A DNA stretch of 53,751 nt. It comes from a virus. Taxonomy: Duplodnaviria > Heunggongvirae > Uroviricota > Caudoviricetes. The notes under the pieces were generated by a model that saw only the letters and a list, made by a program, of their open reading frames with translations, did no database searches and was not told where the DNA came from. This document shows positions 1 through 53,751 of the stretch, in pieces. The position numbers and the translations under genes are program-made. The stretch is from positions 1 to 53,751 of IMG/VR virus record IMGVR_UViG_2698536392_000015; one strand, 5' to 3'. How positions within the stretch are numbered: the first letter of the stretch is position 1; every line of letters starts with the position of its first letter.

Positions 1-1976
1 GGATCGAAAAATATTGCACCTATTGAGATAATCGGGGCATCAGGATTTTTTCCCATGGTTTCAAGGTCGATCATTAGATGGTCACACGTCCTGCTGGTGG
101 ATGTGATAATGCGATGACCGTTCACCGTAATTGAGGGATCTGCCGTCTCGCCAGTTTCACTATAGCTGGCGTGGTCCTGAGCGCTGCCAGCATTCTCCTT
201 GTGTGGATGTTCAGCGCCTTCCATTTTCTCCGAATCGTCTTCCTGAACTTCAACCAGGTTCTTGTCATCGAATGTTTCCTGGTATGTTGCGTCGCCCATC
301 ACCGCGCCACAATCAGGGCAGTTGCCGCCACTCCTCTGACCGCAGGCGGTGCAGATCTTTTCCGGTTCCTGTTGCACTACTGGTTCAGGTTGTTTCGTTT
401 CTGGCTCGTTTTGTTGCGTATTTGGGCTGTTCTGTTCCGCTTTCTGGTCGTTCTGTTCCGTTTCTGGCTGATTCTGGTACACAGAATCGCGGGTCTGGAT
501 CCCCTTAATCCATTTCGGATCATTCGGGTCGCTAATCCCTTCAACAAATTCTCCGCGAGAGGCAGCCAGTAATTTGTCTGCATCGACAGGATTTTGGGGC
601 GGAATGTTTTTCCGGGCTTCATGGAGTTCTGCCCGCAGTTTCTGATATTTCGCATCAACAGAATTTATCTGTGGCTGAGCATCCATCGACTGCGTGTCCT
701 GATTATGTTCAGTTGTATCCGGTTCCACTGCTTCAGTCGTTGCCTGTTCATCTGCCATTGCGCCAGATGGCTGCGGTTTTTCTTCATCATCCTGTTTTCC
801 TTCTTTTGTTACACGCTGCGGCATTGGAGCAGAGGAGCGACCGCAGGCAATATCCACGATTTCTGGATCAGGGTTGGCATGGTCGGTTTCGGTCAGTACT
901 TTGTTCAGATATTCGGTAACACGGTGGGGAGTAGCCTCGATACCAATTGGTGCTTCTTTCACGGACGCAACCACTATCGCGCGGGAATAATCCAGGTGAC
1001 CAGGCATGGCGATGAATTTGTCACGAAAAACAGAAAAGGGCGGCTTATTCTCTGAAACGATTTCTTCAATGCGTTTGGCGTGTGCCGGATGTGGATTGTA
1101 AATATCGATGTCCATTGAACGGGCCAGAACGCCAGCGGCAACGTCACGTTCCACTGACGCATCATCGTGGACAAAACCTTCACCGCGATCGGTAAGAATT
1201 CCTCCGCCAGCATTAGCGCCGGATGGCGTGCGGCTGATGCGTAAAACACGATTTCCTTTCATCCACTCTTTTGTCAGCAGACCTCGATCGGTATAGTCAG
1301 CGTCCAGGTATGCTTCGAAAAAAGCAGTCATTAACCCCAGACTGGAATTAACGGGATTAGGGAAAACTTTGTCTGTGTCGCGTACCAGTTTGTGAAGGTC
1401 GCGAATCTCCAGCGGGTCGAGCAGCTTTGTGTTGTGGGAAATAGCCAGGGCAGTAACAGCAGGCAGTTCTTCAGCTCGTGCGATATGTAATGCCTGAAGT
1501 TCTTCCCGTGAAACGTGCGTTACCGGTTTTTCGCTGCCATGTTGCGCAAGCCAGCGAATGGGCAGTTCCTGACCGGAAATCGGCAGGAGCATATTATCCT
1601 CAATCTCAGCCATGTCTTCGCCATTGACGTTGGTATTGTCAGTGCTGGCTGGTTTGTCCTGAACTGAGGGGGAAGGCGCTATAAATATCATTGTGATGCC
1701 ATCTTCTCCGCCTTTTTCATAGCGGTTGCAGAATTCAGTATCGAACACACCTTCAGGCGGCAGGTCATTAACAATGGGCAAATTCACGCGAACAGGTTTT
1801 TTGAAATCCTCTTCGTCAAATCCAGCATCGTCCATTGCGACAACACCCCGTGATATTGCAACCGATAATTTTTTTGCTGTGCGCCAGTAAAAACCGCCTT
1901 TAATCCCAAGGCGTTTTCTGACTTTGTCATTTTTGGCTTCGTAATACAGTGCAATTTCTTCTTTATCAGTGCTCAT
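1..1976 (-). CDS. Large prophage exonuclease-like protein, 3' end outside window; possible RecE (exonuclease VIII) homologue
   Basis: Manual translation from ATG at 1976 (RBS GAGG 7 nt upstream) stays open to position 1, so it is absent from the ORF track. Contains a CxxC-x7-CxxC zinc ribbon, a Q/E/P-rich low-complexity linker and a terminal MIDLETMG...[11 protein letters not shown] stretch resembling a DEDD exonuclease Exo I motif. Sits where recE lies in Rac-like prophages. Confidence 0.55.
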
Positions 1977-2068
1977 TGATAAACCTCATAACTATTTTAA
2001 GGTTGTACGAATCCCTGCTATTGCTGGCATGCTTAATCAACGGGTATGGCGTTAATACGGCTGGCGGG

Positions 2069-2257
2069 TTATCCAGCCGGTATTTCGTTATTCAGGTACA
2101 GCGATACTTTGTTTAACGGGAGACATTCACCGGAAATTTTTTGCTCGTCTCTTGCCTGATGGCAGGATTCTTTACTGGCATAAATTCCGGTAATCACATT
2201 CTGTGGCTCACCTGTTATAAGAAAAACCGTCATCATCAGTGCAAACGCTGAACTCAC
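2069..2257 (-). CDS. Small hypothetical protein (62 aa), hydrophobic N-terminus
   Basis: Track ORF; overlaps upstream gene by 4 nt, directly upstream of the exonuclease gene in the same leftward operon. Confidence 0.35.
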   Translation of the reverse strand: MSSAFALMMTVFLITGEPQNVITGIYASKESCHQARDEQKISGECLPLNKVSLYLNNEIPAG

Positions 2258-2442
2258 TGCTGCCCTCCGAAAATGCCAAGTTCAAGAAGGGCAATTCTGG
2301 AGAGTATGGAATTATCATTGAGAAGATAAGGCTCATATTTTCTCATCCTGATGGCGTCTTCAGTAAACTCCCGGTTACTGAGCAGAATACCAATATTAAA
2401 ACACCCTTCAGACGTATTAACGTTTGGTAGTGACGTTTCCAT
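2254..2442 (-). CDS. Small hypothetical protein (62 aa)
   Basis: Internal ATG at 2442 preceded by GAGGA; the track ORF 2254..2547 starts further upstream. Confidence 0.35.
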   Translation of the reverse strand: METSLPNVNTSEGCFNIGILLSNREFTEDAIRMRKYEPYLLNDNSILSRIALLELGIFGGQQ

Positions 2443-3005
2443 TATCGCGTCCTCAACAATGAATTTTGTGATGCGGTGCCTGGTGCCTCCAGGTGACGTT
2501 AACCAGTTAACAATTAACGCCGGATACAGAGAATCCACCCATAACACTGTTTTTGGTTTTAACTGTTCCGCGTGCGCTGAGCCGCATTCACCGCATCACA
2601 AAATTCACTTTAAAAAGGGCGGCAGAGCAGCCACGGAGTAAAACTGATACCGCCAAACGTCACCAGAAAATTGATAACAGAGGGCGTTGCAGCGGGGTTG
2701 TCACTTAAGCGTATGGTCAGCCTGACAACCCGGTGTCCTCAAGGGGAAGGAATAACCCCGCCATACTTACCGCCGCGCCATTTCGCGGATTGCCACAACC
2801 AGAAGCGCACGGTCGAAGAAATTTAACGACAAGACTTATATGCAAAGGGATCTCGCCGTGCGCTTTCGTGTTATGCCCTGACTTTTCAGGGAAATATCCT
2901 TTCAGTAAACTGTCAGTACCGGATTCTTATCCGTGTCCGGCGCACGACCACACGTGACAGCGTGTTGGTCTCCATTTTTAACCCAGAACCTCAATGGAGG
3001 ATAAA

Positions 3006-3215
3006 ATGCCAAACAAAAAAAGAAATCCGCTTATTGAAAAACAGATTGAATGCCTGGTAAATCAACTCAGGCAATCAGGGTTATTAAAAACTCATTCAGA
3101 GTTGAGGCTCACAGAATCAGCATTCGACGATAAATTAAATAATGTCCTTTATAATGGCATTATTGATTTTAATCGTTCTGTTGGTCGCCGCGGCCCTGCT
3201 GGTGTTTCCTTATAA
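3006..3215 (+). CDS. Small hypothetical protein (69 aa)
   Basis: ATG at 3006 with GGAGG 5 nt upstream; AT-rich; convergent with 3216..3854. Confidence 0.35.
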   Translation: MPNKKRNPLIEKQIECLVNQLRQSGLLKTHSELRLTESAFDDKLNNVLYNGIIDFNRSVGRRGPAGVSL

Positions 3216-3854
3216 TTACCAGTCAATCCAGAGTGGACCGTGTTCAGCGTAAATATAACTGTACACATCCAGATTATATTTGTGGTCTGTTAAGAACAGG
3301 CCGCAAATACATGCCGAAGCTTCCAGTGCAGCGGCTCTGTTACTGAATAACCATGTAGCAACATTCCAGCGTTTTTCTGCATCCCAGTCTTTCTCAAGGC
3401 CTGATACCATGAAGAAACCGTTAGTGTTGCCATCAAATAATTCTGTTTCCAAATTTTTAAGCAATGCCTGATGGACTCTTGCCAGGTATTCCGCCGGAAT
3501 TTCGCCACGAATTCTGATGAGATTGTCATAAACAAACATGTTCCCCGCATATGGCGATTTTTCTTTCTTGTTTTTTAAACCAGCATCATGAGCAAACTGA
3601 TCAATTTCTTCTTCCGTTGGTTTCGTATTGATGTTTTGCGCTGTCGTTTCTGCAATTTTATTTGCCACACTCTCTGAGTCGTGTTTATTTATAGACGCAC
3701 AGAAATACAATCCGGTAAACGCATCGCGCACATTACGAGCCATATTATCAGTGTCTTTTTTCGTTACCGATTCCAATTCAAGTTCGTTCAGACGATGACG
3801 AAGTGTGTGTGCTGCAATCTCCTGGATTGAAGGAGGTAAATCTTTAAATTCCAT
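3216..3854 (-). CDS. Hypothetical prophage protein (212 aa)
   Basis: Track ORF 3216..3866; start MEFKDLPP at 3854 with GAGG RBS; stop abuts the upstream gene. Confidence 0.5.
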   Translation of the reverse strand: MEFKDLPPSIQEIAAHTLRHRLNELELESVTKKDTDNMARNVRDAFTGLYFCASINKHDSESVANKIAETTAQNINTKPTEEEIDQFAHDAGLKNKKEKSPYAGNMFVYDNLIRIRGEIPAEYLARVHQALLKNLETELFDGNTNGFFMVSGLEKDWDAEKRWNVATWLFSNRAAALEASACICGLFLTDHKYNLDVYSYIYAEHGPLWIDW

Positions 3855-3865
3855 CGTCAACCTCA

Positions 3866-4105
3866 TCAGTCAGTGTTTCTGGCTAACCAGCGACGCGCGC
3901 CAGCTTCAGTTTTAAACGTTTTGCTTTTGGTATACGTCATCGCGGTGAACGTACCGTCCTGGTTGGGGAACACGCCACATACCAGAGATTCGTTGTTGCC
4001 AAGATTGAGCGTATCCATGTTGACCTCATTTCCCCTTAACGCCGGGGTAGCGGAACAAAAACCTGCTGCATAGTTATTAAAGTTGAACCCTGCCGTCATG
4101 TTCAT
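3866..4105 (-). CDS. Hypothetical prophage protein (79 aa)
   Basis: Track ORF in the leftward operon downstream of the toxin gene. Confidence 0.4.
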   Translation of the reverse strand: MNMTAGFNFNNYAAGFCSATPALRGNEVNMDTLNLGNNESLVCGVFPNQDGTFTAMTYTKSKTFKTEAGARRWLARNTD

Positions 4106-4309
4106 ACGCCTCGGGCTGGCTACTTAACCCCTGACCACTGCCGGGTAACTCGAAGTATTTCCCTGCGTTCTGTGGGGCGGGGTGGGTTGGTATTTTTAGT
4201 TTAATAAACATTAAACTTAAGTCAAGTAAAAACCAAACCGCGGGACATAACAAACACAACGCTTTTGATAAAGTCGTTGCGGTTGTTATGTTTCTATTGG
4301 TAGTGAAAG

Positions 4310-4588
4310 TTAGGGAAACTGGCGTCTTGCGTGGATCACGTTTACTACTTCAACGCTTGATGTTGTTACGCGGTATAGAATTATATAGTTAGGGTGGGCT
4401 ACAATCTCACGCAAGCCAGGTACTCTGTCGCTTGGTGGGTATAAATACGGATGTTCGGATAACGGCAGCACACAACCCCTTAATCGCTGCCATAAGCGTT
4501 CAGCCGCATCTATGTCGAAACGAGCAATATAACTAGTTATATCATCTAGGTCGGTATCTGCGCTTTCAAGCCATAACACGGGTAACAT
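4310..4588 (-). CDS. ParE/RelE-family type II toxin
   Basis: C-terminal ...NYIILYRVTTSSVEVVNVIHARR pattern typical of ParE/RelE toxins; ATG at 4588 lies 1 nt after the antitoxin stop. Confidence 0.7.
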   Translation of the reverse strand: MLPVLWLESADTDLDDITSYIARFDIDAAERLWQRLRGCVLPLSEHPYLYPPSDRVPGLREIVAHPNYIILYRVTTSSVEVVNVIHARRQFP

Positions 4589-4589
4589 T

Positions 4590-4781
4590 TTACTGCTTGC
4601 TCCGTTCCTTGCGCATCTTAGCAAAGCGTTCTGCCATTCTGCGCTCAACTTCGTCATGGGGAATTGCTGGGCGCGGATCTGCAAGGCTCGTTGCTACTTT
4701 CGCACGCAGCCATTCGTTGTAACTGTTTTCTTGTTCAATGGTTTCAAATTCAGAAACCATTGGTGAAAGGGCTCTATTCAT
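4590..4781 (-). CDS. Cognate antitoxin (ParD-like), 63 aa
   Basis: Start MNRALSP at 4781 preceded by GGAGGA; small, directly upstream of and coupled to the toxin. Confidence 0.6.
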   Translation of the reverse strand: MNRALSPMVSEFETIEQENSYNEWLRAKVATSLADPRPAIPHDEVERRMAERFAKMRKERSKQ

Positions 4782-4801
4782 GTTTCCTCCGGTTTTATAA
4801 C

Positions 4802-5173
4802 TCAGGCGCGGCGGCATTTTTGCGCCGCAATCCATCTCGCTATGAGATCTTCCATTGATTCTTTTTTCTGCTTTAACTCGCTGATTATCTGGCGTTGCTC
4901 ATCCTCAGGGAAGGCTGAAAAAATCTGCAATAATTCCAGTTGATTAGACGTTAACCCTGCATGTGGTGGAGAACCCCCCGGTTGTTCTGCGTATTCCGCA
5001 TCCAGATACCCTTCCGGCATCCCGTATGTTTGCTCTATTCTTCTGGCAGCCTTTTCTCCAAACGAGGCTCTCCCACTCATTAGTTGAGATAGGTAGCTCT
5101 TCTCTTTGGGTGGCAGAGTTTTATCTTTAAACCACTCCTTGAGACGTAAACGGCGAATTTCTTTTTTTTGCAT
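4802..5173 (-). CDS. Prophage immunity repressor, DicA-like HTH protein
   Basis: HTH region (SYLSQLMSGRASFGEKAARRIE) and C-terminal LELLQIFSAFPEDEQ resembling DicA as recalled; divergent from a Cro-like gene. Confidence 0.65.
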   Translation of the reverse strand: MQKKEIRRLRLKEWFKDKTLPPKEKSYLSQLMSGRASFGEKAARRIEQTYGMPEGYLDAEYAEQPGGSPPHAGLTSNQLELLQIFSAFPEDEQRQIISELKQKKESMEDLIARWIAAQKCRRA

Positions 5174-5270
5174 GTGGTAATTATCTTTAGTAATCACTAA
5201 ACAAGCAAATACTTGACTTAATGGTTTATCAAACACTAAACTCGCAAAAAAACACTAAACCGAGGAAGGT
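5174..5270. promoter_or_regulatory. Divergent promoter/operator region of the immunity switch
   Basis: Three CACTAAAC repeats (5193, 5232, 5250) and an inverted repeat TTTAGT-N4-ACTAAA (5179-5194) between divergent repressor and Cro-like genes. Confidence 0.5.
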
Positions 5271-5573
5271 ATGACATTAAAAGAGTTTATTAAATCATTA
5301 AGGGTTGGTGATGCTAAGAAATTCGCGGCCAGACTTGGTGTATCGCCATCTTACTTATCGCAAATGGCGTCTGGACGAACAGCTATATCTCCAACCCGCG
5401 CCCTTATGATCGAATCTGCGACGGAAGGCCAAGTAAGTAGGGCGGAGCTACGACCCCATGATTGGGAGCTTATTTGGCCTGAGTATGCGAGCGGCATTCG
5501 TTTGGGGCAAACACATGTAGTTCATGCTGAAGGTGATTGTAGTGCATGCTTATCTGATGGAGTTGATTCATGA
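5271..5573 (+). CDS. Cro/YdaS-like HTH regulator
   Basis: HTH motif (AARLGVSPSYLSQMASGR); divergent from repressor; RBS GAGGAAGG. Confidence 0.6.
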   Translation: MTLKEFIKSLRVGDAKKFAARLGVSPSYLSQMASGRTAISPTRALMIESATEGQVSRAELRPHDWELIWPEYASGIRLGQTHVVHAEGDCSACLSDGVDS

Positions 5574-5995
5574 AAATCAAGCATGAACACATCCGCATGG
5601 CGATGAATGTCTGGGCGCATCCGGACGGCGAAAAAGTACCGGCTGCGAAAATTACCAAAGCGTATTTCGAGCTGGGAATGACGTTCCCGGAACTGTACGA
5701 CGACAGCCATCCGGAAGCCCTGGCCCGTAATACCCAGAAAATTTTCCGCTGGGTGGAGAAGGACACCCCTGATGCTGTTGAAAAAATTCAGGCTCTGTTA
5801 CCGGCGATCGAAAAGGCGATGCCGCCTTTGCTGGTGGCCCGTATGCGCAGCCACAGTTCTGAATATTACCGTGAGATCGTCGAACGGAGGGATCGGCTGG
5901 TGAAGGATGTCGATGATTTTGTTGCGTCAGCGGTTGTTTTGTATGACCAGATGAATCGCGGCGGCCCGGCAGGGAATGCTGTGGTGATGCACTAA
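5570..5995 (+). CDS. YdaT-like prophage protein (141 aa)
   Basis: N-terminal MKIKHEH and size match my recollection of Rac YdaT; position after the Cro-like gene. Confidence 0.45.
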   Translation: MKIKHEHIRMAMNVWAHPDGEKVPAAKITKAYFELGMTFPELYDDSHPEALARNTQKIFRWVEKDTPDAVEKIQALLPAIEKAMPPLLVARMRSHSSEYYREIVERRDRLVKDVDDFVASAVVLYDQMNRGGPAGNAVVMH

Positions 5996-6002
5996 AAGCA
6001 CG

Positions 6003-6980
6003 GTGTTCGGGGGTTTTATGAGCAGCAAGCTTCATGGTCTTGTCTGGGAAGGGTGCGCCTTCACCGGCATGATCTTATCCAGGGTGGCGGTTATGGCCCG
6101 TCTTGCAGACTACAGCAATGACGAGGGCGTGTCATGGCCTGCCATTGAAACTATCCGGCGTCAGATCGGTGCAAGAAGTGAATCCACAGTGAAATCGGCT
6201 ATTGCAGAACTGGCGAAAGAGGGCTGGCTGACGAAGGAAGAGCGTAAGGTCGGTGGGCGTAATGTAAGCAATATCTATCGGCTTAATGTGGAAAAACTCG
6301 AAGCAGCTGCGGCGGCGGCGCGTGAGTCATATAAACCAAAAAGAAAAATTAGCCCGGCAAAAAATGACCCGTTAACAGTTGACCCGTCAAATATTGACCC
6401 CTCAACGGTTGACCCGTCAAATTTTGATGGATCAACTGTTGATAAAAAACTGCCGATTAGGGGGGCGATGATTGACCCCGATCCGTCAGTATTAAAACCT
6501 GATCCGTCAGATAAAAGATCTTCTTGTCCGGACGCTTCGCAACCGGACCCGCAGACGGCTGAACAGGATTTTTTAACCCGACACCCTGACGCGGTTGTGT
6601 TCAGTGCGAAAAAACGCCAGTGGGGAAGTCAGGAAGATTTGGTGTGCGCACAGTGGATCTGGGGACGAATCGTGAGTCTTTACGAGCAGGCGGCCAGCTA
6701 TGATGGCGAGATCACTAGACCGAAAGAACCCAACTGGACAGCATGGGCCAATGACGTTCGCACAATGCGGATGCTGGATGGCAGAACTCACAGACAAATT
6801 TGTGAAATGTTTGGGCGTCTCCAGCGGGATTCGTTCTGGGTAAAAAACATCATGAGTCCGGCAAAACTCCGGGAAAAATGGGATGAACTGGTTATCCGCC
6901 TGGGGCGTTCGCCTGCGCAGCGTTGCGTGAATCACATTTCTGAACCGGACACTGAAATTCCGCCGGGCTTCAGGGGGTAA
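6003..6980 (+). CDS. Putative replication initiator / replisome organiser (O-like)
   Basis: N-terminal winged-helix-like region; coding sequence contains iteron-like direct DNA repeats; lies in the replication-gene position. Confidence 0.5.
   Translation: MFGGFMSSKLHGLVWEGCAFTGMILSRVAVMARLADYSNDEGVSWPAIETIRRQIGARSESTVKSAIAELAKEGWLTKEERKVGGRNVSNIYRLNVEKLEAAAAAARESYKPKRKISPAKNDPLTVDPSNIDPSTVDPSNFDGSTVDKKLPIRGAMIDPDPSVLKPDPSDKRSSCPDASQPDPQTAEQDFLTRHPDAVVFSAKKRQWGSQEDLVCAQWIWGRIVSLYEQAASYDGEITRPKEPNWTAWANDVRTMRMLDGRTHRQICEMFGRLQRDSFWVKNIMSPAKLREKWDELVIRLGRSPAQRCVNHISEPDTEIPPGFRG
6362..6515. repeat. Iteron-like direct repeats (candidate replication origin) inside the replication gene
   Basis: TTGACCCGTCAA-like 12-13 bp units repeated at about 6378, 6393, 6408 and 6423, with degenerate copies to about 6510, followed by an A-rich stretch. 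Confidence 0.45.
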
Positions 6981-7020
6981 GTGTTAATTTCTGGTCATGA
7001 GGTAATTTTCAGGAGGGCTT

Positions 7021-7242
7021 GTGGCAAAAGTTTTTACACAAGAAGAGCGGGAAAAAATTAAAGGGCAGGTTGTTGAACTCGTACGCCAGAGTGGGCGCGA
7101 GACGTTACGACAACTGGAAACTAAAACTGGGGCAACAAGATATCTGATAAGCGTTCTGGCCAGAGAGCTGGTTGCCAGTGGCGATGTATACAACTCTGGT
7201 TACGGGTTATTCCCGTCTGAACAGGCGCGTAAGGACTGGTAA
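7021..7242 (+). CDS. Hypothetical small protein (73 aa)
   Basis: Track ORF; coding-like sequence continues in frame after the TAA stop. Confidence 0.3.
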   Translation: MAKVFTQEEREKIKGQVVELVRQSGRETLRQLETKTGATRYLISVLARELVASGDVYNSGYGLFPSEQARKDW

Positions 7243-7439
7243 AATGCCCGTAAAAAGCTCTCAAGGGCAAAGCCGAAGAAACCATCTGCGGTTGATCCGG
7301 ACCTTATCTGGTCATTACCAGATGGCGAAATACGCCGCTACGACAGGCGTCTGAACATAATCTGTCTCGAGTGCCGGAAGGGCGAAGTTATGCAGCGCGT
7401 ACTGGCGTTTTATCAGGGGAATTTTGAGGAGGTGGTGCG

Positions 7440-7694
7440 GTGAGTGAATCAAAATGCCAGGTTAATGGCAACAAGATAGAACCATGTGCAGCACTGGCAA
7501 AGTCCCTTGAGCATGATGCTGAATACACGATGCGAAAAGGTCTGTTGATATACAAAATCTGGAATGAGAGTTTAACTCGCGGTCCTGATTTTGTGATGTT
7601 GCGTTCCGGTGAATTTTCTAAATTACCAGTTCGGGTTTCATTTTGTCCGTTCTGTGGTGAAAGTCTGAAAACGTGGGAGAACAGAAATGAATGA
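7440..7694 (+). CDS. Hypothetical small Cys-containing protein (84 aa)
   Basis: Track ORF; C-terminal CPFCGE motif. Confidence 0.4.
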   Translation: MSESKCQVNGNKIEPCAALAKSLEHDAEYTMRKGLLIYKIWNESLTRGPDFVMLRSGEFSKLPVRVSFCPFCGESLKTWENRNE

Positions 7695-7998
7695 AATCAA
7701 AGAAATACCAGTAGTACGTGATGAATATGGCTGCTGGACGCATCCTGAATATGAAAAATTCTGTGACGGTCGGGAATATATTTCAACGGAAGAGTTTAAC
7801 GCCTGGATGGAGGAAAATAATCTTCAATACGTCCTCTGCTTCAGAGATGAAGGATGTGCTGACCTTGATGCGTGTGATGCTGATATTTCTGCATGGGAAC
7901 CGGAACGACCAGAGGGCAATGGATGGTTTATTGGTTCAATACATGACACCGAAGATGGCCCGGTTTGTGTATGGCTGAGAAATAAGGCCGAAGCATAA
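7687..7998 (+). CDS. Hypothetical nin-region protein (103 aa)
   Basis: Track ORF overlapping the previous stop. Confidence 0.4.
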   Translation: MNEIKEIPVVRDEYGCWTHPEYEKFCDGREYISTEEFNAWMEENNLQYVLCFRDEGCADLDACDADISAWEPERPEGNGWFIGSIHDTEDGPVCVWLRNKAEA

Positions 7999-8130
7999 AG
8001 GCTATAAACCGACTAACAACTAAATACTGAAGATTTAAATCAGAAACGATTTTTATTAAATCCTTAACCGGAGGGATTCCTGCACCCTCAAATCATCAGG
8101 AGGCCGCCCGAAAGGGCGGTGGAGATAATA

Positions 8131-8652
8131 ATGGGAATAACTAAAGAACGATTGTTGGAAATAGCAAACCTTAGTGATTGGGCATTAAGTGATGAGAGAA
8201 TTGTTTCTCCTCATGCTTATGAGTCAGTTACAAGTATAGAAATAACAACAATGGCTAGAATGCTGCTTGGTTATTTCAAAATAGAAAATAAAAAACAGAT
8301 GGATAGTAATGTTGATATATGTGAGATTTTAGACGATTGGGGGGCTTGGGTTGTGGCTGGTAATAGTTCTATTGATTGGCAGGAAATAGCTGATAAATAT
8401 AAAAATGTTGTTCCTCATGGTAAAAAATCACGTCGTCAGTGCAGCAATGATGAAGGGCGAATTATTGACATTAGTATCCTTAGGTTAGAAAGATATAAGC
8501 AACAAGAATATGAGTTAATTGTTGCTCATTTCGTGATTGGTTTATCTCTTCGTGCTATTGCAAAGCAACAAGGATGTTCAGATGGAACAATTCGTAAAAG
8601 ATTGCAAAAAGCCTTAGGTTTTTTGACTGGATATATAGCAATTACCAGTTAA
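8131..8652 (+). CDS. Late antiterminator Q-like protein
   Basis: WGAW motif, conserved RRQC stretch and C-terminal HTH-like ...SDGTIRKRLQKALG pattern resembling phage-82-type Q as recalled; ATG 8131 with GGTGGAG RBS. Confidence 0.6.
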   Translation: MGITKERLLEIANLSDWALSDERIVSPHAYESVTSIEITTMARMLLGYFKIENKKQMDSNVDICEILDDWGAWVVAGNSSIDWQEIADKYKNVVPHGKKSRRQCSNDEGRIIDISILRLERYKQQEYELIVAHFVIGLSLRAIAKQQGCSDGTIRKRLQKALGFLTGYIAITS

Positions 8653-9290
8653 GAGTCAGCGGTTTTTTTACCAGTGTAATGGTATAAGGATACTCCCATG
8701 TGTCTTACATGATATGGAAGCGCTGTTGCTGGATGCTTTGTGATACTCTTAAAGCGGAGGGGAGAGCCTTCCGCTTCAATTTCTGCGTCCGAAACGGTCG
8801 TAGAGAAAAATTCTTTCCATTCATTGAATTTTACTGCTGATTTGTCAGACTTTATATAAATTAGAATTCCTCCATGATCGTCACGTGACGTACCCGTGCC
8901 GTAACGTTCGGTTAGCTGAATCCAGCCATTATGAATAGATTTGGGGCCTCTCCATAATTTTGCTTCACCGATCCATTCGAATTTTCCGAATTGATGTTTA
9001 ACTAATAAATCAACGTGACCGCCATGTTGAGTATCATGTTCAACATCATAAAACCTACCTTTCAGGAAATTTTTGATCGACGCTGTTAGCTCGTCCTCTC
9101 CCCACTTAGCATCTTGATAGAAGTGTTTGTCATTTTCTAAATTCTGAATAGCGTCGTCTAAATCTTCATAGAGTTGCTTTACAAAAATATTTTTGTCTGC
9201 AGCTAATTTTCTTTGAACCATTCCCCTAAATTCAGGATCCATTCTAATTAATGATTGAAGGTCTGCAGTACAGATGTTTACATCACTCAT
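8649..9290 (-). CDS. Hypothetical protein with PD-(D/E)xK nuclease-like motif, gene 3 of a three-gene operon
   Basis: GHVDLL...GEAK spacing compatible with a PD-(D/E)xK core; start MSDVNIC at 9290 with GGAGAG RBS; overlaps the upstream gene stop. Confidence 0.5.
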   Translation of the reverse strand: MSDVNICTADLQSLIRMDPEFRGMVQRKLAADKNIFVKQLYEDLDDAIQNLENDKHFYQDAKWGEDELTASIKNFLKGRFYDVEHDTQHGGHVDLLVKHQFGKFEWIGEAKLWRGPKSIHNGWIQLTERYGTGTSRDDHGGILIYIKSDKSAVKFNEWKEFFSTTVSDAEIEAEGSPLRFKSITKHPATALPYHVRHMGVSLYHYTGKKTADS

Positions 9291-9711
9291 GCAGACTCTC
9301 CAAAAGACTCGAAGGAGTAAAGTATGGATAAAGATACTGGCTAAAATTATCAACCAATTCGCCAGTTTCTGGATGGTAAAAACTTCCTGTGTCTAAAGCA
9401 TAGGAAATAAGATCATCTTCAACTGGTATTGGTTCTTCCGTTAAATTATCAATGTATTGAAAATGCATATCCAATAGATGTGCTTTATAGCTAGATAAAT
9501 AATCAGTTGCTTTTATTAGCAGGATATAGTCATCTTTCGTATCAGTTAGATAGGTTAAACCATTGATAAGGGTTTTGTATGTAAAGTGATTGATATTTTT
9601 AGCATCTTTACTAACCAGAAAAAGAAAAAGATCACGACACACACTGCGAACAGGATCATTAAAATCCTGCTCTATTTGCGTGATAATGTCGTGATATATA
9701 CTCTTTTTCAT
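9283..9711 (-). CDS. Hypothetical protein (142 aa), gene 2 of the operon
   Basis: ATGA start/stop overlap with gene 1; AT-rich; no recognisable motif. Confidence 0.5.
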   Translation of the reverse strand: MKKSIYHDIITQIEQDFNDPVRSVCRDLFLFLVSKDAKNINHFTYKTLINGLTYLTDTKDDYILLIKATDYLSSYKAHLLDMHFQYIDNLTEEPIPVEDDLISYALDTGSFYHPETGELVDNFSQYLYPYFTPSSLLESLHE

Positions 9712-10799
9712 TTATGGCCTGATGATCTCGCTCTTCTTTTCTCTTCACAGGACTTAACAGAATCCAATATTTTTTCAACAATAAATATAATCGAATCAAT
9801 GTTGTTACAGTTCTTCGCAATTGCTTCATGCAACCTAATTCTAGGATTATCAAGCATTGTCCTTTTTCCTGGTAATATTAACTCTACTGATAAAATATGT
9901 GAAGAACTTTGTGGTAAATCCCAAATTTTTCCCAACTTAAACTTTGTCAATATTGGGCTTGCGGACTCTCCACTATGATGGTAAACATCTTGACGCAAAC
10001 ACTTTTGACTTGGTTTGAGTTTTAAAGAACTTGTATTGCCATCTGAGGTGATAAAAGATACATGAGAAATTCTGCCATCTACTTTTTCGTAAAGAACTTG
10101 TATTGAACCAAATAATTCAAGAGGATTGTTTAAAATAACGCCAGCTTCTTTTTTTATAAATTTAGCCACAAGGTATTGTTGAGGCTGTGATTCACTTCTT
10201 GGAAGGATAGATAAATCAATCGTAAGAATTAATATTTTTTCTGCAGGCATTAGCATGATGGTATTAAAGCATTGCGTGACTTGGCGTGTTTTGCATTTTA
10301 TTTCTCCACCATTAGCACGTAATTCCATACCCGCATCGCTAAGATGTGTTGGGTCAAGCTCTATCACTTCAGTGTAATACGCTTTGGATAAAAAAACAGC
10401 AGTGTCAATTTGTTTATCACGAATGATATCTTGACGTAGTTCAGCAAAATGCAGCTCAGTATCAGCAACTAACAGCTCCTCTCTGGATAAAGGAGTTGGG
10501 TATTTTTCTGAGAAGGGGCTATTGTCCTTTTTCTGATTTGTGAAAATTGTTTGTAATTTTGCTACGTCTTCATCGGTGATTCTATAAATAGAAAGTAATC
10601 GATTCCCGCTAAAAATTAAACCTTTCCAGAAATCGTCGATTCTGTCTTTTAGGTCGGGATTATGCTGAACTACACTATTTACACGTTCAATAAAAAGGGG
10701 TAATCCTTGGGCCGTTACACCCAGTGATGAACCAAGAAGCTTACGGGTGTTGCGCCAGCCAAAGCGTGAATTGATGTTTTTTACTGTTTGCTCAAGCAT
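9708..10799 (-). CDS. Hypothetical protein (363 aa), gene 1 of the operon
   Basis: ATG at 10799 with AGGAAG RBS 5 nt upstream; no nucleotide-binding or other recognisable motif. Confidence 0.5.
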   Translation of the reverse strand: MLEQTVKNINSRFGWRNTRKLLGSSLGVTAQGLPLFIERVNSVVQHNPDLKDRIDDFWKGLIFSGNRLLSIYRITDEDVAKLQTIFTNQKKDNSPFSEKYPTPLSREELLVADTELHFAELRQDIIRDKQIDTAVFLSKAYYTEVIELDPTHLSDAGMELRANGGEIKCKTRQVTQCFNTIMLMPAEKILILTIDLSILPRSESQPQQYLVAKFIKKEAGVILNNPLELFGSIQVLYEKVDGRISHVSFITSDGNTSSLKLKPSQKCLRQDVYHHSGESASPILTKFKLGKIWDLPQSSSHILSVELILPGKRTMLDNPRIRLHEAIAKNCNNIDSIIFIVEKILDSVKSCEEKRRARSSGHK

Positions 10800-11145
10800 T
10801 AACACTTCCTTAATTTTCCCTTAACAATTTAGGGTGCTAAACTTTTTTGCGCAGTTTACATAAAAAAATAGTGCGTACGCAAAAACTATCTAACATGATG
10901 AGCTTTAACCGGGAAATTTGTATATGTTGTGAGCATAAAGTTGGCTGAGAAATCTAAAACGGGTAGAATGACTGCGGGTGCTTGAGGCTATCTGTCTCAG
11001 GCATGAACACCAAAAGGCAGATAGAGAAAAGCCCCAGTTAACATTACGCGTCCGGCAAGACGCTTAACATTAATCTGAGGCCATATCTATGCTCTACACA
11101 CGTAGGTTAGCCTCTTACGTGCCGAAAGGCAAGGAGAAGCAGGCT

Positions 11146-11301
11146 ATGAAGCAGCAAAAGGCGATGTTAATCGCCCTGATCGTCATCTGTTTAACCGTCA
11201 TAGTGACGGCACTGGTAACGAGGAAAGACCTCTGCGAGGTACGAATCCGAACCGGCCAGACGGAGGTCGCTGTCTTCACAGCTTACGAACCTGAGGAGTA
11301 A
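11146..11301 (+). CDS. hokD: Hok-family membrane toxin
   Basis: Protein MKQQKAMLIALIVICLTVIVTALVTRKDLCEVRIRTGQTEVAVFTAYEPEE matches HokD/RelF as I recall it; AAGGAG RBS; upstream in-frame extension is mok-like. Confidence 0.85.
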   Translation: MKQQKAMLIALIVICLTVIVTALVTRKDLCEVRIRTGQTEVAVFTAYEPEE

Positions 11302-11370
11302 GAGACCCGGCGAGGGAGAAATCCCTCGCCACCTCTGATGTGGCAGGCATCCTCAACGCACCCGCACTTA

Positions 11371-11398
11371 ACCCGCTTCGGCGGGTTTTTGTTTTTAT
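11371..11398 (+). terminator. Rho-independent terminator after hokD
   Basis: Hairpin ACCCGCTTCGGCGGGT followed by a T-run. Confidence 0.6.
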
Positions 11399-11517
11399 TT
11401 TCAACGCGTTTGAAGTTCTGGACGGTGCCGGAATAGAATCAAAAATACTTAAGTAGCGCGCAGGGATAAGAGGGATGGTCCCTTAAAGGGGAGAGCTAAT
11501 TATCCGGAAGGATTCTG

Positions 11518-11769
11518 ATGATGAACATCGAAGAACTGCGTAAAATTTTTTGTGAAGATGGCCTCTATGCTGTGTGCGTTGAAAATGGAAATCTTGTTAG
11601 TCATTACCGCATTATGTGTTTGCGAAAGAATGGGGCTGCGTTAATTAATTTTGTGGATGCTCGGGTCACGGACGGATTTATCTTGCGCGAAGGTGAGTTT
11701 GTCACTTCATTACAGGCATTGAAAGAGATCGGAATAAAAGCTGGCTTTTCTGCTTTTTCAGGAGAATAA
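11518..11769 (+). CDS. Rem-like small protein (83 aa)
   Basis: Track ORF; size and position after hokD match rem of Qin-like prophages (positional inference only). Confidence 0.45.
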   Translation: MMNIEELRKIFCEDGLYAVCVENGNLVSHYRIMCLRKNGAALINFVDARVTDGFILREGEFVTSLQALKEIGIKAGFSAFSGE

Positions 11770-11835
11770 ACTCATCTACAATCTTGCGCGGGGCTGAACT
11801 CCCGCTGAGTAACACCGTGCCACCGGAGAAAACCG

Positions 11836-12114
11836 ATGGCACGCAACGCAAAATATTACAATTCTGATAATTCGCCCGTTCTTGCCTGCACGCACGGGCG
11901 GTATTCTCACGCATTCAAGTCTGAATGGTTCCAGCACCCTCCATGCACTGCAGAACAGGCCGAATGGCTGATTCATTCTTACCGCAGGCGCGGGTTCGAG
12001 GTTAAGAAAGCTCTCAGTCTCGACTATCGGCACTGGATAATCTCTGTCAGGCTGCCTTATTCCGACCGCCCACCACGTGCGTCCCGCACTTTCCAGCAAC
12101 GGATCTGGAGGTAA
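11836..12114 (+). CDS. Hypothetical ORF, possibly a frameshifted 5' part of the next coding region
   Basis: Coding-like for most of its length; overlaps 12077..12433 in another frame. Confidence 0.3.
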   Translation: MARNAKYYNSDNSPVLACTHGRYSHAFKSEWFQHPPCTAEQAEWLIHSYRRRGFEVKKALSLDYRHWIISVRLPYSDRPPRASRTFQQRIWR

Positions 12115-12430
12115 CGTGCGGGTATTACTTAGACCTGTTCTGGTGCCTGAGCTTGGGCTGGTGGTCCTTAAGCCGGGCCGTGAATCCATACAGATATTTC
12201 ATAATCCTCGAGTGCTGGTGGAACCGGAACCAAAAAGCATGCGTAATCTGCCATCCGGAGTCGTTCCTGCCGTTCGCCAGCCGCTGGCGGAAGACAAAAC
12301 ATTGCTGCCGTTTTTTAGTAACGAACGGGTGATTCGTGCTGCTGGCGGCGTTGGCGCATTGTCCGACTGGCTATTACGTCATGTTACATCCTGCCAGTGG
12401 CCTAATGGCGATTACCATCATGTAACCAAG
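12077..12430 (+). pseudogene. Coding-like ORF running into the Mu-like left end, probably a host prophage gene disrupted by the insertion
   Basis: ORF stays open up to the junction and stops just inside the Mu-like end; C-terminal region is protein-like. Confidence 0.35.
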
Positions 12431-12600
12431 TGAATCATTTGATACCGACAAGGGTTTTAGTGAAAGGAGGTGAAATCACCTGTAAGATGCTGAAATAAAA
12501 CAGGTGATGTATAGTTCGGACGGAAAACTCTTTTTGATACCGACTGCTCAACAAATAGTCAAAAGATCAAAAAACGGCGACACATTTGATACTGCTAATT
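12431..12600. repeat. Left-end transposase-binding repeats (attL, L1-L3 like)
   Basis: TTTGATACCGAC at 12438 and 12533, TTTGATACTGC at 12585; spacing resembles Mu L1/L2/L3. Confidence 0.6.
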
Positions 12601-12776
12601 TACCCTTAAAATCTTCTTCAAAACATCTTCAAACTGCCAAAATGCTCACATAATCGATCTAACTATAATCAGTATGATAATCATCATGAATTACTATTCA
12701 ATAGCGTGATTATCTTGGGATGAGTCATATGATCTCTATATGTATTTACAGCACCACCTCATGATAGCGATGGCGC

Positions 12777-13388
12777 TTAACCAACAACATTTTTCTTTAC
12801 TGTCACTGCCCCTGATTCCTGGGTGGCGTTATTGCTCGAGTTGTACTTCTCAATAACGCGCAAAATCTCTTTGTCTGTTTCTTCACTTCCCGCCATTCCT
12901 ATCTTTATTGCATTTTTTAGTACGGGACGTAATGGCAAGGCATCAATGATGCTTTCTACCGCATCCTGGCTGATTGTAGATGTATTCATTGCTGCCAGCC
13001 TGACAAGGTTGTTAGTACCTTCTCGCCTGATGAATGTAAGGATTAATTGCTTCTCTTGGGGGCTTAGAGAGCTAAGCGCCTGATCAATACCCGAACCTGA
13101 ATCGCAATTATTTTCGATTTTTCCGCATTCATCTTCGTTCTTGCCTGTGGCCAACCATTCGAGTGAACAATTACAGGCTTTAGCTATTAAGGCCAGTTTA
13201 TCCAAAGGAGGGAAGTTTTTCCCCTTCCTGTAATTTCTTACTGTGGCTTCAGATAGTCCACAAAGGGTCGCCAGTTCGACGTTTGTCATGTCTCCCATAG
13301 CCATAGCTAAGCGTTCTGAAAATCGGTTTATTCCTTCCATATCAATAAACCGTTCCGCACTGGATACGGTTTTTTCTGCCTTATCCAT
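12777..13388 (-). CDS. Mu-like prophage repressor (XRE-type HTH)
   Basis: HTH (MTNVELATLCGLSEATVRNYRKGK); leftward gene at the left end, divergent from ner. Confidence 0.7.
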   Translation of the reverse strand: MDKAEKTVSSAERFIDMEGINRFSERLAMAMGDMTNVELATLCGLSEATVRNYRKGKNFPPLDKLALIAKACNCSLEWLATGKNEDECGKIENNCDSGSGIDQALSSLSPQEKQLILTFIRREGTNNLVRLAAMNTSTISQDAVESIIDALPLRPVLKNAIKIGMAGSEETDKEILRVIEKYNSSNNATQESGAVTVKKNVVG

Positions 13389-13544
13389 ATAACCCCCTAT
13401 AAAACAAAGAAATTATCGATATCGCATTTAATTTCGATGCGCTCGCAAAAAACCGTTGATATCGAATTATTTTGCGATTATGATTTACCTAAATCGATAA
13501 CCGGTTTTGATTATCGGTTCAGGTAAACATGAGAGGATCACACA
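13389..13544. promoter_or_regulatory. Operator/early promoter region between repressor and ner
   Basis: Multiple CGATA/TATCG-centred repeats (ATCGATATCG, TTGATATCGAAT, AATCGATAACC, GATTATCGG). Confidence 0.5.
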
Positions 13545-13811
13545 ATGAGGGTATCCAGACAAGCATCGAATAATTTGTTTGTTCGAGAGGGGTGTGACTG
13601 GTCTGCTAAAGCGGTATATGCAGCCCTTGAAAACAAAGGCACAGACCTCCCTGAACTGGAAAGGGAGTTAGGATTAAAAAGCGGATCAATGCGCAATGTG
13701 TTTTACCGCCAGTGCCGTAAATACGAAGCCGCCATCGCCGAAAAAATAGGGGTTGAACCTGCTGTAATCTGGCCCAGCAGATACCAGGTGGACGCCAGAG
13801 AAGTGGCTTGA
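13545..13811 (+). CDS. ner: Ner-like DNA-binding protein
   Basis: C-terminal ...AVIWPSRYQ motif as in Mu Ner; position between repressor and transposase. Confidence 0.7.
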   Translation: MRVSRQASNNLFVREGCDWSAKAVYAALENKGTDLPELERELGLKSGSMRNVFYRQCRKYEAAIAEKIGVEPAVIWPSRYQVDAREVA

Positions 13812-13821
13812 TGGGGGATGT

Positions 13822-15912
13822 ATGTGGGTAACAGCAAAAGAATGTGTTGGTCTTCCTGATTTACCAATGATGGAACATAACATTCGCCATCGACTCACAA
13901 AAGCAGCTGCGGGAAATGCAGCCATGTTACGCAAACGTAAGGGGACAAAAGCAATCGAATTTAATATCGATTGTTTGCCTTCTGGCGCGCAACAAGTATT
14001 GCGTGAACGTTATGCCCTTCAACTGATGACGCAAAAAGCCGATGAATCACCGGCTCCGGTGGTGACAAAGGCCAGACGCTCGCCTGCCGTGGTTGATGCG
14101 GTGGAGGCATATCGCGGATCACCACAACTGATGGTTGAACGCCTTAATGCCCTGACTGAAAACCAGCGCCAGGTGGCTGATGCACGAATCGCGATCGTCA
14201 GCGAAGTGATGAAAGTCGCGCAACAACCCGGTTTCAGCTGTGCGAAAGCTATCCGGTTTATCGTTGACAACCTGGCACGTTCGCAGCTGGACGAGCGCAT
14301 TGTGGCAATGGTTGAGACGGCGAACGCCAAAAAGGGAAACAGCCGCGCGTTGAGTGAAATCACGCTGAAACGCTGGATTGCAGCCTTTAACAAGGCGCAG
14401 AACGCCGCCGAACGCCTGCTTTTACTGGCACCGGGTAAGCGCCAGGAAATAAAAGCCGAAGATATTAACTGGCTGCCCGAATTTCTGGCGCAGTATCGCC
14501 AGTCAAACGGCCGACCAATGACCGAGGCTTACGAGGATTTTGTCGCTGAATGGCAGCACCGGCACGCTGATGAGCCTTATATGCTCGATATCATGCCGTC
14601 TTATGACACCATTCGCCGCGCAATGAAGAAACTGCCGGAAGTGGTGAAACAAAAAGGCCGGGTGACCGGCAGTGAATACCGCCAGCTTGAGGGATTCACG
14701 CGCCGCGACTGGTCAAAAATGCCGGTGAATTATGTCTGGATTGGTGACGGTCACGGCATGAAGCTGAAATGCGCACACCCGGTTCACGGTCGGCCATTTG
14801 CACCGGAAGTGACCTTTGTTATCGACGGTGGCACGCGCTTTGTGGTGGGCTGGAGCCTTGACCTGGCTGAAAATGTTTTCGCCGTAGCCGGTGCCATACA
14901 GCACGGCATTCGCCATCACGGCAAACCGTTTCTGTATTACTCGGATAACGGCTCCGGGGAAACCGCCGACATCCTGGATAAGGAGGTTGTGGGGATACTG
15001 CCGCGACTGGGGATTAATCACCCGACCGGGATTGCCGGTAATCCGCAGGGACGAGGCATTATCGAACGGCTTAACCGCACATTACCGATGCGCATAGCCC
15101 GTAAATACCGCACCTATTTCGGGAAAGGTGCAGATCGCGAGACGTTACGCAAAACCAACCGCGATTTACGCTCGGCATTTACTGCCCTGCAACAGGGCAA
15201 ACGGCTGAACGCCCGGCAGCAGTCAGCGATGCGTGATTTACCGTCCTGGTCTGAACTGATTGATGCCATTCGTGACGGTGTTGAGTGGTACAACAACCGG
15301 CCGCACGATGAATTACCCATGAAGCCGAACGGGAAACATTACAGCCCGGCGGAGTTCAGAAAAAAACGCCTGGCGGAAGAGGACACTGAAATTGAATGGC
15401 TGTCCGATGTTGAGCTGCGGGATATGTTCCGGCCGATGGTGGAACGCCCTGTAAGACGCTGTGAAATACGCTGGCTGAATAATATTTACTACGCGCCCGA
15501 GCTGCGTGACGAGCATGGCCGCAAGGTGCTTATCAGCTATGACATTCATGATGCCGAACGAATTACCGTTCGTCGCCCGGATGGCAGCGTGATTTGCGAG
15601 GCGGTATGGGACGGCAATAAACGCGAAGCCTTCCCGGTCAGCGCGGAATACTACAAACAGCAGCAGCGCCTTAAAGGTATGCGTAAACGCGCAGAGGAAA
15701 AAATCCGTGATGCCGAGGATGAGGTTGTCAACGTGCTGGAGCACAAGCCGCAGGAGCCATGGCTGGAAAACATATACCGCCCTGTGGGTAATACGGTGAC
15801 CGTTCAGCGACCAGCCGTTGATGATGAACCTGATGAAGAATACGAGCGTAATTTCCAGCGGGGATTGCAGTTGCTGGAAGCGAAATTAAAAGAAAATGAC
15901 CCGCTGGCCTGA
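13822..15912 (+). CDS. Mu-type DDE transposase
   Basis: 696 aa; N-terminal WVTAKECVGLPDLP resembles the MuA N-terminus; position and size match MuA. Confidence 0.9.
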   Translation: MWVTAKECVGLPDLPMMEHNIRHRLTKAAAGNAAMLRKRKGTKAIEFNIDCLPSGAQQVLRERYALQLMTQKADESPAPVVTKARRSPAVVDAVEAYRGSPQLMVERLNALTENQRQVADARIAIVSEVMKVAQQPGFSCAKAIRFIVDNLARSQLDERIVAMVETANAKKGNSRALSEITLKRWIAAFNKAQNAAERLLLLAPGKRQEIKAEDINWLPEFLAQYRQSNGRPMTEAYEDFVAEWQHRHADEPYMLDIMPSYDTIRRAMKKLPEVVKQKGRVTGSEYRQLEGFTRRDWSKMPVNYVWIGDGHGMKLKCAHPVHGRPFAPEVTFVIDGGTRFVVGWSLDLAENVFAVAGAIQHGIRHHGKPFLYYSDNGSGETADILDKEVVGILPRLGINHPTGIAGNPQGRGIIERLNRTLPMRIARKYRTYFGKGADRETLRKTNRDLRSAFTALQQGKRLNARQQSAMRDLPSWSELIDAIRDGVEWYNNRPHDELPMKPNGKHYSPAEFRKKRLAEEDTEIEWLSDVELRDMFRPMVERPVRRCEIRWLNNIYYAPELRDEHGRKVLISYDIHDAERITVRRPDGSVICEAVWDGNKREAFPVSAEYYKQQQRLKGMRKRAEEKIRDAEDEVVNVLEHKPQEPWLENIYRPVGNTVTVQRPAVDDEPDEEYERNFQRGLQLLEAKLKENDPLA

Positions 15913-15983
15913 AATAAAAAAATAACCCGAGCGGCGACTCAGGTTATTTGATTAAACAAGGTATCAAATGAGAGGTTAATAAT

Positions 15984-16916
15984 ATGACTGATATTAACGA
16001 TGTAATCAAGACCATTGATGAACTTATTGATGGCGGCGTACTGACGCAGTATGCCATCGCCAGAGAGGCGGGAATTTCCGACGGCACATTATCGGCTTTC
16101 CGTAAGGGAAAATATAAAGGCGATAACGCTGCTGTGGCTGCTTCCCTGTGTTCCTGGTATGAGAACTGGAATAAACAAAGCGCACTGCCGGAACCGCCGC
16201 AGTTTGTGGAAACGCAGACAGTCCAGGAGCTGCGCGCGCTGTTTCAGGCGGTTCGCCTGATGGGCTGTATTAACGTTATTGTGGGCGTGCCGGGGGTAGG
16301 TAAAACGGCCACCGCCCGTAATTACTGCCAGGAGCAACCAAACACCTGGATGATCACCCTGTCTCCCGCGCATTCCAGCGTCACGGAGTGTCTGCTGGAG
16401 CTGGCCGATGCGCTGGGGATTGATTACACCCGCGCGAACAAGGGGGCATTATCCCGCGCCATCCGCCGTCGCCTGATGGGAACGCGTGGACTGGTGATTG
16501 TGGATGAGGCGGATCATCTTGGTATTGACGGTCTGGAGCAACTCCGGGCAATTCAGGACGCCACGGGGATCGGGATGGTGCTTATTGGTAACCCGCGCGG
16601 ATTGTTTAAAGGTGGACGCCGCGCCTTTGATGATTTATCGCGCCTGTTCAGCCGTCTTGCCCGTACAAAACAACTTCGCAAGGCCAAAAAGGCGGATGTG
16701 CTGGCCATTGCCAGGGCGTGGGGTATCAGTGGTGAGGCCGAGCTGGCTGTCATGCAGGCTATCGCTGAAAAACCGGGAGCATTACGTGTTTTGACGCATA
16801 CGCTTAACCAGGCGTGGATCACCGCCAGCGGTGAAGGTGCGGCGCTGACAGAAAAACATATTAATGCGGCTTTTAAAGAGGTTTACACCAACCCTGAATT
16901 ACTCTCGCAGGTGTGA
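15984..16916 (+). CDS. MuB-like AAA+ ATPase transposition protein
   Basis: Walker A GVPGVGKT, Walker B LVIVDEAD; follows the transposase gene. Confidence 0.9.
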   Translation: MTDINDVIKTIDELIDGGVLTQYAIAREAGISDGTLSAFRKGKYKGDNAAVAASLCSWYENWNKQSALPEPPQFVETQTVQELRALFQAVRLMGCINVIVGVPGVGKTATARNYCQEQPNTWMITLSPAHSSVTECLLELADALGIDYTRANKGALSRAIRRRLMGTRGLVIVDEADHLGIDGLEQLRAIQDATGIGMVLIGNPRGLFKGGRRAFDDLSRLFSRLARTKQLRKAKKADVLAIARAWGISGEAELAVMQAIAEKPGALRVLTHTLNQAWITASGEGAALTEKHINAAFKEVYTNPELLSQV

Positions 16917-17140
16917 TTATGGCGGTATTTAATATTCCTGATATTTACGGGCGCTTTTACCTGGTTAATTTCGATAACGTCAAAGCAGTCTCCATGTCTG
17001 ACAGTGAAGAATGTGGCGATTTACTCTTTGAATTTAATGATCGCACCCGAATGGCAATATCGGCAGGGCTTGATCGTGAAGGTGCGAAAGAAGCTTACAG
17101 CAATATTTGTCGCTTTATCGGTGCAAGACGGGTTAGTTAA
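16913..17140 (+). CDS. Hypothetical early protein (75 aa), in the position of Mu kil
   Basis: Track ORF overlapping MuB stop; positional inference only. Confidence 0.4.
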   Translation: MIMAVFNIPDIYGRFYLVNFDNVKAVSMSDSEECGDLLFEFNDRTRMAISAGLDREGAKEAYSNICRFIGARRVS

Positions 17141-17152
17141 ACGAGGTGTTAT

Positions 17153-17575
17153 ATGAATACGCAGATACAGCAGGAAATTAATGCTCTCCATCACTTTCAC
17201 AGGCAGAACGACAATGCCGGAGTGGTTTGTGATTATATCTGGACGTCGATAAACAGAAGCACTGGCGTATGTTTCCTGTGTCTGGACGTATATCAGTTGT
17301 ATGCCGACCTGCAACCTGAATCCATCCGGCGCCGTTTTAATGGTGAGTGCTTTAATGAGGATGTCTGGGAAGGCCTGCGCTTTGGTTTTCTGATTATGGA
17401 TGATTATCGCCAGGGGTGGCGACATAGTTACTCCATTCTTCGGGCAATCATGCGTGGCGAAACCCGAAAAATGCCGGGGATGGGTAAGGTTAATCGCGGC
17501 CTCCTGTTAGAGATAGCAGCAGCGCACATGAATCCATTACTGATACAACCGGAGTTTACTTATGAATTTGTTTGA
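17153..17575 (+). CDS. Hypothetical early-region protein (140 aa)
   Basis: Track ORF. Confidence 0.4.
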   Translation: MNTQIQQEINALHHFHRQNDNAGVVCDYIWTSINRSTGVCFLCLDVYQLYADLQPESIRRRFNGECFNEDVWEGLRFGFLIMDDYRQGWRHSYSILRAIMRGETRKMPGMGKVNRGLLLEIAAAHMNPLLIQPEFTYEFV

Positions 17576-17792
17576 TTCACTGAATAACGCCCGTCGCCTG
17601 ACCGAGCTTGCCGGTGCGGTACTGGAACGCAGTAAGCGCTATCCGCAACGTTTTGCACTGAAAACCACGCCGCCGGTAGGCGAGGTTCAGGGGAGTGGTG
17701 AAGAAATTGAAATCACCGTTAAGACCAACGGCCTGCGCCGCCGTGTGAAGGCCACCCGCATAAGCGGATGCACGGTTTACTGGGAAGTATGA
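17562..17792 (+). CDS. Hypothetical early-region protein (76 aa)
   Basis: Track ORF overlapping the previous stop. Confidence 0.35.
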   Translation: MNLFDSLNNARRLTELAGAVLERSKRYPQRFALKTTPPVGEVQGSGEEIEITVKTNGLRRRVKATRISGCTVYWEV

Positions 17793-17866
17793 AGTTACTT
17801 CATGGTTCGGCTCTGTCATCAGGCCAGACGCCGGGTCAGTTATCCGAACAAAACGAGGACCAGAGG

Positions 17867-18139
17867 ATGAGTAAAGTCGTACGCATTATTTTCGAATACA
17901 AGGAAGATGTTATCTGCAAAAACTCTGATGGCAGCACGCACAGAGGGGTAAGTCTGGATATACGTTCAACCGGAATAAAGAAGAAAGATAATGGACCCGC
18001 CATGATTTTTGGGGTGGTTATGCTGGCAGAAAGCAGAAACTTCGCAGAGCTTGTGGCAATGAAAGCCAGTGCATTCATGAAAGACAGGGGTATGGCTTCC
18101 GGGGTTATTAACGGTAATGAATTTAATCAGCAGGGGTAA
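17867..18139 (+). CDS. Hypothetical small protein (90 aa)
   Basis: ATG 17867 with GAGGA RBS; N-terminus MSKVVRIIFEY resembles the next gene. Confidence 0.4.
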   Translation: MSKVVRIIFEYKEDVICKNSDGSTHRGVSLDIRSTGIKKKDNGPAMIFGVVMLAESRNFAELVAMKASAFMKDRGMASGVINGNEFNQQG

Positions 18140-18143
18140 TTCC

Positions 18144-18437
18144 ATGAGCAAAGTACGCGTTATTTTTGAATTTGAGCATGTTTCGCATGACGAAAAGCTG
18201 GCAGGCAATGACTGTGTTGAAGTGCATGAAAAGATTGGAGTGAATGTGAAAACAGAACGTGATACGGAGAACAGCCCGACGTCACTCTGTGATGTTTATG
18301 CAAGTATTCTCCAGTATCACAGTCCTGTAATTATTCAGTTTCTCTCAGCGGAATTTCAGGCATCTGTACAGGCTTTTGGGGCGGATGCCATCATTAAACG
18401 CCACCGTGTGCATAAAGCATCAGGCACACTGCAATAA
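18144..18437 (+). CDS. Hypothetical small protein (97 aa), possible paralogue of the previous gene
   Basis: ATG 18144; N-terminus MSKVRVIFEFE. Confidence 0.4.
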   Translation: MSKVRVIFEFEHVSHDEKLAGNDCVEVHEKIGVNVKTERDTENSPTSLCDVYASILQYHSPVIIQFLSAEFQASVQAFGADAIIKRHRVHKASGTLQ

Positions 18438-18447
18438 GGAAAACAAA

Positions 18448-18978
18448 ATGGTTAAACGTGTTACAAAATTAAAGGCCGCAGCCGAGGCTGCACCGCAGAC
18501 CCGCGAAGAAGTCAGCCGCGATATCCGCACCCTGGGCGATATTCAGCGAGAGGCGCTGCGCCTGGAAACGGCAATGAATGATGAAGTGGCAGAAATCACC
18601 GCCCGTTATACGCCGCAGATTGAAAACCTTAAAAAAGAAATCAAAGTGCTTTTTAAAGGGATTCATGACTGGTGTAAAACCAACCGCAATGAGCTGACGA
18701 ACGGCGGCGAAACCAAAACTGCCAATCTGACCACCGGAACGGTGTCATGGCGGCTGGGAAATCCATCATGCAGCGTCAGTCGTGATGTGGAAGGTGTGAT
18801 TGAAATGCTGCGTCGTATGGGGCTTGAGCGCTTCATCCGCACGAAAGAGGAAGTGAATAAGCAAGCTGTCCTGGCAGAGCCGGATGCGGTGAAAGGGATT
18901 GCTGGTATTAAGGTGAATAAAGGCGCTGAAAGTTTTCATGTCGAGCCTTTTGAACAGGACGCCGGACTGAATAAATAA
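18448..18978 (+). CDS. gam: Host-nuclease inhibitor Gam (Mu-type)
   Basis: Strong resemblance to Mu Gam as recalled (GDIQREALRLETAMND, ELTNGGETKTANLTTGTVSWR, RFIRTKEEVNK); RBS AAGGAA. Confidence 0.85.
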   Translation: MVKRVTKLKAAAEAAPQTREEVSRDIRTLGDIQREALRLETAMNDEVAEITARYTPQIENLKKEIKVLFKGIHDWCKTNRNELTNGGETKTANLTTGTVSWRLGNPSCSVSRDVEGVIEMLRRMGLERFIRTKEEVNKQAVLAEPDAVKGIAGIKVNKGAESFHVEPFEQDAGLNK

Positions 18979-19050
18979 CACCGCATTAAATCTTTAAATA
19001 TCACATCGTTTTAATTATGGCGCTTGCGTCAGGGGACTGCTCGCGCCTGA

Positions 19051-19641
19051 ATGAGGCATATCATGAGTATAAAATATCGTTATTTTAAAATGAATGAGCG
19101 CGATTCCCGTCATTATCACAGGGAATGGCTTGATTGCGCTGGCAGGGAGCGCCAGAAATTGATTGATGATTTTCTCAGTAATCAGAATGCCAGAGGGTAT
19201 TGTTGTTCCTGGTATTGTGGGGATTTTTTTGTCAAATCAATACTGGTGCATGAGGATGTTGATGTCGGAAGAAATAAGCGGGTGCTGTCTGATAAATTTG
19301 ATGAAGATGGCCGCGTTTTATTTTCAGTTAAGCCCGACCGCAGATTCAGAGAGGGAAAAAAACTGAACAAAGCACTGAATATCTTAAACGAGAAGTTAAA
19401 ACAGCTTCCGTCATTCAGTACCTGGATGGTTAATAAACTGGACTGCTATTTTGAGGTTTTTGGTGTCAGCAACGGCCGCACAGTTATGGCGTGCTCTTCT
19501 GCCGGGTTCTATGGCGACAAAGGGGCTGTTGTGGTTCGTATTCCTGTCGGTGAATCAGATAATGCCTTTTCACCTGAAAAGCTGCATCCGTCATTGATGG
19601 CAATCAAGCATTCCGAATTCATCGCAATAACGGAGGAATAA
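19051..19641 (+). CDS. Hypothetical early-region protein (196 aa), AT-rich
   Basis: Track ORF. Confidence 0.4.
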   Translation: MRHIMSIKYRYFKMNERDSRHYHREWLDCAGRERQKLIDDFLSNQNARGYCCSWYCGDFFVKSILVHEDVDVGRNKRVLSDKFDEDGRVLFSVKPDRRFREGKKLNKALNILNEKLKQLPSFSTWMVNKLDCYFEVFGVSNGRTVMACSSAGFYGDKGAVVVRIPVGESDNAFSPEKLHPSLMAIKHSEFIAITEE

Positions 19642-19644
19642 TTC

Positions 19645-20178
19645 ATGATTGATGCAAAAGTGCTTGAAGGGGTTAAAAACTGGCTGCGTTTTTCTGGCCG
19701 TCTGACCAGTCGTTCTCTGGCTGAAAAAATGAATATGCCGCTATCCTCGATGGTTTATTTTCTGCGTGATGCGGTTGATGCCGGGGTGCTGACGGAATGT
19801 AACGGTTTTTATGATATTCCGCGTCCCCGCCCGGTGCAGCCGGTTCGTCGCAAATGCAGCCAGGAAGGTGCGGCTGATGATGTTCAGTGGTGCAGCTTCA
19901 GAAAATCCCTGCCGTGGATTGAAGGGCATGATATTCCGTCGATGGCGTGGGAATTTGCTCAGGGCGTACTGACCTGTGAAACCGTTTATGTGGTGGCTGA
20001 AGTTGATGAGCAGGCCATGAAAGAAGGCGTGCCCCAGTTTGTGATGGCGTATATCGACATTCGCCTGGGTGTCATTATCTGCGGTTTAAGCGGCTGGAAT
20101 ATCACCGAACATGTTCTGCGTTACCTGATTGTTGACCGGACGGCTGCGCCTGCCGGGATATCTGCGGAGGTGGCGTAA
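19645..20178 (+). CDS. Hypothetical early-region protein (177 aa)
   Basis: Track ORF. Confidence 0.45.
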   Translation: MIDAKVLEGVKNWLRFSGRLTSRSLAEKMNMPLSSMVYFLRDAVDAGVLTECNGFYDIPRPRPVQPVRRKCSQEGAADDVQWCSFRKSLPWIEGHDIPSMAWEFAQGVLTCETVYVVAEVDEQAMKEGVPQFVMAYIDIRLGVIICGLSGWNITEHVLRYLIVDRTAAPAGISAEVA

Positions 20179-20693
20179 TGTTCTTTAAAACATCAAACCC
20201 TTCCGCGCTGGCTGCGTGGCAAAAATACCAGCAGGACTACAAGAAAGTTAAGGATGAGGCAAAACGTCTTGAGGCCGTGCTGAATGTTGATTGTCGGTCG
20301 GTATTTGTATCCGGTATCAATGGTTTTTATTTTAAAGGACTGCGTTTTACGGATAACAAATATCCTTTTCATCGCGACTTATGGCGAAAACCGACCGCGT
20401 CGAATGGCTGGAGCTGCACGCCGCGCACATCGTGTATTCCCAAAGCCCTGTGCGCTGCCTCTGACGAACTTAACAGTCTGTGGCGTGAATATTCGCCCGT
20501 CACGTATGCCAGAACCGATGCACTGTTGTTCTGGCTGGGCATTGACTTCTCAGCAATATTGCATGGTCCCGTGAAGTGGTTCTGCGTTGATGATGTGATT
20601 TACCTTCAGTGTGGCGTACAACCTGAAAAACAGAGAATGACCGAAATTCTGTCTGATGAGTTTTATGCTGCTGAAAAGCGAGTCAGGGGGTGA
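20178..20693 (+). CDS. Hypothetical early-region protein (171 aa)
   Basis: Track ORF, start overlaps previous stop. Confidence 0.45.
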   Translation: MFFKTSNPSALAAWQKYQQDYKKVKDEAKRLEAVLNVDCRSVFVSGINGFYFKGLRFTDNKYPFHRDLWRKPTASNGWSCTPRTSCIPKALCAASDELNSLWREYSPVTYARTDALLFWLGIDFSAILHGPVKWFCVDDVIYLQCGVQPEKQRMTEILSDEFYAAEKRVRG

Positions 20694-20696
20694 TGT

Positions 20697-21248
20697 ATGA
20701 TGATTTTACAACCCATGGGGCGAAAAGGTCGTGCACCCGCTCATGTCCGTCCGTGGACACCTGAAGAAGATGCGCTGCTGATTGCGCTTTATCCATCCAC
20801 CCCGGTTAAGGATATTGCTGTCAGGGTAAAAAGAAGTTTCTGGGGTGTACATAACCGGATTGTTTTATTACGCGGTACTTACCCGGAGTTGCTCAAATGC
20901 AAACGCCTCAGATTTAAACCTGATGAAGATAAATTTATCCGAAAAAATGCCAGGACGATGACCGGTAAGCAAATAGGAGAATATCTGGGGCGAGACCGGG
21001 ACTCTGTCCACAATCGGGCGCGATATATTGGCGTAAGCATGAAAAAATACGGAGAGTTGCTGCCCTTCACCCGCATACCTGACGATGATGTTCGTCTTAT
21101 TCGTGAATTACGGGATGCTGAATCACCACGGCGTCTTACCTTTAGGGAAATCGGCGAGAAATTTGAATTATCCGAGGGCACGGTGAGTTTTATTTATCAC
21201 CGTCGTCGGACTGCCGAAGATGTTGTATTACGGGAGTTAATGTCATGA
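20697..21248 (+). CDS. Hypothetical protein with HTH-like repeats (183 aa)
   Basis: Two HTH-like segments (WTPEEDALLIALY; GKQIGEYLGRDRDSVHNRARYIG). Confidence 0.45.
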   Translation: MMILQPMGRKGRAPAHVRPWTPEEDALLIALYPSTPVKDIAVRVKRSFWGVHNRIVLLRGTYPELLKCKRLRFKPDEDKFIRKNARTMTGKQIGEYLGRDRDSVHNRARYIGVSMKKYGELLPFTRIPDDDVRLIRELRDAESPRRLTFREIGEKFELSEGTVSFIYHRRRTAEDVVLRELMS

Positions 21249-21577
21249 TAACGACATTATTTGTTGAATCAGATGAACCCCTTGTGTGTGCCGCCGGAAT
21301 GCCGGTCTGTGGCGGAACGCTGACCGGTGTTTATTTCGGGGATTTGCGCGGTTATCCCTGGCATTCACTGAATGATGCTTTCCCGCCTGATATGGAGGCT
21401 GTCGTGCTGATTGTTCAGTATGGTCACAGGCAGGAACTGCGCATCGGCCATATGGGGTATGAAGGCTTTTTTATTGATGAAGAAACTGGATCCTGCCTTG
21501 AAGATGAGGACGGACAGGTGACGCACTGGTGCCATATTTCAGCTTTACCGGAATTACAGGAGACGCCCAATGGATGA
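21245..21577 (+). CDS. Hypothetical protein (110 aa)
   Basis: Track ORF. Confidence 0.4.
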   Translation: MITTLFVESDEPLVCAAGMPVCGGTLTGVYFGDLRGYPWHSLNDAFPPDMEAVVLIVQYGHRQELRIGHMGYEGFFIDEETGSCLEDEDGQVTHWCHISALPELQETPNG

Positions 21578-21710
21578 TCAAATAGTTGAATGTCCCACCT
21601 GTGGAAATGAAGCCCCGGAGTATCTGAAAGAGTGCCCACATTGTGGTGAGGTAAAATGTAATCACTGCGATATGGGCGACGACACTGCATGTATGAATTG
21701 TGAGGATTAA
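21570..21710 (+). CDS. Small zinc-ribbon protein (46 aa), below the ORF-track cutoff
   Basis: Manual translation MDDQIVECPTCGNEAPEYLKECPHCGEVKCNHCDMGDDTACMNCED with four CxxC motifs. Confidence 0.35.
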   Translation: MDDQIVECPTCGNEAPEYLKECPHCGEVKCNHCDMGDDTACMNCED

Positions 21711-22002
21711 TAATATGGAAAAAGAAATCAAATTTGCGCCTAAAGATATCGACGAAGAACTGGCTAAAATCGGCATGCTTGAGCGTATGCGGGACATTAT
21801 CGAATATGCGATAAAAGAAAATCTTGCAGCCAGAGAAGCCCTTTTGATAATGGAGCGGGAGATTAACCTGATTAAGGATGCTGTATCTCTGGATAATAAA
21901 ATAGCCCGCGAGGAATACGTTCGCCGCAGGCTCGGTGTTGATGGTTCAGCAATTCTTACATCTGAACATTATGCAAAAATCTTTAATCTTTTTTCGCGGT
22001 AA
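21700..22002 (+). CDS. Hypothetical protein (about 95-100 aa)
   Basis: Track ORF; likely start MEKEIKF at 21715. Confidence 0.35.
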   Translation: MRINNMEKEIKFAPKDIDEELAKIGMLERMRDIIEYAIKENLAAREALLIMEREINLIKDAVSLDNKIAREEYVRRRLGVDGSAILTSEHYAKIFNLFSR

Positions 22003-22222
22003 TGCCCATGCAGGCCCGGAGATTGTCGAAATGCCAGTTTGTATTAATATATGAGCCATCCTGGTGTCCCTCTGCGCTTTGGGGTGCGGCACTTTTTTGA
22101 GCAATATTGATAATATGTGTTGCCTCCTCACGGGAAATAACCCCCTTATCGAACAGGGTTACCATAAGATTTCCAGCCATTGTGAATGCGGCAACATCAA
22201 GGGCATTTTTTATATCTGACAT
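21983..22222 (-). CDS. Hypothetical protein (79 aa) on the opposite strand within the Mu-like early region
   Basis: ATG preceded by AAGGAAAAA; convergent with the upstream plus-strand gene. Confidence 0.4.
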   Translation of the reverse strand: MSDIKNALDVAAFTMAGNLMVTLFDKGVISREEATHIINIAQKSAAPQSAEGHQDGSYINTNWHFDNLRACMGITAKKD

Positions 22223-22242
22223 AGATTTTTCCTTTTATGTTA

Positions 22243-22272
22243 ATTGACATGGCGGTGCGGTAACACCGCCCA
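22243..22272 (+). terminator. Hairpin plus T-run upstream of the GemA-like gene
   Basis: GGCGGTGCGGTAACACCGCC followed by CATTTTTTAT. Confidence 0.4.
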
Positions 22273-22292
22273 TTTTTTATGGAGCCACGATA

Positions 22293-22805
22293 ATGAATCG
22301 CGCTTCCCTGATTACCTTAATACATGTCGCAAAACGCGATCTACAGCTTGACCGGGAGACCTATATATCCGCGCTGCTGGCAGCCACCGGCAAAACCAGC
22401 TGCCGGGATATGTCACCGGATGAGTTATCCCGCGTGCTGGATGTTTTCAAAAAACGCGGTTTTAAAGTGCGCCAGAAGCCGGTTAACCGGGCCTTAAAAC
22501 CGGGTACGGTGACCGCCAAAATTCGTGCCATCTGGAAGGTAATGCACCGGCAGGGCTTTATCTCTGATGGTGCGGAAACCGCCCTTAACCGCTGGGTGAA
22601 ATCGCAGACGGCCGCGCAGAACGGCGGCGAAGGTGTGGCAAACTGGCAGTGGCTGGAGCAACACCCCGCCCTGGCCTCAGATGTGCTGGAGCGTCTCAAG
22701 CGATGGCACCGCCGCAAAATGCTGGCCGCGATGGGAATGCCCGAACGCACGCTGATGGGGTATGACGCCGTTTGCAGGCAGTATGAAAAATCACTTCCCC
22801 GTTAA
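22293..22805 (+). CDS. GemA-like regulatory protein
   Basis: N-terminal pattern (LITLIHVAKRDLQLDRETYISALL...TGKTSCRDMSPDEL) resembling Mu gp16/GemA as recalled. Confidence 0.6.
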   Translation: MNRASLITLIHVAKRDLQLDRETYISALLAATGKTSCRDMSPDELSRVLDVFKKRGFKVRQKPVNRALKPGTVTAKIRAIWKVMHRQGFISDGAETALNRWVKSQTAAQNGGEGVANWQWLEQHPALASDVLERLKRWHRRKMLAAMGMPERTLMGYDAVCRQYEKSLPR

Positions 22806-22874
22806 CCCCAAATCCCGCCACAACGCGGGATTTTTATTTTAAACTTACCGGGAACGCGAGAACCGGAGGCTGAT

Positions 22875-23300
22875 ATGGCAGAAACTCAGATGAGCATGTT
22901 TGGTGGTGACAGTGAGCAACAGCACGCCCTTATCGACCGCCTTGATGACATCCCTGATGATGTTCTCAAAAAGAACTGGCCGCGGACCCTGTCTGAACTG
23001 GTTGAAGTCACCGGCGCAGAACTTCAGCGTCAGGGGATTGAGCCGGTACTGGCCGGTAAACTGGCACGCAAGGTGGCTGCGGCTCAGGCAGCCTATATGG
23101 GCGGACGGGGTTATTACCTGCCGGTCGGGGAATCTCTCTTTGCCGAGCTGCGAAACAATGAGATATTTTCGCGCTGGGACCGGGGCGAGAAAATTGAATC
23201 CCTTCGCCGCCATTACCGGATGTCAGAAACCCAGATTTATACCGTCATACGCGAACAGCGCCGTCTGCATCTGGCAAGAACGCAACCGCCACTTTTCTGA
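22875..23300 (+). CDS. Mor/C-family transcriptional activator
   Basis: C-terminal HTH ...LRRHYRMSETQIYTVIREQRR and YYLPVGESLF pattern typical of the Mor/C family; GGAGG RBS. Confidence 0.7.
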   Translation: MAETQMSMFGGDSEQQHALIDRLDDIPDDVLKKNWPRTLSELVEVTGAELQRQGIEPVLAGKLARKVAAAQAAYMGGRGYYLPVGESLFAELRNNEIFSRWDRGEKIESLRRHYRMSETQIYTVIREQRRLHLARTQPPLF

Positions 23301-23371
23301 TATTCCGCAAAGCCTGCCGCCTTTCCTTCACCGTTACGCTGACTCAGAGAACATCATGAGACAGCGTAACA

Positions 23372-23872
23372 ATGCCAAAACTCCCCGCACCACTGCGTAA
23401 AAAGCTGATTGCCCTTGTTCTGGCCGGTGCCGGGACGTTCACGATTGCCACGCATTACACCGGTTACTGGGAAGGGAAAGAAAACTCCACGTATATCGAT
23501 CCCACCGGTACACCCACCATCTGTTACGGCCATACCGGCCCGGATGTGAAACCGGGTATGACCCTGACGGATGAAGAATGCCTGGAACTGCTGGAAAAGG
23601 ACATGAAATGGGCCTTTGCGGCCATTGATCGGCGTGTTCAGGTGCCGCTTACCCGTGGTCAGACGGTGGCGCTGGCTTCGTGGATCTTCTGGGCCGGTGA
23701 AACGAACTTTCGCAACTCCACGCTTCTGCGCCTGATCAATGCCGGGCAGATGCCCGCGTCCTGTAAGCAGTATATCCGCTGGATTTATTCAAAGGGGGTG
23801 AAACTCCCCGGCCTTGAGGCCCGCCGTTCGGCGGATGAATGGTTATGTCGATACGACTTGCCGAAAGTCTGA
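23372..23872 (+). CDS. Endolysin (lysozyme-like) with N-terminal signal-anchor
   Basis: Hydrophobic N-terminus, then WEG...IDP...GTPT...CYGHTG spacing like a T4-lysozyme-type catalytic triad. Confidence 0.65.
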   Translation: MPKLPAPLRKKLIALVLAGAGTFTIATHYTGYWEGKENSTYIDPTGTPTICYGHTGPDVKPGMTLTDEECLELLEKDMKWAFAAIDRRVQVPLTRGQTVALASWIFWAGETNFRNSTLLRLINAGQMPASCKQYIRWIYSKGVKLPGLEARRSADEWLCRYDLPKV

Positions 23873-23946
23873 ACCGCTTCTGGCGACCGCTCATGATAGC
23901 GCTGCTGTGTGCGGTACTGCTGTTACGGGGTGTCCTGTGGCTGCGG

Positions 23947-24335
23947 TGAATAATGCCTTACCGGCCCTGATTGCCGGGGCGTGCATGGCGGCGCTGGGGA
24001 TTATCGCTGTACTGGTTGCCGCGATATGGGGAATGCACCAGAAGACACAGCGCCTTGAAGACAATAATCAGGTGCTTGTGCGTGAGCGGGATGAGGCGCG
24101 TCAGGTGCTGGCAAATCAGCAGCACACCCTGCAACTCATTTCACAAATCAGTGAGGCGGCCACGAATGAAAAGCAACAGAACATTCAGCACAGCGAGGAG
24201 CAGCAGAGCGTTGTCCGCCGGTCGCTGGCAGCAGTGCCTGCGGCCTCTGTCCCTGTTCCTGATGATGTGGCTGACCGGGTGCGCCGGGCCGTCTGTGAAA
24301 TACGTGCCTGTGAAGCCGGTGCCGATCCCCGCTGA
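23947..24335 (+). CDS. Putative i-spanin (Rz-like); start uncertain
   Basis: TM segment ALPALIAGACMAALGIIAVLVAAIWG followed by Q/R-rich coiled-coil-like region; track ORF 23814..24335. Confidence 0.4.
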
Positions 24336-24537
24336 ATGGCTGGCTGACTGCCTGGTCCCTCCTGCGCCGGAGCCGTTCACGTTTGGGGCATCGGTCACTT
24401 ACAACCTGCAACTGCTGGCGGTGATCAAGAACTGCAACGTGGATAAGGCCAGTATTCGTCGTCTGGAGGCGCGGCGACAACATGAATTTACTGATATGGC
24501 CGGAACGCCTGCTGTTCCGGCAGGAAAGACGAAGTAA
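24166..24537 (+). CDS. Putative o-spanin lipoprotein (Rz1-like) overlapping the i-spanin in another frame
   Basis: Lipobox-like LTGC after a hydrophobic stretch, proline-rich mature region; track ORF 23971..24537. Confidence 0.4.
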   Translation: MKSNRTFSTARSSRALSAGRWQQCLRPLSLFLMMWLTGCAGPSVKYVPVKPVPIPAEWLADCLVPPAPEPFTFGASVTYNLQLLAVIKNCNVDKASIRRLEARRQHEFTDMAGTPAVPAGKTK

Positions 24538-24547
24538 GGAAAAAGGT

Positions 24548-24775
24548 ATGGATGATTCAGATCGTGCTCAGGCTGTGATGGAGCGGGGATCAGAACGCGC
24601 CCTTTGTAACCGGCTGACACGTAAGCGCCGGGCAGTGGATGCTCCGGGCAGACGTGTCTGCGCGGACTGTGGCGGAGAGATCCCCGCCGCACGTCTTGTT
24701 GCTGTGCCGGATGCCATCCGTTGTGTGAACTGCCAGAACATCATGGAGGCCCGTCATGTGGGTCAGCATCGTTAA
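24548..24775 (+). CDS. TraR/DksA-type C4 zinc-finger protein
   Basis: CADCGGEIP...CVNCQ motif; ATG 24548 after AAGGAAAAAGG. Confidence 0.6.
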   Translation: MDDSDRAQAVMERGSERALCNRLTRKRRAVDAPGRRVCADCGGEIPAARLVAVPDAIRCVNCQNIMEARHVGQHR

Positions 24776-25064
24776 AGATTATGTTGTGCCGATCCTTTCG
24801 GCGACGGCAACCGCTGGCGGGATATTCATGGCGCTGATGCGCAAAACGTTTGTCCCCCGCGAGGCCTTTGAAAAACTCTCCGACCGCGTTGAGAAGGTGG
24901 AAACCCGCCTGTCGTCACTGCCGACGGAAGCCGAGGTCAACCGTCTGAATGTGGAAATCGTGACCCTGCGGGGCGAACTGAAAACCACGAACGCCACGCT
25001 CCGCTCTGTCTCCTATCAGAACGAACTGCTGCTGGAGCAGGCTGTAAGGAAAAAAACGCAATGA
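24756..25064 (+). CDS. Small membrane protein (102 aa)
   Basis: ATG 24756 with GGAGG RBS; one predicted TM helix. Confidence 0.45.
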   Translation: MWVSIVKDYVVPILSATATAGGIFMALMRKTFVPREAFEKLSDRVEKVETRLSSLPTEAEVNRLNVEIVTLRGELKTTNATLRSVSYQNELLLEQAVRKKTQ

Positions 25065-25351
25065 GTGATTTCATTACTGAAGATCAGCGTCTGGTCATTC
25101 TGCGGTCGCTGGCAGATTACAACGGTGAACTGGGTGAATCCGTGCTCCAAGACTGTCTGGATGATTACGGCCACCGCGTGTCCCGCGACACCGTTCACAC
25201 CCACATTGCCTGGCTTGCCGAGCAGGGACTGGTGCGCAAACGCGTTCTGATTAACGGTTATTTCATCGCGGAACTGACCGGTCGTGGGCAGGATGTGGCG
25301 GAAGGCCGGGCCTGCGTTCCGGGTGTGAAGAAACCACGCGCAAGGGGGTAG
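25061..25351 (+). CDS. Hypothetical late protein (96 aa)
   Basis: Track ORF upstream of terminase genes. Confidence 0.45.
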   Translation: MSDFITEDQRLVILRSLADYNGELGESVLQDCLDDYGHRVSRDTVHTHIAWLAEQGLVRKRVLINGYFIAELTGRGQDVAEGRACVPGVKKPRARG

Positions 25352-25353
25352 CG

Positions 25354-25935
25354 ATGGACAAGCCGACGCGTGGCCGCGTGCGCAAGGTGGATTTGCTCCC
25401 CGACAGCATCCGTAAGCCGCTGCTGGAAATGCTGCGTGAAAAACGTCTGACGCAGGTCCAGATCCGCGAGGAAATCAACCGTCTGATCCGCGAGGCAGGC
25501 CTGCCGGAAGAGCAGCAGCTTTCACCGGCGGCCATCAGCCGGGAAGCCTCCCGTAATGAGCTGATTGCCCGTAACCTGCGTGATTTACGCGAGCAGACAA
25601 AAGCCATGATGGCCGAACTGGGGGACAAGCCGACCGGTGAAACCACGGCACTGATTCTGGAGATGTCCCGCGCCCTGATGTACCGCCGTCTGCGTGCCGC
25701 GACCGAATCCCTGAACAGTGACAGCGACGTGGATATGCGTCTTATTAAGGACATCCTCCTGTCAGCACAGCGTGCGGAAAGTGCCGCCGAGCGCAGCATT
25801 AAACGTGAAAAAGAAATCCGGGCTGCATTTGCTGAAGAGATGGCAAACGCCGTCACCGACGAGCTGCGCGGCGTGGACGGGATGAGTGAACAGCTTGAGT
25901 CCCGTATTAAGGGAATTCTGTTGGGTAAAGCCTGA
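25354..25935 (+). CDS. Putative terminase small subunit (Mu gp27-like)
   Basis: Position immediately upstream of the large terminase; charged helical protein. Confidence 0.5.
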   Translation: MDKPTRGRVRKVDLLPDSIRKPLLEMLREKRLTQVQIREEINRLIREAGLPEEQQLSPAAISREASRNELIARNLRDLREQTKAMMAELGDKPTGETTALILEMSRALMYRRLRAATESLNSDSDVDMRLIKDILLSAQRAESAAERSIKREKEIRAAFAEEMANAVTDELRGVDGMSEQLESRIKGILLGKA

Positions 25936-27599
25936 TGAATAACGCCGAAGAACTCTCCCCCTTACTGACGAATACCGTCTCCACCCGCAAAATTGATCTG
26001 GCCGGTGAAAAAGCCCTGCTGGGCGTGGATGTGCCGGACAGCCTTGATTTGCCCGGTGATATGCCGGTGTTTCTGGATTATCAGGCCCGCTGGTTTGAGG
26101 ATGAAAGTGAGGTCTGCATCGCGGAAAAATCCCGCCGCACCGGGCTTACCTGGGCGGAAGCCGGGCGTAACGTCATTACCGCTGCAAAACCGAAGCGGCG
26201 TGGTGGCCGTAATGTGTTTTATGTGGGGTCAAAGCAGGAGATGGCGCTGGAATATATTTCTGCCTGCGCACTGTTCTCCCGTGCCTTTAACCAGCTGGCC
26301 GATGCTGATGTGTATGAGCAGACCTTCTGGGATCGGGATAAAAAAGAAGAAATTCTGACCTACATGATCCGCTTTCCGAACAGTGGATTCAAAATTCAGG
26401 CACTGTCTTCCCGTCCGTCAAACCTGCGCGGCCTTCAGGGGGATGTGGTGATTGATGAAGCCGCGTTCCACGAGTCACTGGATGAGCTTCTCAAGGCGGC
26501 AATGGCGCTCACCATGTGGGGCGCGCGCGTGCGTATTATCTCCACGCATAACGGCGTCGATAATCTGTTTAATCAGTACATTCAGGAAGCCCGCGAGGGA
26601 CGCAAGGATTACAGTGTCCACCGCATAACCCTGGATGATGCCATTGCGGACGGGCTGTACCGTCGTATCTGTTATGTCACCGGCCGCGAATGGTCACCGG
26701 AAAGCGAGCAGAAGTGGCGTGATGATCTCTACAAAAACGCCCCGACCCGTGAGGATGCCGACGAGGAATACGGCTGTATCCCGAAAAAATCCGGCGGTGC
26801 CTATATTCCTCACGCGCTTATTGAAATGGCGATGATCCGCGACATCCCGATTCTGACGTTTGAAGCCCCGGACGACTTCATCAGCCGTGCCGCATGGCTG
26901 CGTGAATCGGAGGTTTTAACCTGGTGTGAAGAACATTTAAAACCGCTTTTAGAGGCGTTAAATCCCCGTTCCCGCTTCAGCTTCGGGGAAGACTTTGCCC
27001 GCACCGGTGACCTCTCCTGCTTTGTGCTGCTGGAAATCACTGAATCCCTGGCAAAACGCGAGGTGTTTCGCGTGGAGCTGCGCAACCTGCCGTTTGCCCA
27101 GCAGGAGCAGGTGATGATGTACATCCTGACCCGCGTTCCGGCGCTGGTCGGTGCGGCGTTCGACGCCACCGGTAACGGCGGCTATCTGGCCGAAGCCGCG
27201 CTGCTGGCCTTTGGCCCGGACATCATCGACTGCGTGATGTTATCGCCGAAGTGGTACGGCGAGTGGATGCCAAAACTGAAGGCCGAGTTTGAGGATCAGA
27301 ATATCCTCATCGCCCGCCATCAGACCACGCTTGATGATTTGCGCCATGTGAAGGTGGTGAACGGTATCCCGCAAATCGACAAGGGGCGCACGAAGGACCA
27401 GAACGCAACGGCTGTGAACGCCCGCCGCCATGGCGATTTTGCCGTGGCGCTCTGTATGGCAAACCGGGCGTCATACATGGAGGGCTTCATCCTGGATGAA
27501 TCAGCCTGTCAGGCGCTGCCGGAGCGGTCGCGGGCAATGGAGGGCGGTTATCGTGATGACGATGAGGCATATCATGAATTTGATCGGGGGTGCTGGTAG
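25935..27599 (+). CDS. Terminase large subunit (Mu gp28-like)
   Basis: 554 aa, position and size; Walker-B-like VVIDEAAF. Confidence 0.8.
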   Translation: MNNAEELSPLLTNTVSTRKIDLAGEKALLGVDVPDSLDLPGDMPVFLDYQARWFEDESEVCIAEKSRRTGLTWAEAGRNVITAAKPKRRGGRNVFYVGSKQEMALEYISACALFSRAFNQLADADVYEQTFWDRDKKEEILTYMIRFPNSGFKIQALSSRPSNLRGLQGDVVIDEAAFHESLDELLKAAMALTMWGARVRIISTHNGVDNLFNQYIQEAREGRKDYSVHRITLDDAIADGLYRRICYVTGREWSPESEQKWRDDLYKNAPTREDADEEYGCIPKKSGGAYIPHALIEMAMIRDIPILTFEAPDDFISRAAWLRESEVLTWCEEHLKPLLEALNPRSRFSFGEDFARTGDLSCFVLLEITESLAKREVFRVELRNLPFAQQEQVMMYILTRVPALVGAAFDATGNGGYLAEAALLAFGPDIIDCVMLSPKWYGEWMPKLKAEFEDQNILIARHQTTLDDLRHVKVVNGIPQIDKGRTKDQNATAVNARRHGDFAVALCMANRASYMEGFILDESACQALPERSRAMEGGYRDDDEAYHEFDRGCW

Positions 27600-29188
27600 T
27601 GGGACGCATAATTGATCTTGACGGAAAACCTTTCTCCTTTGACCCGGAGATGCAGAGTGCCGTGCTGGATATTCCGCAGATTGCCAGCCGTTATATTGAA
27701 CATCCGGCCTCGGGTATCACCCCGAACCGGGCGGCGCAGTGCCTTCGCGGGGATGAACGTGGCGATCTGATTGCCCAGTCCGATCTGGCGGCTGACATTG
27801 AAGAAAAGGATACCCACCTTTTTGCAGAGCTGGGCAAGCGACGTCTTGCCATTCAGGGCGTGCCCTGGAGTATTGAGCCGCCACCGAACGCCAGCGCGAA
27901 TGAGAAAAAGGACGCGGAAATGCTCGACGAATATCTGCATTCCGCCGACTGGTTTGATGCCATGCTGTTTGACGCCACGGATGCCATCCTGAAGGGCTAT
28001 TCCTGCATGGAGATTGAGCACGGGATGCTCGGTAAAATGCACATCATCCGCGCCATCCGCTGGCGTGACAGCGGGCATTTCTGCCTTAACCCGGATGATT
28101 TGAGCGAACTGCGGCTGCGTGACGGCAGCCATGCCGGGGTGGCGTTTCAGCCCTTTGGCTGGATAGTGCATCAGTCACGTTCACGCACCGGTTACGGCGG
28201 CGCAACAGGGCTTGTCAGAACGCTTATCTGGCCGTTCATTTTCAAAAACTATTCCGTGCGCGATCTGGCTGAATTTCTGGAGGTGTACGGCCTGCCGATG
28301 AAGGTCGGTAAATACCCCTCCGGGGCAACACCGGAGCAGAAAAGCGCCCTGATGCGGGCGGTGATGGATATCGGGCGACGTACAGGCGGGATCATCCCGG
28401 CCGGGATGTCGCTGGAGTTTCAGGCGGCCGCGAACGGTCAGGCCGATCCGTTTGAAACCATGATTTCGTGGGGGGAGCGTTCCATCTCCAAAGCTATCCT
28501 CGGCGGCACGCTGACCACGGAAGCCGGAGACAAGGGCGCGCGCTCGCTGGGTGAAGTGCATAACGAGGTGCGCCGGGAAATCAGGGATTCTGATTTACGT
28601 CAGCTGGCCGCCACGCTGAACCGCGATCTGGTGTATCCGCTGTATGCCCTGAACACCGCCCACGCCATAGATATCCGTCGCCTGCCGCGTATCTGTTTCC
28701 AGACAAAAGAACCGGGGGATATCACCAAAATCACCAGTGCGGTGATGCAGCTCAGTACGGGGATGGATATTCCTGATCCCTGGGTACGGGACCAGACCGG
28801 TATTCCACAGCCTGCCCCCGGTGAAGCCATCTTCCGTGTCCGTCAGAGTGGCAATGAACCTGCTCAGACAGACAAAGAGATGCCACCGGAAAAACAGGAA
28901 AAGACAGAGCAGACGGCGCTGTCAGCCCGACTGCCGGAAGCGAAAAGCAGCCCCCGTGATGAACTGGACGATATGGGGGATGCGGTGCCTGCCCGCCGGT
29001 TACAGGACGCTATCGACCCGCTGCTGGAGCCGGTCATTGATGCCATCAGAACGCGGGGGCTGGCGGATGCGCTGGCAGACCTGCCTGCCCTTTACCGTGA
29101 AATGGATGATTCCCGCCTGATGACGCTGCTCAGTGATGCCATGTTTGCTGCGGAAATGAAGGGGATGATGGATGGCACAGGGGATTGA
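27590..29188 (+). CDS. Portal protein (Mu gp29-like)
   Basis: 532 aa following terminase; size and order as in Mu-like phages. Confidence 0.8.
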   Translation: MLVVGRIIDLDGKPFSFDPEMQSAVLDIPQIASRYIEHPASGITPNRAAQCLRGDERGDLIAQSDLAADIEEKDTHLFAELGKRRLAIQGVPWSIEPPPNASANEKKDAEMLDEYLHSADWFDAMLFDATDAILKGYSCMEIEHGMLGKMHIIRAIRWRDSGHFCLNPDDLSELRLRDGSHAGVAFQPFGWIVHQSRSRTGYGGATGLVRTLIWPFIFKNYSVRDLAEFLEVYGLPMKVGKYPSGATPEQKSALMRAVMDIGRRTGGIIPAGMSLEFQAAANGQADPFETMISWGERSISKAILGGTLTTEAGDKGARSLGEVHNEVRREIRDSDLRQLAATLNRDLVYPLYALNTAHAIDIRRLPRICFQTKEPGDITKITSAVMQLSTGMDIPDPWVRDQTGIPQPAPGEAIFRVRQSGNEPAQTDKEMPPEKQEKTEQTALSARLPEAKSSPRDELDDMGDAVPARRLQDAIDPLLEPVIDAIRTRGLADALADLPALYREMDDSRLMTLLSDAMFAAEMKGMMDGTGD

Positions 29189-30503
29189 TTTAGGTTATGC
29201 CGCCACCCTTCCCTCAAAAGAGGCGGTGGCATACTTCCGCGCCAAAGGGGCGCGTATCAGCTGGAACTGGTTCGAAACAAACGCAGATGTTCATGCCCGA
29301 TCGTTCACGGCGGCAAAAGCGGCACGCCTGGACGTACTGACCACACTACAGGCGGAAGTGCAACGGGCCATTGATGAGGGGATTTCACAGAAAGCATTTA
29401 TCCGCACACTGACACCCCGCCTGCAAAAGCTGGGATGGTGGGGGAAGCAGATTGTGGTGGACAGAGCCGGTAACGCAGAAGAAGTACAGCTGGGCAGTCC
29501 CCGCCGTCTGGCGCTGATTTACAACGTGAACACCCGCGTGGCTTACAATGCCGGGCGTTACACGCAGATGATGAACAACACGGACACGCATCCGTTCTGG
29601 CAGTATGTGGCGGTCATGGACAGCCGTACCCGCCCGTCGCATTCCGCCCTTAACGGTCTGGTATTCCGCTATGATGATCCGTTCTGGAAAACACACTACC
29701 CACCCAATGGCTGGAACTGCCGCTGCCGTGTGCGGCCATTGTCTCAGGCCCGTCTGGATGCAATGGGGTTATCCGTTTCATCCGGTGAGGATCATCTCTC
29801 CACCCGCAATGTTGAGGCTGGCGTGGATAAACAGACCGGAGAAGTCAGAGAAATGCCGGTGACCACATATTCAGATGGCACCAGAACCATGACACCGGAT
29901 GTGGGCTGGTCATATAACCCCGGTTCGGCGGCGTTCGGCACAGACCAGGCGCTGATCCGTAAACTGATCGAGGTGAAAAGCCCGGCGTTACGGGAAATGG
30001 TGGTTCAGGAGATGAACAACAGCCCGGAGCGGCAGCTGGCGTTCCGCATCTGGGCAAAAAACATCATGAAAACCCGGCGAGGCGGTAACGATATCCGCAC
30101 GCTGGGCTTTATGACCGAAAGTATTGCGCAGGCGGTGGAAAGCCGGACAGGAACGCCACCGGCCCGCCTGCTGGCGATGAGCGGTAAAAATGTGCTCCAT
30201 GCGGACAGCATGAAACATCAGAATGACGGTATCGCCCTGACGCCGGAGGATTTCGGGCGATTACCGGCAATGCTGGCAACGCCAAAAGCGGTACTGTGGG
30301 ATAAACGCCACAACAATCTGATGTATATCGTGGAAAGTAAGGATGGCAGTGTGCAGATTGCCGTTAATGCGCCGTACAGCCTGAAGCGTCAGCCGGATAA
30401 ACTGGATGTGATTGTGAATGCTTACCGGGTTATCAATATGGATAAGCTGAAATCGGATATCCGGGGCGGAATGCTTGAGGTACTGGAAGGCGATATTGAT
30501 TAA
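29172..30503 (+). CDS. Head morphogenesis protein (Mu F-like)
   Basis: 443 aa after portal; conserved order. Confidence 0.75.
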   Translation: MAQGIDLGYAATLPSKEAVAYFRAKGARISWNWFETNADVHARSFTAAKAARLDVLTTLQAEVQRAIDEGISQKAFIRTLTPRLQKLGWWGKQIVVDRAGNAEEVQLGSPRRLALIYNVNTRVAYNAGRYTQMMNNTDTHPFWQYVAVMDSRTRPSHSALNGLVFRYDDPFWKTHYPPNGWNCRCRVRPLSQARLDAMGLSVSSGEDHLSTRNVEAGVDKQTGEVREMPVTTYSDGTRTMTPDVGWSYNPGSAAFGTDQALIRKLIEVKSPALREMVVQEMNNSPERQLAFRIWAKNIMKTRRGGNDIRTLGFMTESIAQAVESRTGTPPARLLAMSGKNVLHADSMKHQNDGIALTPEDFGRLPAMLATPKAVLWDKRHNNLMYIVESKDGSVQIAVNAPYSLKRQPDKLDVIVNAYRVINMDKLKSDIRGGMLEVLEGDID

Positions 30504-30624
30504 CGGTCAGTGGCGGGGGTCGAACCCGCATACATGATCCACCCGGAGGCAGGCACCGACTTTACCAGTTAAGCGTACACTGACCGCCTGTTTATTTTAT
30601 ATTCATCCTTTATGCGGAGGCAAT

Positions 30625-31098
30625 ATGTCATCCATTGATGCCGCTGTCGTTGTTGACGTTACGCGTCTCCAGCGGGTCTTTGCCCGGCTTCAGTTTGTGG
30701 GTGGCGGGAAAGACCTGGCCCGCAGTGTGGCGTCCAGCCTTCTGTCATCCTCAGAAATGGCGTTTGAACAGGAAAAAGAGCCGGACGGCGAACGCTGGCA
30801 TGACTGGTCAGATCCTTACCGCAAGTGGCGTACCCGTAAGGGATACATGCCCGGCAAAATCCTGACGCTGAACGGCGATCTGGCCCGACGCCTGACCACG
30901 GATTATGGCGATACCTGGGCGCTGATTGGATCAAATGAGCCTTATGCGGCCATTCATCAGTGGGGTGGCCTGCCAGGTATGCCGCCTGGACCGGCGGCCA
31001 TTGGTGCACGTCCGTATATGGGTTTTGATCAGGTGGCAGAGCAGGAGATCATGGACGAAATCAGAAAACGCTTTAAAAAGGCCACAGAAACACCTTAA
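30625..31098 (+). CDS. Virion morphogenesis protein (Mu G-like)
   Basis: 157 aa; position between F-like and I-like genes. Confidence 0.7.
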   Translation: MSSIDAAVVVDVTRLQRVFARLQFVGGGKDLARSVASSLLSSSEMAFEQEKEPDGERWHDWSDPYRKWRTRKGYMPGKILTLNGDLARRLTTDYGDTWALIGSNEPYAAIHQWGGLPGMPPGPAAIGARPYMGFDQVAEQEIMDEIRKRFKKATETP

Positions 31099-31273
31099 TT
31101 GTTTAAGGTATGCAAATGCATTACCTTACCCCCTTCAGGCGCGTGTCGTGATTTTCTAACCTGTATTTAACGGGCTTTAAAATCTGCGTGAAGCGCCTTT
31201 GCATTTTTCCCTGAAAATACTTCCTGAAATCCCGCAAAACCCGCCCTGAAAATTCCCGGCTTATGCTGCCGGT

Positions 31274-32407
31274 ATGAAGACAGAAAATCACCCAAAAGAC
31301 GCAAATCGCCCCTCTGGTTTAGCCGTGCTTTCAGCTTCGCTGACTGCATCCGGCGACGGATGGTGTCAGTTACTGCCAGCAGGCAGGGTAAAGGCCCGTG
31401 ACGGTCGCCCGGAAAAACCGGCTGAAGGCTGGCTGATTAACGAATCCGCCTGTAACCGGATGAAAGCCGGGCTTTCCGCCCTGAATCAGCCGTTACTGAT
31501 TGATTATGACCATCACTCCATGAATGCGCAGAAAAACGGATTCAAGGCCATTGCCGCAGGTTGGGTTAAGCCGGAAAACATCGAATGGCGTGAGGGGCAG
31601 GGGATTTTCATTAAACCTGAATGGACGCCGCAGGCCCAAAAACATATTGATGACCGTGAATATGCCTATCTGTCTGCGTATATGCATTATTTCGCTGACA
31701 CCGGGGAACCCTACCTGTTGCGCATGGCTTCCCTGACGAATGATCCAGGTATTACGGGTATGAACCCTGTCGCAGCACTCAGTGCTGACGATCTCTATGT
31801 AGTTTCCCCTTCTCAGGAGCAACACCCCATGAATGAGCAATTACGCCAGTTGCTGACGGCGCTCGGTCTGACCGTGGCTGACGGTGACGAATTTACGCCG
31901 GAGCTGGGCACGGCGGCGCTGTCTGCCCTCACCGGGATCAAAACCCGTGCGGATGCACACGACAACCTGAAAACACAGGTCGCCAGTCTGTCGGCAGAGC
32001 TGGAAACCGCAAAAGGCACACCGGCTGGCGGCAGTATTGATCTGACGAAATACGTGCCCGTTGAAACGTATAACGCCCTGCGTACCGAATACGTTGCACT
32101 GTCGGCGCAGCACGGCAGCACCACGCTGGAGCAGGTGCTGGACAAGGCTGAATCCGAAGGGCGCATCTTCAAAAGCGAACGCGGCTATCTGGAACAACTG
32201 GGTGGGCAGATTGGTGTTGCTGCACTTTCTGCACAGCTTGACGCCCGACAGCCGGTTGCGGCCCTGACCGGCCTTCAAACCGACACCGTGACCGTGCCGG
32301 ATAAAAAGACTGCCACCGCTGTGCTGTCGGCTGAAGATATCGCGGCCGCCAAACTGCTGGGTAAAACCGAAGCCGAGTTCCTGAAAATGAAAGAGGAAAT
32401 GCAATAA
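31274..32407 (+). CDS. Head protease/scaffold (Mu I-like)
   Basis: 377 aa directly upstream of the major head gene. Confidence 0.75.
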   Translation: MKTENHPKDANRPSGLAVLSASLTASGDGWCQLLPAGRVKARDGRPEKPAEGWLINESACNRMKAGLSALNQPLLIDYDHHSMNAQKNGFKAIAAGWVKPENIEWREGQGIFIKPEWTPQAQKHIDDREYAYLSAYMHYFADTGEPYLLRMASLTNDPGITGMNPVAALSADDLYVVSPSQEQHPMNEQLRQLLTALGLTVADGDEFTPELGTAALSALTGIKTRADAHDNLKTQVASLSAELETAKGTPAGGSIDLTKYVPVETYNALRTEYVALSAQHGSTTLEQVLDKAESEGRIFKSERGYLEQLGGQIGVAALSAQLDARQPVAALTGLQTDTVTVPDKKTATAVLSAEDIAAAKLLGKTEAEFLKMKEEMQ

Positions 32408-33354
32408 TGCCTACCCCGATTACACCGGCGATGATCACCGCCCTGATGACGGGCTACCGTTCTGATTTTCAGGCCGGGATGTCCATGGCCCCGTCGCAGT
32501 ACAAAAAAATTGCGATGACCGTGCCCTCCACATCGAAATCCAACACCTACGGCTGGCTGGGGCATGCGCCTCATTTTCGTGAGTGGATTGGTTCTCGTGT
32601 GATCCAGAAAATGAAAGCGCACGGTTATTCCATTGTAAACAAGACCTGGGAAGATACCGTCCCTGTTAATCGTGATGATTTTGAGGACGATAATCTCGGT
32701 ATTTACTCGCCTTTATTTCAGGAGCTTGGTCGTGCCGCTGCTGTTCAGCCGGATGAGCTTGTATTTGCTGCTCTGCGTGATGGTCTGAAAAGTGCGTGTT
32801 ACGACGGTCAGAACTTCTTTGATACCGAACACCCCGTCTACCCAAATGTGGATGGTACCGGTGATGTGGCGCTGGTCAGCAACATGTTTGTGGCAAAAAC
32901 CGGCTCTGTCGGTGCACAGGCGGATTACAGCGGACCGGCCTGGTATCTGCTCGACTGCTCCCGTGCAATAAAACCCATCATCTATCAGAGCCGCCGCAAG
33001 GTTGAACTGGTTGCACAGACCAAAATTGATGAAGGTCGCGCATTCACTGATAACGAGTTTGTGTTCGGTGCATCCGTTCGTCACAACGTGGGCTACGGCT
33101 TCTGGCAGATGGCCTACATGATGCAGTCACCGCTGACGCTGGATGCGCTGTGGCATGGCTGGTCCGCCATGCGTGAGTTTACCGCTGACGGTGGCCGCAA
33201 ACTCGGCATCAAACCTACCCATATTGTTGTCCCCACCTCGCTGGAAAAACAGGCGGTGCAGCTGCTGGAGCGTGAACTGTTCGCAGACGGTAACGCCACC
33301 GTCTCTAACGAGATGAAGGGCAAGCTGGAGCTGGTTGTCGCGGATTATCTGTAA
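32407..33354 (+). CDS. Major head subunit (Mu T-like)
   Basis: 315 aa; position after protease/scaffold. Confidence 0.8.
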   Translation: MPTPITPAMITALMTGYRSDFQAGMSMAPSQYKKIAMTVPSTSKSNTYGWLGHAPHFREWIGSRVIQKMKAHGYSIVNKTWEDTVPVNRDDFEDDNLGIYSPLFQELGRAAAVQPDELVFAALRDGLKSACYDGQNFFDTEHPVYPNVDGTGDVALVSNMFVAKTGSVGAQADYSGPAWYLLDCSRAIKPIIYQSRRKVELVAQTKIDEGRAFTDNEFVFGASVRHNVGYGFWQMAYMMQSPLTLDALWHGWSAMREFTADGGRKLGIKPTHIVVPTSLEKQAVQLLERELFADGNATVSNEMKGKLELVVADYL

Positions 33355-33397
33355 ACGGTGAGCCGGGCTTACGGCCCGGCCCCTGCGGAGGGCAAAT

Positions 33398-33781
33398 ATG
33401 AATGAACATCACACTGTGGCAGCAACAGATGATTCAGGTCTTCAGGTCAGTGGTGACAATTCTGTCACGGTGCTGGCAGAAGTGCGTTGCAGTCGTTCGG
33501 CGTTTCGTCGTGCGGGGTTCCTGTTCACGCGTGGACGTCAGCAGGTTGAGGTCACCCCGGAGCAGCTTGCCCGACTGGAGGCGGAGCCATGCCTCACTGT
33601 GCGAATACTACAGACGCCTGCTGATGATGCGGGGAGCGTGGCGGGTGTGGTTCATGCAGTGGCCGGTACAGATTTAGCCGAAGCCGAAGCCGAAGCCGAA
33701 GCCGAAGCCGAAGCCGGACAGGATGCTCCCCGGAAAAAGACCGGTAACAAAGCGAAACAGGCGAAAAAGGCCCGCGCATGA
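33398..33781 (+). CDS. Hypothetical head-region protein with (AE)n repeat and basic C-terminus
   Basis: Track ORF containing a GCCGAA hexanucleotide repeat tract. Confidence 0.5.
   Translation: MNEHHTVAATDDSGLQVSGDNSVTVLAEVRCSRSAFRRAGFLFTRGRQQVEVTPEQLARLEAEPCLTVRILQTPADDAGSVAGVVHAVAGTDLAEAEAEAEAEAEAGQDAPRKKTGNKAKQAKKARA
33677..33718. repeat. Hexanucleotide tandem repeat (GCCGAA) x6 plus one imperfect unit
   Basis: Direct reading of 33677-33718; encodes AEAEAE... in frame. Confidence 0.9.
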
Positions 33782-34197
33782 ATTACGCCACTGAAACCGA
33801 TATGCGGGCGCGTTACCGCGAGGATTTGCTCAGGCCGTTACTGGCTGTGCCCCGTTCGGATGAGCCGGACACGCGCAAGCTGAACCGGGCGCTGACAGAT
33901 GCGTCAGCTCTTATCGACAGCTATCTGTCCGCCCGTTACACGCTGCCGCTGGAGGTTATTCCGGCCGTTCTTGTTCAGCACTGTTGCGCGATTGCCTTTT
34001 ATTACCTGTGCGATCAGCGAGCCTCCGATCAGGCGCGTGACCGTTACCGTGAAGCGCTGGCCTGGCTGAAAGATGTCATGAACGGCAATGTGCCGGTCGG
34101 TGTGGATACGAACGGTGCGGCCCCTGAATCCGGGGATTTACCGCAGGTTCAGTCTGATGCAGCGGTATTCGGGCGCAACCAGAAGGGCTTCGTATGA
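33778..34197 (+). CDS. Head-tail joining region protein (Mu gp36-like)
   Basis: Position and size. Confidence 0.55.
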   Translation: MNYATETDMRARYREDLLRPLLAVPRSDEPDTRKLNRALTDASALIDSYLSARYTLPLEVIPAVLVQHCCAIAFYYLCDQRASDQARDRYREALAWLKDVMNGNVPVGVDTNGAAPESGDLPQVQSDAAVFGRNQKGFV

Positions 34198-34757
34198 TTA
34201 CGGAAACCGAACAGGCATACATCGCCCGTATCCGTGAGTATTTCGGGAATGAACTGGTGTCTGTTGACACGCATCCCGGCGACTGGAGCGACAGCGTACT
34301 GCGCACCATGCTGATTAACGCCCCGGCGATCTACGTTGCCTGGCTGGGTGCCGGTGAAGGCCGTACCCGTGGTCGCCTGGTCAGTCACTGGGTGTTCTAC
34401 GTCATCGGCGACATGCTCAACGGGCGTGAGGCCAGCCGTCCCGGACTGTATCAGATTGTGGCCCGGCTGATTGCCGTGCTTAACGGCTTCAGAACAGAAA
34501 AAACCTCACCGCTTTACTTTGAAAAGGCGGTCAACGGTTACACCGAAACCCAGGCAGACAGTGGTGCGGTGATGTATGCGCTTTATTTCTCCTGCGAGGA
34601 AATGATCGCACCGCTGACCGATATCAGCTCGCTGGATGATTTCCTGCGCCATTACGAAACCTTCACCGAACCGGAAGGTACACCGGCATTTGAGGCACAC
34701 ATCAGCCTGCCTGGTGCAACCGCCGCCGGTGAAAAAGCCGGACCGTCAGAGGAATAA
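34194..34757 (+). CDS. Mu gp37-like virion protein
   Basis: Position and size. Confidence 0.55.
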   Translation: MITETEQAYIARIREYFGNELVSVDTHPGDWSDSVLRTMLINAPAIYVAWLGAGEGRTRGRLVSHWVFYVIGDMLNGREASRPGLYQIVARLIAVLNGFRTEKTSPLYFEKAVNGYTETQADSGAVMYALYFSCEEMIAPLTDISSLDDFLRHYETFTEPEGTPAFEAHISLPGATAAGEKAGPSEE

Positions 34758-34760
34758 CAG

Positions 34761-34991
34761 ATGACAACCATTTTTATCAAACCCGCGCCGGGATGCCTGA
34801 TTCGTGATCCCGACACAATGCGCCCGCTGGCACAGGAGGGGGAGGAAAAGCCCTTCACGCCGTTCTGGTGTCGGCGTCTTGATGACGGCGATGTGATTGA
34901 GATTGAAAAAACAGCCGGTTCTGCGGATGCACCGGCAGAAAAACCCGCAGCGACTGTAAAACCCGTGGCATCTGACAAGGAGGCTTCCTGA
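34761..34991 (+). CDS. Mu gp38-like small protein
   Basis: Position upstream of sheath. Confidence 0.5.
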   Translation: MTTIFIKPAPGCLIRDPDTMRPLAQEGEEKPFTPFWCRRLDDGDVIEIEKTAGSADAPAEKPAATVKPVASDKEAS

Positions 34992-36472
34992 TGATCAACT
35001 TTGATTCCATCAGTAATACAAACCGTATTCCGCTTTTTCAGGCGGAATTCAATAACTCCATGGCGGTAACCGGTACTCCGCCACAGCGTCAGTGTGTCCT
35101 GTTGTTCGGACAGAGAAGTTCTTCTGTTGGTGGTGCTATTAACGTTCCGTACCGTATCACAAGGGCAGAACAGGCCGCCGAGCGCTGGGGAAGAGGCTCC
35201 ATGATTGCCCGCATGGTGGCTGAATTTATTGCCATCAATCCTGATACAGAACTGTATGCCATCGCACAGGATAACGGGACAGGCAAAAACGACGCCGGAA
35301 CGATTACGATGAGCGGAACATCCGTTGTTGACGGTGTGCTCAGTATTTATATCGCCGGTAAGGGGTATCCGGTGGCTGTCAGCAAAGGAGAAAAAGCGGC
35401 GGATGTTGCCGGAAAACTGGCTCTGCTCATAAATCAGGATCTGGATGCGCCTGTTGCTGCTGTGGCAAACGCCCCGTCAGACAATAGTGATGCCACAAAA
35501 AAAGTTATCGCACTGTCAGCAAAGTTCGTCAGCGAGTGTGACCATGATGTCCGGCTGAATTATTACCCGGAGGATGTTACTCCGCTTGGGATTACCGTGA
35601 TCATCTCCGGTCGCTCAGCCGTCCCAAAAAACCCGGATATCACCCGCAGCGTGGCTGCGATGGGAGATCGGCAGTACAACTATATCGTCATGCCGTATAA
35701 AGATGCAGCCAATCTGAAGATTCTGGCGAACGAACTGCTGACGCGCTGGGGACCGGAAAAAATGAATGATGGTATGGTCTGGATGGCGCATACCGGTACG
35801 TTTGGTAATGTGTCCAGCTTCGGGGAGTCCAGAAATGATTTTCTGTTTACCTGTACCGCGATCCCAAAAGCACCGGAACCGGATTATATCTGGGCAGTCA
35901 CCCTGTGCGCCACCTGTGCGCCGTCTTTATCAGTCGATCCGGCACGACCTCTGCAATCTCTGGCATTGCCTTCCCGACTGGCTCCGGCATTGTCTGCCCG
36001 CCTTACAAATGAGGAACGAAACAGTCTGTTGTATACGGGTATTTCCACGGTAACGGTGGGAGCCGGTGATGTGATGCAGATTGAGCGTCAGGTAACCATG
36101 TATCGCCAGAACGCATACGGCGAAAGCGATCCCAGCTATCTGGATGTGGAAACCATCTACACCCTGTCATATCTGCGTTACTCCCTGCGGGTATTCATTA
36201 CACAGCGTTTCCCCCGCCATAAGCTGGCAGATGACGGAACGCCTGTTGGTCCCGGACAGTTCATTGTGACACCGCAGATCATGAAGCTCCAGTTGATTGC
36301 TCTGGGTGAAGAGTGGATTGAACAGGGGCTGGTCGAGAATATGGAGGTATTTAAAAACAATCTGCTTGTGGAGCGTAACGCAACTGATCGTAACCGTCTG
36401 GATGTGATGTGTACACCGGACCTGGTTAACCAGTTCCGCTTCATGGCAGCGCAGATCCGTTTCATTTTGTGA
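34991..36472 (+). CDS. Contractile tail sheath protein
   Basis: 493 aa followed by a small tube gene. Confidence 0.85.
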   Translation: MINFDSISNTNRIPLFQAEFNNSMAVTGTPPQRQCVLLFGQRSSSVGGAINVPYRITRAEQAAERWGRGSMIARMVAEFIAINPDTELYAIAQDNGTGKNDAGTITMSGTSVVDGVLSIYIAGKGYPVAVSKGEKAADVAGKLALLINQDLDAPVAAVANAPSDNSDATKKVIALSAKFVSECDHDVRLNYYPEDVTPLGITVIISGRSAVPKNPDITRSVAAMGDRQYNYIVMPYKDAANLKILANELLTRWGPEKMNDGMVWMAHTGTFGNVSSFGESRNDFLFTCTAIPKAPEPDYIWAVTLCATCAPSLSVDPARPLQSLALPSRLAPALSARLTNEERNSLLYTGISTVTVGAGDVMQIERQVTMYRQNAYGESDPSYLDVETIYTLSYLRYSLRVFITQRFPRHKLADDGTPVGPGQFIVTPQIMKLQLIALGEEWIEQGLVENMEVFKNNLLVERNATDRNRLDVMCTPDLVNQFRFMAAQIRFIL

Positions 36473-36480
36473 GGTAAGAC

Positions 36481-36846
36481 ATGAGCGGAAAACAGTATCA
36501 GGGCACGGCCACTATCCGTGTGAACGGTCAGGAATACTCCACCCTTGAGGGGGCCACGTTCTCCCCGTCCGGCTTTGAGCGTGAAGTGGTGAAAGGCGCA
36601 AAAGTCTATGGCTATCGCGAGAAACCACGTGAAGCGACGCTGGACTGCAAATTTCCGGCAGGCGGAGACGGTTCACCGGCCGCTGATGAAATCAACACTT
36701 GGACTGCGGTCACTATCGAGTTTGTGGCGGACACCGGCGAAGTCCACATGATGACGAAGGCCTGGAGCAGTGAACCGGCCTCACTTGACGGTGGCGGGGA
36801 GATCTCCGCGAAGTTCGCCAGTGCCACCAGTACCCGTGTCCAGTAA
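36481..36846 (+). CDS. Tail tube protein
   Basis: 121 aa directly after sheath. Confidence 0.8.
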   Translation: MSGKQYQGTATIRVNGQEYSTLEGATFSPSGFEREVVKGAKVYGYREKPREATLDCKFPAGGDGSPAADEINTWTAVTIEFVADTGEVHMMTKAWSSEPASLDGGGEISAKFASATSTRVQ

Positions 36847-36860
36847 TCAGGAAAAATAAA

Positions 36861-37337
36861 ATGACCACACGTAAGAAAAAAACAGCGGTTTCTGACGAAG
36901 CCGTTATTGAGGCTATCCGTGATGCACTTGAGGACGGCGATCCACGCACCGCCGGTCTGGCTGAACAACTGGCGAAAGGCTATGTGGATCTGCTCGACGG
37001 TCTGCCGTTCGGGGAATCCCGTGAATACCGCGTCACCTTCCGTGAACTGACGGCGAAAGACAGCATTGATGCGGAAACCGATGCTGAACGTCTTATGGAA
37101 ACCCGAAATGGCCCGGTTCTGGTGGCATCACCGGCCCTGCGCGGTATTGCGCTGCTGCGTCGCCAGATTGCCGCTGTCGGTGACATTCAGGGGCCGTTGT
37201 CACAACGCCAGATTGGACAGTTAAGCGAGCGCGATCTCTCCCGTCTGATGGCAGCGGTCAGCCTGCTGGATACAGCACTTGCCGGAAAGCTGGCGGCTGA
37301 ACGGGGGCGAGCAGGCGCAGTGTCGGGCGCAGATTGA
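36861..37337 (+). CDS. Tail assembly chaperone-like protein (Mu gp41-like)
   Basis: Position between tube and tape measure; an open +1 frame overlaps its 3' end. Confidence 0.55.
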   Translation: MTTRKKKTAVSDEAVIEAIRDALEDGDPRTAGLAEQLAKGYVDLLDGLPFGESREYRVTFRELTAKDSIDAETDAERLMETRNGPVLVASPALRGIALLRRQIAAVGDIQGPLSQRQIGQLSERDLSRLMAAVSLLDTALAGKLAAERGRAGAVSGAD

Positions 37338-37464
37338 AGAAGCGGCAATAGTGCTGGGGATGGTGACCAGAAGCGGCCCGGAATGGGCACTTAACCTCCC
37401 CTTATCGCAACTTTACCGGCACTGCCAACAAACGGAAAAAATTCTCAGAACGAAGCAGTAATCC

Positions 37465-39519
37465 ATGGCAAAAAACCTGAAAGCCTCCCTGATTGTCGAT
37501 TTACTCGGCAATGTTTCCGCCAAATCCCGCCAGTGGTCACAGGAGCTGGGAGCGTTCTCCCGCGTCGGCAGGACGGGGCTGGGTGGTATTGGAAATGCAG
37601 CCCGCCGTGCCGGTCAGGAGACAGAGCTTGTCGGCTCCCGTATGCAGCGTACGCTTGCCGGTGTCCGTGGCAGTATCCGCACGGTAACGTCGGATTTTGA
37701 CCGTCTTCAGGGCAGTATTACCGGCACACTGGGACGTCTCAGCAACCTTTACGGGATGCTGGCAGGAGGGGCTGCGGTCTACGGTTTTAATAAAGCCTTT
37801 ATCCGCCCGGCCGCAGAGATGGAGAACTATATTCTGCGTCTCAATGCCATTAATCATGGCGATACGGCAAAAACGGAAGCAGTGAAAGCCTGGGCGGTAC
37901 AGAACGCAAAGGAAACCACCTGGGGGCTGGCGGGGGTTATGCAGGAATACGCCTCCAGTCGCGGGTTCGGTATGAGTGACAGGGAAGCCCGCCGCTTTAT
38001 TACCATGCTTCAGGATCAGGGCGGCTATCACGGCTGGTCACTGTCAGATGCACAGGGTGCGTCCCTGCAACTCAAACAGATGTTTTCCCGCCAGAGTATC
38101 CAGGCCGCAGACGCCAATATCCTGACCGGATACGGGATAAACGTTTACCAGTTGCTGGCCGATAAACTGGGTGTAAACCAGAAGATCATCCGTGAGAAAG
38201 GCGAGAAAGGAAAACTGGGATCGGACAGCATTCGGCTGTTATTTCAGGTGATGGCCGAACAGGCAAAAGGTGCCCAGAAAAACGCCATGAACTCATGGAC
38301 AGGGATGACATCCATGATGGGCGACGTCTGGGACGGATTTGCCCGTGAAGTAATGGCAAAAGGGCCATTTGACAGCCTGAAAAAGAGCCTGAAAGGCTTC
38401 CTGGATTATGCCGATGCGGCACAGAAAAGCGGCTTACAGGACAAGCTGGCCACACAAACAGCCTCAGCCCTGAATCAGGGGTTTGAGTATGCCAGAGACG
38501 CAGCGACGGGTTTTTACCGGGCCATTCAGAAAGTCAGGGAAACGCTTCAGGCATTGCGTGACGCTGGTTATGGCGATGCGCTGAATCGCATTGGTCAGGG
38601 CGCACAGACCGCCGCGAAATATCTCCTGTATATGTATCTCGCCACCCGTGCGCTGAAGGCTGTCCGCGCCATAGGTCTTGGGGTGCTGCGACCGGGGGCG
38701 GTATTGTTGGGGTACGGGTTATCCACGGCCGCTGTGCTGACCTCACCTTTTCGTAAACCGCAGACCACCGTTCCGGGCACGCAGCCAGGACGTGGCCAGC
38801 GTTTTATGAACTTTCTTACCGGGGTAAATCCTGCTGCCGTTCAGCCCGTACTGGTCACCAACTGGCCTGCGGGTGGTCTGGCATCAGGTGGCGGGGATGT
38901 GCTGGTCAGCGGTGACGGCAAAACCGTGCGCGGTCGTAAAAAACGCGGCCCCGGACGTGGGCGGGGTGTTTCGACCGTTGTGACCGCAGGCGAACAACTG
39001 GCAGAGAGTGCCGGTAAACAGGGCTTCTTCGGTCGAATGATGAGCCGTGCCGGTGGTCTGCTTTCGGCTGCCGGAAACCGCATGGGACTGGGGCGTTTTG
39101 CCGGGCTTTTCCGTGGTGCTGGTCGGCTGGGTGGTGGTGCCCTGTGGGCCGGTGCCATGGCGGCTCCTGTACTGCTGGACAGCAGTGCCAGTGCCGTTGA
39201 TAAAGCCGGTGCCGTGGGTTCCCTTGCCGGAAGTATCGCCGGTGGTGCGCTGGGGGCTGCCGCCGGTCCGGTCGGGGTTGCCATTGGTTCCACGGTGGGC
39301 AGTTATCTCGGTGATTATCTGGGGGGATGGCTGACCGAAGCCTGGCAGAAATTACGGGGCAGTGATGAAAATGGCGGACAGGCCACCGCGAAAACCGCCG
39401 CACGGGTGGAGCTTGTGGCCCCTGAAGGCTGGCGGGCACGCAGTATTGATGTGGATGATACCGCACAGCATGGCCTGGATGTGAACGTCTGGAACGGAGG
39501 GAACTATGGCCTCTACTGA
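37465..39519 (+). CDS. Tail tape measure protein
   Basis: 684 aa, Gly/Ala-rich C-terminal region, position after the chaperone. Confidence 0.8.
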   Translation: MAKNLKASLIVDLLGNVSAKSRQWSQELGAFSRVGRTGLGGIGNAARRAGQETELVGSRMQRTLAGVRGSIRTVTSDFDRLQGSITGTLGRLSNLYGMLAGGAAVYGFNKAFIRPAAEMENYILRLNAINHGDTAKTEAVKAWAVQNAKETTWGLAGVMQEYASSRGFGMSDREARRFITMLQDQGGYHGWSLSDAQGASLQLKQMFSRQSIQAADANILTGYGINVYQLLADKLGVNQKIIREKGEKGKLGSDSIRLLFQVMAEQAKGAQKNAMNSWTGMTSMMGDVWDGFAREVMAKGPFDSLKKSLKGFLDYADAAQKSGLQDKLATQTASALNQGFEYARDAATGFYRAIQKVRETLQALRDAGYGDALNRIGQGAQTAAKYLLYMYLATRALKAVRAIGLGVLRPGAVLLGYGLSTAAVLTSPFRKPQTTVPGTQPGRGQRFMNFLTGVNPAAVQPVLVTNWPAGGLASGGGDVLVSGDGKTVRGRKKRGPGRGRGVSTVVTAGEQLAESAGKQGFFGRMMSRAGGLLSAAGNRMGLGRFAGLFRGAGRLGGGALWAGAMAAPVLLDSSASAVDKAGAVGSLAGSIAGGALGAAAGPVGVAIGSTVGSYLGDYLGGWLTEAWQKLRGSDENGGQATAKTAARVELVAPEGWRARSIDVDDTAQHGLDVNVWNGGNYGLY

Positions 39520-40864
39520 CACGCCGGGGCGTGGCTCCTTTCGTGGTGTACCGTTTCTGGTTTATCAGGAACAACGGGAACGGGGCGGACGTAACATTGT
39601 ACGCCGTGAATATCCTCTGCGGGAAAGCGGCGGCGCGGATGATTTGGGGCCAAAACTCCCGGAGTTTACATTCACGGCTCTTGTGATCGGCGATGATCTT
39701 CAGACGCAGCGAAGCCGCCTGCGGGATGCGCTGCGGGCACCCGGTGCCGGTGAACTGATGCACCCGGATTACGGCACCTTAAACGTGCTGATAAACAGCT
39801 TTGAAAGCCGTTATAACGCCAGCGAACAGGGAACGGTTGAGTTCACAATCAACGTGATCCCCGCCTGTGATGATACCGCACCGGCGGTGGCTGAAGACAC
39901 GGCTGCCGTTCTGGAGCAGAAAAGCGGTTCAGCAATGAATCAGTTGTTTAACACGCTTTCAGACGGCTGGACAGTGATTTCAGACGGCCTGCATGATGTG
40001 CAGGCCATGACCGACACCATCAGCGATAAAATTGATGCGCTGGAGAATGCAGTTTCGGGAATGGGGATTGTGCAGGATATCAGTGCCTTTACGGCCAGTT
40101 TCACTGCCCTGAAAGGGAATGCTGCCGCCCTGATTAATTCGCCCCATCGCATGGCTGAATCTCTGGCCGGAATGTTTGCGGTGCTGACGGGACTGCCCGG
40201 CGATCCTTCCCTGTCACTGACCGGGAAGGCCGCAACGCCGTCCGGCAGCCTGACCACAAACCGTGACAGCATGACAGAGCAGGCAATGCCGCAACTGTAC
40301 CGCACACTTTCTTCCCTGCGTTATACCCTCAGCGGGCAGGATGATCCGCAGATCCTGATTGGTCTGACGCCTGCGGCACAGAAAAATATCTGTCTTCTGC
40401 GGACAGTCATGCAGAGCGCAACCCTGGTGTCACAGGCGCAGACGGTAGGAAAACTGCTGGATCAGGTCGTCCGGCAGAGTGCGACGCACGTTCAGGATAC
40501 TGACCGGGAGGGCGGACTGGCCTGGCTGGAAAGTTCTGCCGATGTGCAGCGGCTCAACCGGGATTTGAGTGATGCCCTGGAACAACAGGTGCTGGATTTG
40601 TCCGCACAGGGCCATACCGGAACCGCCCTTGCATTACGTGATGCCAGGCTTGCGCTGACAGAGGATTTAACAACGCGTAGCGTTCATCTTCCCGGCGCTT
40701 CTCAGGTCATGGTGCGAACCACCGAACCGGCACTGGTCACACTGTACCGTGCCACCGGCAACAGCCGCCGCTGGCAGTATTTTGTCCGCAGGAACAACAT
40801 CCCTGATCCGGTTTTTGTTCCTGGTGGTCGCAGTGTGGAGGTGATCAGTGAGCAGCATGATTGA
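39506..40864 (+). CDS. DNA circulation protein (Mu N-like)
   Basis: 452 aa after tape measure. Confidence 0.7.
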   Translation: MASTDTPGRGSFRGVPFLVYQEQRERGGRNIVRREYPLRESGGADDLGPKLPEFTFTALVIGDDLQTQRSRLRDALRAPGAGELMHPDYGTLNVLINSFESRYNASEQGTVEFTINVIPACDDTAPAVAEDTAAVLEQKSGSAMNQLFNTLSDGWTVISDGLHDVQAMTDTISDKIDALENAVSGMGIVQDISAFTASFTALKGNAAALINSPHRMAESLAGMFAVLTGLPGDPSLSLTGKAATPSGSLTTNRDSMTEQAMPQLYRTLSSLRYTLSGQDDPQILIGLTPAAQKNICLLRTVMQSATLVSQAQTVGKLLDQVVRQSATHVQDTDREGGLAWLESSADVQRLNRDLSDALEQQVLDLSAQGHTGTALALRDARLALTEDLTTRSVHLPGASQVMVRTTEPALVTLYRATGNSRRWQYFVRRNNIPDPVFVPGGRSVEVISEQHD

Positions 40865-41972
40865 GCTGTATATTGGTGGCAGTATTTTTTCCGGCTGGCT
40901 GACAGTAAGCGTCCGTCGTTCTCTGGAGCATCTGGCCGGGTCGTTTGAACTGGGGCTGATGCTGCCCGGTGAGCGCATCCCCTCAGCCCTGCGGACCGGT
41001 CAGTCCCTGACGCTCAGAATTAACGGGCAGACGGTCATCAGTGGCTGGCTGGATCAGGTCAGTCAGCGGATCAGTGCAACCCGTCATCAGATCAGCATCA
41101 GCGGTCGGGATAAAACCGGCGACCTGGTGGACTGTGCCGCCATCCATCCCGGCAGTCAGTGGCGAAACCGGACGCTGGCACAGATTGCCGCAGATTTATG
41201 TGCGCCCTTCGGAATAGCCGTGCGCTGGCAGGTTAACGACGACACGGCTGCACGCCCCTTCAGCTCTTTTACCCTGGAAAACTCAGAAACCGTGGCGGAT
41301 GCGCTGACCCGTGCGGCCCGGCATCGTGGGGTGCTGGTGACCAGTAATGCTGACGGCGATCTGGTGTTCACCCAGGCAGGAAATCAGCAGACGGACAGAC
41401 TGGTGCTGGGGGAAAACCTGCTTGATGCCGATTACAACACGGACTGGCGCGGACGATACAGCGAATACCGTGTCCGGGGGCATGGACGCGGTGGTGGCAA
41501 ACGGGGAGACAGCGAATCCGCCGCCCGGCTGGCGGCCCCTGTGGGTGTCATCAGTGATGATCAGATCGGTCGCTACCGGCCGAAAATCATCCTCGCCGAT
41601 CAACAGACAGACACCTCCGGTGCACGGCAGCGCGCCCTGCGGGAGATGCGCCGTGCGGTTGCCCGTTCAGAACGGTTTTCCGCCACCGTGCGTGGCTGGT
41701 TCCGGGATGATGGCCGGTTATGGGATGTCAATCTGCTGACCGGTGTTTCGGCCCTGCGTTTCGGTATCGAACAGACTGAACTTCTGGTCTGCCAGGTGGA
41801 GTTTTTACTGGATGAGCAGAACGGGGAAGTCACCCGGCTGGTACTGGCACCGCGTGACGGCTTTATCGTTCCGGCAGAGCCGGACAGTAAGGGGCGTGGT
41901 GGTTCCGGTGATGATGTTGATGCCTTTATTCGCCAGCAGATGAAAAAACAGGGGATCAGCTTTGATGAATGA
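40848..41972 (+). CDS. Baseplate/tail protein (Mu P-like)
   Basis: 374 aa; conserved order. Confidence 0.7.
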   Translation: MSSMIELYIGGSIFSGWLTVSVRRSLEHLAGSFELGLMLPGERIPSALRTGQSLTLRINGQTVISGWLDQVSQRISATRHQISISGRDKTGDLVDCAAIHPGSQWRNRTLAQIAADLCAPFGIAVRWQVNDDTAARPFSSFTLENSETVADALTRAARHRGVLVTSNADGDLVFTQAGNQQTDRLVLGENLLDADYNTDWRGRYSEYRVRGHGRGGGKRGDSESAARLAAPVGVISDDQIGRYRPKIILADQQTDTSGARQRALREMRRAVARSERFSATVRGWFRDDGRLWDVNLLTGVSALRFGIEQTELLVCQVEFLLDEQNGEVTRLVLAPRDGFIVPAEPDSKGRGGSGDDVDAFIRQQMKKQGISFDE

Positions 41973-42576
41973 TGAAGTGTTCAGCCGCCTGATTGCCCCG
42001 GTAACTCGCGGCATTCGCCTGCTGTTTGGCCGCGGCGTTCTGACCGGCACACATGACGAACTGAAAATGCAGAATGTGCAGCTTACCGGCATGGACGGCG
42101 AAACCTTTGATGATGTGGAGCGTCCCCAGCAGTACGGGCAGATCAGCGTTCCCCTGCCGGGTGCGGAAACCTTTTTTGCCTGTCTGGGCGGGCAGCGTGA
42201 TCAGACCGTGGTGCTTGTGGTGGAAGACCGCCGCAGTCGCCCGACCGGACTCACTTCCGGAGATACCGGCGTGTATCACCATGAGGGGCACCGTATACGT
42301 CTTACCCGCGACGGGAGGATCATCGTGACCTGTAAGACGCTGGAGATTTACGCCGATGAAGGTGTTCAGGTGGATACACCGGAAGCCACTTTTACGGGCA
42401 ATGTCACGGTGGATAAAAACCTGCATATCAAAGGTAATCTGACCATTGACGGCACAGGAAAATCACAGGGTACGTTCACGATGTCCGAGGCTGTTATTGC
42501 CGGAATCACCTATTCCGGCCATGTACATCATGATAACGGTGAAGGCAGTAAGACAGGAGCGCCGGAGAATGGCTGA
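41962..42576 (+). CDS. Baseplate spike/assembly protein (Mu gp45-like)
   Basis: 204 aa; position. Confidence 0.65.
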   Translation: MMNDEVFSRLIAPVTRGIRLLFGRGVLTGTHDELKMQNVQLTGMDGETFDDVERPQQYGQISVPLPGAETFFACLGGQRDQTVVLVVEDRRSRPTGLTSGDTGVYHHEGHRIRLTRDGRIIVTCKTLEIYADEGVQVDTPEATFTGNVTVDKNLHIKGNLTIDGTGKSQGTFTMSEAVIAGITYSGHVHHDNGEGSKTGAPENG

Positions 42577-43006
42577 TATTGCAATTGTGTGGGATAAGGG
42601 ATGCGGTTCGCTGCAACTGAACGGTGCAGACCTGCTGACAGATGACAGCCTGATGACAGCGGTTCTGATTTCACTGTTCACTGACCGCCGGGCACTGACG
42701 TCGGATGAAATCCCTGATGGCACTCGTGACCGCCGGGGATGGTGGGGAGACAGCTTTCGCCAGCGTCCCATTGGCTCCCGTCTGTGGCTTCTCAGCCGGG
42801 AAAAAACGCTGGCCTCTGTGATAAGCCGTGCCCGTGCCTACGCGGATGAGGCGCTGGGCTGGCTCAGTCAGGATGGCGTGGCGTCATCCGTGGTCTGTCA
42901 TGCAGAACGTGTGGGGCACGCGCGGCTGGCGCTTTCGGTGCGCATAACCCTGCCTGATGGTTCGGTAAGACCCATGATTTTTTATGCTGATCTTAAGGGG
43001 GAGTAA
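42569..43006 (+). CDS. Baseplate protein (gp25/GpW-like)
   Basis: Start MADIAIVW at 42569; track ORF 42446..43006. Confidence 0.65.
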   Translation: MADIAIVWDKGCGSLQLNGADLLTDDSLMTAVLISLFTDRRALTSDEIPDGTRDRRGWWGDSFRQRPIGSRLWLLSREKTLASVISRARAYADEALGWLSQDGVASSVVCHAERVGHARLALSVRITLPDGSVRPMIFYADLKGE

Positions 43007-44088
43007 TGCCTTATCAGCCTTTACCGCTGGCACAGTTAATCACGCAGACACAGCAGGATATCAGCCAGCGTCTTCCCGGTTCGCAGCCGGGCGTGAATGA
43101 AACCACCCTGAATGCCATTGCGTATGCTCAGGCAGGATTGTCTGCACAGGAGCATGAACATCTGGCCTGGATTGCACGTCAGATCATCCCGACAGAAGCC
43201 GATGAAGCCGAGTTGCTGAAGCACTGCGCTTTCTGGGGTGTCATGCGTAAACCCGCCTCACGGGGTGACGGGCCGGTTCAGCTGATGCTGACCACGGATG
43301 CGGGGATCACGGAAGGTGTGCTTCTCCAGCGCAGTGACGGCGTGGTTTACCGCATCACCTCCTCACTGACCGGTAAAGCCGGTACGCTGAATGTCAGTGT
43401 GGAGGCCGAAAGTGCCGGTCGTGCGGGAAATGCCCCGGCAGGGACGAAACTGACGTTTGTCACTCCGCAGGCGGGGATCAACCAGACGGCCACGGTGACC
43501 GGAACAGGGATCACCGGTGGTGCGGATGTGGAAACGGTGCCGGAGCTGCTTTCCCGTCTGGTTTTCCGGGTGCAGAATCCGCCGTCCGGCGGTACACAGT
43601 ACGATTTTGAACGCTGGGCGCGTGAAGTGCCGGGGGTGACGCGGGCATGGTGCCGCCCGGAATGGCCGCAGGCGGGCTGCGTGGGGGTGACGTTCGTTCA
43701 GGACAACAACCCGGACATTTTTCCCGGTGAAGGTGATGTGAAACGTGTGGCGGATTATATCCGCAGTCATGATGATCCGGCGACCGGTCAGCCTGTCGGT
43801 CAGCCGCTGGGGCCGACGGTGACCGTGTTTAAACTGACCAATAAGCCAGTGCCCTTCAGTATCAGGATCATCCCGAAAACACCGGAGAATCAGGCGGCAG
43901 TAAAACAGGCACTGACCGACCTGTTATACAACGAATCCCGCCCCGGCGGTCTGGTTCTGGCGTCGTCTTTCTGGCGTGCCGTGGCGGGGGTGAAAAATCT
44001 GGAGGATTTTGAAGTGCGCAGCCCGCTGACGTCGGTTCAGGCGGGAGACAGCGAGCTGCTGACAGTGGGGGAAATCACATGGCTGTAA
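43006..44088 (+). CDS. Baseplate J-like protein
   Basis: 360 aa; position between gp25-like and tail fibre genes. Confidence 0.75.
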   Translation: MPYQPLPLAQLITQTQQDISQRLPGSQPGVNETTLNAIAYAQAGLSAQEHEHLAWIARQIIPTEADEAELLKHCAFWGVMRKPASRGDGPVQLMLTTDAGITEGVLLQRSDGVVYRITSSLTGKAGTLNVSVEAESAGRAGNAPAGTKLTFVTPQAGINQTATVTGTGITGGADVETVPELLSRLVFRVQNPPSGGTQYDFERWAREVPGVTRAWCRPEWPQAGCVGVTFVQDNNPDIFPGEGDVKRVADYIRSHDDPATGQPVGQPLGPTVTVFKLTNKPVPFSIRIIPKTPENQAAVKQALTDLLYNESRPGGLVLASSFWRAVAGVKNLEDFEVRSPLTSVQAGDSELLTVGEITWL

Positions 44089-44639
44089 CCCTCACTCCGC
44101 ATCAGCGCGCCCTGTTGCAGTTGCTGCCTGACGGACTGGCCTGGGACAAGCGGCCGTCATCCGTACTGGCTGCGTTATGCCTTGGCCTCAGCCATTCCAC
44201 CGAACGTGTTGCATGGACGGGAAAACAACTGCTGGCAGAACGTTTCCCTGACAGTTCCCGTCTGCTTCTGGAAGACTGGGAGCGTTATCTCGGCCTTCCC
44301 GAGTGTGATATGGCCGGAGCCACCATCACAGAACGACAGCGTTATGCCGGGAATAAATACCGGATGAAGCCTTCGCTGAACCGTGAATTTTATATCAGGT
44401 TTGCGGCAGAGTTTGGTTATGAAATAGATATTCAGCCATCACCGGATTCACAGTGGGTCAGTATTGTCACGATAAACAGTGAAACCGGCTACCGGAATAT
44501 GAATGTGCTGGATGATATTCTCACGCCGCTGCGTATTTATGAGGGCGGTGCGCTGGAATGTATTCTGAATCGTTATAAGCCTGCATGGCAGACGTTTATT
44601 TACGTGTATGCAAACAGTCACGAAGAGGAGAATATTTAA
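44079..44639 (+). CDS. Tail protein (Mu gp48-like)
   Basis: 186 aa between baseplate J and fibre. Confidence 0.65.
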
Positions 44640-45550
44640 TGTTCCATGTTGATAATAATTCCGGCGTGGCGAATATGCCTGAACTGGCTCCGGCGCAGAG
44701 TAATACCACCACCTGGTTTACCGAGGGGGACGGACAAAAAGGTATCAGCTGGATTGGTCAGGACTGGCTGAATATTCTCCAGGCCGAACTGCTGAATATC
44801 CTGGATGAAGCCAGTATTCAGCCGGATAAGGCGCAGTTAAACCAGCTTACGCTGTCTATTAAAGCCATTATCGCTGCGAATGCTTTTTCCCGGAAAAATA
44901 ACCTGAAAGAAATTGCTGATGCCGGTGCGGAGGCCCAGCGTCTGGCCCGTGGTTATCTTGGTCTGGGGACGCTTGCCACAAAAAACAGTCTTGGTCCCGG
45001 TGACGTTAATGCCCTGGCGAAGGATCAGAATCTCGCCGACCTGGAGAATAAGGAAACCGCCCGTAATAATCTTGATGTTTACAGCAAGAGCGAAGGTGAT
45101 AACCGTTACCTGCGCAGGGAACAGAATGGTAAAGATATTGCGAACAAAAGTGCCTTTATCGATAACCTCGGTTTACGGGAAACGGTAAACAGGGCTGCAA
45201 ATGCCCTGCCATCGAATGGTACAGCCGTAGCGGCAAACAAGCTGTCTGCGGCACGTAAAATTAACGGTGTTGCGTTCGATGGCACAAAGGACATCACTAT
45301 TACATCCGGGATGACCCAGACTACAGCAGACGGCAGATATGTTCGTAATGTGCAACTTGGTGCTCAGAGCCGCCACTCTCCTGCGGGTAATGAAGTCACC
45401 TGGGATTATAAAACGCCAGCAGGTTGTATGCTTTCCGGTATTCATGTACAGGATACCGGCTCCCGGTCTGCGGATAATATCGGTGGGGTCTATTATCGCC
45501 CGGTTCAGATTTATATTAATAATGCCTGGAGAACGGTGAGTTCAGTGTAA
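44639..45550 (+). CDS. Tail fibre protein S (constant part plus expressed variable part)
   Basis: ATG overlaps upstream stop (TAATG); C-terminal part lies inside the invertible segment and is paralogous to the minus-strand cassette. Confidence 0.75.
45157..45190. repeat. Left recombination site of the invertible segment (gix-like)
   Basis: AACCTCGGTTTACGGGAAAC, matching the gix core as recalled; inverted copy at 46524-46556. Confidence 0.7.
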
Positions 45551-45584
45551 ACCACAGAAAAGGGTGCTGAATGCACCCTCTGAA

Positions 45585-46109
45585 TTATTCCGGTTTTTCC
45601 GGCCAGGAAATCGCCTGGTAATGCCCCTCACTGGCAATATCATTAAGGTGCATTTCTTTAAGCTGTCGGATATACGCCATCCAGCGCGTCAGCTGTAATT
45701 TATTTTCATCGCTAATCATGTCCAGTTTTAATTCCGTTTTCCAGTCATCCACAGTTTCGTTGGCTTCCTGGAGCAGCGATGAGCGGCGCTTTTCAGCAAC
45801 CGTATTCCAGTTTACCGGCACCTTTGATATCAGGCCATCAGAAAACTGCCAGTTACCGTCAATATTCACACCTTCTGGCAGTTCGTCCACTTCAACAACA
45901 GTAAAACCTGCCGGATATAAAGCAGAGACATCTTCAGCAACAGAGCAGATAATACCCGTTACAGGCGAAATACAGAGTTTGTATTTCTTTGTGAAAAGCG
46001 GGATAGATTCATAAAAATCCCTTCCGTCCTCACTCTGGAAATACTGAACATCCTCACCATAGGGTTTGTGTTCCGGGTAATATCGTTTTACGTTAATAAG
46101 CTCCATCAT
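45585..46109 (-). CDS. Tail fibre assembly protein (Tfa/U-like)
   Basis: Start MMELINVKRYY at 46109 with AAGGTGA RBS; conserved Tfa-like C-terminus (...WMAYIRQLKEMHLNDIASEGHYQAISWPEKPE). Confidence 0.75.
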   Translation of the reverse strand: MMELINVKRYYPEHKPYGEDVQYFQSEDGRDFYESIPLFTKKYKLCISPVTGIICSVAEDVSALYPAGFTVVEVDELPEGVNIDGNWQFSDGLISKVPVNWNTVAEKRRSSLLQEANETVDDWKTELKLDMISDENKLQLTRWMAYIRQLKEMHLNDIASEGHYQAISWPEKPE

Positions 46110-46185
46110 TTCACCTTGTTTTTGTTGAAAAGACAAAATCATCATATATTTATTCAGATAATCTGTTTTTTGAACTACTGCACTT

Positions 46186-46546
46186 TTATGCGCTGGAAGC
46201 TGTTTTCCACGAACCATCTATCAGAAACTGAACAGGTCGATAATATGCGGTTACCGTTGCATTACCATCACCAGCGACATCAAGCCCTGTAAGTACGCAT
46301 CCGTCAGGAACTTCAAAAATATTATATTGCATTCCAATCGTTGACCTTGAACCTCTTCGAATGCTTTGAACATAACGTAAGTCAGCCACAGACTGCGTCA
46401 TCCCCGATGTAATATTTATATCCTGCGTTCCGTCGAAAGGAACGCCATTAATATTTCTTGGTGTGGCGAGTCTGTTTGCTGCCACGGCGGTTCCATCCGA
46501 TGGCAGGGCATCAGCAGCCTTATTTACCGTATCCCGTAAACCGAGG
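46186..46546 (-). CDS. Promoterless alternative tail-fibre C-terminal cassette (S'v)
   Basis: Paralogous to the S C-terminus (...NGVPFDGTQDINITSGMTQ vs ...[19 protein letters not shown]); open frame runs up to the inverted repeat. Confidence 0.65.
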
Positions 46547-46556
46547 TTTCAGGGAT
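46524..46556. repeat. Right recombination site of the invertible segment (gix-like, inverted)
   Basis: Reverse complement reads AACCTCGGTTTACGGGATAC. Confidence 0.7.
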
Positions 46557-46610
46557 GCCGTATATCTGCTTTAAAAAGCATTTCCACCTCTTTTTAAGGA
46601 AGGTAAATAC

Positions 46611-47171
46611 ATGCTGATTGGCTATATACGCGTATCAACAAATGACCAGAACACCGGTTTACAAAGAAATGCGCTGGAATGTGCAGGATGTGAGCAGATT
46701 TTTGAAGACAAAATGAGCGGAAAAACAACGCAGCGGCCGGGACTGAAGCGGGCACTGAAGAAACTAAAACCCGGTGACACACTGATGGTCTGGAAACTGG
46801 ACAGGCTGGGGCGCAGTATGCGCCACCTTGTTGCGCTGACAGATGAATTACAGCAACAGGGGATAAATTTTCGTAGTCTTACTGACAACATTGATACGTC
46901 AACCCCCATGGGGCGCTTCTTTTTTCACATAATGGGTGCGCTGGCAGAAATGGAGCGTGAATTAATTGTCGAACGGACACGGGCTGGTCTTGCAGCTGCC
47001 CGTGAAAGGGGACGAACCGGCGGCAGACCCCGCCGTCTCACGCAGGAACAATACGAGCAGGTTGGGCGTTTACTGGCCGGGGGTGTCAGTCGAAGACAGG
47101 TGGCACTTATTTTTGATATCGGCCTTTCAACCCTTTATCGTTATTATCCTGCGAGCGTTTCGGAAAAATAA
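46611..47171 (+). CDS. gin: Serine DNA invertase (Gin/Hin/Pin/Cin family)
   Basis: N-terminal MLIGYIRVSTNDQNT...RNALECAGCEQIFEDK and C-terminal HTH match Mu Gin as recalled; adjacent to the invertible segment. Confidence 0.9.
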   Translation: MLIGYIRVSTNDQNTGLQRNALECAGCEQIFEDKMSGKTTQRPGLKRALKKLKPGDTLMVWKLDRLGRSMRHLVALTDELQQQGINFRSLTDNIDTSTPMGRFFFHIMGALAEMERELIVERTRAGLAAARERGRTGGRPRRLTQEQYEQVGRLLAGGVSRRQVALIFDIGLSTLYRYYPASVSEK

Positions 47172-47270
47172 GACGCTCCCTTTGTTGGGCCTTTACTGAA
47201 TTAACGCAAAATGGCGTTTATCGGTCTGTGGATATGATAATTCTGTTTATTCAGGAACAGGCTGATTATT

Positions 47271-49313
47271 ATGACGTCCAAATGGGTTCAACTATCATCA
47301 ATGCCCGGAAACTTTACCGTTAAAGTTTCCGGTGGTACAGCGGCATTTCTTGAGGCTCCCTTTCCTCCGGCCGAAACAAAAGGAGGAATGACATTTGCTG
47401 ACTGTCTCATCAGTTTTAATACACGGGATTGCCTGTGGGTAAGGCCAGTATCCGGTGATCCGAGTGTGGAAATTACCGGAGCGGGTATCGGTGCGGTCAT
47501 TCCGTTAAGTGCTGATGTTGCCGGTACTGCTGAACCGTCAGACTGGGATAATGCTGAAACACATACCCGTCCGTCAGGAAATGAAACTGCTTCCAGCTCC
47601 CCTTCCTGGTATTACGTGGTGGTTCTTGCTGGTCAGTCAAACGGTATGGCTTACGGTGAAGGTCTGCCACTGCCGGAGACATATGATCGCCCCGAACCGC
47701 GTATTATGCAGTTAGCCCGTCGCAGTACTGTCACGCCGGGAGGTAAAGTCTGTCAGTATAACGACATCATTCTGGCCGACCACTGTCTGCATGATGTGCA
47801 GGATATGAGTGGAAAAAATCACCCGAAAGCGGATGTGGCTAAAGGGCAATATGGCACCGTGGGTCAGGGGCTTCACATTGCCAAAAAACTGCTGCCGTTT
47901 ATTCCGGCAGATGCGGGGATTCTGCTGGTTCCCTGCTGCCGTGGTGGTTCTGCATTCACGGCGGGTGCTGACGGCACGTACAGTGACAGCATGGGTGCTT
48001 CAGAGGACTCAGCCCGATGGGGTGTGGATAAGCCGCTGTATAAGGACTTAATCAGCCGGACAAAAGCGGCACTGGCGAAGAACCCGAAAAACCGCCTGCT
48101 TGCTGTGGTGTGGATGCAGGGCGAGTTTGATATTGATGCGAAGCCGACGGAGCATTCTGCGCTGTTTCTGGCGATGGTGGAAAAATTCCGCGCAGACCTG
48201 GCTGAACAGGCGGAACAGTGTACCGGTGGCAGTGCTGCTGGCGTTCCGTGGATTTGTGGCGATACCACGTATTTCTGGAAACAGAAAAATGAACCGGCAT
48301 ACCAGGCAATCTATGGCGGCTACAAAAACAAAACAGATAAAAACATTCATTTCGTCCCATTAATGACAGATGAAAATGGCGCGAATGTACCTACCAACAA
48401 TCCGACAGAAGACCCGGATATTGAATCCATTGGTTATTACGGCTCAACGTGGCGTAACAATGCTGCCACCTGGACATCTGCGGACCGGGCCAGTCATTTC
48501 AGTGCCTGGGCGCGCCGTGGGATTATTTCCGACCGTCTGGCCACGGCTGTTCTGACTCACGCAGGGCGAACCACAGTAAAAGCCGATGTTCCATCTTCTG
48601 AAACTGATGCGCCAACGCCGTCACCTTCAGAAGCTGAAACAGTAACCACAACAACACTGCTGTCTTACCGTGCCAGTGAGTCTGAAGGGAAGCTGACCGA
48701 ACAGGGCTGGAGTGCAGGTGGAGGTAAAGCGGAAATTGTTGCCGATGAAGGTGCAACTGGTGGAACCGCGATGAAGCTGAGCAAGGAGACGGGTAAAGGA
48801 TCATGGCATCTGGAGCATGATGCCGGTACTGGCGCTGAACTGCTGAAAAATGGCGGCTTAATCAGTTGCCGCTTTAAGGCATCCGGTGAACTGGTGGCAA
48901 ATCAGTATGTCATTGCACTTTACTGGCCGGTTTCCTCTCTGCCGCAGGGTGTCACCCTGACAGGGGATGCAGGGAATAATCTGCTGGCAGCGTTCTACAT
49001 CCAGACAGACGCAAAAGACCTGAATGTGATGTACCACAATGCAAAAGTGGCGACAAATAACCTTAAGCTGGGAACCTTTGGCGCATTTGATAATGAGTGG
49101 CATACGCTGGCCTTCCGCTTTGCCGGGAATAACAGCCTTCAGGTGACGCCGGTTATTGATGGTCAGGACAGTACACCGTTCACGCTGACGCAGTCACCGG
49201 TCAGTGCATTTGCGGCGGATAAACTGCATGTGACAGACATTACCAAAAATGCGACTTACCCGGTGCTGATTGACAGCATTGTGGTGGAAGTGAAAAAAGC
49301 GGTAACAGAATAA
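47271..49313 (+). CDS. SGNH/sialate-O-acetylesterase-like hydrolase with C-terminal lectin-like domain (680 aa)
   Basis: VVLAGQSNGMAYGEG resembles the GQSN motif of carbohydrate acetylesterases; Thr/Ser/Pro linker then a beta-rich C-terminal domain. Confidence 0.65.
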   Translation: MTSKWVQLSSMPGNFTVKVSGGTAAFLEAPFPPAETKGGMTFADCLISFNTRDCLWVRPVSGDPSVEITGAGIGAVIPLSADVAGTAEPSDWDNAETHTRPSGNETASSSPSWYYVVVLAGQSNGMAYGEGLPLPETYDRPEPRIMQLARRSTVTPGGKVCQYNDIILADHCLHDVQDMSGKNHPKADVAKGQYGTVGQGLHIAKKLLPFIPADAGILLVPCCRGGSAFTAGADGTYSDSMGASEDSARWGVDKPLYKDLISRTKAALAKNPKNRLLAVVWMQGEFDIDAKPTEHSALFLAMVEKFRADLAEQAEQCTGGSAAGVPWICGDTTYFWKQKNEPAYQAIYGGYKNKTDKNIHFVPLMTDENGANVPTNNPTEDPDIESIGYYGSTWRNNAATWTSADRASHFSAWARRGIISDRLATAVLTHAGRTTVKADVPSSETDAPTPSPSEAETVTTTTLLSYRASESEGKLTEQGWSAGGGKAEIVADEGATGGTAMKLSKETGKGSWHLEHDAGTGAELLKNGGLISCRFKASGELVANQYVIALYWPVSSLPQGVTLTGDAGNNLLAAFYIQTDAKDLNVMYHNAKVATNNLKLGTFGAFDNEWHTLAFRFAGNNSLQVTPVIDGQDSTPFTLTQSPVSAFAADKLHVTDITKNATYPVLIDSIVVEVKKAVTE

Positions 49314-49459
49314 AAAAATCCCGCCGGTCATGATACGGCTGGCGGGAGCTACCTAACCCATAAAGGAAAATAAAAATACTACCGAAGGAGTAGTTATCAG
49401 TCGCTTCGATGTTTTTACCCGATAACGAATTATGTAGTCAATATCAAAGGTAAGGTTAT

Positions 49460-49642
49460 ATGACATTCGTTCATACAATGCTGCTTTATTTCTGCGCAGT
49501 GGTCAGTGCGTTATATCTGGTGAGCGGCGGTTATAAGGTCATCAGAAATTATATTCGCCGTAAAATTGATGATGCGGCAGCTGAAAAACTCAGTAAAACA
49601 GCACAGGCACCGTCATCCCCAAACGACCCGACCCCGCTCTGA
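49460..49642 (+). CDS. Small membrane protein (60 aa)
   Basis: ATG with AAGGTAAGG RBS; one hydrophobic helix. Confidence 0.4.
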   Translation: MTFVHTMLLYFCAVVSALYLVSGGYKVIRNYIRRKIDDAAAEKLSKTAQAPSSPNDPTPL

Positions 49643-49677
49643 TAACGGGGCAATATACCTGCAAAAGGAGAATATTC

Positions 49678-49923
49678 ATGCCAGAGATTAAAGGCACGGT
49701 TACTGAAGAGCTTGTCAAACAGGCACTTTATTCTGAAGAAGTGAACCGCGTGCTGAAGGCGCAGGTTCGCAAGGATTTTGAGGCACAAATCGACGCATAT
49801 GTTGATGAAGTGCTGGCCCGAATGGTTGGCCGTTCTCCGGCTGAAAACAGCACGGAAAATGAGCCTCAACCCGTAGAGCAACCAGAGCCGGTTCAGCCCG
49901 GAACTGACGGTACTATGATGTAA
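49678..49923 (+). CDS. Hypothetical small protein (81 aa)
   Basis: ATG with AAGGAG RBS. Confidence 0.45.
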   Translation: MPEIKGTVTEELVKQALYSEEVNRVLKAQVRKDFEAQIDAYVDEVLARMVGRSPAENSTENEPQPVEQPEPVQPGTDGTMM

Positions 49924-49961
49924 CAATACCGACCGGCAGGTTTCCCTGCCGGGTGAATTTG

Positions 49962-50132
49962 TTAATGCACGTTTTGTGTATTTTCCCTCCGGGGAGAACA
50001 GGCAGGACATATCAGCATCCTGAAACAGGAAGCATTTTTTGGTTTGTATGTCTTGCCATTTTGAGATCGAGAACGGCGATAGATGAGCTGTAAGGGAGTC
50101 TTACAGGCAGGGCAAACAGGCTCTTTATCCAT
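49962..50132 (-). CDS. Small zinc-ribbon protein (56 aa), divergent from the com/methyltransferase operon
   Basis: MDKEPVCPAC...CPAC; ATG preceded by AAGGAG. Confidence 0.45.
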   Translation of the reverse strand: MDKEPVCPACKTPLQLIYRRSRSQNGKTYKPKNASCFRMLICPACSPRRENTQNVH

Positions 50133-50541
50133 GATAAAGATCTCCTTTTTATGCATCTCTGCTTTACAGGAGACCGGGGAATATCATAGGATACGCCACG
50201 AGCTCGAAGTAAAGCATTGATGCAAAATTGTCTAAATCGGCCCAGAATAGTTCGCGCTATCTGGGTCGCCCTTTATGTATGTAGTATCCTGTTGATTTGA
50301 AACATACTACATATACGCGCGATCCTACCTTCACTGTATAAAAAGTCAATAAAATGATCATTTTATGATCGTTTTCACCACCTAACTCTTCGTTTTCTTT
50401 AAGTAAATAATCACCTCCCTGAATCATTGTTGATGACTTTTCAATCTATTTGTTGTATCAATTAAACAAATCGAATCGATCGTTTTTGTCGATCGATTGC
50501 ATGAGAAAGGCATCAACAACAAAGCAGGAGGTTATGCGGCC
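50133..50541. promoter_or_regulatory. AT-rich divergent control region with GATC cluster and palindrome upstream of com
   Basis: GATC at 50320, 50356, 50367, 50478, 50491; perfect 9-bp inverted repeat AATCGATCG-N7-CGATCGATT (50474-50498). Confidence 0.5.
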
Positions 50542-50727
50542 ATGTATCGAAACATACGGTGCCGACACTGCAATAAGCTACTGGCACGGGCCAGTTTCAG
50601 TTATCTGGAAGTAAAATGTCCGCGCTGCAAAACCCTCAATCAAATCACATCTCAGAGCGCCACAGAGCACCCCACATACACAAGGAAATCCTGCCGTGGG
50701 GAACAAGAAACATTACTTTCAGTCTGA
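50542..50727 (+). CDS. com: Com-like zinc-finger translational regulator
   Basis: MYRNIRCRHCNKLLARASFSYLEVKCPRCK aligns with Mu Com (MKSIRCKNCNKLLFKADSFDHIEIRCPRCK) as recalled; AGGAGG RBS; overlaps the downstream gene start. Confidence 0.8.
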   Translation: MYRNIRCRHCNKLLARASFSYLEVKCPRCKTLNQITSQSATEHPTYTRKSCRGEQETLLSV

Positions 50728-51748
50728 TAAGTCACTAACCTATGGTTCAGTATGCAGTGGTATTGAAGCTGCGACAGTAGCCTGGAGCAATCTTGGCTGG
50801 AAAGCCAGTTGGTTCAGTGAAATAGAGGACTTCCCGTCAACACTTCTTTCATATCGCTGGCCCCATATACCAAATCTTGGTGATATGGCTTTGCTTGCGC
50901 CTCGTATCAGGGATGGGCTTATTGAAGCACCAGATATTCTTGTAGGTGGAACTCCGTGTCAGGCATTCAGTATGTCAGGCAAACGAAAAGGCCTTTCAGA
51001 TCCACGGGGGCAGTTAACACTGTCTTTTGTTGAACTGGCGAATCAGATAGATACCGTTCGGGCATCGCTCAATAAATCCCCCTCAATAATCGTATGGGAA
51101 AACGTCACAGGAGTTTTAAGTAGCCATGACAATGCATTCGGTCATTTTCTTGGTGCGCTGGCCGGAGCAGGTTGCGCATTACAGCCAGCAAGGAAAAGAT
51201 GGGCAAACGCTGGTGTTGTGTCTGGACCATCGCGTATCGTCGCCTGGCGAGTACTTGATGCCCAATATTTCGGAGTCGCCCAGGCTCGCAGAAGAGTGTT
51301 TGTTGTGGCAAGTGCTGGAAAAAGGCTCGATCCCGGAAAGGTATTATTTGAGTTCCCGCCTGTGTCGCAGGGCGATAAAAACTATTACGGAAAGAAGAAA
51401 AAATCCGAATCCCTTCTTGATCAAGGCATTGAAGGAAAATTGCACCGATATTGCCTTGAAGCATTGCCAAAACGAACAGGCACAGTAATAGCTGGCTATA
51501 ACGGAACAACTAACCAGGACATGACTATGTCTGGTGGGCTCATAGTTGAAAGAGCGCCATATTCAAGGGTTCGTAGGTTGACGCCAACCGAATGCGAGAG
51601 GCTACAAGGTTTTCCCGATGGATATACAGATATTCCATGGAAAAATTCATCTCCAGCTCATCGTTATAAGGCCATTGGAAATTCAATGCCTGTACCGGTC
51701 ATGAAATGGATTGGTCGAAGAATACAGGAAGCGTTAAACGAAGTTTAA
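50696..51748 (+). CDS. DNA (cytosine-5)-methyltransferase
   Basis: C5-MTase motifs: GSVCSGIEA (I-like), GGTPCQAFSMSGKRKG (IV), IIVWENVTGVLS (VI), AQARRRVFVVA (VIII), RRLTPTECERLQGFPDGY (C-terminal); GTG start overlapping com. Confidence 0.85.
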   Translation: MGNKKHYFQSDKSLTYGSVCSGIEAATVAWSNLGWKASWFSEIEDFPSTLLSYRWPHIPNLGDMALLAPRIRDGLIEAPDILVGGTPCQAFSMSGKRKGLSDPRGQLTLSFVELANQIDTVRASLNKSPSIIVWENVTGVLSSHDNAFGHFLGALAGAGCALQPARKRWANAGVVSGPSRIVAWRVLDAQYFGVAQARRRVFVVASAGKRLDPGKVLFEFPPVSQGDKNYYGKKKKSESLLDQGIEGKLHRYCLEALPKRTGTVIAGYNGTTNQDMTMSGGLIVERAPYSRVRRLTPTECERLQGFPDGYTDIPWKNSSPAHRYKAIGNSMPVPVMKWIGRRIQEALNEV

Positions 51749-51824
51749 ACCTAAGCAAAAGACATTATGAAGTTGGTTTTTGTGCCGTTAAAAGATGTCT
51801 TTAAGGAGTGCAAAGGAAAGCGCC

Positions 51825-51918
51825 AATTTAGTATCAAAAAAGATGCTTATCGGCGCTTTTCATCGGTATCAAATGAAATGCAAATCGGTATCAAAAAAAT
51901 CGCCGCGCTATAATCACA
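51825..51918. repeat. Right-end transposase-binding repeats (attR, R1-R3 like)
   Basis: GTATCAAA at 51831, CGGTATCAAA at 51864 and 51886, inverted relative to the left-end motifs. Confidence 0.6.
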
Positions 51919-51953
51919 CTGAAACAGTCATTCACCGTTATGGTACCGGCGCA

Positions 51954-52661
51954 ATGGTGTTGTGCTGGCACTGCGACAACCAGCTGCGCGACCAGACATC
52001 TGATTCACTGGCGCAACTTGCTCAGCAGAATCTGGTTGCCTGGATGATTGACGTCATCCGTCACGCAATAAGCGGTACGCAGGAGAGGGAGTTATCGCTG
52101 GCCGAATTATCCTGGTGGGCGGTCTGCAATCAGGTGGTGGATGCACTACCTGAGGCAGTAGCGCGTCGTTCGCTGGGATTACCAGCGGAAAAAATCCGCT
52201 CAGTATACCGTGAGAGCGACATCGTACCGGGAGAGCAGACCGCCACCAGCATACTGAATCAGCGCACAAAAAATCTTGCGCCGTTGCCTCACGTCCACCA
52301 GCAACAACCCTCACCACAGGAAAAGGCGGTGGTCAGCATTGCCGTTGATCCGGAGTCTCCGGAATCTTTCATGAAGCGGCCTAAACGTCGCCGTTGGGTA
52401 AATGAGAAATACACGCGCTGGGTAAAGACACAGCCGTGCGCGTGTTGTGGAAAGCCAGCCGACGATCCCCATCACCTGATCGGCCATGGTCAGGGCGGCA
52501 TGGGGACAAAAGCCCACGATATTTTCACGCTACCGCTGTGTCGGGAGCATCACAACGAGCTTCATGCGGATCCGCTGGCGTTCGAAGAAAAGTATGGTTC
52601 CCAGGTTGATTTGATTTTTCGTTTTCTTGATCACGCCTTTGCAACAGGCGTACTTGGGTAA
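51954..52661 (+). CDS. DUF968-type (YdfU-like) prophage protein, probably the 3' portion of a gene disrupted by the Mu-like insertion
   Basis: C-terminal CACCGKPADDPHHLIGHGQGGMGTKAHD...PLCREHHNELH motif; track ORF start 51795 lies inside the Mu-like end repeats. Confidence 0.45.
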   Translation: MVLCWHCDNQLRDQTSDSLAQLAQQNLVAWMIDVIRHAISGTQERELSLAELSWWAVCNQVVDALPEAVARRSLGLPAEKIRSVYRESDIVPGEQTATSILNQRTKNLAPLPHVHQQQPSPQEKAVVSIAVDPESPESFMKRPKRRRWVNEKYTRWVKTQPCACCGKPADDPHHLIGHGQGGMGTKAHDIFTLPLCREHHNELHADPLAFEEKYGSQVDLIFRFLDHAFATGVLG

Positions 52662-52673
52662 AGGAGGTGACTG

Positions 52674-53033
52674 ATGCGTACAGAGTTTGTTTTGCCCTGG
52701 CCGCCGACGGTGAACACTTACTGGCGACGTCGTGGCAGCACATATTTTGTATCAAAAACCGGTGAGCGTTATCGCCGGGATGTGGCGCTAATTGTTCGCC
52801 AGCAGCGCCTGCAATTACATCTGTCCGGAAGGCTGGCGATAAAGATTATTGCCGAGCCACCGGATAAGCGTCGCCGTGACCTGGACAATATTCTGAAAGC
52901 GTTGCTGGATGCGCTGACGCATGCGGGAGTACTCATTGATGATGAGCAGTTTGATGAAATCAATATTGTACGTAGTCAGCTTGTTCCTGGTGGTCGGTTG
53001 GGTGTGAAGATTTACAAAATTGAGAGTGAGTGA
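52674..53033 (+). CDS. rusA: Holliday junction resolvase RusA
   Basis: VLPWPPTVNTYWRRRG...KRRRDLDNILKALLDALTHAGVLIDDEQ matches RusA family as recalled. Confidence 0.85.
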   Translation: MRTEFVLPWPPTVNTYWRRRGSTYFVSKTGERYRRDVALIVRQQRLQLHLSGRLAIKIIAEPPDKRRRDLDNILKALLDALTHAGVLIDDEQFDEINIVRSQLVPGGRLGVKIYKIESE

Positions 53034-53572
53034 GCGTAAATATGATATATCCGGAAATGACAGGCAAAAGCGGCGAACATTTACGCCTGAACACGCTGGA
53101 AGCAGTCTGGATCCAGGGGAAATTACGGATGTGGGGGCGGTGGTCGTATATCGGTGGGGGTAAATCCGGAAATATGTTTAACCGGTTACTGGTTTCGAAA
53201 AAGCTGACGAAAACAGCAGTTAATGAGGTTTTACGCAGAATGAAGAAATCCGGGCTGGAAAAACCGGAACTTGAGGCATTTTTTCGGGATATGACCAGAG
53301 GGAAGCAGAAGAGCTGGTTGTCACATTGTACAGACACAGAGGCGTTGATTATTGATCGCGTTATCAGTGAGGTGCTTGGGGAATATCCCGGGCTAATCAA
53401 TATTCTCCGGCAAAGGTACGAAGGACGGGGAATGAGTAAGAGAAAAATGGCAGAATGTTTAAATCGTACTCACCCGGAATGGTGTTTCAGCACATGTGAG
53501 AAACGTATTGCAGGTTGGTTAGCCGTGGCTGAACACATGCTTTATGTACCTATGCACGATTCATTTCGATAA
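53030..53572 (+). CDS. Putative late antiterminator (Q-like)
   Basis: Position after rusA and before a terminator; WGRW motif; family not recognised with certainty. Confidence 0.45.
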   Translation: MSVNMIYPEMTGKSGEHLRLNTLEAVWIQGKLRMWGRWSYIGGGKSGNMFNRLLVSKKLTKTAVNEVLRRMKKSGLEKPELEAFFRDMTRGKQKSWLSHCTDTEALIIDRVISEVLGEYPGLINILRQRYEGRGMSKRKMAECLNRTHPEWCFSTCEKRIAGWLAVAEHMLYVPMHDSFR

Positions 53573-53668
53573 AAAAGCTTGCTTTTTTACGCAGAAACAG
53601 CTTTAATTCCCGTAAGCTTCGCAAAGCTGTATCGCGAGGCGAAACGCAAGTTTTTTTCGCACAAGGAA

Positions 53669-53692
53669 GCCACCTGAAGGTGGTTTTTTTTG
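53669..53692 (+). terminator. Rho-independent terminator downstream of the Q-like gene (tR'-like)
   Basis: CCACCTGAAGGTGG hairpin followed by TTTTTTTT. Confidence 0.65.
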
Positions 53693-53751
53693 TGTCTGCA
53701 ATATACAGCAGCGCCATAAATTCGCTGGTGGTTATTAATACCGTTCTTTCA

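Follow-up and report, generated by a model that had tools for sequence, protein, structure and literature searches.

A block of small genes between MuB and GemA in an E. coli Mu-like prophage: very probably the semi-essential early region, with a likely tandem paralogue pair

Genes between MuB and GemA

The block described here occupies positions 16913-22222 of the window, by which we mean the whole 53,751-nucleotide viral stretch that was analysed (IMGVR_UViG_2698536392_000015). The surrounding gene order is CI-type repressor, Ner-like HTH_35 protein, MuA, MuB, block, GemA and Mor. Between the MuB stop and the GemA start there are 14 genes, 13 on the plus strand and one on the minus strand (Table 1). 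The initial annotation had counted about 15 ORFs in this interval; the compact block of small genes stands, with the number corrected to 14.

Table 1. Positions and assignments of the genes of the block and of the features that flank it.
Feature	Coordinates	Strand	Length (aa)	Assignment
MuA	13822-15912			Upstream of block
MuB	15984-16916	+		Phage-MuB_C, AAA_22
w01	16913-17140	+	75, or 73 from PGAP ATG at 16919	Start overlaps MuB stop; phrog_3375 (E 3e-41)
w02	17153-17575	+	140	N-terminal half like Mu gp8 (E7)
w03	17562-17792	+	76	Kil homologue; phrog_2679 'Kil' (E 3e-39)
w04	17867-18139	+	90	First of pair; phrog_4107 (E 7e-55)
w05	18144-18437	+	97	Second of pair; phrog_2230 (E 4e-38)
Gam	18448-18978	+	176	Ku-like DNA-end binder, host nuclease inhibitor by homology; PF07352 (E 2e-39)
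w07	19051/19063-19641	+	192 from probable start 19063; 196 from 19051	DUF5420 protein (PF17457)
w08	19645-20178	+	177	Mu gp11 homologue, Gp11_C domain (PF25754, E 6e-41); phrog_1949
w09	20178-20693	+	171	Mu gp12 (E13) homologue; phrog_2314
w10	20697-21248	+	183	Basic; HTH and Myb/SANT-type matches; related to Mu gp9 (E8); phrog_323 (E 4e-58)
w11	21245-21577	+	110	Very acidic; phrog_6925 (E 1e-51)
w12	21570-21710	+	46	Predicted zinc ribbon, four CxxC; Mu gp13 (E14) homologue; phrog_5584
w13	21700/21715-22002	+	95 from PGAP start 21715	Mu gp14 (E15) homologue; phrog_6075
w14	21983-22222	-	79	In position of Mu gp15; phrog_32893 (E 2e-40)
G+C-rich hairpin, then T run	22251-22270	+		Putative terminator (pattern scan only), between block and gemA
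GemA	22293-22805			PF06252; downstream of block
Mor	22875-23300			PF08765; downstream of GemA

Upstream of gam, w01 is without a Mu counterpart; its alleles differ at 102/137/392 first, second and third codon positions, with a dN/dS of 0.16 and a G+C of 0.42. The similarity of w02 to Mup08 extends over 76 aa (33% identity, BLASTP E 3e-7), and both match phrog_3690. It is a minority cassette, found in five of 39 informative IMG/VR loci, most of which carry instead a phrog_1518 gene after Kil. The w03 product has the small size of a Kil protein (~74 aa) and a moderate similarity to Mu Kil (33% identity, BLASTP E 1e-4; dN/dS 0.07), and the two cross-match reciprocally: w03 also hits phrog_2743 at 4e-4, while Mu Kil matches phrog_2743 at 1e-42 and phrog_2679 at 9e-5. 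In Mu, Kil stops the host cell from dividing and changes its shape. The Gam protein covers the full PF07352 profile and is 54% identical to Mu Gam (dN/dS 0.09). Mu Gam, which is Ku-like, attaches to double-stranded DNA ends and shields phage DNA, on entry or during replication, from the exonuclease of the host. Carrying these functions over from Mu, we infer Kil activity for w03 and Gam activity for its homologue.

The gene after gam, w07, matches DUF5420 over its C-terminal 114 residues (51.7 bits, against a gathering threshold of 26). It had been singled out as an AT-rich gene of 196 aa; the ORF and its low G+C (42.8% vs 53% for the prophage side of the window) hold, and the later start is the probable one. 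It is an AT-rich cassette, and the slot that it occupies, with gam before it and the gp11 homologue after it, is exchangeable. Low G+C is not unique to this gene, as w01, w04, w05, w12, w13 and w14 lie at 41-44%. No fold match or function was found for w07 or for the w04/w05 pair.

Further downstream, w08 and w09 are 66% and 53% identical to Mup11 and Mup12 respectively; no PDB relative of w09 was found. The w10 protein shares its family with Mu gp9 (32% identity to Mup09, BLASTP E 4e-8) and has sub-threshold Pfam matches to Sigma70_r4, HTH_AsnC and Myb, a pI of 10.2 and a net charge of +13. The HTH/Myb-type matches and strongly basic composition suggest that it is most likely a DNA-binding regulator. 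Three repeats are apparent in it by eye. For w11 (pI 4.2, net charge -15) there was neither a Mu counterpart nor a PDB or Pfam match; in Salmonella-type loci it retains 80-83% identity, vs 47-70% for the neighbouring genes there. The four-CxxC zinc ribbon noted earlier, w12, is borne out by its motifs (CPTC, CPHC, CNHC and CMNC), and is by sequence the Mu gp13 protein, a predicted zinc ribbon (92% identity to Mup13 over 39 aa, 88% at the DNA level; codon-position differences 19/20/86); the gene is absent from the PGAP/RefSeq annotation of the closest E. coli record. The w13 product is 50% identical to Mup14 (E 8e-29) and, like w08, w09 and w12, belongs to the same PHROG family as its Mu homologue. 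Mu gp15 matches the family of w14 at 6e-4; the minus frame of w14 has codon-position differences of 30/17/49 and a dN/dS of 0.25, and the plus-strand ORFs that overlap it show no third-position excess.

The w04 and w05 pair

The genes w04 and w05 lie 4 nt apart on the same strand and are similar in length. Their near-identical N-termini (MSKVVRIIFEY and MSKVRVIFEFE), as previously described, are present, and at the DNA level the first ~33 nt are about 85% identical and the remainder is not alignable. A phmmer search, run exhaustively over 1.84e9 representative proteins, gave only four genuine relatives of w04 (G+C 0.44); the w04 alignment is of very low diversity (Neff 1.4). For the w05 family 119 members were found, and it is widespread in the Mu-like prophages of E. 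coli and Salmonella. In the AF2 model of w05 (pLDDT 84) two helices come after a long beta-hairpin, and Foldseek gave no viral match for this model. Mu gp7 (E6) matches phrog_2230 weakly, with E 0.009 over its full length and an hhalign P of 0.41 against the w05 family.

The two proteins resemble each other above chance over their whole length, most of the score coming from the first 13 residues. The best pair of alleles is 27% identical end to end over 86 aa (single-pair E 2e-7), and hhalign of the two families gave a probability of 66-75% in two runs (P 2.4e-5 to 5.6e-5). Against w04, 13 unrelated families from the same loci gave P >= 0.15, and the best of 40 column-shuffled controls reached 7e-4. 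The suggestion that this might be a tandem paralogue pair is thereby made probable: w04 and w05 are probably old, diverged tandem paralogues, about 25% identical in sequence. The family's signature N-terminal beta-strand would have been kept in both, and w04 would be the additional copy, restricted to the E. coli lineage; a single w05-type copy is present in locus L008 and in the Salmonella-type loci L044-L052.

It is conceivable, but unlikely, that w04 and w05 share only the ~33-nt 5' segment, as a product of gene conversion or as a mosaic recombination junction, and are otherwise unrelated. The abrupt end of alignable DNA would fit such an origin, as would the BLASTP score of the two window copies (just E 0.006) and the fall of the hhalign signal to a weak P of 0.019 once the first 13 residues are removed. 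Moreover, in L008 the upstream leader of w04 runs straight into a w05-type gene, which shows that this site does recombine. However, the proteins, of 90 and 97 aa, align colinearly from end to end and stay in that register when truncated, and a distant family member, from L044, matches w04 alleles in truncated form at E 3e-5. The unrelated and shuffled controls are far weaker. The N-terminal strand is also the most conserved part of the w05 family, distant Salmonella members included, and its retention in the pair is what homology predicts. We therefore favour tandem paralogy.

Mosaic structure, selection and counter-defence

The E. coli SCU-106 prophage (NZ_CP053234) and the Mu-like insert in the Stx1a phage LC727895 share the block's gene order and are 97% identical to it in DNA along its full 5.3 kb; judged by sequence, the three are one phage lineage. 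The study that produced the LC727895 record likens these phages to Sp18 of O157 Sakai (PMC10132054). Of 5426 complete E. coli genomes, 232 contain parts of the block; at least 80% of it is covered in only 15 of these 232, the others having alternative cassettes. Across 58 related loci, cassettes have been gained, lost or replaced among close relatives, and the variable genes are 41-47% G+C, compared with 51-57% for A, B, gam and gemA. The block is thus a mosaic of conserved backbone and swappable AT-rich cassettes. The backbone consists of Kil, the w05 family, Gam, gp11, gp12 and the gp9-like gene, and the cassettes that are present, absent or swapped are w02, w04, the DUF5420 gene w07, w11 and the gp13-gp14-gp15 set.

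Allele differences among these loci are most numerous at third codon positions in all 14 genes, the excess being weak for w07 and due to a single allele for w02. Nei-Gojobori dN/dS is 0.07-0.39 in the 13 genes with usable alleles (w02 excluded), and is highest in w05 (0.39), w07 (0.36) and w04 (0.28), vs 0.05-0.09 in MuB, Kil and Gam. The genes of the block are under purifying selection.

The initial annotation had proposed host-takeover and anti-defence functions for such a region. Kil and Gam agree with this, but no other ORF matched a characterised family, a solved structure or a defence-related profile, and neither sequence nor fold similarity to known anti-defence proteins (anti-restriction proteins, anti-CRISPRs, DNA mimics) was found. 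By homology, an anti-defence function is assigned to Gam only. We nevertheless considered whether the block is a counter-defence island, in which, beyond Gam, at least one of w04, w05, w07 and w11 inhibits a host defence and the exchangeable slots reflect an arms race. Cassettes are exchanged even among near-identical prophages and are AT-rich relative to the backbone, the w04, w05 and w07 genes have the highest dN/dS, and w11 carries its charge of -15 over 110 aa. DNA-mimic inhibitors are commonly very acidic. Many relatives have a gene of a 'host nuclease inhibitor' PHROG family in the after-Kil slot, and anti-CRISPRs are found among the small accessory ORFs in the plastic regions of Pseudomonas Mu-like phages (PMC4378225). 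However, none of the candidates resembles a characterised inhibitor in sequence or fold, the anti-CRISPR genes of the Pseudomonas phages are located in other parts of their genomes, and dN/dS is well below 1 in every gene, so that relaxed constraint accounts equally well for the elevated values. We therefore consider such an island improbable. Somewhat more doubtful still is the stronger proposal that the AT-rich, least-constrained w04/w05, w07 and w11 form a host-interaction or counter-defence set, in which the duplication giving w04 would be a lineage-specific expansion of an inhibitor family to a second host target. These four genes are, all the same, the most sensible first candidates for host-takeover or counter-defence screening.

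That several of the small ORFs are merely chance open frames in AT-rich spacer is very improbable: PGAP does not call w12 in the closest E. coli records, and two Mu records differ on the coding strand of the gp14-gemA interval, but every ORF has a PHROG family at a strong E-value, the third-position excess and low dN/dS extend to all genes in which they are measurable, and the genes overlap stop to start or abut in the manner typical of coupled phage genes.

The semi-essential region of Mu and other Mu-like phages

Following A and B on their strand and preceding gemA and mor, the block contains both kil and gam and carries homologues of Mu gp11-gp14. It is very probably the semi-essential (SE) early region of an Sp18-type E. 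coli Mu-like transposable prophage, as the earlier description of a Mu-like early accessory region of uncharacterised small genes implied; to ten of the 14 no function could be assigned. By analogy with Mu, it would be the non-essential distal part of the early block, with ner, A and B on one side of it and gemA and mor on the other, and its 13 tightly packed plus-strand genes would most likely form one transcript from an early promoter. A pattern scan placed a sigma-70-like consensus site at 13456-13484, upstream of the ner-like gene; in promoter and terminator scans of the region, sites were no more numerous than in shuffled sequence. The limits of the operon are uncertain, because a hairpin and T run lie upstream of gemA, where the Mu annotation has a separate 'semi-early promoter' at the equivalent place.

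This is no new kind of system, but the ordinary SE block of a common prophage. The gene-by-gene map relates a common E. coli Mu-like prophage lineage to phage Mu and tells fixed positions of the early region apart from swap sites; its practical value is small.

Our Mu reference was NC_000929/AF083977, in which the SE region spans about 4.3-8.2 kb (kil, gp6-gp9, gam and gp11-gp15, then gemA and mor). Ten of the 14 genes have a Mu counterpart, clear for Kil, Gam, gp11, gp12, gp13 and gp14 and weaker or partial for gp7, gp8, gp9 and gp15, so the block does not consist of orphans. The initial statement that only gam is recognisable must accordingly be revised, since Kil, the putative HTH/Myb-type regulator and the gp11-gp14 homologues are also identifiable. 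The ORFs do not all correspond to characterised Mu proteins, because their Mu counterparts are mostly without known roles; gene functions in the Mu SE region are 'largely unknown' (PMC3820752).

The block shares with the Mu SE region its place between B and gemA/mor, its orientation, the relative order of kil, gam and gp11-gp14, a minus-strand gp15-like gene in last position and the partial or weak counterparts of gp7, gp8 and gp9. Protein identities to Mu are mostly 32-66%. Unlike Mu, it has no gp6 homologue, kil is third rather than first after B, the gp8-like gene precedes kil, and the gp9-like gene follows gp12 instead of preceding gam and encodes 183 aa, vs 99 aa in Mu. Four genes (w01, w04, w07 and w11) have no counterpart there.

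A DUF5420 gene directly after gam, as here, is also found in Shigella phage SfMu (ORF11) and in SuMu and Mannheimia Mu-like phages, although these proteins are only about 27% identical to w07; ORF11 is without a homologue in Mu or D108 according to the SfMu authors (PMC4406740). The Mu-like phages of Pseudomonas aeruginosa have their plasticity regions chiefly in the left arm (Cazares et al., 2014; PMC4378225). Their ORFs show no sequence relationship to those of the block, and they include anti-CRISPR genes, to which nothing comparable was identified here. The block nevertheless resembles these phages in its architecture, a conserved core into which short, exchangeable accessory ORFs are set at fixed positions.

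Gene content of the B-to-gemA interval

Judged from gene order and family assignments, the block 16913-22222 lies within the left arm of a Mu-like prophage (Table). An ORF listing placed 14 genes between B and gemA, 13 on the plus strand, where stops and starts abut or overlap, and one on the minus strand at 21983-22222. All coordinates given for the block in the initial annotation fall on genuine ORFs; in an Escherichia coli record of 97% identity, PGAP sets slightly later starts for three genes (16919, 19063 and 21715).

Table. Genes of the left arm (flanking genes from the ORF listing with Pfam and PHROG scans) and their phage Mu counterparts (BLASTP identities and PHROG family assignment).
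Gene	Window position	Strand	Mu counterpart	Basis
CI-type repressor	12777-13388	-		
Ner-like HTH_35 protein	13545-13811			
Transposase A	13822-15912			
ATPase B	15984-16916			
w01	16913/16919-17140	+	none	
gp8-like	17153-17575	+	gp8	33% identity, N-terminal half only
Kil	17562-17792	+	Kil	33% identity; related PHROG families, cross-matching both ways
w04	17867-18139	+	none	
w05	18144-18437	+	gp7 (weak)	PHROG of w05 matched by gp7, E 0.009
Gam	18448-18978	+	Gam	54% identity
DUF5420	19051/19063-19641	+	none	
gp11 homologue	19645-20178	+	gp11	66% identity
gp12 homologue	20178-20693	+	gp12	53% identity
gp9-like	20697-21248	+	gp9	same PHROG, 32% identity; 183 aa vs 99 aa
Acidic protein	21245-21577	+	none	
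Zinc ribbon	21570-21710	+	gp13	92% identity over 39 aa
gp14 homologue	21700/21715-22002	+	gp14	50% identity
gp15-like	21983-22222	-	gp15 (weak)	PHROG of gene matched by gp15, 6e-4
GemA	22293-22805			
Mor	22875-23300			

We then compared the block with 54 IMG/VR loci, fetched with the gp11 homologue as query, and with annotated E. coli and phage records. Third codon positions were the commonest site of allele differences in all 14 ORFs, the excess being weak for 19063 and, for 17153, drawn from one allele only. In the 13 block genes with usable alleles (all but 17153), Nei-Gojobori dN/dS stayed below 0.4. MuB had a value of 0.05, Kil of 0.07 and Gam of 0.09, and the highest values in the block were those of w05 (0.39), the DUF5420 gene (0.36) and w04 (0.28).

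The initial view that only gam is recognisable in this interval is wrong about sequence, because most of the genes can be mapped one by one onto Mu. It is nevertheless nearly true of function, since the Mu homologues are annotated as 'hypothetical' and the functions of the semi-essential early (SE) region are described by the Harshey laboratory as 'largely unknown' (PMC3820752). The order of genes is not entirely that of Mu; the gp9-like gene follows the gp12 homologue, whereas Mu gp9 precedes gam.

If the block works as in Mu, its 13 co-oriented genes would most likely form the distal part of a ner-A-B transcript started at the early promoter. Kil and Gam would presumably target the host, the former by blocking division and the latter by protecting DNA ends. 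The gp9-like protein is basic (+13), has HTH and Myb-type matches, and probably binds DNA; the other genes would be accessory, without assignable activity. Searches of PDB sequences with the gp8-like, DUF5420, gp11, gp12, gp9-like and acidic proteins gave nothing meaningful, scans against PADLOC, NCBIfam and Rfam were uninformative, and a literature search found no functional work on DUF5420, the Mu locus tags or the Sp18 early genes. The features first noted for the region are confirmed, and the interpretation offered for them is supported in part: of the proposed anti-defence functions, that of Gam alone is backed by the analysis, and w04, w05, the DUF5420 gene and the very acidic protein are possible candidates for such a role. 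What the analysis adds is small, namely a probable paralogy of w04 and w05 and a map of the slots at which genes are swapped.

The tandem pair w04 and w05

The two adjacent genes w04 and w05 had been noted as a possible pair of paralogues, and comparison of their families makes this probable. The two window proteins match with an E of only 0.006 in pairwise BLASTP. Other alleles match better: a w04 allele from one related locus (L033) aligns end-to-end with a w05 allele from another (L058) over 86 aa at 27% identity (single-pair E 2e-7). When the narrow w04 family (eight sequences) was aligned by hhalign with the w05 family (46 sequences from E. coli and Salmonella prophages), columns 1-65 matched columns 1-69 with 75% probability and a P of 2.4e-5; a local rerun gave 66% and 5.6e-5. 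Thirteen unrelated families of small proteins, taken from the same loci as controls, gave P values of at least 0.15 against w04, and the best of 40 column-shuffled w05 alignments reached 7e-4. The score is owed largely to the N-terminal strand, and removal of 13 residues raised P to 0.019 with the register unchanged. This strand is the most conserved part of the entire w05 family, distant members included, and under common descent it would be expected to persist in w04, as it does.

Sequence searches reached less far. An exhaustive phmmer search with w04, covering 1.84 billion representative proteins, identified only four genuine relatives, a tiny family, and no link to w05 or gp7, the remaining matches being spurious long repetitive proteins. 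When w04, w05 and Mu gp7 served as local jackhmmer queries against ORFs from 58 loci, the families stayed separate. For w05, a word-indexed single-sequence search gave 22 close relatives, all at least 67% identical; the Salmonella branch of the family was reached only with a profile of diverse members, and a w05-profile search of PDB sequences gave no meaningful match. Loose clustering seemed to merge w04 with w05, owing to translated upstream sequence in the E. coli locus L008, and was dropped as evidence of homology.

A w05-type gene occurs alone, with w04 absent, in the Salmonella-type loci L044-L052 and in L008. In L008 (~3440-3815, compared with window 17790-18440), it lies directly behind the upstream leader of w04, with the junction at a 5' segment common to both genes. 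A direct repeat of ~33 nt, about 85% identical, lies at the 5' ends of the two genes. We consider it likely that the pair arose by tandem duplication within one lineage and then diverged fast, with the repeat permitting later loss by recombination.

Zinc ribbon, acidic protein and the end of the block

The proposed 46-aa zinc ribbon does contain four CxxC motifs, is acidic (net charge -10), and proves to be the gp13 homologue. Over the C-terminal 39 residues of gp13 the protein is 92% and the DNA 88% identical, compared with 50-66% identity for the flanking genes. We read this high conservation as a sign of strong constraint, because the DNA differences, judged by eye, appear mostly silent. 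The gene is clearly coding (substitutions 19/20/86 by codon position) and its start overlaps the preceding stop by 8 nt; PGAP does not call it in near-identical E. coli records, which leaves a gap at 9162-9300 of the related locus L003.

The preceding gene encodes an extremely acidic protein of 110 aa (pI 4.2, net charge -15), the best conserved between E. coli-type and Salmonella-type loci (80-83% identical vs 47-70% for its neighbours). Searches yielded neither a family nor a fold nor a Mu counterpart for it, and a resemblance of its C-terminus to DUF551 was not supported by the Pfam scan.

Mu records conflict over the coding strand between gp14 and gemA, NC_000929 having a minus-strand gp15 (Mup15) and AF083977 a plus-strand Mu_54. 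In the window, the minus frame shows a coding pattern (30/17/49 by codon position, dN/dS 0.25), and the overlapping plus-strand ORFs 22064-22219 and 22107-22247 lack a coding substitution pattern. Because of these patterns and the PHROG match from Mu gp15, a minus-strand gene is the favoured reading.

Promoter and terminator scans were no richer than shuffled sequence; the only notable site was a G+C-rich hairpin followed by a T run just upstream of gemA (GGCGGTG-CGGTAA-CACCGCC, 22251-22270, plus strand). This site might act as a partial terminator between the SE genes and gemA-mor; a 'semi-early promoter' is annotated at the equivalent position in Mu. Over the 11 kb scanned, the best match to a sigma-70 site (TTGATA-17-TATGAT, 13456-13484) falls between the ner-like gene and the divergent repressor gene, the location expected for the early promoter of Mu.

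Variable slots and relatives

Comparison of gene order across the loci revealed a fixed backbone that varies at three points. Following w01, 24 loci carry Kil with a phrog_1518 gene, six carry Kil alone, and five have the gp8-like gene with Kil, as in the window; after gam, the DUF5420 gene is present in 22 loci and absent from 11; and the gp9-like gene is followed either by the gp13-gp14-gp15 set or by one of various alternative function-unknown cassettes. The variable genes are AT-rich (41-47% G+C vs 51-57% for A, B, gam and gemA). Natural fusions were also seen: L036 (2997-3248) joins the w01 N-terminus to the phrog_1518 C-terminus with loss of Kil, a deletion/fusion variant, and L057 (2515-3147) fuses the gp8-like gene in frame to Kil. 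These fused ORFs account for two artefactual merges in loose clustering, of w01 with the phrog_1518 gene and of the gp8-like gene with Kil respectively. In the Salmonella-type loci L045-L052, a DUF3164 protein (phrog_846, 212 aa; ~3.7-4.3 kb in each) stands in place of the Gam of the E. coli lineage.

The AT-rich gene behind gam encodes a DUF5420 protein (51.7 bits against a Pfam cut-off of 26). Its slot, between gam and the gp11 homologue, holds this allele or a ~23%-identical allele of the same PHROG family, or is empty. A word-indexed single-sequence search found eight matches, close relatives only. The N-terminus (19063-19100) is an alternating hydrophobic strand, MSIKYRYFKMNE. A repeat scan also found a 14-nt near-repeat (family D2) common to this gene and the 5' ends of w04 and w05, probably a coincidence. 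Mu lacks the gene; distant versions occupy the same place in SfMu (ORF11; PMC4406740), SuMu and a Mannheimia Mu-like phage, and relatives in some Vibrio phages are annotated 'EaC'.

The 5.3-kb block is 97% identical in DNA to E. coli SCU-106 and to an 'inserted Mu-like phage' inside an Stx1a phage; elements like the latter resemble Sp18 of O157 Sakai, according to the depositing study (PMC10132054). Among 5426 complete E. coli genomes, 232 contain parts of the block, and only 15 of these cover at least 80% of it. In Mu, D108, SfMu and Yersinia Mu-like phages, about a quarter is matched, at roughly 70% DNA identity. Regions of this kind have long been known, and the block is an ordinary example, with many copies already in public genomes; its layout is that of the core and plastic regions already described for Pseudomonas Mu-like phages (PMC4378225).

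Follow-up and report, generated by a model that had tools for sequence, protein, structure and literature searches.

A leftward gene of the Mu gp15 family and its flanking hairpins in the early region of a Mu-like prophage

Gene content of the locus

The stretch of DNA analysed here, referred to as the window, has a length of 53,751 nucleotides. It is a Mu-like prophage sequence that is 100% identical to E. coli SCU-106. The following features were assigned to the region in which a leftward gene lies among rightward early genes (all coordinates are those of the window).

21570-21710, plus strand: zinc-ribbon ORF of 46 aa resembling Mu gp13 (E14); phrog_5584, E = 3e-27, and zinc-ribbon hints in Pfam
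21715-22002, plus strand: homologue of Mu gp14 (E15), 95 aa; BLASTP identity 50%, E = 3e-30; phrog_6075
21892-21932, minus strand: hairpin of the leftward gene resembling an intrinsic terminator; stems 21932-21925/21910-21903, T-rich tail 21902-21892
21983-22222, minus strand: leftward gene of 79 aa, Mu gp15 superfamily (phrog_32893); ATG start, PGAP CDS
22216-22244, plus strand: weak candidate promoter; -35 CTGACA (22216-22221), 17 nt, -10 GTTAAT (22239-22244); PWM score 8.7
22234-22230, minus strand: Shine-Dalgarno (SD) sequence AAGGA, 7 nt upstream of the start codon of the leftward gene
22251-22279, plus strand: GC-rich, terminator-like hairpin GGCGGTG-CGGTAA-CACCGCC + CATTTTTTA, directly upstream of the gemA SD
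22293-22805, plus strand: gemA (gp16 family); PF06252, E = 4e-28; PGAP
22810-22843, plus strand: terminator-like hairpin between gemA and mor, AAATCCCGC-CACAAC-GCGGGATTT + TTATTTT
22875-23300, plus strand: transcription activator of the mor family; PF08765, E = 3e-32; PGAP

The gp13-like ORF, for which the RefSeq record lists no CDS, shares the motif CPTCGNE.PEYLKECPHCG with Mu gp13. The GC skew changes sign across the 79-aa gene.

Coding capacity of the leftward frame

By length alone, an ORF of 79 aa is nothing above chance. Neither the ORF nor the rightward hairpin can be distinguished from chance when taken singly, and both are taken as real because they are conserved. PGAP annotates the same ORF in E. 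coli SCU-106 as a hypothetical protein (WP_032204020.1), and its product matches phrog_32893 over the full length with E = 2.4e-40. The preliminary description had proposed a minus-strand ORF with its own ribosome-binding site, converging on the upstream plus-strand gene, and both proposals held. The SD lies 6-9 nt from the start codon in 11 of 11 lineages of the gene family that were inspected, and the ORF shares 20 nt with the 3' end of the gp14 homologue. The frame is conserved and has the lowest omega, 0.17-0.26 compared to 0.4-1.5 in the five other frames. Between Mu and the locus L040, the gp15-family gene yields an omega of 0.41 and no stops, while the other frames contain 5-9 stops. 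The substitution patterns thus identify the 79-aa ORF as a real protein-coding gene under purifying selection (omega about 0.2).

One could also assume that no protein is made from this ORF, and that the interval has its product on the plus strand or yields antisense RNA only. In the GenBank record of Mu (AF083977), a 55-aa plus-strand ORF named Mu_54 is indeed annotated opposite gp15, short plus-strand ORFs lie opposite the 79-aa gene in the window too, and several database alleles of the gene contain frameshifts. However, conservation at the protein level is confined to the leftward frame, in which motifs are retained at identities as low as 18-27%, and the omega values and the lack of stops between Mu and L040 single out the same frame. 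The SD of the family is kept in all lineages, and the plus-strand ORFs of the window and of Mu have no similarity that is evident by eye. We consider this explanation scarcely credible.

The leftward gene as a relative of Mu gp15

The RefSeq record of Mu contains a leftward gene, gp15 (Mup15, NP_050619.1; phrog_8747), at complement 7896-8162, with its function listed as uncharacterised. Alignment with hhalign matched the profile of the 79-aa family to Mu gp15 with a probability of 93% (E = 2.8e-7), covering the N-terminal 53 residues, and to a leftward 119-aa ORF of phage D108 with a probability of 95%. Weak, reciprocal cross-matches between the PHROG families tie phrog_32893, phrog_8747 and phrog_38610 together (D108 link 5e-7), and the sequences P0029 and P0030 bridge the gp15 subfamilies. 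Homologues from about a dozen lineages were examined, down to 18-27% identity, and all of them occupy the same slot in the same orientation. The layout of these loci is constant: a leftward gene, a spacer of 64-150 nt to the next rightward gene, and a 3' overlap with a gp14 homologue, which is found as the partner gene at every gp15-family locus. Slot, orientation and gp14 overlap were checked in the window, in Mu and at thirteen other loci. According to these comparisons, the 79-aa ORF is remotely homologous to Mu gp15 and occupies exactly the equivalent position, and the three PHROG families form, by the same evidence, a single family of leftward genes tied to gp14. The seemingly odd opposite-strand gene is the local version of a gene that has been in the Mu reference genome, uncharacterised, from its sequencing onwards, and not a new kind of element.

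The Mu locus shares with the window the leftward gene in the slot before gemA, its 3' overlap with gp14 and the SD-ATG arrangement, as well as a GGCGGTG...CACCGCC hairpin before gemA and a leftward hairpin inside gp14. The proteins, however, have an overall identity of only about 18% and belong to separate PHROG families. Where the window family has the C-terminal helix motif WH(L/F)DNL, Mu gp15 has KIMEDII and also a 15-residue acidic tail, and the T-tract of the Mu hairpin is degenerate. The ORF of D108 (phrog_38610; GQ357916, complement ~7853-8212, unannotated) is likewise similar in slot, orientation, SD and hairpin, and its core FGITGFMLVGNLMIKLIENGVINMHDAYDII matches the core LDVAAFTMAGNLMVTLFDKGVISREEATHII of the window protein. 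Its C-terminal part is different, and its N-terminus is extended by an acidic stretch of 33 residues. The reference records thus look incomplete, as GenBank lists the plus-strand Mu_54 in place of gp15 for Mu and no gene at all in this place for D108.

The type of 79-aa gene found in the window is present in 14 of 5426 complete E. coli genomes, while the adjoining gemA-mor pair is found in 231. In the common O157-type prophages, four rightward ORFs are found instead of the 79-aa gene, and the swap comprises the whole gp13-gp14-gp15 block together with the 5' end of gemA. At the locus L042, the slot is occupied by an unrelated leftward gene (DUF2513). The block is swappable among E. coli Mu-like prophages. 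Scans of viral and metagenome contigs provided few extra loci, so that the taxonomic breadth given here comes from exact-protein look-ups; searches of genome contigs with the gp15 and gp14 profiles gave no matches.

The gene had initially been read as an independently regulated insert that breaks a unidirectional early operon. A recent acquisition of this kind would resemble a moron: the gene forms a compact unit, carries an SD and a predicted terminator of its own, and is oriented independently of the operon around it. The block is also variable among related prophages, as the genome counts above illustrate, and the slot can carry unrelated cargo such as the DUF2513 gene. This interpretation is not compatible with the distribution of the family. 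Far from being absent or poorly conserved in related elements, the ORF is conserved in the homology and synteny comparisons: an equivalent leftward gene is present in Mu (between gp14 and gemA), SfMu, D108 and Yersinia Mu-like phages as well as in Klebsiella and Salmonella prophages, and the neighbours in the window are homologues of Mu gp13, gp14, GemA and Mor. The position is orthologous in Mu, D108, SfMu and prophages of three genera. Identity to the same-slot homologues has decayed to 18-55%, which argues for long residence and not for recent insertion. The gene is interlocked with gp14 through the overlapping 3' ends and a leftward terminator within a conserved gp14 motif, and the O157-type replacement does not exchange it as a single gene. 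In contrast to a typical moron, it has no base-composition contrast with its neighbours (GC 0.40-0.47, compared to 0.39-0.48 over gp13 and gp14), and we found no promoter for it. A recent insertion is therefore improbable. Judging from synteny throughout the Muvirus lineage, the leftward gene has long belonged to the Mu-type early region and is conserved there.

Hairpins on both sides of the leftward gene

A scan of positions 21000-23500 detected 5 terminator-like sites, compared to 2.8 +/- 1.6 in shuffled sequences. A plus-strand hairpin with a T-run had been noticed before the GemA gene; the structure is present, but it extends from 22251 to 22279 and not from 22243 to 22272. It consists of a 7-bp stem (22251-22257/22264-22270) with 6 GC pairs and the 6-nt loop CGGTAA, followed by CAUUUUUUA with six T residues at 22273-22278, the gemA SD (GGAG) and the gemA ATG at 22293. 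Folded as plus-strand RNA, it has an energy of -13.2 kcal/mol (z = -2.1). The hairpin between gemA and mor folds with -13.5 kcal/mol (z = -4.9), and 0 of 200 shuffles were equally stable.

In an alignment of 10 lineages, 100% of the 70 cells of the rightward stem pair, and 3 of these are G·U cells, which are valid only on the plus strand. Two pairs vary on both sides, but this covariation is thin, since 4 of the 7 pairs are invariant and two double-changed pairs were matched by 12 of 500 shuffles. The loop length ranges from 4 to 8 nt and includes a GAAA tetraloop. The tail is T-rich in all lineages; it is strong in the window, L016 and L025 and degenerate in Mu (CCCTTTCC), L012 and L020. Either the termination efficiency differs between lineages, or termination is not the conserved function. 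An Rfam search of 21000-23500 (E <= 1) gave no match.

The hairpin is kept at the locus L024, even though the next rightward gene there is a DUF2786 gene. At L042, a hairpin with a different stem sequence is found beside the leftward DUF2513 gene, and O157-type prophages, which have rightward ORFs only and no spacer, lack the hairpin. Going by these loci, the rightward hairpin goes with the leftward gene of the slot and not with gemA.

On the other side, the leftward gene is followed by a hairpin with a 9-bp outer stem and then AUUUUAUUAU, 51 nt beyond its stop codon. This hairpin lies inside the gp14-like CDS, at N-K-I-A-R-E-E-Y-V-R-R-R-L, the most conserved gp14 motif, and because of this overlap its conservation is partly a protein-coding constraint. 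Minus-strand RNA folds with -16.8 kcal/mol (z = -2.2), compared to -13.2 kcal/mol with mismatches on the plus strand. Among 11 lineages, 98.9% of the cells pair, including 7 U·G cells that are mismatches on the plus strand. With 13-14 nt, its loop is longer than is typical of intrinsic terminators. The GenBank record of Mu contains a terminator predicted by TransTermHP at the same spot (7839-7873). From the folds and the alignment we conclude that the 79-aa gene has its own conserved leftward hairpin and T-tract about 50 nt past its stop, and it looks like a self-contained transcription unit.

Promoter candidates in the spacer

A scan for consensus sigma-70 promoters on both strands of 21000-23500 yielded no site. 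PWM scans of both strands at 12 loci produced recurrent candidates that were weak or implausible and not positionally conserved. Leftward candidates lie over the gemA start codon in some loci, and the one in the window (TTAAGG-19-CATTAT) is weak. A leftward -10 element that overlaps the ATG of the 79-aa gene was discarded, as a transcript started from it could not contain the required SD. The rightward candidate at 22216-22244 is below the threshold of the consensus scan; we infer that transcripts from it would begin at the base of the hairpin. In the feature table of the Mu GenBank record, a 'semi-early promoter' is placed at 8151-8217, over the equivalent spacer. Due to the weakness or implausibility of the PWM candidates, no promoter was assigned.

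A possible role for the rightward hairpin

We lean slightly towards a model in which the slot contains a self-contained leftward unit and a rightward attenuator or insulator that guards gemA-mor. The leftward gene would be an autonomous transcription unit whose promoter lies within the 70-bp spacer or immediately past it, and its terminator would keep transcription of the 79-aa gene from running antisense into the transposition genes. The rightward hairpin would stop or thin rightward transcripts after the leftward gene and before gemA and mor. Such transcripts could originate at Pe or arise by weak rightward initiation within the AT-rich divergent-promoter region. The early operon would thereby be partitioned from a separately tuned gemA-mor unit. 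Converging Pe transcription after induction would silence the leftward gene, which would thus probably be expressed mainly while Pe is repressed, i.e. in the lysogen. Efficient termination at both 22251-22279 and 22810-22843 would leave no mor transcription from Pe, so the model works only if termination is leaky or a separate promoter exists. If the model is true, it bears on gemA-mor as a "semi-early", partly Pe-independent unit, which is an old loose end in Mu, and on how lysogens keep Mor expression low.

With its GC-rich stem of seven pairs, its short loop, its U-rich tail and its position between transcription units, the hairpin resembles intrinsic terminators and attenuators, from which it differs by the degenerate tail in some lineages. 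It also differs from t9.2, the Mu early terminator downstream of mor. The hairpin of the window is located upstream of gemA-mor and not after mor, and it would cut the activator off from Pe unless it is leaky. A terminator is predicted at 9179-9200 in the GenBank record of Mu.

Two other functions were considered for the same structure. It could form the 5' end of the gemA-mor mRNA or serve in its processing and stability, protecting the message or keeping the gemA SD accessible, either as the 5' stem-loop that remains after RNase cleavage of a duplex between early RNA and leftward mRNA, or as the 5' end of transcripts from a spacer promoter. Only the T-rich tail ever separates the hairpin from the downstream SD of the next rightward gene, and the hairpin occurs only where gemA lacks translational coupling to an upstream gene. 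The stem is kept in spite of a poor T-tract in Mu, L012 and L020, and in several lineages a -10-like hexamer precedes the stem by 1-7 nt, so that transcripts could start at its foot. However, the promoter candidates that this explanation would use are weak, and in the window, L016, L024, L025 and L028 a good U-tract completes the terminator pattern. We regard a processing or stability element as rather unlikely, though deserving some weight. Alternatively, the GC-rich inverted repeat could be a DNA operator to which the small protein or another phage regulator binds as a dimer, controlling gemA-mor, its own promoter or both. The almost invariant half-sites GGCGGTG/CACCGCC around a variable loop, and the divergent layout with its 70-bp spacer, would be expected of an operator in a classical divergent pair of regulator and target. 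Still, the spacing of the half-sites varies (loops of 4, 6 and 8 nt, one GAAA tetraloop, one bulged stem), which is hard to square with a dimer whose footprint is fixed. All three cells that are not Watson-Crick pairs read G·T on the plus strand, which means that the palindrome is broken exactly where the RNA pair is kept. A T-rich tract follows the repeat in all lineages, and the same kind of hairpin with another stem sequence accompanies the unrelated DUF2513 gene. In addition, the 79-aa protein is acidic and lacks a helix-turn-helix signature as well as any DNA-binding Pfam or fold match. An operator is quite improbable, and we keep the attenuator or insulator as our working model.

The near-invariant sequence of the rightward stems would be compatible with a DNA site or a recombination boundary as well.

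The protein product

An AF2 model of the 79-aa protein (pLDDT 78) is a three-helix bundle with helices at residues 3-25, 31-44 and 61-71; counted from the sequence, there are 9 acidic and 7 basic residues. Sequence searches of Pfam, NCBIfam, PADLOC and PDB with the protein and its relatives gave nothing significant, and a Foldseek search of PDB with the first AF2 model found no match at E < 6, so that the fold yielded no assignment of function. With PADLOC at E <= 1 there was none for the window protein, Mu gp15, P0011, P0015, the DUF2513 slot gene and the neighbours. We thus predict a small acidic product folded as a three-helix bundle, for which these searches gave no informative relatives. 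It would most likely bind another protein and not DNA.

A transmembrane protein was rejected: helix 1, hydrophobic in the window protein, is charged in Mu gp15. A toxin-antitoxin or defence module together with gp14 was also dismissed, as no model matches. A literature search found no paper on the function of gp15; a paper on overlapping genes in Fc02 concerns another region.

A wider speculation, to which we assign a low probability, is that the gp14-gp15-hairpin block is an overlooked control point of the Mu cascade. A leftward unit that is active in the lysogen and starts beyond the hairpin would, together with the rightward attenuator, gate the transcription from Pe or the spacer that reaches mor, and would thereby set the threshold for middle and late (lytic) entry. 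The small acidic gp15-family protein would take part in this decision too, through a partner from the host or the phage. With a start beyond the hairpin, the leftward mRNA would have a 5' leader that is antisense to the ribosome-binding site and start codon of gemA.

In three distant lineages (L024, L025 and L029), the leftward leader also folds in such a way that the gene's own SD is sequestered. This would fit a regulated leader.

A Mu gp15 homologue between gp14 and gemA

The region around the minus-strand ORF contains the following features.

Features between the start of the zinc-ribbon ORF and mor (window coordinates)
21570-21710, + strand: zinc-ribbon ORF of 46 aa, Mu gp13/E14 homologue (phrog_5584, E = 3e-27)
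21715-22002, + strand: gp14-like converging gene, 50% identity to Mu gp14/E15
21932-21925 and 21910-21903, - strand: stems of a leftward terminator-like hairpin, with tail 21902-21892 (-16.8 kcal/mol, z = -2.2)
21983-22222, - strand: window gene, 79 aa, ATG start
22234-22230, - strand: Shine-Dalgarno sequence (SD) AAGGA of the window gene, 7 nt 5' of the ATG
22251-22279, + strand: rightward hairpin, GGCGGTG-CGGTAA-CACCGCC-CATTTTTTA, directly before the gemA GGAG and ATG
22293-22805, + strand: gemA (PF06252)
22810-22843, + strand: second terminator-like hairpin, between gemA and mor; 9-bp stem with a preceding A-tract and a following T-tract (z = -4.9)

The preliminary description had the coordinates and strong RBS of the 79-aa ORF right, and also its convergence on the upstream plus-strand gene, with which it shares its final 20 nt (3' end to 3' end). 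On the other side, a spacer of 70 nt separates its start from gemA. A homology search with the protein yielded a full-length match to phrog_32893 (E = 2.4e-40). The family, as recovered by a full-library HMMER search and two word-indexed searches, is small and consists of proteins of 67-92 aa with 27-55% identity, which share the motifs (F/L)D(V/I/L)AAFT(L/M)AGN(L/I)L..L..KG(V/I)(I/L)S..EA and (I/V)D.(D/N)WHLDNL.A. The gene is real and under purifying selection: among close alleles, omega (Nei-Gojobori) is 0.17-0.26 in the annotated frame versus 0.4-1.5 in the five others, and GC skew, positive across the rightward genes, is zero or negative across the window gene. An AlphaFold2 model from a 17-sequence alignment predicts a three-helix bundle (helices 3-25, 31-44 and 61-71; pLDDT 78, pTM 0.65), with a low-confidence linker at 48-52.

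Five of the 10 closest database clusters (alleles P0006-P0010) are frameshifted within codons 43-54 (window about 22060-22095), at differing positions, one of them at an A6 run (CAAAAAAG). Four of these five alleles continue in one common alternative frame and reach 88-92 aa. They could reflect cryptic-prophage decay or assembly errors.

The ORF had been proposed to be an independently regulated insert that breaks the early operon. It is indeed an opposite-strand gene and looks self-contained, but the synteny comparison shows that it is not an insert, since homologues, including Mu gp15, lie in the same slot and orientation. We compared the genomic contexts of the distant homologues that could be reached, in Klebsiella, Salmonella, and metagenomic and short-read contigs. 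All of these loci have a single layout, in which the gene runs counter to the early operon, starts 64-150 nt from the gemA start (in locus L024, from the start of a DUF2786 gene that precedes gemA) and overlaps with its 3' end that of a converging gene of 95-121 aa, which is homologous from locus to locus. In phage Mu, a leftward ORF of 88 aa is found in exactly the equivalent position. RefSeq record NC_000929 lists it as Mup15 (gp15), a hypothetical protein (complement 7896-8162). The gene is also annotated in SfMu (SfMu_16) and in Yersinia phage Tongde; the SfMu paper mentions four leftward genes without discussing them.

Alignment of the family profile with Mu gp15 gave an hhalign probability of 93% (E = 2.8e-7). 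Mu gp15 itself matches phrog_32893 at 6e-4, the homologue P0015 matches Mu's phrog_8747 at 1e-4, and the proteins P0029 and P0030 are bridge sequences linking the two types. In D108 (GQ357916), the 376 bp between gene 14 and gemA carry no annotation. This gap holds a leftward ORF of 119 aa (L043 1054-1413, minus strand; about 7853-8212 complement), for which an SD and the hairpin are likewise present; it belongs to phrog_38610 (E = 8e-83), cross-matches phrog_32893 at 5e-7 and reaches 95% probability against the family profile. By these cross-matches and profile alignments, phrog_8747, phrog_32893 and phrog_38610 are one leftward gene family, of which the window gene is the phrog_32893-type member. 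The family is thus already known through Mu gp15 but uncharacterised, and the window gene is an added member. Gene 15 and both its hairpins have apparently never been studied; otherwise the finding holds no surprise for a Mu specialist.

The current GenBank record of Mu (AF083977) has a 55-aa ORF, Mu_54 (7960-8127, +), where RefSeq has the leftward gp15 (L031 3897-4163). Of the two, the leftward frame is the one favoured by conservation, omega and stop-codon counts. Between Mu and a P0029-type locus, the gp15 frame has an omega of 0.41 and 0 stops, and all other frames contain 5-9 stops.

Hairpins on both sides of the gene

The plus-strand hairpin and T-run that the preliminary description had noted before gemA are present, but at 22251-22279 and not at 22243-22272. 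The hairpin (-13.2 kcal/mol) was picked up by the terminator scan, which found 5 terminator-like sites versus 2.8 +/- 1.6 in shuffles; neither ORF nor hairpin alone is above chance. Across 10 distinct lineages, 70 of 70 cells are paired; four pairs are invariant, two are changed on both sides, and three G·U cells are valid solely in plus-strand RNA. Covariation support is modest, being matched in 12 of 500 shuffles. The loops vary in sequence and length (CGGTAA, TTGCAG, CTGACA, CTAACG, one of 8 nt, GAAA). A T-rich tail joins the hairpin to the SD in every lineage compared; strong tails are those of the window, L016, L024, L025 and L028, weak ones those of Mu, L012 and L020. L024 retains the hairpin although its next rightward gene is not gemA. 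The variable spacing, wobble pairs and tetraloop speak for an RNA element rather than for the alternative of a protein operator at this site.

The leftward hairpin forms about 50 nt after the stop codon, where AGCCUGCG...CGCGGGCU can pair, followed by AUUUUAUUAU. Its plus-strand counterpart is mismatched and folds more weakly. It was missed by the consensus terminator scan because of its loop of 13-14 nt, and coincides with a TransTermHP terminator in the Mu GenBank record (7839-7873). It is found in 11 of 11 lineages compared, with 98.9% of cells paired, seven of which are U·G, corresponding to C·A mismatches on the plus strand; an Ala third-codon position covaries with a Glu-to-Arg change in the opposite arm. 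As the hairpin coincides with the invariant gp14 residues N61, A64, R65, R70, R71 and L73, RNA and protein constraints are superimposed.

Variability of the slot

Among 5426 complete E. coli genomes, the window gene type occurs in 14, compared with 231 that carry the same gemA-mor. Prophages of the common O157 type share with the window prophage a 110-aa ORF upstream and gemA downstream. Four unrelated ORFs, all rightward, fill their slot. The last of them overlaps gemA (ATGA), a spacer is missing, and this all-rightward cassette has no hairpin. In E. coli JKHS016 (NZ_CP147059.1; L042 1045-1455), the slot is filled by an unrelated leftward DUF2513 gene (phrog_585, 136 aa), which overlaps the rightward gene upstream at its end and is set apart from gemA by a 64-nt spacer. 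At the same place there is a hairpin whose stem differs, GGCGGC-GTTGCCAT-GCCGCC, with a T-rich tail. The block is swappable among prophages, and the rightward hairpin is conserved and travels with the leftward gene.

In E. coli 2012EL-2448 (L044 876-1573), an IS1A has inserted between gemA and the leftward gene, at about the equivalent of window 22260 and apparently inside the hairpin. At query position 278 the match to the window breaks off.

Promoters and possible function

No site was found in a consensus promoter scan, and PWM scans did not identify one with confidence either. The weak rightward PWM candidate, CTGACA (22216-22221), 17 nt, GTTAAT (22239-22244), would start transcription at the foot of the rightward hairpin. 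Leftward candidates at some loci have a -10 overlapping the reverse complement of the gemA start codon (L020: TTAATT-16-CATAAT) and are weak in the window. The Mu GenBank record, citing PMID 9454718, places a "semi-early promoter" at 8151-8217, precisely over the spacer between gp15 and gemA. In three distant lineages (L024 and L025, about 4950-5000; L029, about 1600-1650), a second hairpin in the leftward leader sequesters the SD of the gene (e.g. CCUUGUUAGA...UCUAACAAGG; z = -3.4 to -3.8 in two of the three), and leftward transcription should therefore begin at or beyond the GC hairpin. This leader hairpin is absent from the window and Mu.

The comparisons establish that the leftward gene is a conserved member of the Mu gp15 family, has an SD and is under purifying selection, and that it is accompanied by a leftward terminator-like hairpin and, at its 5' side, a rightward one. 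We propose that the gene forms an autonomous leftward unit with insulation on either side, and that the rightward hairpin attenuates or insulates transcription into gemA-mor. Such transcription could be read-through from the early promoter Pe, crossing the gene in antisense, or could start in the AT-rich divergent-promoter spacer. A promoter-bearing spacer beside the activator of the lytic cascade would be a liability in a lysogen, and shielding of gemA-mor would explain why a hairpin is present whenever a leftward gene fills the slot and absent otherwise. The hairpin at 22810-22843 would fit the same logic. It resembles a textbook intrinsic terminator, so that gemA in the window is bracketed by two rightward terminator-like hairpins, whereas gemA and mor overlap in Mu. 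After induction, convergent transcription from Pe would shut off the leftward gene, and the most economical guess is therefore that it is expressed in the lysogen. This proposal is weakest in its missing promoter, the thin covariation and the degenerate T-tract of Mu; it also needs leaky termination for Mor still to be made.

Further observations

The region matches E. coli SCU-106 (NZ_CP053234.1) at 100% identity. There, the minus-strand ORF is a PGAP CDS (WP_032204020.1, hypothetical protein), and the first gene of the Mu-like prophage is leftward and repressor-like; an HTH gene and genes for a Mu-type transposase, a MuB-like ATPase and Gam come next. The zinc-ribbon ORF is not annotated in this RefSeq record. 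PGAP places a 'tRNA-OTHER' at about 30497-30577 (-), between the minor head protein and virion morphogenesis genes of the prophage. A Salmonella enterica prophage (L016 4945-5379) carries an opposite-strand ORF of 144 aa (phrog_15648) between gemA and mor, which points to the flanks of gemA as a landing zone open to leftward accessory genes in general.

Follow-up and report, generated by a model that had tools for sequence, protein, structure and literature searches.

Phage tRNAs are currently seen as decoders that offset codon bias or tRNA-cleaving defences. tRNAs are typified by an unpaired discriminator nucleotide (N73) and a 3' CCA, which is encoded in all E. coli tRNA genes, while a G-1:C73 pair is a hallmark of bacterial tRNA-His. 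Phages also encode small stable RNAs that resemble tRNAs or depend on RNase P for maturation but do not decode, such as RNAs C and D of T4, the C4 RNAs of P1 and P7, and the CI RNA of P4; the C4 and CI RNAs work via exposed complementary loops. The tRNA fold has been put to other uses by design and in nature. In the engineered "tRNA scaffold" of Ponchon and Dardel, the anticodon stem-loop is swapped for a hairpin insert, and in E. coli cellular factors recognise these chimeras, which undergo processing and are protected (PMC3753655). YrlA, a Y RNA of bacteria and phages, is a non-decoding mimic of the tRNA D arm, T arm and acceptor on which tRNA enzymes act (PMC4201824). It is encoded beside the Ro60 orthologue rsr, its two termini build the Ro-binding stem and not the acceptor, and it contains the motif GNCGAAN0-1G (PMC4201824).

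The window, by which we mean the whole 53,751-nt stretch of DNA that was analysed, is a lambdoid prophage with a Mu-like phage inserted. Two GenBank records with 100% identity to a 701-base query (window 30200-30900) label the stretch as "region of the inserted Bacteriophage Mu-like phage". The 121-nt gap between the F-like and G-like genes, which are both encoded on the plus strand, holds a tRNA-like RNA gene on the minus strand, referred to here as the MuF-G tRNA-like RNA. A first-pass annotation made from the letters alone had placed a tRNA-like feature on this strand between F-like and G-like genes, and the Pfam matches of the flanking genes (Phage_Mu_F and MuF_C on one side, Phage_tail_S on the other) bear out that setting. 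Comparative analysis shows that the gene is conserved and that its product has a tRNA fold with a four-way junction, no anticodon loop and a closed acceptor stem. The features of the locus are as follows.

29172-30503, plus strand: MuF-like minor head protein gene (Pfam Phage_Mu_F 9.6e-30, MuF_C 6e-7), converging on the RNA gene
30504-30586, minus strand: whole tRNA-like RNA gene, extended terminal stem included (Rfam RF00005, family model R1, PGAP tRNA-OTHER)
30578-30586, minus strand: 5' strand of the terminal stem, C-2, G-1 and G1-G7 (CGGTCAGTG), pairing with 30504-30512
30557-30577, minus strand: U8, A9 and the D arm, with loop AACUGGUA (30570-30563) containing G18 and G19
30534-30556, minus strand: substitute for the anticodon arm, with proximal stem GUG/CAU, distal stem CC..GCC/GGU.GG and tetraloop UCCG (30547-30544), from the MFE fold
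30530-30533, minus strand: short variable loop GUAU; (G/U)UAU stands just before the T stem in nearly all members
30513-30529, minus strand: T arm GCGGG / UUCGACC / CCCGC, in which the outer three stem pairs covary (GC/GU, CG/UA, GC/AU)
30504-30512, minus strand: 3' strand of the terminal stem, CACTGAC plus C73 and G74 (CACTGACCG), followed by UUA and not by CCA
30594-30623, minus strand: predicted sigma-70-type promoter, with -35 TTGCCT (30623-30618), an 18-nt spacer and -10 TAAAAT (30599-30594)
30625-31098, plus strand: Mu G-like virion morphogenesis gene (Pfam Phage_tail_S 1e-33), upstream of the RNA gene on the opposite strand

In the numbering used here, the 7-bp acceptor begins with G30584 (+1), and C30505 takes position 73. 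On the minus strand, the 9-bp terminal stem joins CGGUCAGUG (30586-30578) to CACUGACCG (30512-30504); this is the inverted repeat that had been proposed as an acceptor-like stem, and both of its halves are present (CGGTCAGTG and CACTGACCG). Within this stem C73 pairs with G-1 and G74 with C-2, so no free N73-CCA end is left. The F open reading frame ends at 30503, and the three bases 3' of the RNA are the complement of its stop codon. The D stem consists of the pairs C30575-G30557, G30574-C30558, C30573-G30560, U30572-A30561 and U30571-A30562, with U30559 bulged. The D-loop-like motif of the earlier reading, AACTGGTA, was located at 30570-30563, enclosed by CTT...AAG, and its T arm (GCGGG-TTCGACC-CCCGC) at 30529-30513 on the minus strand. 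That reading had failed to fold a convincing anticodon arm, and rightly: a 7-nt loop with U33, an anticodon and a purine at position 37 is absent, and a hairpin capped by the UCCG tetraloop takes its place. Compared with shuffled sequence, the minus-strand fold (-35.7 kcal/mol) has z = -2.07 and the plus-strand fold z = -0.88.

Detection of this RNA by general models was partial. A local Rfam scan matched the tRNA model RF00005 at 30505-30584 with 31.0 bits, against a gathering threshold of 29 (E = 5.9e-5), and the alignment spans the full model (1-71) with the anticodon arm skipped. The first-pass annotation had staked its structured RNA on such a covariance-model search, and the feature stands because the tRNA model scores above threshold. 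A default whole-window Rfam gathering scan listed sok and DicF only and not this feature, and several family members score under the Rfam tRNA threshold. ARAGORN reported no tRNA in the window and four related loci, and no tmRNA in the window. At E <= 10, the local Rfam scan gave no match except tRNA, with the YrlA and C4 families absent. Weak Rfam matches near the site to STnc480, SNORD27, PK-PYVV and DUF3800-III were dismissed as A/T-rich chance hits far under threshold. The F-G region occurs in 230 of 5,426 complete RefSeq E. coli genomes, with many O157:H7 and other STEC among the carriers. RefSeq/PGAP marks "tRNA-OTHER" at the identical bases and strand in many E. coli copies, identical copies included, and annotates nothing at some copies that are 99% identical. 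A blastn search across the 5,426 genomes returned family members only and no host tRNA. We found no separate family for this RNA in Rfam 15 and no description of it in the open-access literature. The MuF-G tRNA-like RNA appears to be a previously undescribed family, which software had spotted under the "tRNA-OTHER" label without interpretation.

Relatives were gathered by pattern scans of viral, metagenomic and genome collections, which yielded about 50 distinct sequences, and 45 of these, representing diverse members, were placed in alignment A2. The nucleotides of the universal tRNA core and elbow are invariant in all 45 sequences: U8, A9, A14, A15, G18, G19, A21, G53, U54, U55, C56, G57, A58 and C61. 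Helix cells are 94-95% paired, and 13 pairs show double changes. The covariation score was 0.58 compared with 0.19 for column shuffles, none of 500 of which reached the observed value, although relatedness among the sequences inflates such shuffle statistics; sliding the partners by 1-3 columns lowered the score to 0.07-0.20. RNAalifold on its own recovered an 8-bp terminal stem and the T arm. Counted on the minus strand, the helices contain 37 G·U pairs and 3 A·C pairs, and the functional molecule is therefore taken to be the minus-strand RNA, not the late mRNA and not the DNA.

All seven acceptor pairs covary in the family alignment, as do -1:73 and -2:74. The -1:73 pair is formed in 40 of the 45 sequences (GC in 18, AU in 11, UA in 6, GU in 4 and UG in 1) and the -2:74 pair in 31. 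Because -1:73 covaries, it is the pairing that is selected and not the identity of the bases. In the D stem, column pair 15-31 covaries (GC in 15, UG in 15, UA in 6) and column pair 14-32 is CG in 40 of 45. A canonical 4-bp D stem (columns 15-30) was considered and set aside, being paired in only 24 of 45; the 5-bp stem with its bulge gives the better fit. The region between the D arm and the T arm always forms one hairpin, whose proximal 3-4 pairs covary between subtypes (G·U/G-C/A-U, U-A/C-G and G-C/C-G/U·G) and whose distal part varies freely in length and sequence. Its cap is a loop of 4 nt in 26 of 45 members, of 3 nt in 10 and of 7 nt in one (L124), and frequent 4-nt caps are C(UUCG)G, UCCG, UCAG and GCAA. 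No member encodes CCA, and N73 and N74 are base-paired. As judged from this alignment, the missing anticodon loop is a conserved design feature and the family is under purifying selection. A covariance model built from the family (R1) found one copy in the window, at 30502-30588 on the minus strand, with 88.2 bits, a score that is partly circular since the window is in the seed. Family members scored 58-88 bits with R1 compared with at most 52 bits for ordinary tRNAs on the same contigs, and the copy in Pasteurella phage Pmp9, which lies outside the seed, scored 68.4 bits.

By descent and fold, then, the RNA is a tRNA derivative that lacks two features by which a tRNA is defined, the anticodon loop and the free N73-CCA end. 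It shares with canonical tRNA (RF00005) the 7-bp acceptor, the D arm, the T arm and the universal tertiary-contact nucleotides. It differs in having a tetraloop-capped rod, an acceptor lengthened to 8-9 bp through -1:73 and -2:74, a 5-bp bulged D stem and no CCA, and in lying antisense inside a late operon. An eighth acceptor pair is also found in tRNA-His and tRNA-Sec, and G-1:C73 is both the state of the window and the commonest in the family (18 of 45). Unlike in those tRNAs, A:U, U:A and G·U also occur at this covarying pair, many members add a ninth pair, and the RNA lacks a GUG or UCA anticodon, a CCA and a long variable arm. The tRNA-like domain of tmRNA is likewise a tRNA mimic without an anticodon, but its end is open and accepts alanine, with G3:U70 and CCA, and tmRNA has an mRNA-like reading frame and pseudoknots; the window RNA has C3-G70 at the corresponding pair, and the ARAGORN tmRNA search was negative. 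In contrast to C4 and CI, the MuF-G RNA has no exposed complementary loops and no Rfam C4 match, and no target longer than 12 nt was found in the window. The closest functional analogy, as far as stability is concerned, is the tRNA scaffold, which also keeps the acceptor stem and the T and D arms and puts a hairpin in place of the anticodon arm; the scaffold is artificial and carries a chosen payload, whereas the "payload" of the MuF-G RNA is often a short tetraloop hairpin and its acceptor is closed. From YrlA it differs in that its ends form the acceptor, its neighbours are MuF and G, and its topology is set apart by the published description of YrlA (PMC4201824).

The RNA gene appears to be its own transcription unit, with a promoter, a start and a 3' end that are all predicted. 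The predicted start, at about 30587-30589, coincides with the base of the terminal stem, and the -35 hexamer shares nucleotides with the complement of the G ribosome-binding site. The promoter is the sole promoter-like site within 29900-30800, although taken alone it is not significant. Among 49 distinct stand-alone copies, 34 have a -10 hexamer (at least 5 of 6 positions matching) that ends 7-14 nt upstream of +1, compared with 0-1 of 49 at other offsets and a shuffle mean of 1.7, and 32 of these 34 also have a -35 hexamer at 16-18 nt. The position of the promoter is kept while the -10 hexamers vary (TAAAAT, TATACT, TATAAT, TATATT, TATAGT). In the 3' trailers of the F-G loci, which are antisense to F, we found neither a conserved terminator nor a conserved structure, and these trailers otherwise resemble plain coding sequence. 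The 3' end is therefore presumed to arise by trimming back to the stem. A terminator-like hairpin at 30217-30193 was seen in the window type only. Intrinsic terminators lie about 50 nt downstream of the copies L124, L139 and L153, which are found in non-Mu contexts.

In approximately 60 loci the location and direction of the gene are unchanged: it lies downstream of the G start and directly against the F stop codon, antisense to both genes, and this arrangement is kept even where the F and G proteins are only 32-49% and 29-47% identical, respectively, to those of the window. Copies were found in E. coli, in Pasteurella phage Pmp9 (where the gene is unannotated), in two Alishewanella species, in a GC-rich gammaproteobacterial MAG from cattle jejunum, and in human-gut and other metagenomes. 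An exact-pattern scan of species-representative genomes returned three loci only, and the taxonomic breadth is therefore probably underestimated. Phage Mu lacks the RNA gene and has no room for it, because its F and G genes overlap by 4 nt. A filter-free search also found none in Shewanella MuM16-1, Pseudomonas VW-6B, Alteromonadaceae B23 and four other Mu-like contigs. From this pattern of presence and absence, we conclude that a single clade of Mu-like phages of Gammaproteobacteria carries it as an accessory gene, which is passed on together with the head module.

Among E. coli prophages with 95-100% identity over F and G, a single block of about 400 nt is only 55-78% identical. The block takes in the 3'-terminal ~245 nt of F, the RNA gene together with the promoter, and ~40 nt at the start of G. 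The enterobacterial subtypes are A (G10, GUCGGUGC...AUCAUGUAU), to which the window belongs, B-short, B-long and the L016 type. The RNA subtype co-segregates with the ~20 C-terminal residues of F, even on backbones in which the rest of F differs by about 25%; since only 0-60 nt separate the F tail from the RNA, simple linkage may account for this. RNA units were also found outside the head module, at the end of an 8.4-kb, 12-gene integrative satellite-like element, where three of them form a tandem array, one each of B-short, B-long and A, co-oriented with the genes of the element. It encodes an integrase, ash and icd-like proteins, DUF4222, a RepA-type helicase, SSB, PerC and Mor, the last being 47% identical to the Mor of the window. 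The insertion site of the element lies within mdtP in one strain and beside tRNA-Ile in another, and metagenomic versions carry two or three units. The satellite units are about 86% identical to the prophage copy, with differences in the acceptor and distal stems. Searches of the satellite proteins against Pfam and PADLOC returned no known defence family, and a 298-aa protein beside the integrase was unmatched.

Taken together, these observations make it rather probable, in our judgement, that the locus is a minus-strand gene for an independently transcribed RNA of about 83 nt, which would act in trans as a non-decoding tRNA mimic, a natural "tRNA scaffold". Because the anticodon loop is gone and the acceptor is closed without CCA, decoding is excluded and aminoacylation is unlikely. 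Host RNA polymerase with sigma-70 would initiate at the base of the terminal stem, and the tRNA shape would let the host tRNA machinery fold, trim, stabilise and probably modify the product. The closed acceptor and the absent anticodon would keep the RNA from aminoacylation and translation, and in trans it could serve as a tRNA mimic that binds a protein which reads the tRNA body. Three options had been offered by the first-pass annotation, a degenerate tRNA, a tRNA-like structure or another structured RNA. The RF00005 match and the covariation across the family uphold the tRNA-like structure, while the conserved, covarying stems and the promoter speak against a degenerate tRNA in the sense of a decaying pseudogene.

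The main alternative is a cis-antisense regulator, an RNA that pairs with the F-G late mRNA, either that of its own phage or that of a superinfecting or helper phage belonging to the same subtype, and uses the tRNA shape only as a stabilising scaffold. It ranks first among the alternatives because the antisense orientation is strictly conserved, the gene being antisense to the late operon in all of the ~60 F-G loci; the subtype cassettes moreover extend into the 3' end of F on one side and the first part of G on the other, and a satellite with one unit per enterobacterial subtype would suit subtype-specific interference. We nevertheless hold it to be unlikely. No loop is free to start pairing, since the D and T loops are mutually engaged and the third is a UNCG-type tetraloop, and the complementary region is non-coding spacer, with more than 25 nt between it and the G ribosome-binding site downstream. 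The satellite units are only ~86% identical to the prophage copy and differ from it in the acceptor and distal stems, the copies in the satellite, L124 and L139 have no antisense partner, and the longest trans match in the window (12 nt) is at chance level. Co-segregation of the F tail and the RNA subtype raises a different prospect, that of a protein-bound RNA of the head module, with the co-inherited C-terminal tail or MuF_C of F, which is both a minor head protein and a DNA pilot, recognising the subtype-specific part and the RNA being packaged or controlling F. The composition of the exchanged block (F C-terminus, RNA and promoter) and the strict conservation of place within the head-gene cluster would fit. 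Adjacency suffices to explain the co-segregation, however, and the F tail is acidic and hydrophobic, which is atypical for RNA binding; Mu and other Mu-like phages build heads without the RNA, and the satellite carries the RNAs but no F gene. We regard this reading as quite improbable.

The remaining explanations are disfavoured. A decaying pseudogene, the functionless relic of a phage tRNA, would account for the missing anticodon loop, the negative ARAGORN result and a PGAP call of tRNA-OTHER only, and there are U·U stem mismatches in L147, L162 and L172 and one copy interrupted by an IS element. Decay is highly improbable for a gene whose invariant core and covarying stems persist from E. 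coli to Pasteurella and Alishewanella beside proteins of 30-50% identity, whose stable tetraloop caps and closed acceptor recur throughout the family, whose promoter is conserved, and whose unit is tripled in a 12-gene satellite. The position in the F-G spacer of the late operon, together with a 9-bp stem that is followed on the plus strand by the T-rich run CCTGTTTATTTTATATT, could instead suggest a plus-strand or DNA element such as a terminator, an attenuator, an RNA-processing or translational-coupling site, or a recombination or attachment site. Very little credence can be given to this, as the 37 G·U pairs of the minus strand turn into A·C mismatches when read on the plus strand and only 3 do so the other way, and the plus-strand fold is unremarkable (z as given above). 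The T-rich run is the -10 region and is not T-rich in L119 and L157, the TTCGA T loop and the GG of the D loop read properly on the minus strand only, the satellite arrays run co-oriented with their genes, and Mu-like phages transpose and need no att site. A tRNA fragment left as an att duplicate was also rejected, as both halves are present, the site is in the middle of the late operon of a transposable phage, and there is no identical host tRNA in the 5,426 E. coli genomes. We give next to no credence to a genuine decoding tRNA whose anticodon arm is unusual or interrupted. PGAP labels one satellite unit tRNA-Tyr, and the distant member L124 has a 7-nt loop, but the "GUA" behind that label sits in a 4-nt GUAC loop on a 6-bp stem, and the call was made because this tetraloop contains GUA. 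A 7-nt loop is missing in 44 of 45 members, and the free variation of the distal stem, the paired N73 and N74 and the lack of an encoded CCA are likewise out of keeping with decoding.

If the RNA is a trans-acting tRNA mimic, the likeliest setting for it is conflict, whether phage-host, phage-phage or satellite-helper, and the basis for this is the behaviour of the locus only. It is an accessory locus, its cassettes are swapped between near-identical prophages, a satellite holds all three subtypes, and the gene faces away from the late operon like a "moron" expressed in the lysogen. No C-terminal toxin domain that would suggest the RNA as an immunity factor was found in MuF, which by Pfam carries Phage_Mu_F and MuF_C only, and no tRNA-related enzymes were found among the early and middle genes of the prophage. 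A more specific proposal, which we offer tentatively and consider rather unlikely as it stands, is that the RNAs are subtype-specific effectors in conflicts among mobile elements. Each Mu-like phage would hold one subtype with a matching MuF C-terminal tail, and the RNA would bind a tRNA-recognising immune or competitor protein, or MuF, with which it could possibly travel along; satellites would gather one unit of each subtype and so have a mimic of broad spectrum with which to exploit or block the helpers. If this were true, it would be a natural tRNA-scaffold RNA that serves as an anti-defence or interference molecule.

The MuF-G family represents another use of the tRNA fold by phages, in which the whole tRNA body is kept while the anticodon loop and the free CCA end are dropped. 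The family is common in pathogenic E. coli, where the inconsistent "tRNA-OTHER" label inflates or confuses tRNA counts and conceals a candidate regulatory or anti-defence RNA. The RNA is small and easily deleted and expressed, and the variation of its cassettes together with the satellite arrays leads to testable hypotheses on phage-host and satellite-helper conflict.

One relative of the tRNA-like RNA is carried by an isolated phage, Pasteurella phage Pmp9 (OR544140), where it occupies the interval between the MuF-like minor head gene F and the virion morphogenesis gene G. In the Pmp9 copy, the cap is of the GCAA type and the T loop has the sequence UUCAACU; the record leaves this copy unannotated:

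L181 1354-1439, minus strand: family member in phage Pmp9

In a prophage of E. coli OkiPb01711 (L074 3001-3033), the tRNA-like gene is interrupted by an IS3/IS30 insertion after its first 33 nt. The copy in Alishewanella aestuarii (L075 4457-4526) has neighbours among which neither F nor G is recognisable. A putative CRISPR array (L075 4828-6723) lies about 300 nt from this copy, and is suspected because a motif recurs every ~20 residues in the ORF translations.

Two features lie near the RNA gene in the Mu-like phage:

window 30193-30217, minus strand: terminator-like hairpin with T run, within F, about 290 nt beyond the 3' end of the RNA gene
window 31099-31273: gap of 175 nt separating G from protease gene I

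The hairpin had no counterpart at the equivalent position in other family loci, and its occurrence on the minus strand within F is probably due to chance. In its counterpart of the gap between G and I, phage Mu has a gyrase cut site annotated, along with the late promoter PI and a terminator. The protease/scaffold gene I itself holds a second mosaic block (window ~31264-31851; L001 2565-3152), in which prophages ~98% identical elsewhere share 43-68% identity.

The Mu-like phage was inserted into a Stx-phage-like prophage, according to the annotation of LC727881 and LC727895. A whole-window Rfam scan identified two further RNAs, both within lambdoid sequence:

window 2617-2668, minus strand: DicF sRNA (75 bits)
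window 10976-11151, plus strand: sok antitoxin RNA (117 bits)

Shorter relatives were found beside ordinary tRNA genes, on contigs that include a phage contig of ~110 kb:

L118 1917-1982: shorter relative; others in L120, L135, and L166

These four have a normal D stem of 4 bp and a middle of 18 nt without an anticodon loop. About 800 nt upstream of the L118 copy is an ORF whose predicted N-terminus seems to resemble a Thg1-type tRNA-His guanylyltransferase.

Tandem copies were found in an integrative satellite-like element of 8.4 kb. One strain carries it within mdtP, and the second next to tRNA-Ile:

L078 16646-24642: satellite-like element, E. coli STEC17-183
L178 2087-10081: satellite-like element, STEC2018-607

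Its genes encode an integrase, a 298-aa protein with no match in Pfam and PADLOC scans, HTH, ash, two icd-like, and DUF4222 proteins, an AAA_25 helicase, SSB, PerC, and Mor. Iteron-like GTGAAA repeats are present at L078 ~24190-24265. Three tandem tRNA-like units form the end of the element.

Follow-up and report, generated by a model that had tools for sequence, protein, structure and literature searches.

The window, by which we mean the whole stretch of 53,751 nucleotides analysed here, contains two genes homologous to G and I of bacteriophage Mu, with a gap of 175 bp (31099-31273) between them:

30625-31098, plus strand: gene G (virion morphogenesis), Pfam Phage_tail_S at E=1e-33, 54% identical to Mu G
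31274-32407, plus strand: gene I (head protease/scaffold), Pfam Mu-like_Pro at E=2e-89, 52% identical to Mu I

Since the flanking open reading frames are the G and I orthologues, this stretch is the true G-I gap, as the preliminary description of the DNA had proposed from the letters alone. That description also placed the gap near the centre of the element, and we found it at 47.3% of a length of 39.5 kb, about 1.05 kb left of the centre; the corresponding positions are 48.7% in Mu and 47.2% in the Sakai prophage Sp18. The gap gave zero matches in an Rfam search, and we found no terminator-like site on its plus strand.

The element itself is Mu-like and of the Sp18 type. Alignment with the Stx phage record LC727895 delimits it at about 12421-51912, with the left end at 12421 (TGTAACC...) and the right end at about 51912-51916, nested in a lambdoid prophage. 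In the lambdoid phage mEp460_ev081 the sequences on its two sides adjoin each other (37189/37190, near the Q/rusA region), and the Mu-like element therefore sits within a lambdoid prophage. In the gap region, the window matches the LC727895 feature 'inserted Bacteriophage Mu-like phage' at 100% identity. A prophage of about 95% identity occurs in 228 complete E. coli genomes out of 5426, and many of these are O157:H7. The element in the window and Sp18 of E. coli O157:H7 Sakai are separate members of one clade: they share blocks of 78-97% identity, and the former has another insertion site, within the lambdoid prophage.

Several features of the element were observed in passing. Its right end reads ...GCGCTATA(ATCA), and at the junctions (12417-12421 and 51909-51921) only the 4 bp ATCA are duplicated, as against the 5 bp usual for Mu. 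Between 30600 and 34576 the window and LC727895 differ by 24 bp in length, possibly in the (Ala-Glu)6 run encoded by the open reading frame at 33398-33781; the syntenic gene of Sp18 is annotated as 'DNA processing protein', and PGAP names the product HI1506-related. The gap between F and G, which is absent from Mu, holds a tRNA-like element on the minus strand (30505-30584) that scores 31 bits against the Rfam tRNA model (gathering score 29). Its acceptor, D and T arms are good and its anticodon region is over-long (24 nt versus 18); ARAGORN made no call there, and PGAP has 'tRNA-OTHER' at the same place in two related prophages.

A predicted gyrase site in the left half of the gap

Mu carries a strong gyrase site (SGS) between G and I, and the preliminary description had expected one in the equivalent gap here. 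By homology it is present and orthologous to the Mu site, in the left half of the gap, with the following predicted parts:

31056-31185: predicted SGS, a 130-bp motif from -63 to +66 around the cut, placed in register with the Mu SGS
31105-31127: imperfect 23-bp palindrome AAGGTATGCAAATGCATTACCTT, predicted core of the gyrase site, found by repeat search; its centre, 31116, coincides with the cut predicted by homology
31115-31118: predicted 4-bp staggered gyrase cleavage (AATG), uncertain by about ±5 bp, from the distance to the G stop as in Mu
31134-31185: right arm of the predicted gyrase site, by homology with Mu; invariant among haplotypes
31152-31159 (TTTTCTAA), 31166-31170 (TTTAA) and 31176-31182 (TTTAAAA): phased T-run/A-run elements within the right arm

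The published gyrase motif spans 130 bp (-63 to +66), with a core at -16 to +19 and two arms of 47-49 bp that are wrapped round the C-terminal domains of GyrA. The annotated Mu cut is 17879/17880 (NC_000929), 20 nt past the G stop, and I starts 196 nt past that stop. The 133-bp Mu fragment of the Topo-Seq validation maps to Mu 17812-17944, so that it takes in the end of G and the first 85 nt of the gap, and centring on this fragment gives 17876-17879 as the Mu 4-bp cleavage block. The offset between Mu and the window is constant at 13239 from the G stop to the right arm, with no net indel, and we therefore put the cleavage block at 31115-31118 and the right arm at 31134-31185; the exact cut would fall near the former. 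So placed, the predicted site comprises the last ~43 bp of G, as its left arm, and the left 87 bp of the gap.

The alignment with the Mu gyrase site, which the preliminary description had named as one way to check its proposal, is in register. Over +18 to +67 the right arm shows 34 of 50 identities with Mu (68%) and 40 of 50 matches in AT/GC class, at offset 0 only, with at most 20 of 50 identities elsewhere; within it, GATTTTCTAACCTGTATTTAACGG of the window (31150-31173) aligns with GATTTTTAAACCGGTATTTAACGG of Mu. An AT periodicity of about 11 bp runs through the right arm both in the window, where 57 of 2000 shuffles reach it, and in Mu (4 of 2000 shuffles). The T-run/A-run elements of the window are spaced 12.5 and 11 bp apart, and such elements stand at conserved distances past the G stop in Mu, the window and six other relatives, as follows (in nt):

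Mu: 36, 57, 69.5
window: 57, 69.5, 80.5
IMG/VR relatives L031, L032 and L034 (72-74% G identity): 35.5, 55.5, 67, 78
L035 (72% G identity): 33.5, 55, 66.5
L037 (65% G identity): 29, 50.5, 61.5
Edwardsiella prophage: 33.5, 53.5, 65.5

Like the Mu SGS, the predicted site begins in the 3' end of G, is centred 18-19 nt past the G stop, lies near the centre of the genome and has T-run/A-run elements at +38 and +51. It differs from the Mu site in that its core is a 23-bp palindrome, of which Mu has none; in that it lacks the first of the Mu right-arm elements (TTTTTTAAAA at +17) and has an additional one at +62; and in lying 1.05 kb off centre versus 0.48 kb in Mu. As an RNA hairpin the palindrome is weak (z = -1.56), and its inner positions vary among relatives. 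A crude AT/GC (WS) template made from the published consensus had its local best at 31115-31118 and ranked the site of the window 711 of ~107,000 positions; the template is a weak one, since it ranked the true Mu site, our positive control, only 12.

Conservation is sharply partitioned along the region. Among 26 close relatives, which represent 17 haplotypes, the variable alignment columns were distributed as follows:

3' end of G coding sequence: 14 of 96
core: 7 of 35
right arm: 0 of 52
repeat/promoter part: 21 of 71
5' end of I coding sequence: 50 of 117

The absence of variation from the right arm, as against 15-43% variable columns in its flanks, points to purifying selection, and it agrees with Mu genetics, where the left arm can be dispensed with and the right arm cannot. 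A small open reading frame on the minus strand (31121-31291) was considered as the source of conservation and rejected, because indels of 1-2 nt at 31203-31208 in relatives would break its frame. A perfect 10-bp inverted repeat, GTGATTTTCT (31148-31157) and AGAAAATCAC (31282-31291), has one copy in the gyrase right arm and the other in codons 3-6 of I; it is probably due to chance, and its right copy is not kept in Sp18.

The closest point of reference is Sp18, from which the window differs by one mismatch over 31045-31202. The Sp18 site is reportedly cleaved by E. coli gyrase both in vitro and in vivo, and is said to enhance processive supercoiling. A review gives the site of this O157:H7 Sakai Mu-like prophage as the only non-Mu site that supported Mu replication (PMC10052514, citing Oram & Pato 2004, J Bacteriol 186:4575). 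The gyrase site predicted in the window is thus already known through its near-identical Sp18 counterpart, and it is from the literature on Sp18 that cleavage and substitution for the Mu site are taken. The strong gyrase sites of pSC101 and pBR322 are likewise efficiently bound and cleaved by gyrase and have a high score for the 130-bp motif, but they are not homologous in sequence to the window, fail to support Mu replication and have no extended right arm of the Mu type.

A much more distant Mu-like element, from a metagenome-assembled genome of Proteobacteria (L007/L039, 32% G identity), has the strongest AT/GC periodicity of its 3.3-kb locus (~10 bp) in a stretch that begins ~12 nt past the stop of the G homologue. 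This periodic stretch could be that element's own gyrase site.

A predicted late promoter upstream of I

The right part of the gap (31203-31273) looks like PI, a late promoter dependent on an activator of the C type, on the basis of its sequence and of its counterparts elsewhere in the element:

31223-31238, plus strand: predicted C-type activator element CCTGAAATCCCGCAAA, 16 bp centred at -43.5; motif shared with the lysozyme gene (lys) promoter, in the register of Mu PI
31256-31272, plus strand: inverted repeat CCGGC/GCCGG around the -10, read from the sequence; it ends one base before the ATG
31262-31267, plus strand: predicted -10 hexamer TATGCT of PI, spaced as at lys and the third site
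22875-23300, plus strand: single Mor/C-family activator gene, presumed driver of the late promoters (Pfam Mor, E=2.9e-32)
23297-23340, plus strand: counterpart late promoter upstream of the lysozyme gene, motif plus -10 TACGCT (23335-23340)
47196-47238, plus strand: third promoter-like site, CTGAATTAACGCAAA, then 22 nt, then TATGAT (47233-47238), upstream of the open reading frame 47271-49313

Mu late promoters have a -10 hexamer, no -35 and a 16-bp C-binding element centred at -43.5 (PMC2582627, PMC4461284; Margolin et al. 1989), and CCATAAY lies 23 nt upstream of the -10 in Mu Plys, PI and PP, as read from the oligonucleotides of PMC4461284. A consensus scan for two-hexamer promoters found no sigma-70 promoter with a -35 in the gap of the window. 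The predicted activator element is centred 31.5 nt upstream of the -10 and is in register with ACTCAAATAGCATAAC of Mu PI, to which it is identical at 9 of 16 positions (Mu register from the PMC4461284 oligonucleotides); relatives with 65-74% G identity have kept it upstream of I. Its dyad symmetry is unclear (2 of 8 positions symmetric by inspection), the Mu PI element being no better by the same count.

Within the element, the spacing of the putative promoter parts is shared. Among ~107,000 positions, the best non-self match of the 22-nt block 31224-31245 is at 23297, immediately upstream of lys and just behind the Mor/C-family gene (18 of 22), and the 17-mer 31224-31240 matches 47196 at 13 of 17 positions. 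At lys and the third site the -10 hexamer follows the CGCAAA motif by 22-23 nt, a spacing common to all three sites. The similarity between the sequences upstream of I and lys is confined to the 22-nt block plus the -10: the 56-nt upstream segments are identical at 30 of 56 positions, no better than chance matches, and the lys site was not among the listed blastn-short matches to the region upstream of I. We found no motif at the equivalent of Mu PP within the N gene. The third site follows the invertase gene and precedes an operon, and it is conserved in Sp18 upstream of ECs_4993; the open reading frame that it precedes encodes a 680-aa cargo protein with SASA (sialate O-acetylesterase-like) and DUF6645 domains.

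With 41% identity to Mu C and 27% to Mu Mor, the product of the activator gene is closer to C. Instead of the separate Mor and C genes of Mu, the phage in the window has one gene of this family; there was no second Mor-family gene among the other open reading frames scanned, and the annotations of Sakai and 2012EL-2448 list one each. This suggests a two-step transcription cascade rather than one of three steps. The immediate neighbours of the gene are gemA on one side and the lysozyme gene on the other.

The -10 starts 164 nt past the G stop in the window, 159 nt in Mu, 158-162 nt in the more distant relatives and 158-165 nt across Mu and all relatives. Only 6 nt separate it from the ATG, and the predicted transcription start (~31274) is the A of the I start codon, so that the message of I would likely be leaderless. 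The distance between -10 and ATG is 6-7 nt, with no Shine-Dalgarno sequence, in every relative except Mu, down to 65% G identity. An inverted repeat around the -10 is also seen in relatives (GACCGCC/GGCGGTC in L031, GACCG/CGGTC in L034), and Mu has CTGCTCA/TGAGCAG upstream of I. The predicted promoter thus resembles Mu PI in having a -10 without a -35, a 16-bp element in the same register and a similar distance past the G stop. It differs in the promoter-proximal half-site, CCGCAAA versus GCATAAC in Mu, and in that the Mu leader has ~25 nt with a Shine-Dalgarno sequence while that of the window is predicted to be lacking.

The repeats and the periodic tract

The preliminary description had drawn attention to three CCTGAAA(A)T repeats in the gap and had taken them as evidence for the gyrase site. 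The repeats exist, the first two lying one base to the right of where they had been placed (31209 and 31222):

31210-31218, plus strand: copy 1, CCTGAAAAT, exact; not conserved
31223-31230, plus strand: copy 2, CCTGAAAT, the shorter form; left half of the predicted activator element
31245-31253, plus strand: copy 3, CCTGAAAAT, exact; in the spacer where a -35 hexamer would be; variable
31160-31279: strongest AT/GC periodicity tract of the window (period 12.0 bp), rank 1 of 53,632 segments of 120 bp

In dinucleotide-preserving shuffles of the gap, an exact 9-mer was repeated in 604 of 5000 (12%) and a 7-mer was present at least three times in 367 of 5000 (7%). The three-copy arrangement was found in none of the ten haplotypes of the repeat stretch among the 26 close relatives, 15 of which lack exact CCTGAAAAT or CCTGAAAT entirely. 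At the site of copy 1, where the promoter part of Sp18 differs from that of the window, Sp18 has CCTGGAAGC and HH35 and others have CCTGTCAGC, and at the site of copy 3 relatives have CCCAAAAAT, CCCGAAAAA or CCTGAAAAA. Given these shuffle frequencies and the loss in relatives, the repeats are real, yet neither statistically significant nor conserved. They belong to the late promoter part of the gap and are mostly incidental to it: copies 1 and 3 are variable flank and spacer, and copy 2 is the left half of the predicted activator element at 31223-31238.

Could the repeats themselves determine the gyrase site, for instance as its cleavage or binding core? They do lie in the correct intergenic gap, and they create phased A-tracts whose period near 11.5 bp was reached by only 1 of 2000 shuffles. 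But they stand 90-135 bp to the right of the predicted cleavage point, outside both the -63 to +66 motif and the 49-bp arm that wraps GyrA, in the most variable part of the gap. They have no counterpart in the Mu SGS, their number is within chance, and they are not kept in relatives of about 95% identity, including Sp18, whose site works in Mu. We regard such a role as exceedingly improbable; the repeats do not serve as evidence for the gyrase site and fall instead on a promoter-like element shared with lys. That they form an array of binding sites for another protein, be it a phage regulator or host Fis, IHF or H-NS, which would modulate late transcription or domain structure, also appears very unlikely. 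The three similar 8-9-mers are spaced by 13 and 22 bp, and the Mu domain depends on host IHF, Fis and HU (PMC3820752), which would fit an array; yet the copies are not conserved, inspection of the sequence gave no match to the IHF consensus, the lys and third promoters carry the motif once only, and the repetition lies within chance expectation.

The periodic tract raises a different possibility, namely that the repeat stretch is a structural extension of the right arm. AT patches ~12 bp apart (31155 to ~31275) would then lead the DNA along a right-handed path off the GyrA wrap, and in the Sp18 clade the tract would join the gyrase right arm and PI into one composite unit, of which the repeats are the visible part. 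The Mu right arm is said to carry an unusually extended set of phased bending signals. According to a secondary source, sequences outside the central 140 bp matter, and both points speak for such an extension, as does the finding that 31160-31279 is the most AT/GC-periodic 120 bp of the window. The homologous Sakai segment likewise ranks 1 among the 49,881 segments of 120 bp in a 50-kb Sakai locus, although the two sequences are homologous and the two first ranks not independent. The 12-bp periodicity is specific to the I promoter in that it is absent from the lys and third promoters; however, it is equally absent from Mu PI and from PI of the relatives with 65-74% G identity, and in scans of more distant relatives the G-I gap did not stand out. 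The strongest 100-bp segment (31203-31302) has its centre on the promoter, not on the gyrase arm, and extends into the coding sequence of I, and the AT patches at 31206 and 31215 are lost in relatives (T5 to C-runs and GAAAAT to GTCAGC, respectively). The curvature of the gap, calculated by a wedge model with the parameters of Bolshoy et al. (1991), is unexceptional (ranks ~2-8%). On balance, we consider an extended arm of this kind, and with it the union of arm and promoter into one structural unit, unlikely. If it were true, the tract could form a right-handed superhelical exit path that favours capture of the T-segment, or could link the action of gyrase with late expression of the head operon. 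Besides such an extension of the arm, the tract may reflect the architecture of the promoter or be left over from a local duplication, of which a 22-nt tandem repeat at 73% identity would be the sign. A planar bend marking the apex of a plectoneme was rejected as an account of the tract on the grounds of the same wedge-model result.

A probable two-part control region

The reading that we favour is of a two-part control region, with a gyrase site on the left and the late promoter PI on the right, which was probably inherited from a common ancestor with Mu; the G-I gap of Mu likewise carries a gyrase site and a late promoter side by side. The preliminary description had allowed that the region might simply contain the late-gene promoter. 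This holds for the part that bears the repeats and fails for the gap as a whole, which has both features. Its observation is thus partly confirmed and its interpretation partly supported: Mu synteny led it to the right gap, and within the gap it chose the wrong sequence.

We propose that host DNA gyrase would place its DNA gate over the palindromic core and make a 4-bp staggered cut near 31115-31118, while the right arm (31134-31185) would be wrapped round a GyrA C-terminal domain, its phased T-run/A-run elements bending in the direction needed. In line with the proposal for Mu, the near-central site would be the starting point of processive supercoiling that pulls the prophage into a plectonemic loop, which would join ends that lie ~18.7 and 20.8 kb away and so allow transposase synapsis and replicative transposition. 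On the other side of the gap, the 16-bp element centred at -43.5 (31223-31238) would be the target of the one C-like activator of the phage (22875-23300), which would recruit RNA polymerase to the -10 TATGCT without a -35 partner. Transcription would begin at or beside the A of the I start codon and yield a leaderless I message. The orthology, the register, the conservation and the motif common to the promoters are results of the analysis; we infer the exact cut, the binding of the activator, the transcription start and the lack of a leader.

A central gyrase site lets a transposable prophage of 37-40 kb join its two ends for replication, and the central Mu-type site is the best-studied strong gyrase site. 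No new kind of element is found here, the same Sp18 sequence having been tested two decades ago. What the analysis adds is the correct placement of the predicted gyrase site, which extends into the G coding sequence and does not lie over the repeats, together with the finding that no other non-coding DNA of the region is as strongly conserved among natural variants as its right arm, in agreement with Mu genetics. It also provides a testable map of a late promoter, in a clade with a single C-like activator and probably a leaderless I message.

Follow-up and report, generated by a model that had tools for sequence, protein, structure and literature searches.

A perfect hexanucleotide array within a head-region gene of a Mu-like prophage raises the question of whether its copy number varies among strains and, if so, how it changes and what this means for the protein that it encodes. 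We addressed this question in a stretch of 53,751 nucleotides (positions 1 to 53,751 of IMG/VR record IMGVR_UViG_2698536392_000015, hereafter the window). The original prediction, made from the letters of this stretch alone, was of a GCCGAA microsatellite that encodes an (AE)n linker and changes length by slippage without loss of frame. Both the observation and its interpretation are upheld, and the identity of the tract as a named marker, EHC-5, is added here. The account that we favor, and consider very probable, is that the tract is the coding VNTR EHC-5, a slippage-driven and largely neutral repeat that forms a flexible linker in a protein encoded by an E. coli Mu-like prophage of the Sp18 type.

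The Repeat Tract and Its Reading Frame

Direct reading and a script both place six perfect copies of GCCGAA on the plus strand at 33677-33712, and a variant unit, GCCGGA, follows directly on the 3′ side at 33713-33718. The original description, a perfect six-copy repeat and one imperfect unit, matches the letters at 33677-33718 exactly. Tandem Repeats Finder reports the array at 33676-33716 (period 6, 6.8 copies, 100% matches, score 82), and within the window it is the sole array with more than about three copies at 100% identity. The 36-base pattern of the tract has one exact occurrence and a second, offset by one unit, with one mismatch, and it has no match in 100 dinucleotide-preserving shuffles of the window; its occurrence is far beyond chance.

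The first GCC of the array begins 279 bases, or 93 codons, into the ORF 33398..33781 (33677-33398 = 279) and is thus its codon 94. The in-frame coding claim holds, with the tract encoding (AE)6-AG from this codon onward, of which the perfect array accounts for (Ala-Glu)6 at residues 94-105 and the variant unit for Ala-Gly. The translation around the tract runs ...TDL-AEAEAEAEAEAE-AG-QDAPRKK..., and a longer reading of the same stretch is ...VAGTDL-(AE)6-AG-QDAPRKKTGNKAKQAKKARA. The variant unit is itself a second small VNTR, expanding to (AG)2-5 after (AE)n in some alleles (P0046-P0048, P0052, and P0061). An ORF of 61 aa with an (RL)n tract is also open on the minus strand at 33594-33779; the conserved gene on the plus strand encloses it, and it was rejected as a by-product of the repeat.

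The Host Gene and Its Protein Family

The ORF that carries the tract (33398..33781, plus strand) encodes a 127-aa HI1506-related/Mu gp35-family protein, named “HI1506-related protein” in RefSeq, which is laid out as a FluMu_N domain (aa 36-72), the (AE)n tract (aa 94-107), and a basic tail, PRKKTGNKAKQAKKARA. The FluMu_N match (PF17891) scores 37.5 bits against a gathering cut-off of 25.8, and the ORF also matches phrog_3622. Phage Mu gp35, which occupies the same gene position, has the N-terminal domain in common with it (51% identity over 41 aa, E 2e-12). The sole solved relative is Haemophilus FluMu gp35/HI1506 (PDB 2OUT, phmmer E 4.6e-5), and a Foldseek search of the PDB with the model of the host protein returned this structure as its top match (probability 0.99) and no phage-virion structure that would place gp35 in the particle. 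In a 2025 cryo-EM study of Mu, gp35 was not seen in the structure and a connector-related role was suggested (PMC11915804).

The host gene lies between genes for a Mu-like major head subunit, gpT (32407..33354, plus strand, PF10124), and a Mu gp36-family head-tail adaptor (33778..34197, plus strand, PF07030), and its placement in the head region is confirmed by these neighbors. A Mu-like protease/scaffold gene (PF10123) is found further upstream, while gp37 (PF08873), DUF2635, and the tail sheath follow beyond gp36. The stop codon of the host gene overlaps the ATG of the gp36 gene.

The host protein is like Mu gp35 and the HI1506 family in its homologous N-terminal FluMu_N domain and in the flexible segment that follows it, and like Mu gp35 in the location of its gene between gpT and gp36. 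It differs at the C-terminus. Mu gp35, HI1506, and the Edwardsiella homologue P0084 have a C-terminal domain of ~50 aa, whereas in the alignment the corresponding part of the E. coli Sp18-type protein consists of (AE)n and a basic tail of 17 aa, and the C-terminal domain of Mu gp35 and P0084 is missing. A second, helical domain after the linker was absent from the host protein both in the alignment with these two proteins and in the AlphaFold model. At the matching point of its linker Mu gp35 carries LAEAG just once, without a repeat, and this motif is a plausible seed from which the array may have grown.

Identity With the Typing Locus EHC-5

An MLVA scheme for EHEC O157/O26/O111 that includes EHC-5 was reportedly set out by Izumiya et al. 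in 2010, in Microbiol Immunol 54:569. Matching the scheme's primers to the window gave a forward EHC-5 site at 33605..33627 (plus strand, one mismatch) and a reverse EHC-5 site at 33733..33755 (minus strand, one mismatch, at the 5′ end of the primer). The two are convergent and enclose the tract, with a predicted amplicon of 151 bp (33605-33755). Shuffles of the window gave no EHC-5 primer match, and the remaining primers of the scheme had no convincing match in the window. Judged by the primers as reprinted in S5 Table of PMC10062581, the tract is the VNTR/MLVA locus EHC-5.

Public institutes in Japan type EHEC with the scheme that includes EHC-5; most O157 clades lack this locus, and in others its repeat number differs greatly (PMC10062581). 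The strain table of the same study lists alleles 0, 2, 3, 5, 6, 7, 9, 10, 11, 12, 13, and 14. The polymorphism of the tract is thus already known and in routine typing use. Accessible papers on EHC-5 contain no discussion of the gene or of the encoded (AE)n tract. A full-text literature search with the hexamer in all 12 rotations/strands found no relevant paper, and full-text searches on HI1506, or on VNTR together with O157 and Mu-like, found nothing. What is added here is the gene-level anatomy of the locus, an (Ala-Glu)n tract in the predicted disordered part of a gp35/HI1506-family protein of a Mu-like prophage.

Copy-Number Variation Among Related Loci

The original prediction held that strains may vary in repeat number, and set this against an identical copy number in all homologues. 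The comparison decisively contradicts such uniformity, as the tract ranges from 1 to 17 units across E. coli genomes and IMG/VR contigs. Of 5426 complete E. coli genomes, 228 carry the host gene, with a median of one copy per genome and 2-4 copies in some. Direct reads of the tract at 20 related loci, drawn from complete genomes and IMG/VR contigs, gave 1, 2, 3, 4, 5, 6, 7, 8, 11, 12, 13, 14, 15, 16, and 17 GCCGAA-type units, and the long alleles among these loci are perfect arrays. Interrupted alleles (VE, SE, KE, TE) occur among the protein representatives. A scan of one representative genome per species found no relative; these representative genomes evidently lack the prophage, and other species are represented here by Shigella and Edwardsiella proteins.

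A broader survey of aligned spans took 60 evenly spaced records from the 229 E. coli records that matched a 593-bp query. The spans range from 560 to 659 bp and equal 593 plus multiples of 3, and all 60 can be decoded into steps of 6 bp together with a single further indel of 9 bp (KKA), located in the C-terminal tail (KQAKKARA vs. KQARA). This decoding agrees with the direct reads at all 11 loci checked. The annotated CDS is open in every allele examined, at lengths of 354-450 nt. Length changes in whole 6-bp units, with alleles of 1-8 and 11-17 units and an open CDS, are what the expectation of frame-keeping change had called for. The closest comparison is that of cattle isolates 121 and 136 (genomes of 5,455,348 and 5,455,355 bp), in which ~40.6 kb around the gene are identical except for one GCCGAA unit (13 vs. 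14).

Low-complexity tracts can invite errors of sequencing or assembly, and one could read the variation as an artefact of this kind. Many “partial” database proteins do end in or at the tract, so that assemblies evidently break there, and the alleles P0072 and P0082 resemble frameshift errors. However, the differences in complete long-read genomes are always whole 6-bp units, exactly one unit is all that separates the near-clonal genomes 121 and 136 over 40.6 kb, and the same polymorphism has been found in Japanese O157 isolates by capillary fragment sizing in MLVA (PMC10062581). These fragment-length data are independent experimental support for the polymorphism of the tract. Because of them and of the exact one-unit difference between otherwise identical 40-kb regions, an artefact can be excluded as nearly as makes no difference.

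The incomplete records deserve a brief description of their own. Homologues labeled “partial” that end in or at the AE tract include P0060 (82 members), P0066, P0067, P0069, P0070, and P0073. Draft assemblies plausibly break at the tract so often owing to the presence of several prophage copies with different repeat lengths. In P0072 the tract is read as (KP)n in the +1 frame before the protein returns to frame, and P0082 starts in an alternative frame, that of ORF 33402-33677; either these alleles carry double frameshifts or their sequences contain errors. In practice, short-read assemblies should be treated with caution at this locus, since they often break at the tract.

Slippage as the Probable Mechanism and Its Alternatives

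Three observations lead us to infer slipped-strand mispairing as the mechanism: the steps are whole units, near-clonal genomes differ by one unit, and the long arrays are pure. During DNA replication the nascent and template strands would misalign by whole 6-bp units, and each misalignment would add or remove Ala-Glu dipeptides. We also considered slippage promoted by hairpins and rejected it, as neither DNA strand of the tract folds better than shuffled sequence, the strands folding no better or worse. With no hairpin on either strand, plain register slippage would be enough.

For RecA-dependent exchange, arrays of 36-100 bp offer little length of substrate. This counts against a second route to length change, unequal homologous recombination or gene conversion between multiple copies of the Mu-like prophage. 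The 2-4 gene copies in some genomes would allow such exchange, and a jump of several units is on record, isolates CEC18128 and CEC18136 being identical at 16 other loci but carrying 5 and 9 repeats at EHC-5 (PMC10062581). The median of one gene copy per genome speaks against it, as does the difference between 121 and 136, which is confined at one locus to a single unit between identical flanks. We regard recombination as a distinctly improbable main route; it may play a part where a genome has 2-4 copies, as a minority do, but is not needed.

Slippage in this gene would not disrupt the ORF or the translationally coupled gp36, because the unit is two codons long, and the stop/start overlap with gp36 would be preserved at any unit count. 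The same facts bear on whether the tract is a phase-variable contingency locus that turns gp35, or gp36 downstream of it, on and off. Such a reading might be suggested by the type of sequence, a simple repeat within a gene that a pathogen's mobile element carries, and by the overlap of the stop codon with the next start codon. However, the tract lies inside the ORF and not in a promoter, the unit is 6 bp, and all annotated CDSs are intact. Every allele keeps the frame, which excludes classical phase variation for practical purposes, and we give it hardly any credence.

Probable Tolerance of Length Change in the Encoded Protein

The AlphaFold model of the host protein, which drew on 16 closely related homologues, has low overall confidence (mean pLDDT 56). 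It predicts an alpha/beta N-domain at residues 23-72 with moderate confidence (pLDDT ~72, block range 59-77), and no secondary structure, and thus no helices, after residue 85; pLDDT falls below 50 at residues 87-110, and the tract occupies residues 94-107. The tract is accordingly predicted to lie within a disordered segment between the folded N-terminal domain and the short basic tail, and to call it a linker is reasonable. What this linker joins in the E. coli version is the N-domain and a short basic tail, not a second folded domain.

Because the tract would lie in an intrinsically disordered segment, changes in its length would be tolerated and the locus could drift freely and fast. The tract is best read as a tolerated, flexible acidic spacer. 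Near-neutral drift of tract length is favored because the allele spectrum is flat and the count varies even between clonal isolates. The breadth of the length variation that EHC-5 tolerates would likewise follow from a unit that is in frame and a segment that is predicted to be unstructured.

Charge provides an argument for a different view, in which the length of (AE)n is functional and under selection, the acidic spacer tuning the reach of the basic tail of a virion- or connector-associated protein or neutralizing its charge, so that different tract lengths would confer different assembly, DNA-binding, or stability properties. The tail GQDAPRKKTGNKAKQAKKARA has a net charge of +7 and each repeat unit adds -1, so that the net charge of the C-terminal region runs from ~+6 (n = 1) to ~-10 (n = 17) across the alleles, a shift that could matter functionally. 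In addition, HI1506 and Mu gp35 keep a linker and a second domain at the position of the tract, and the frame is open in all alleles seen. Nonetheless, the distribution of alleles is broad and flat over 1-17 units with no preferred length, near-clonal strains differ in unit count, a 6-bp unit keeps the frame with or without selection, and gp35 is unresolved in the Mu virion (PMC11915804). Selection on tract length is, in our judgment, unlikely. A more specific proposal, in which (AE)n is not a neutral marker but a “charge and length rheostat” kept by selection, is a little harder still to credit. If it were true, slippage would shift the net charge of the C-terminal region and so generate phage subpopulations in which gp35 either does or does not bind DNA or the capsid/connector, which would amount to graded, non-ON/OFF variation in a virion-associated protein. 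On balance, we infer near-neutrality of tract length, with slippage supplying the variation.

The Mu-Like Prophage and Its Surroundings

The locus is carried by a Mu-like prophage on the plus strand, with an approximate extent of 12421..51912, which contains a repressor-like gene (12780-13388) and a MuA-like transposase gene (13822-15912). This prophage is itself inserted in a lambdoid prophage, where it splits a DUF968/ydfU-like gene into parts at 12077-12433 and 51795-52661, with junctions at ~12421 and ~51912. After the split gene come rusA (52674-53033) and a Q-like antiterminator (53030-53572). Both flanks are contiguous in phage Evi LR597642 (19005/19002). A 5-bp target duplication of the Mu type was looked for at both junctions and none was resolved.

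The 593-bp query has a 100% match in E. coli 2015C-3121 (NZ_CP027340.1). We considered whether the window is the prophage of this strain and rejected this, as the flanks were not colinear on direct comparison; the Mu-like prophage in the window lies inside a lambdoid prophage and not in hofC. None of the complete genomes compared matched the whole window. In the related prophage of NZ_CP027340.1, RefSeq annotates a “tRNA-OTHER” on the minus strand (L001 17108-17187) between the Mu F-like and G-like genes, and ARAGORN found no tRNA anywhere in the window.

Two records of Stx-converting phages, LC727881.1 and LC727895.1, are annotated with an “inserted Bacteriophage Mu-like phage” that includes the host gene. 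Since these records also show the insertion, a Mu-like element inside a lambdoid prophage is a recurring arrangement. Their spans are 6 and 24 bp longer than the 601-bp query, equal to one and four extra units. One of 267 gene locations falls on a plasmid-classed record (H51, NZ_CP074995.1, 166,865 bp), and the Mu-like element is therefore found on extrachromosomal DNA as well.

The lambdoid part of the window contains other repeats. An iteron-like array with a 15/30-bp period (CCCGTCAAATATTGACCC.TCAAC.GTTGA) is present at 6344-6442 inside a lambdoid O-like replication gene (6003-6980), which has an HTH_36 match, and this array is most likely the lambdoid replication origin. A tandem repeat at 391-476, in the lambdoid early region, consists of 21 bp x 4 (42 bp x 2, 75-80% matches) within the overlapping ORFs 131-508 and 171-572, and no primer of the MLVA scheme matches there.

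Relation to Known Typing Loci

The tract is ordinary in the sense that it has already been described, as VNTR locus EHC-5. The significance of the present analysis is modest, as the locus already serves the public-health typing of EHEC, and it lies in giving this marker a physical nature, (Ala-Glu)n in a predicted disordered region of a gp35/HI1506-family protein. This also accounts for the frequent null alleles of EHC-5, which reflect absence of the prophage. A new biological question would arise only if tract length affects gp35 function.

Between the allele in the window and EHC-5 there is no substantive difference, the former having six GCCGAA units and one GCCGGA. As with EHC-5, the host gene is absent in most strains and the tract is highly polymorphic where it is present. 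Outbreak typing also makes use of the PulseNet loci O157-3, O157-9, O157-17, and O157-25, short tandem repeats that are in frame and gain or lose whole units, and the O157-numbered MLVA loci are present in most O157 strains. Like these four loci, the tract is a coding hexanucleotide VNTR. The difference is one of location, as EHC-5 is prophage-borne and for this reason often absent, whereas the O157-numbered loci amplify in most isolates (PMC10062581).

Follow-up and report, generated by a model that had tools for sequence, protein, structure and literature searches.

The window, a 53.7-kb stretch of E. coli DNA (53,751 nucleotides), is a known Sp18-type Mu-like prophage inserted in a Stx phage of the CC119 lineage. 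The region shares its gene order with prophages of O157 and other STEC strains, at an identity of 94-100%. A 2009 paper described Sp18, the Mu-like prophage of E. coli O157:H7 Sakai, as possessing an invertible host-specificity region with genes distinct from those of Mu (PMC2669165). Sp18-type elements are common in Shiga-toxin-producing E. coli, jump into Stx phages and are predicted to be intact; therefore, their host range is of practical interest. The tail-fibre locus of the window contains the following features.

44639-45167, plus strand: Sc, constant portion of fibre gene S encoding the N-terminal 177 aa, located upstream of the crossover; its ATG overlaps the stop codon of a gp48-like gene
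45156-45181, plus strand: left gix-like site, composed of TTATCGATAACC, the core TC (45168-45169) and GGTTTACGGGAA; 23 of 26 positions match Mu gixL
45170-45550, plus strand: Sv(+), the tip now fused to S (allele P1), 126 aa and a stop codon, in frame with Sc
45559-45581, no strand assigned: G+C-rich hairpin between the convergent S and tfa; a terminator scan flags the minus strand, with a T-rich tail, as terminator-like for the tfa transcript
45585-46109, minus strand: tfa, tail-fibre assembly (chaperone) gene, 174 aa, allele T1; Pfam PF02413 Caudo_TAP, 8.3e-19; Mu U (5yvq_B), 1.2e-15
46110-46185, minus strand: AT-rich spacer of 76 nt, from the stop codon of the S' cassette to the start of tfa
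46186-46542, minus strand: S'v, promoterless alternative tip cassette (allele M1), 118 aa and a stop codon, without its own start codon and in frame with Sc after in-silico inversion
46531-46556, minus strand: right gix-like site, core GA at 46543-46544, inverted relative to the left site
46611-47171, plus strand: gin, serine DNA invertase, 186 aa, adjoining the segment; Resolvase N-terminal domain (PF00239, 1.4e-51) and HTH_7 (PF02796, 1.7e-14)

The 17-mer AACCTCGGTTTACRGGA occurs exactly twice in the window, at 45164-45180 on the plus strand and at 46532-46548 on the minus strand, against zero occurrences expected by chance. Both sites nearly match Mu gix (TTATCCAAAACCTCGGTTTACAGGAA), and their crossover cores and inner half-sites are identical to each other. 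They enclose an invertible segment of 1,375 bp, and their outer edges agree within 1 nt with the span 45157-46556 given by the first-pass annotation. Running inward from the sites, an inverted repeat of 181 nt (45164-45344 and 46368-46548, 76%) corresponds to the common 5' coding part of the two tip cassettes. The neighbouring gin ORF is intact, and its product is 75% identical to Mu Gin, with an N-terminus (MLIGYIRVSTNDQ) that includes the catalytic-serine motif YIRVST. In addition, an ungapped alignment with Mu gin covers the first 239 nt of gin, the part where a Fis-bound recombinational enhancer (sis) would be located; Fis sites are too degenerate to call from sequence. The inverted gix-like sites and the Gin homolog are both in place, as expected from the earlier proposal of a Gin-invertible tail-fibre segment. 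In an Sp18-type Mu-like phage, this segment is the counterpart of the Mu G segment, and acts as a host-range switch.

As in a Mu-type G segment, the fibre gene has its constant 5' part outside the segment and its alternative 3' parts within, encoded on opposite strands. The constant part Sc aligns with residues 1-191 of Mu S (5yvq_A), with a domain i-Evalue of 1.8e-44 and an identity of 48%. The last ~74 residues of Sv(+) are homologous to residues 435-503 of Mu S, and Sv(+) shares 41-46% identity with the tip of SfMu S' and that of a P2-like H protein, both of which have a tfa gene directly behind them. The alternative tip S'v shares 54% identity with Sv(+). We thus recovered the expressed C-terminus of S on the plus strand and the S' cassette on the minus strand, both of which had been noted at first pass.

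Comparison against complete E. coli genomes demonstrated that inversion of the segment is real. Colinearity with the window orientation was found in 182 genomes and with the in-silico inverted sequence in 25, counts that represent natural polymorphism among genomes rather than a direct assay on the phage of the window; the inversion predicted by the first-pass annotation is visible in nature. Both orientations are found among closely related O157:H7 genomes, strain SMN197SH3 carries one copy in each orientation, and many IMG/VR contigs end exactly at a gix site. Moreover, in one natural inverted copy (L137), an intact S' of 295 aa is followed on its own strand by the same spacer and then tfa, which is the gene order that had been foreseen for the inverted form. 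It is scarcely credible that the segment is a fossil, with repeats left from an old switch in which recombination has ceased. Although the searchable literature gave no experiment on the phage of the window, this reading is already contradicted by the two orientations among related genomes and inside one genome, by the intact gin ORF with its catalytic-serine motif, and by the identical crossover cores and inner half-sites.

The segment encodes a single assembly protein. The product of tfa scores 68.5 bits against PF02413, compared to a cut-off of 22.1, and is 30-34% identical to SfMu U, SfMu U' and the P2-like G protein; it is the minus-strand assembly gene of the first-pass annotation. In the window orientation, tfa is convergent with S, the two stop codons being separated by just 34 nt, and is collinear with S'v only. 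Thus tfa does not immediately follow the fibre gene expressed in the window, and after inversion it follows S' across the 76-nt spacer. As far as gene order goes, only the inverted form places an assembly gene behind its fibre gene, as the first-pass annotation stated. The corresponding gap between fibre gene and tfa is 2-4 nt in Mu, SfMu and P2-like phages, and more distant tfa homologs are located 17-20 nt behind their fibre gene. A search of the whole window by tblastn with five Tfa queries and by six-frame HMM search returned the minus-strand tfa alone, which ruled out a hidden second assembly gene. The claim that no plus-strand assembly gene follows S was to fall if re-annotation found one, and this renewed search found none.

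The arrangement closely resembles the Mu G segment (S, U, U', S'; NC_000929 31966-35025), which occupies the same place, after the gp47/gp48 homologs and before gin and com/mom. The two systems share nearly identical gix sites, a Gin of 75% identity, and a constant S N-terminus joined to alternative C-termini. In addition, U, U' and the Tfa of the window are members of one protein family, and the distal ~70 residues of Mu S are homologous to both tips of the window. Despite this common architecture, the segment is 1.38 kb in length, compared to 3.06 kb in Mu, and its tips are ~120 aa, compared to ~320-335 aa. Mu has four coding units with an assembly gene for each tip, whereas the window has three, with one tfa and no assembly gene after the expressed tip; the gap preceding tfa is 76 nt in the window against 2 nt in Mu. 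Unlike Mu, the window also has extra genes between gin and com, including a DUF6645/SASA esterase gene.

The G region of SfMu and the 'Mu prophage' of EPEC E2348/69 are also alike in that Gin-type inversion swaps the fibre tips of an enterobacterial Mu-like prophage, and the EPEC segment is likewise short, at 1.9 kb. However, in both of them each tip has a tfa of its own, which abuts or overlaps the fibre gene, and the EPEC repeat AAACCTTGGTTTGGGAGAA is of another type than the gix of the window. The asymmetry that the first-pass annotation pointed out relative to Mu is borne out, since the tips of the window do not each have their own assembly gene, whereas Mu, SfMu and the EPEC locus each have two. 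Several promoterless tip cassettes are also swapped onto one constant gene in Min of plasmid p15B, a multi-site system. Compared to such multi-site systems, the window has two sites only. An EPEC P2-like prophage locus has a three-repeat fibre inversion system of similar design (PMC4272514). The segment of the EPEC 'Mu prophage' was shown experimentally to invert (PMC4272514); it is a different, canonical four-gene segment, and we ruled it out as direct evidence for the window.

Every Sp18-type locus that we recovered has one tfa and two tips. We distinguished five tip alleles (P1, P2 and M1-M3) and two tfa alleles (T1 and T2, ~60% identical to each other). The whole Sp18 clade has inherited the single-chaperone layout, which is neither a local deletion nor an annotation gap. 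A relative in Citrobacter braakii (L005) goes further, with three gix sites, three tips and one tfa; therefore, at least two of its tips must share a chaperone. Canonical four-gene segments are found in more distant relatives (L038, L114, L117, L128 and the EPEC locus L139), whereas L027, considered as a fourth architecture, is merely a shortened prophage beside host genes. Apart from L016, a decaying copy with a frameshifted tip and a split gin, all the loci examined have intact, diversified tip ORFs. Both the switch itself and the invertible region of Sp18 were already known, and what is new here is that the single-chaperone layout is common to the clade. The searchable literature returned no description of the single-chaperone asymmetry, its conservation in the clade, the locked deletion derivatives described below or the three-tip relative.

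In the deletion derivatives, S'v, gixR and gin are lost, which locks the element in the Sv(+) orientation. As prophages they remain full-length (about 35-36.5 kb), have diversified, and keep a full-length convergent tfa with a dN/dS of 0.10-0.23. However, they are rare, being present in ~7 genomes compared to ~207. Their copies of tfa do not form a monophyletic group, and the flanking genes are more diverged than the junction region; therefore, the purifying signal may predate the deletion or be imported by recombination. Because of this confounding, we rejected the low dN/dS as proof of function.

On the whole, an even chance attaches to our preferred reading, which is drawn from comparison of sequences, that the single Tfa is a generic chaperone serving whichever tip is expressed. 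Gin recombines the two inverted gix sites and flips the 1,375-bp segment, which gives the 177-aa N-terminus Sc either tip M or tip P, the latter being the state of the window. The C-terminal end YYRP(V/L)Q..(I/L)..G.W is common to all tips, and Tfa would recognise this motif. The switch would exchange just the ~120-aa receptor-binding tip, saving on chaperone; with one generic Tfa for all tips, inversion would change the tip alone. We also looked for co-variation between tip and chaperone that could assign tfa to one tip, and rejected this approach when no pairing emerged, because the alleles reassort freely. The allele T1 is paired with P1/M1 and P1/M2, and T2 with P1/M2, P2/M3, P1 alone and P2 alone.

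We counted this free reassortment of T1 and T2 in favour of a generic chaperone, along with the common tip end and the three tips with one tfa of C. braakii. Outside the clade, the nearest homologs of tfa, at 56-60% identity, were counted on the same side, as they are directly downstream of tips that are nearer to Sv(+) (44-67%) than to S'v (34-42%), as was the intact tfa of the locked derivatives. For the sharing of one chaperone we also counted that both tips are maintained, with intact ORFs in all the examined loci but the decaying one. On the opposite side are the rarity of the locked derivatives, their confounded selection signal, and the results of the promoter searches. A generic Tfa would have to be expressed in the window orientation too, and in Mu the genes inside G are expressed only from a promoter outside G, which we also counted against the shared chaperone.

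The promoter searches gave negative results. A consensus scan of the window detected no sigma-70-like promoter on the minus strand ahead of tfa. In L007, one of the locked derivatives, it gave just a weak TGGACA-17-CATATT at the deletion junction, and the promoter-like total was no higher than that of shuffled sequence. Inspection by eye of three types of spacer (76, 57 and 125 nt) showed no convincing promoter. We further derived a tentative late-promoter box, CGCAAAR-N19-25-TANNNT, from very few sites, upstream of lys and I, in regions resembling Mu Plys and PI. This box is absent from the invertible segment, and its three matches in the window, compared to 1.9 expected by chance, are upstream of lys, I and the DUF6645 gene, the last of which overlaps a dyad, possibly the gin terminator. 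Since the motif was derived from very few sites, its three matches are not above chance and one of them has this overlap, the absence of the box is weak negative evidence. Nevertheless, both the missing minus-strand promoter and the missing late box were counted against a shared chaperone.

The same results fit an account in which the chaperone is orientation-specific, which is possible but rather doubtful: tfa would be transcribed only in the inverted orientation, in an S'-tfa late operon, and the Sv(+) fibre would fold without the phage's own Tfa. The Sv(+) fibre might be chaperone-independent, or Tfa might be borrowed from another prophage or from a second copy in the opposite orientation. 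Consistent with this account, no tfa promoter is detectable inside the segment, and the hairpin at 45559-45581, which has a counterpart in both L007 and L005, resembles the terminator of an S'-tfa operon. Moreover, the Sv(+) orientation is the commoner one (182 versus 25), with intact and diversified alleles; therefore, the Sv(+) fibre appears to work. Possible donors of Tfa are at hand, as the host strains often harbour the element in several copies besides many other prophages, a genome having up to 9 matching places, and CC119 strains have 1-3 Mu-like phages each (PMC10132054). On the other hand, the homologous tips of SfMu and P2-like phages each have their own tfa, and the Sv(+) tip lacks an additional C-terminal domain of the kind that might serve as an intramolecular chaperone. 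The locked derivatives, too, keep an intact tfa that would be useless to them if the chaperone were orientation-specific. In addition, the Tfa of Mu is required for fibre assembly and remains on the mature fibre (PMC9608196). An orientation-specific chaperone would mean that inversion toggles the tip and, together with it, whether the fibre has a Tfa cap. We consider it unlikely that inversion changes the receptor-binding tip together with whether the fibre is made with Tfa, giving virion types that differ in both tip and Tfa cap. If so, the commoner orientation would represent a normally chaperone-dependent fibre family assembling without its own chaperone. Mu Tfa has also been reported to bind host surfaces.

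A quite improbable alternative is that one orientation is defective, such that the form in the window gives virions with misfolded fibres or none, following loss of a former U gene, either as an ON/OFF control of infectivity or as decay. The four-gene segments in more distant relatives make the loss of one tfa a plausible origin. Particles of Sp18 were seen and its DNA was packaged, yet it was missing among the prophages transferred to K-12 (PMC2669165), and some copies are decaying, as illustrated by the frameshifted tip and split gin of L016. However, receptor specificity may be enough to explain why transfer to K-12 failed. Many genomes keep the Sv(+) tip, which has diversified into two allele families and was seen disrupted in one copy, and the layout persists across E. 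coli and Citrobacter. Furthermore, the derivatives locked in the orientation of the window remain full-length and diversified, which argues against a defect in that orientation.

Inversion switches of tail fibres are textbook cases of phage bet-hedging on host range, with one chaperone per tip as the rule in the Mu type. As the switch itself is known, the biology reported here is incremental. That a widespread natural switch has one chaperone for two tips, or for three in the Citrobacter relative, suggests either that Tfa is generic enough to be shared or that a fibre assembles without its own Tfa. In the latter case, the recombinant expression of such fibres would change. If Tfa is generic, it would be useful for engineering tip-swapped fibres, and would bear on the evolution of the specificity between tips and their chaperones.

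The invertible segment and its neighbors are organized as follows, according to the ORF map and a repeat search.

44079-44639, plus strand, Mu gp48 homolog
44639-45550, plus strand, fiber gene S, 303 aa
45559-45581, no strand, hairpin between S and tfa
45585-46109, minus strand, tail-fiber assembly gene tfa, 174 aa
46110-46185, minus strand, spacer, 76 nt
46186-46542, minus strand, open frame without its own start, the alternative tip cassette S'v
46611-47171, plus strand, invertase gene gin

Repeat search in the window revealed a 181-nt inverted repeat of 76% identity (45164-45344 and 46368-46548), the common 5' part of the two alternative fiber tips. Two 26-bp sites (45156-45181 and 46531-46556) sit at the outer ends of this repeat and share an identical inner stretch of 17 nt, of which the window has no further copy (chance expectation none); 23 of the 26 positions in the left site agree with Mu gixL. 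The ~1.4-kb segment between inverted gix-like sites described in the first-pass annotation is confirmed, coordinates included, and the ORF map and repeat search agree with its content, namely the S C-terminus on the plus strand and the assembly gene and S' cassette on the minus strand. By Pfam, the minus-strand gene belongs to Caudo_TAP, and gin combines Resolvase and HTH_7. PDB sequence searches matched S and tfa to Mu S and Mu U, respectively (5yvq complex), and Gin shares 75% identity with Mu Gin. In addition, the variable part of S (residues 166-301, window 45134-45541) matches residues 417-553 of a chain of solved structure named "Short tail fiber" (9cuy_c / 9mjn, E = 9.5e-15), and the match for the S shaft region is "short tail fiber gp92" (9zd7).

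The system works in the same way as the G/Gin switch of Mu. Of the four features that define a Gin-type inversion system, three were found, the fourth, a Fis enhancer, being not callable. However, one defining feature of a Mu-type G segment is absent: Mu has one tfa per tip, compared to one tfa for two tips here. A six-frame HMM search with the Tfa profile and tblastn with five Tfa proteins over the whole 53.7 kb gave one match only, and re-annotation yielded no plus-strand assembly gene, so that the earlier claim of none downstream of S holds; the stops of S and tfa are only 34 nt apart.

A plus-strand gene without counterpart at this place in Mu lies between gin and com/mom (47271-49313, 680 aa); its product combines a sialate O-acetylesterase (SASA) domain with DUF6645 at the C-terminus. 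It accompanies the fiber switch in all Sp18-type loci as very divergent alleles (61-94% identity), and might encode a virion-associated receptor-modifying enzyme or be a lysogenic-conversion gene.

The inverted sequence was built in silico by recombination at the TC/GA cores, and both versions were searched against complete E. coli genomes, a genome being counted if colinear over at least 80% with one version. The window's orientation was found in 182 genomes and the inverted one in 25, with both among O157:H7 strains. Strain SMN197SH3 carries two copies, one per orientation; as predicted, its inverted copy has an intact 295-aa fusion of the constant S part (Sc) to S'v, with the spacer and then a same-strand tfa behind it. 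Moreover, many IMG/VR contigs stop at a gix site, as expected of assemblies that hold both forms. Altogether, these natural copies in sequenced genomes show that the inversion is real, and that the segment is a fossil is highly improbable. The literature search gave no direct experiment on this phage; the "Mu prophage" of EPEC E2348/69 (PMC4272514), which inverts experimentally, was rejected as direct evidence, being a different, canonical four-gene segment.

In the RefSeq records of O157-type copies (L137 907-1327 and L138/L002), automatic annotation of inverted copies misses the intact 295-aa S' gene, calling instead a 67-aa internal fragment "tail fiber protein" and small ORFs antisense to the cassettes, and window-orientation copies have a 61-aa ORF called across gixR. 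Such orientation-dependent mis-annotation is probably widespread in Sp18-type prophages.

The region agrees at 100% identity with the "inserted Mu-like phage" of two Stx-converting phage records and at 94-99.7% with prophages of many STEC genomes, O157:H7 among them; the element is an Sp18-type Mu-like prophage. Mapping to record LC727895 places the phage at ~12.6-51.9 kb (about 12576-51912) within flanking Stx-phage DNA, with a 4-bp repeat beside the right end annotated there as a duplication due to insertion. Sp18 was judged intact, its DNA packaged and Mu-like particles seen (Asadulghani et al. 2009, PMC2669165); that paper also noted an invertible host-specificity region whose genes differ from those of Mu. 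Nakamura et al. 2023 (PMC10132054) report Sp18-like phages inserted in CC119-lineage Stx phages. The existence of the switch is thus already known; in the searchable literature we found no description of its asymmetry.

Loci that have the constant S part or tfa in common with the window fall into three architectures: A (as the window), A-inverted, and B, in which S with a P-type tip (the Sv(+) type) is followed by a convergent intact tfa and the DUF6645 gene, without S'v or gin. In none of the three does a tfa follow a P-type tip, indicating that the asymmetry is not an accident of the window's copy. One IMG/VR copy (L016 5532-7472) is a decaying switch with a frameshifted P-type tip and split gin. 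A Citrobacter braakii prophage (constant S part 74% identical) carries one tfa for three alternative tips, with three gix sites, compared to two tips and one tfa in the window; in strain ATCC 51113 (L005 5800-8300, also L043) the gix-like sites lie at 5820 (+), 7845 (-) and 8211 (-), and tfa encodes 229 aa. After gin, this locus has a collagen-repeat fiber-like gene, then a tfa fragment running to the end of the fetched sequence. By contrast, more distant relatives, Mu, SfMu and the four-gene EPEC E2348/69 locus are canonical, each tip having its own tfa abutting or overlapping the fiber gene. Because the layout is shared by the clade and the Citrobacter relative, whereas these others are canonical, the comparison indicates that the single-chaperone segment is a derived layout stably inherited in this clade.

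Architecture B (L007, L008, L009, L015, L029, L033, L036; E. coli genomes H123-H130) is a deletion derivative that has lost S'v, gixR and gin and is locked with a P-type tip. Its 304-nt junction keeps remnants of the gin and S'v 3' ends. These prophages are rare (~7 genomes vs ~207), and their tfa is still full-length, with dN/dS 0.10-0.23 at dS up to 0.43, which would argue that tfa is in use while convergent. However, recombination may have imported this purifying-selection signal, since the B tfa genes do not form a single clade and the junction, at 95-96% identity, has diverged less than tfa (~90%) and the DUF6645 5' end (85-93%).

As for the tip served, five tip alleles (P1, P2; M1, M2, M3 of the S'v type) and two tfa alleles (T1, T2, ~60% identical) are combined in many ways, with no strict pairing, and all tips, like Mu S, share the C-terminal motif YYRP(V/L)Q..(I/L)..G.W. 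Outside the clade, the tfa genes nearest in sequence (56-60% identical) directly follow tips closer to Sv(+) (44-67%) than to S'v (34-42%), and Sv(+)-like tips in SfMu and a P2-like phage have their own adjoining tfa. As PMC9608196 summarizes North et al. 2019, Tfa binds the fiber tip through its N-domain and drives trimerization through its C-domain, and Mu's Tfa stays on the virion. Together these points favor a generic Tfa that could work with any of the tips, and the gene content of the Citrobacter phage implies that at least two tips there must share one tfa.

As the window is oriented, tfa, the sole chaperone gene for a fiber of a chaperone-dependent family, runs antisense to the late operon, and no sigma-70-like promoter was found upstream of it. 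The window has exactly three copies of a tentative Mu-type late-promoter box, CGCAAAR-N19-25-TANNNT (23306-23340, 31233-31267 and 47205-47238 (+)), a total from a motif resting on few sites and not above chance (1.9 expected); none is in the invertible segment. The boxes lie just upstream of the late-type genes lys, I and DUF6645, which makes them candidates for C-dependent late promoters; Mu Plys and PI are similar to the first two, and the third overlaps a dyad, perhaps the terminator of gin. A single chaperone, expressed in both orientations by some route, would serve all tips; we hold this whole statement with moderate confidence, and its structural part, taken alone, is very probably correct. 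Less probably, the chaperone is made only in the inverted orientation, the (+) fiber being self-sufficient or using Tfa of another prophage or copy. That the (+) orientation is assembly-defective is unlikely, as the Sv(+) tip is maintained, diversified and predominant in genomes.
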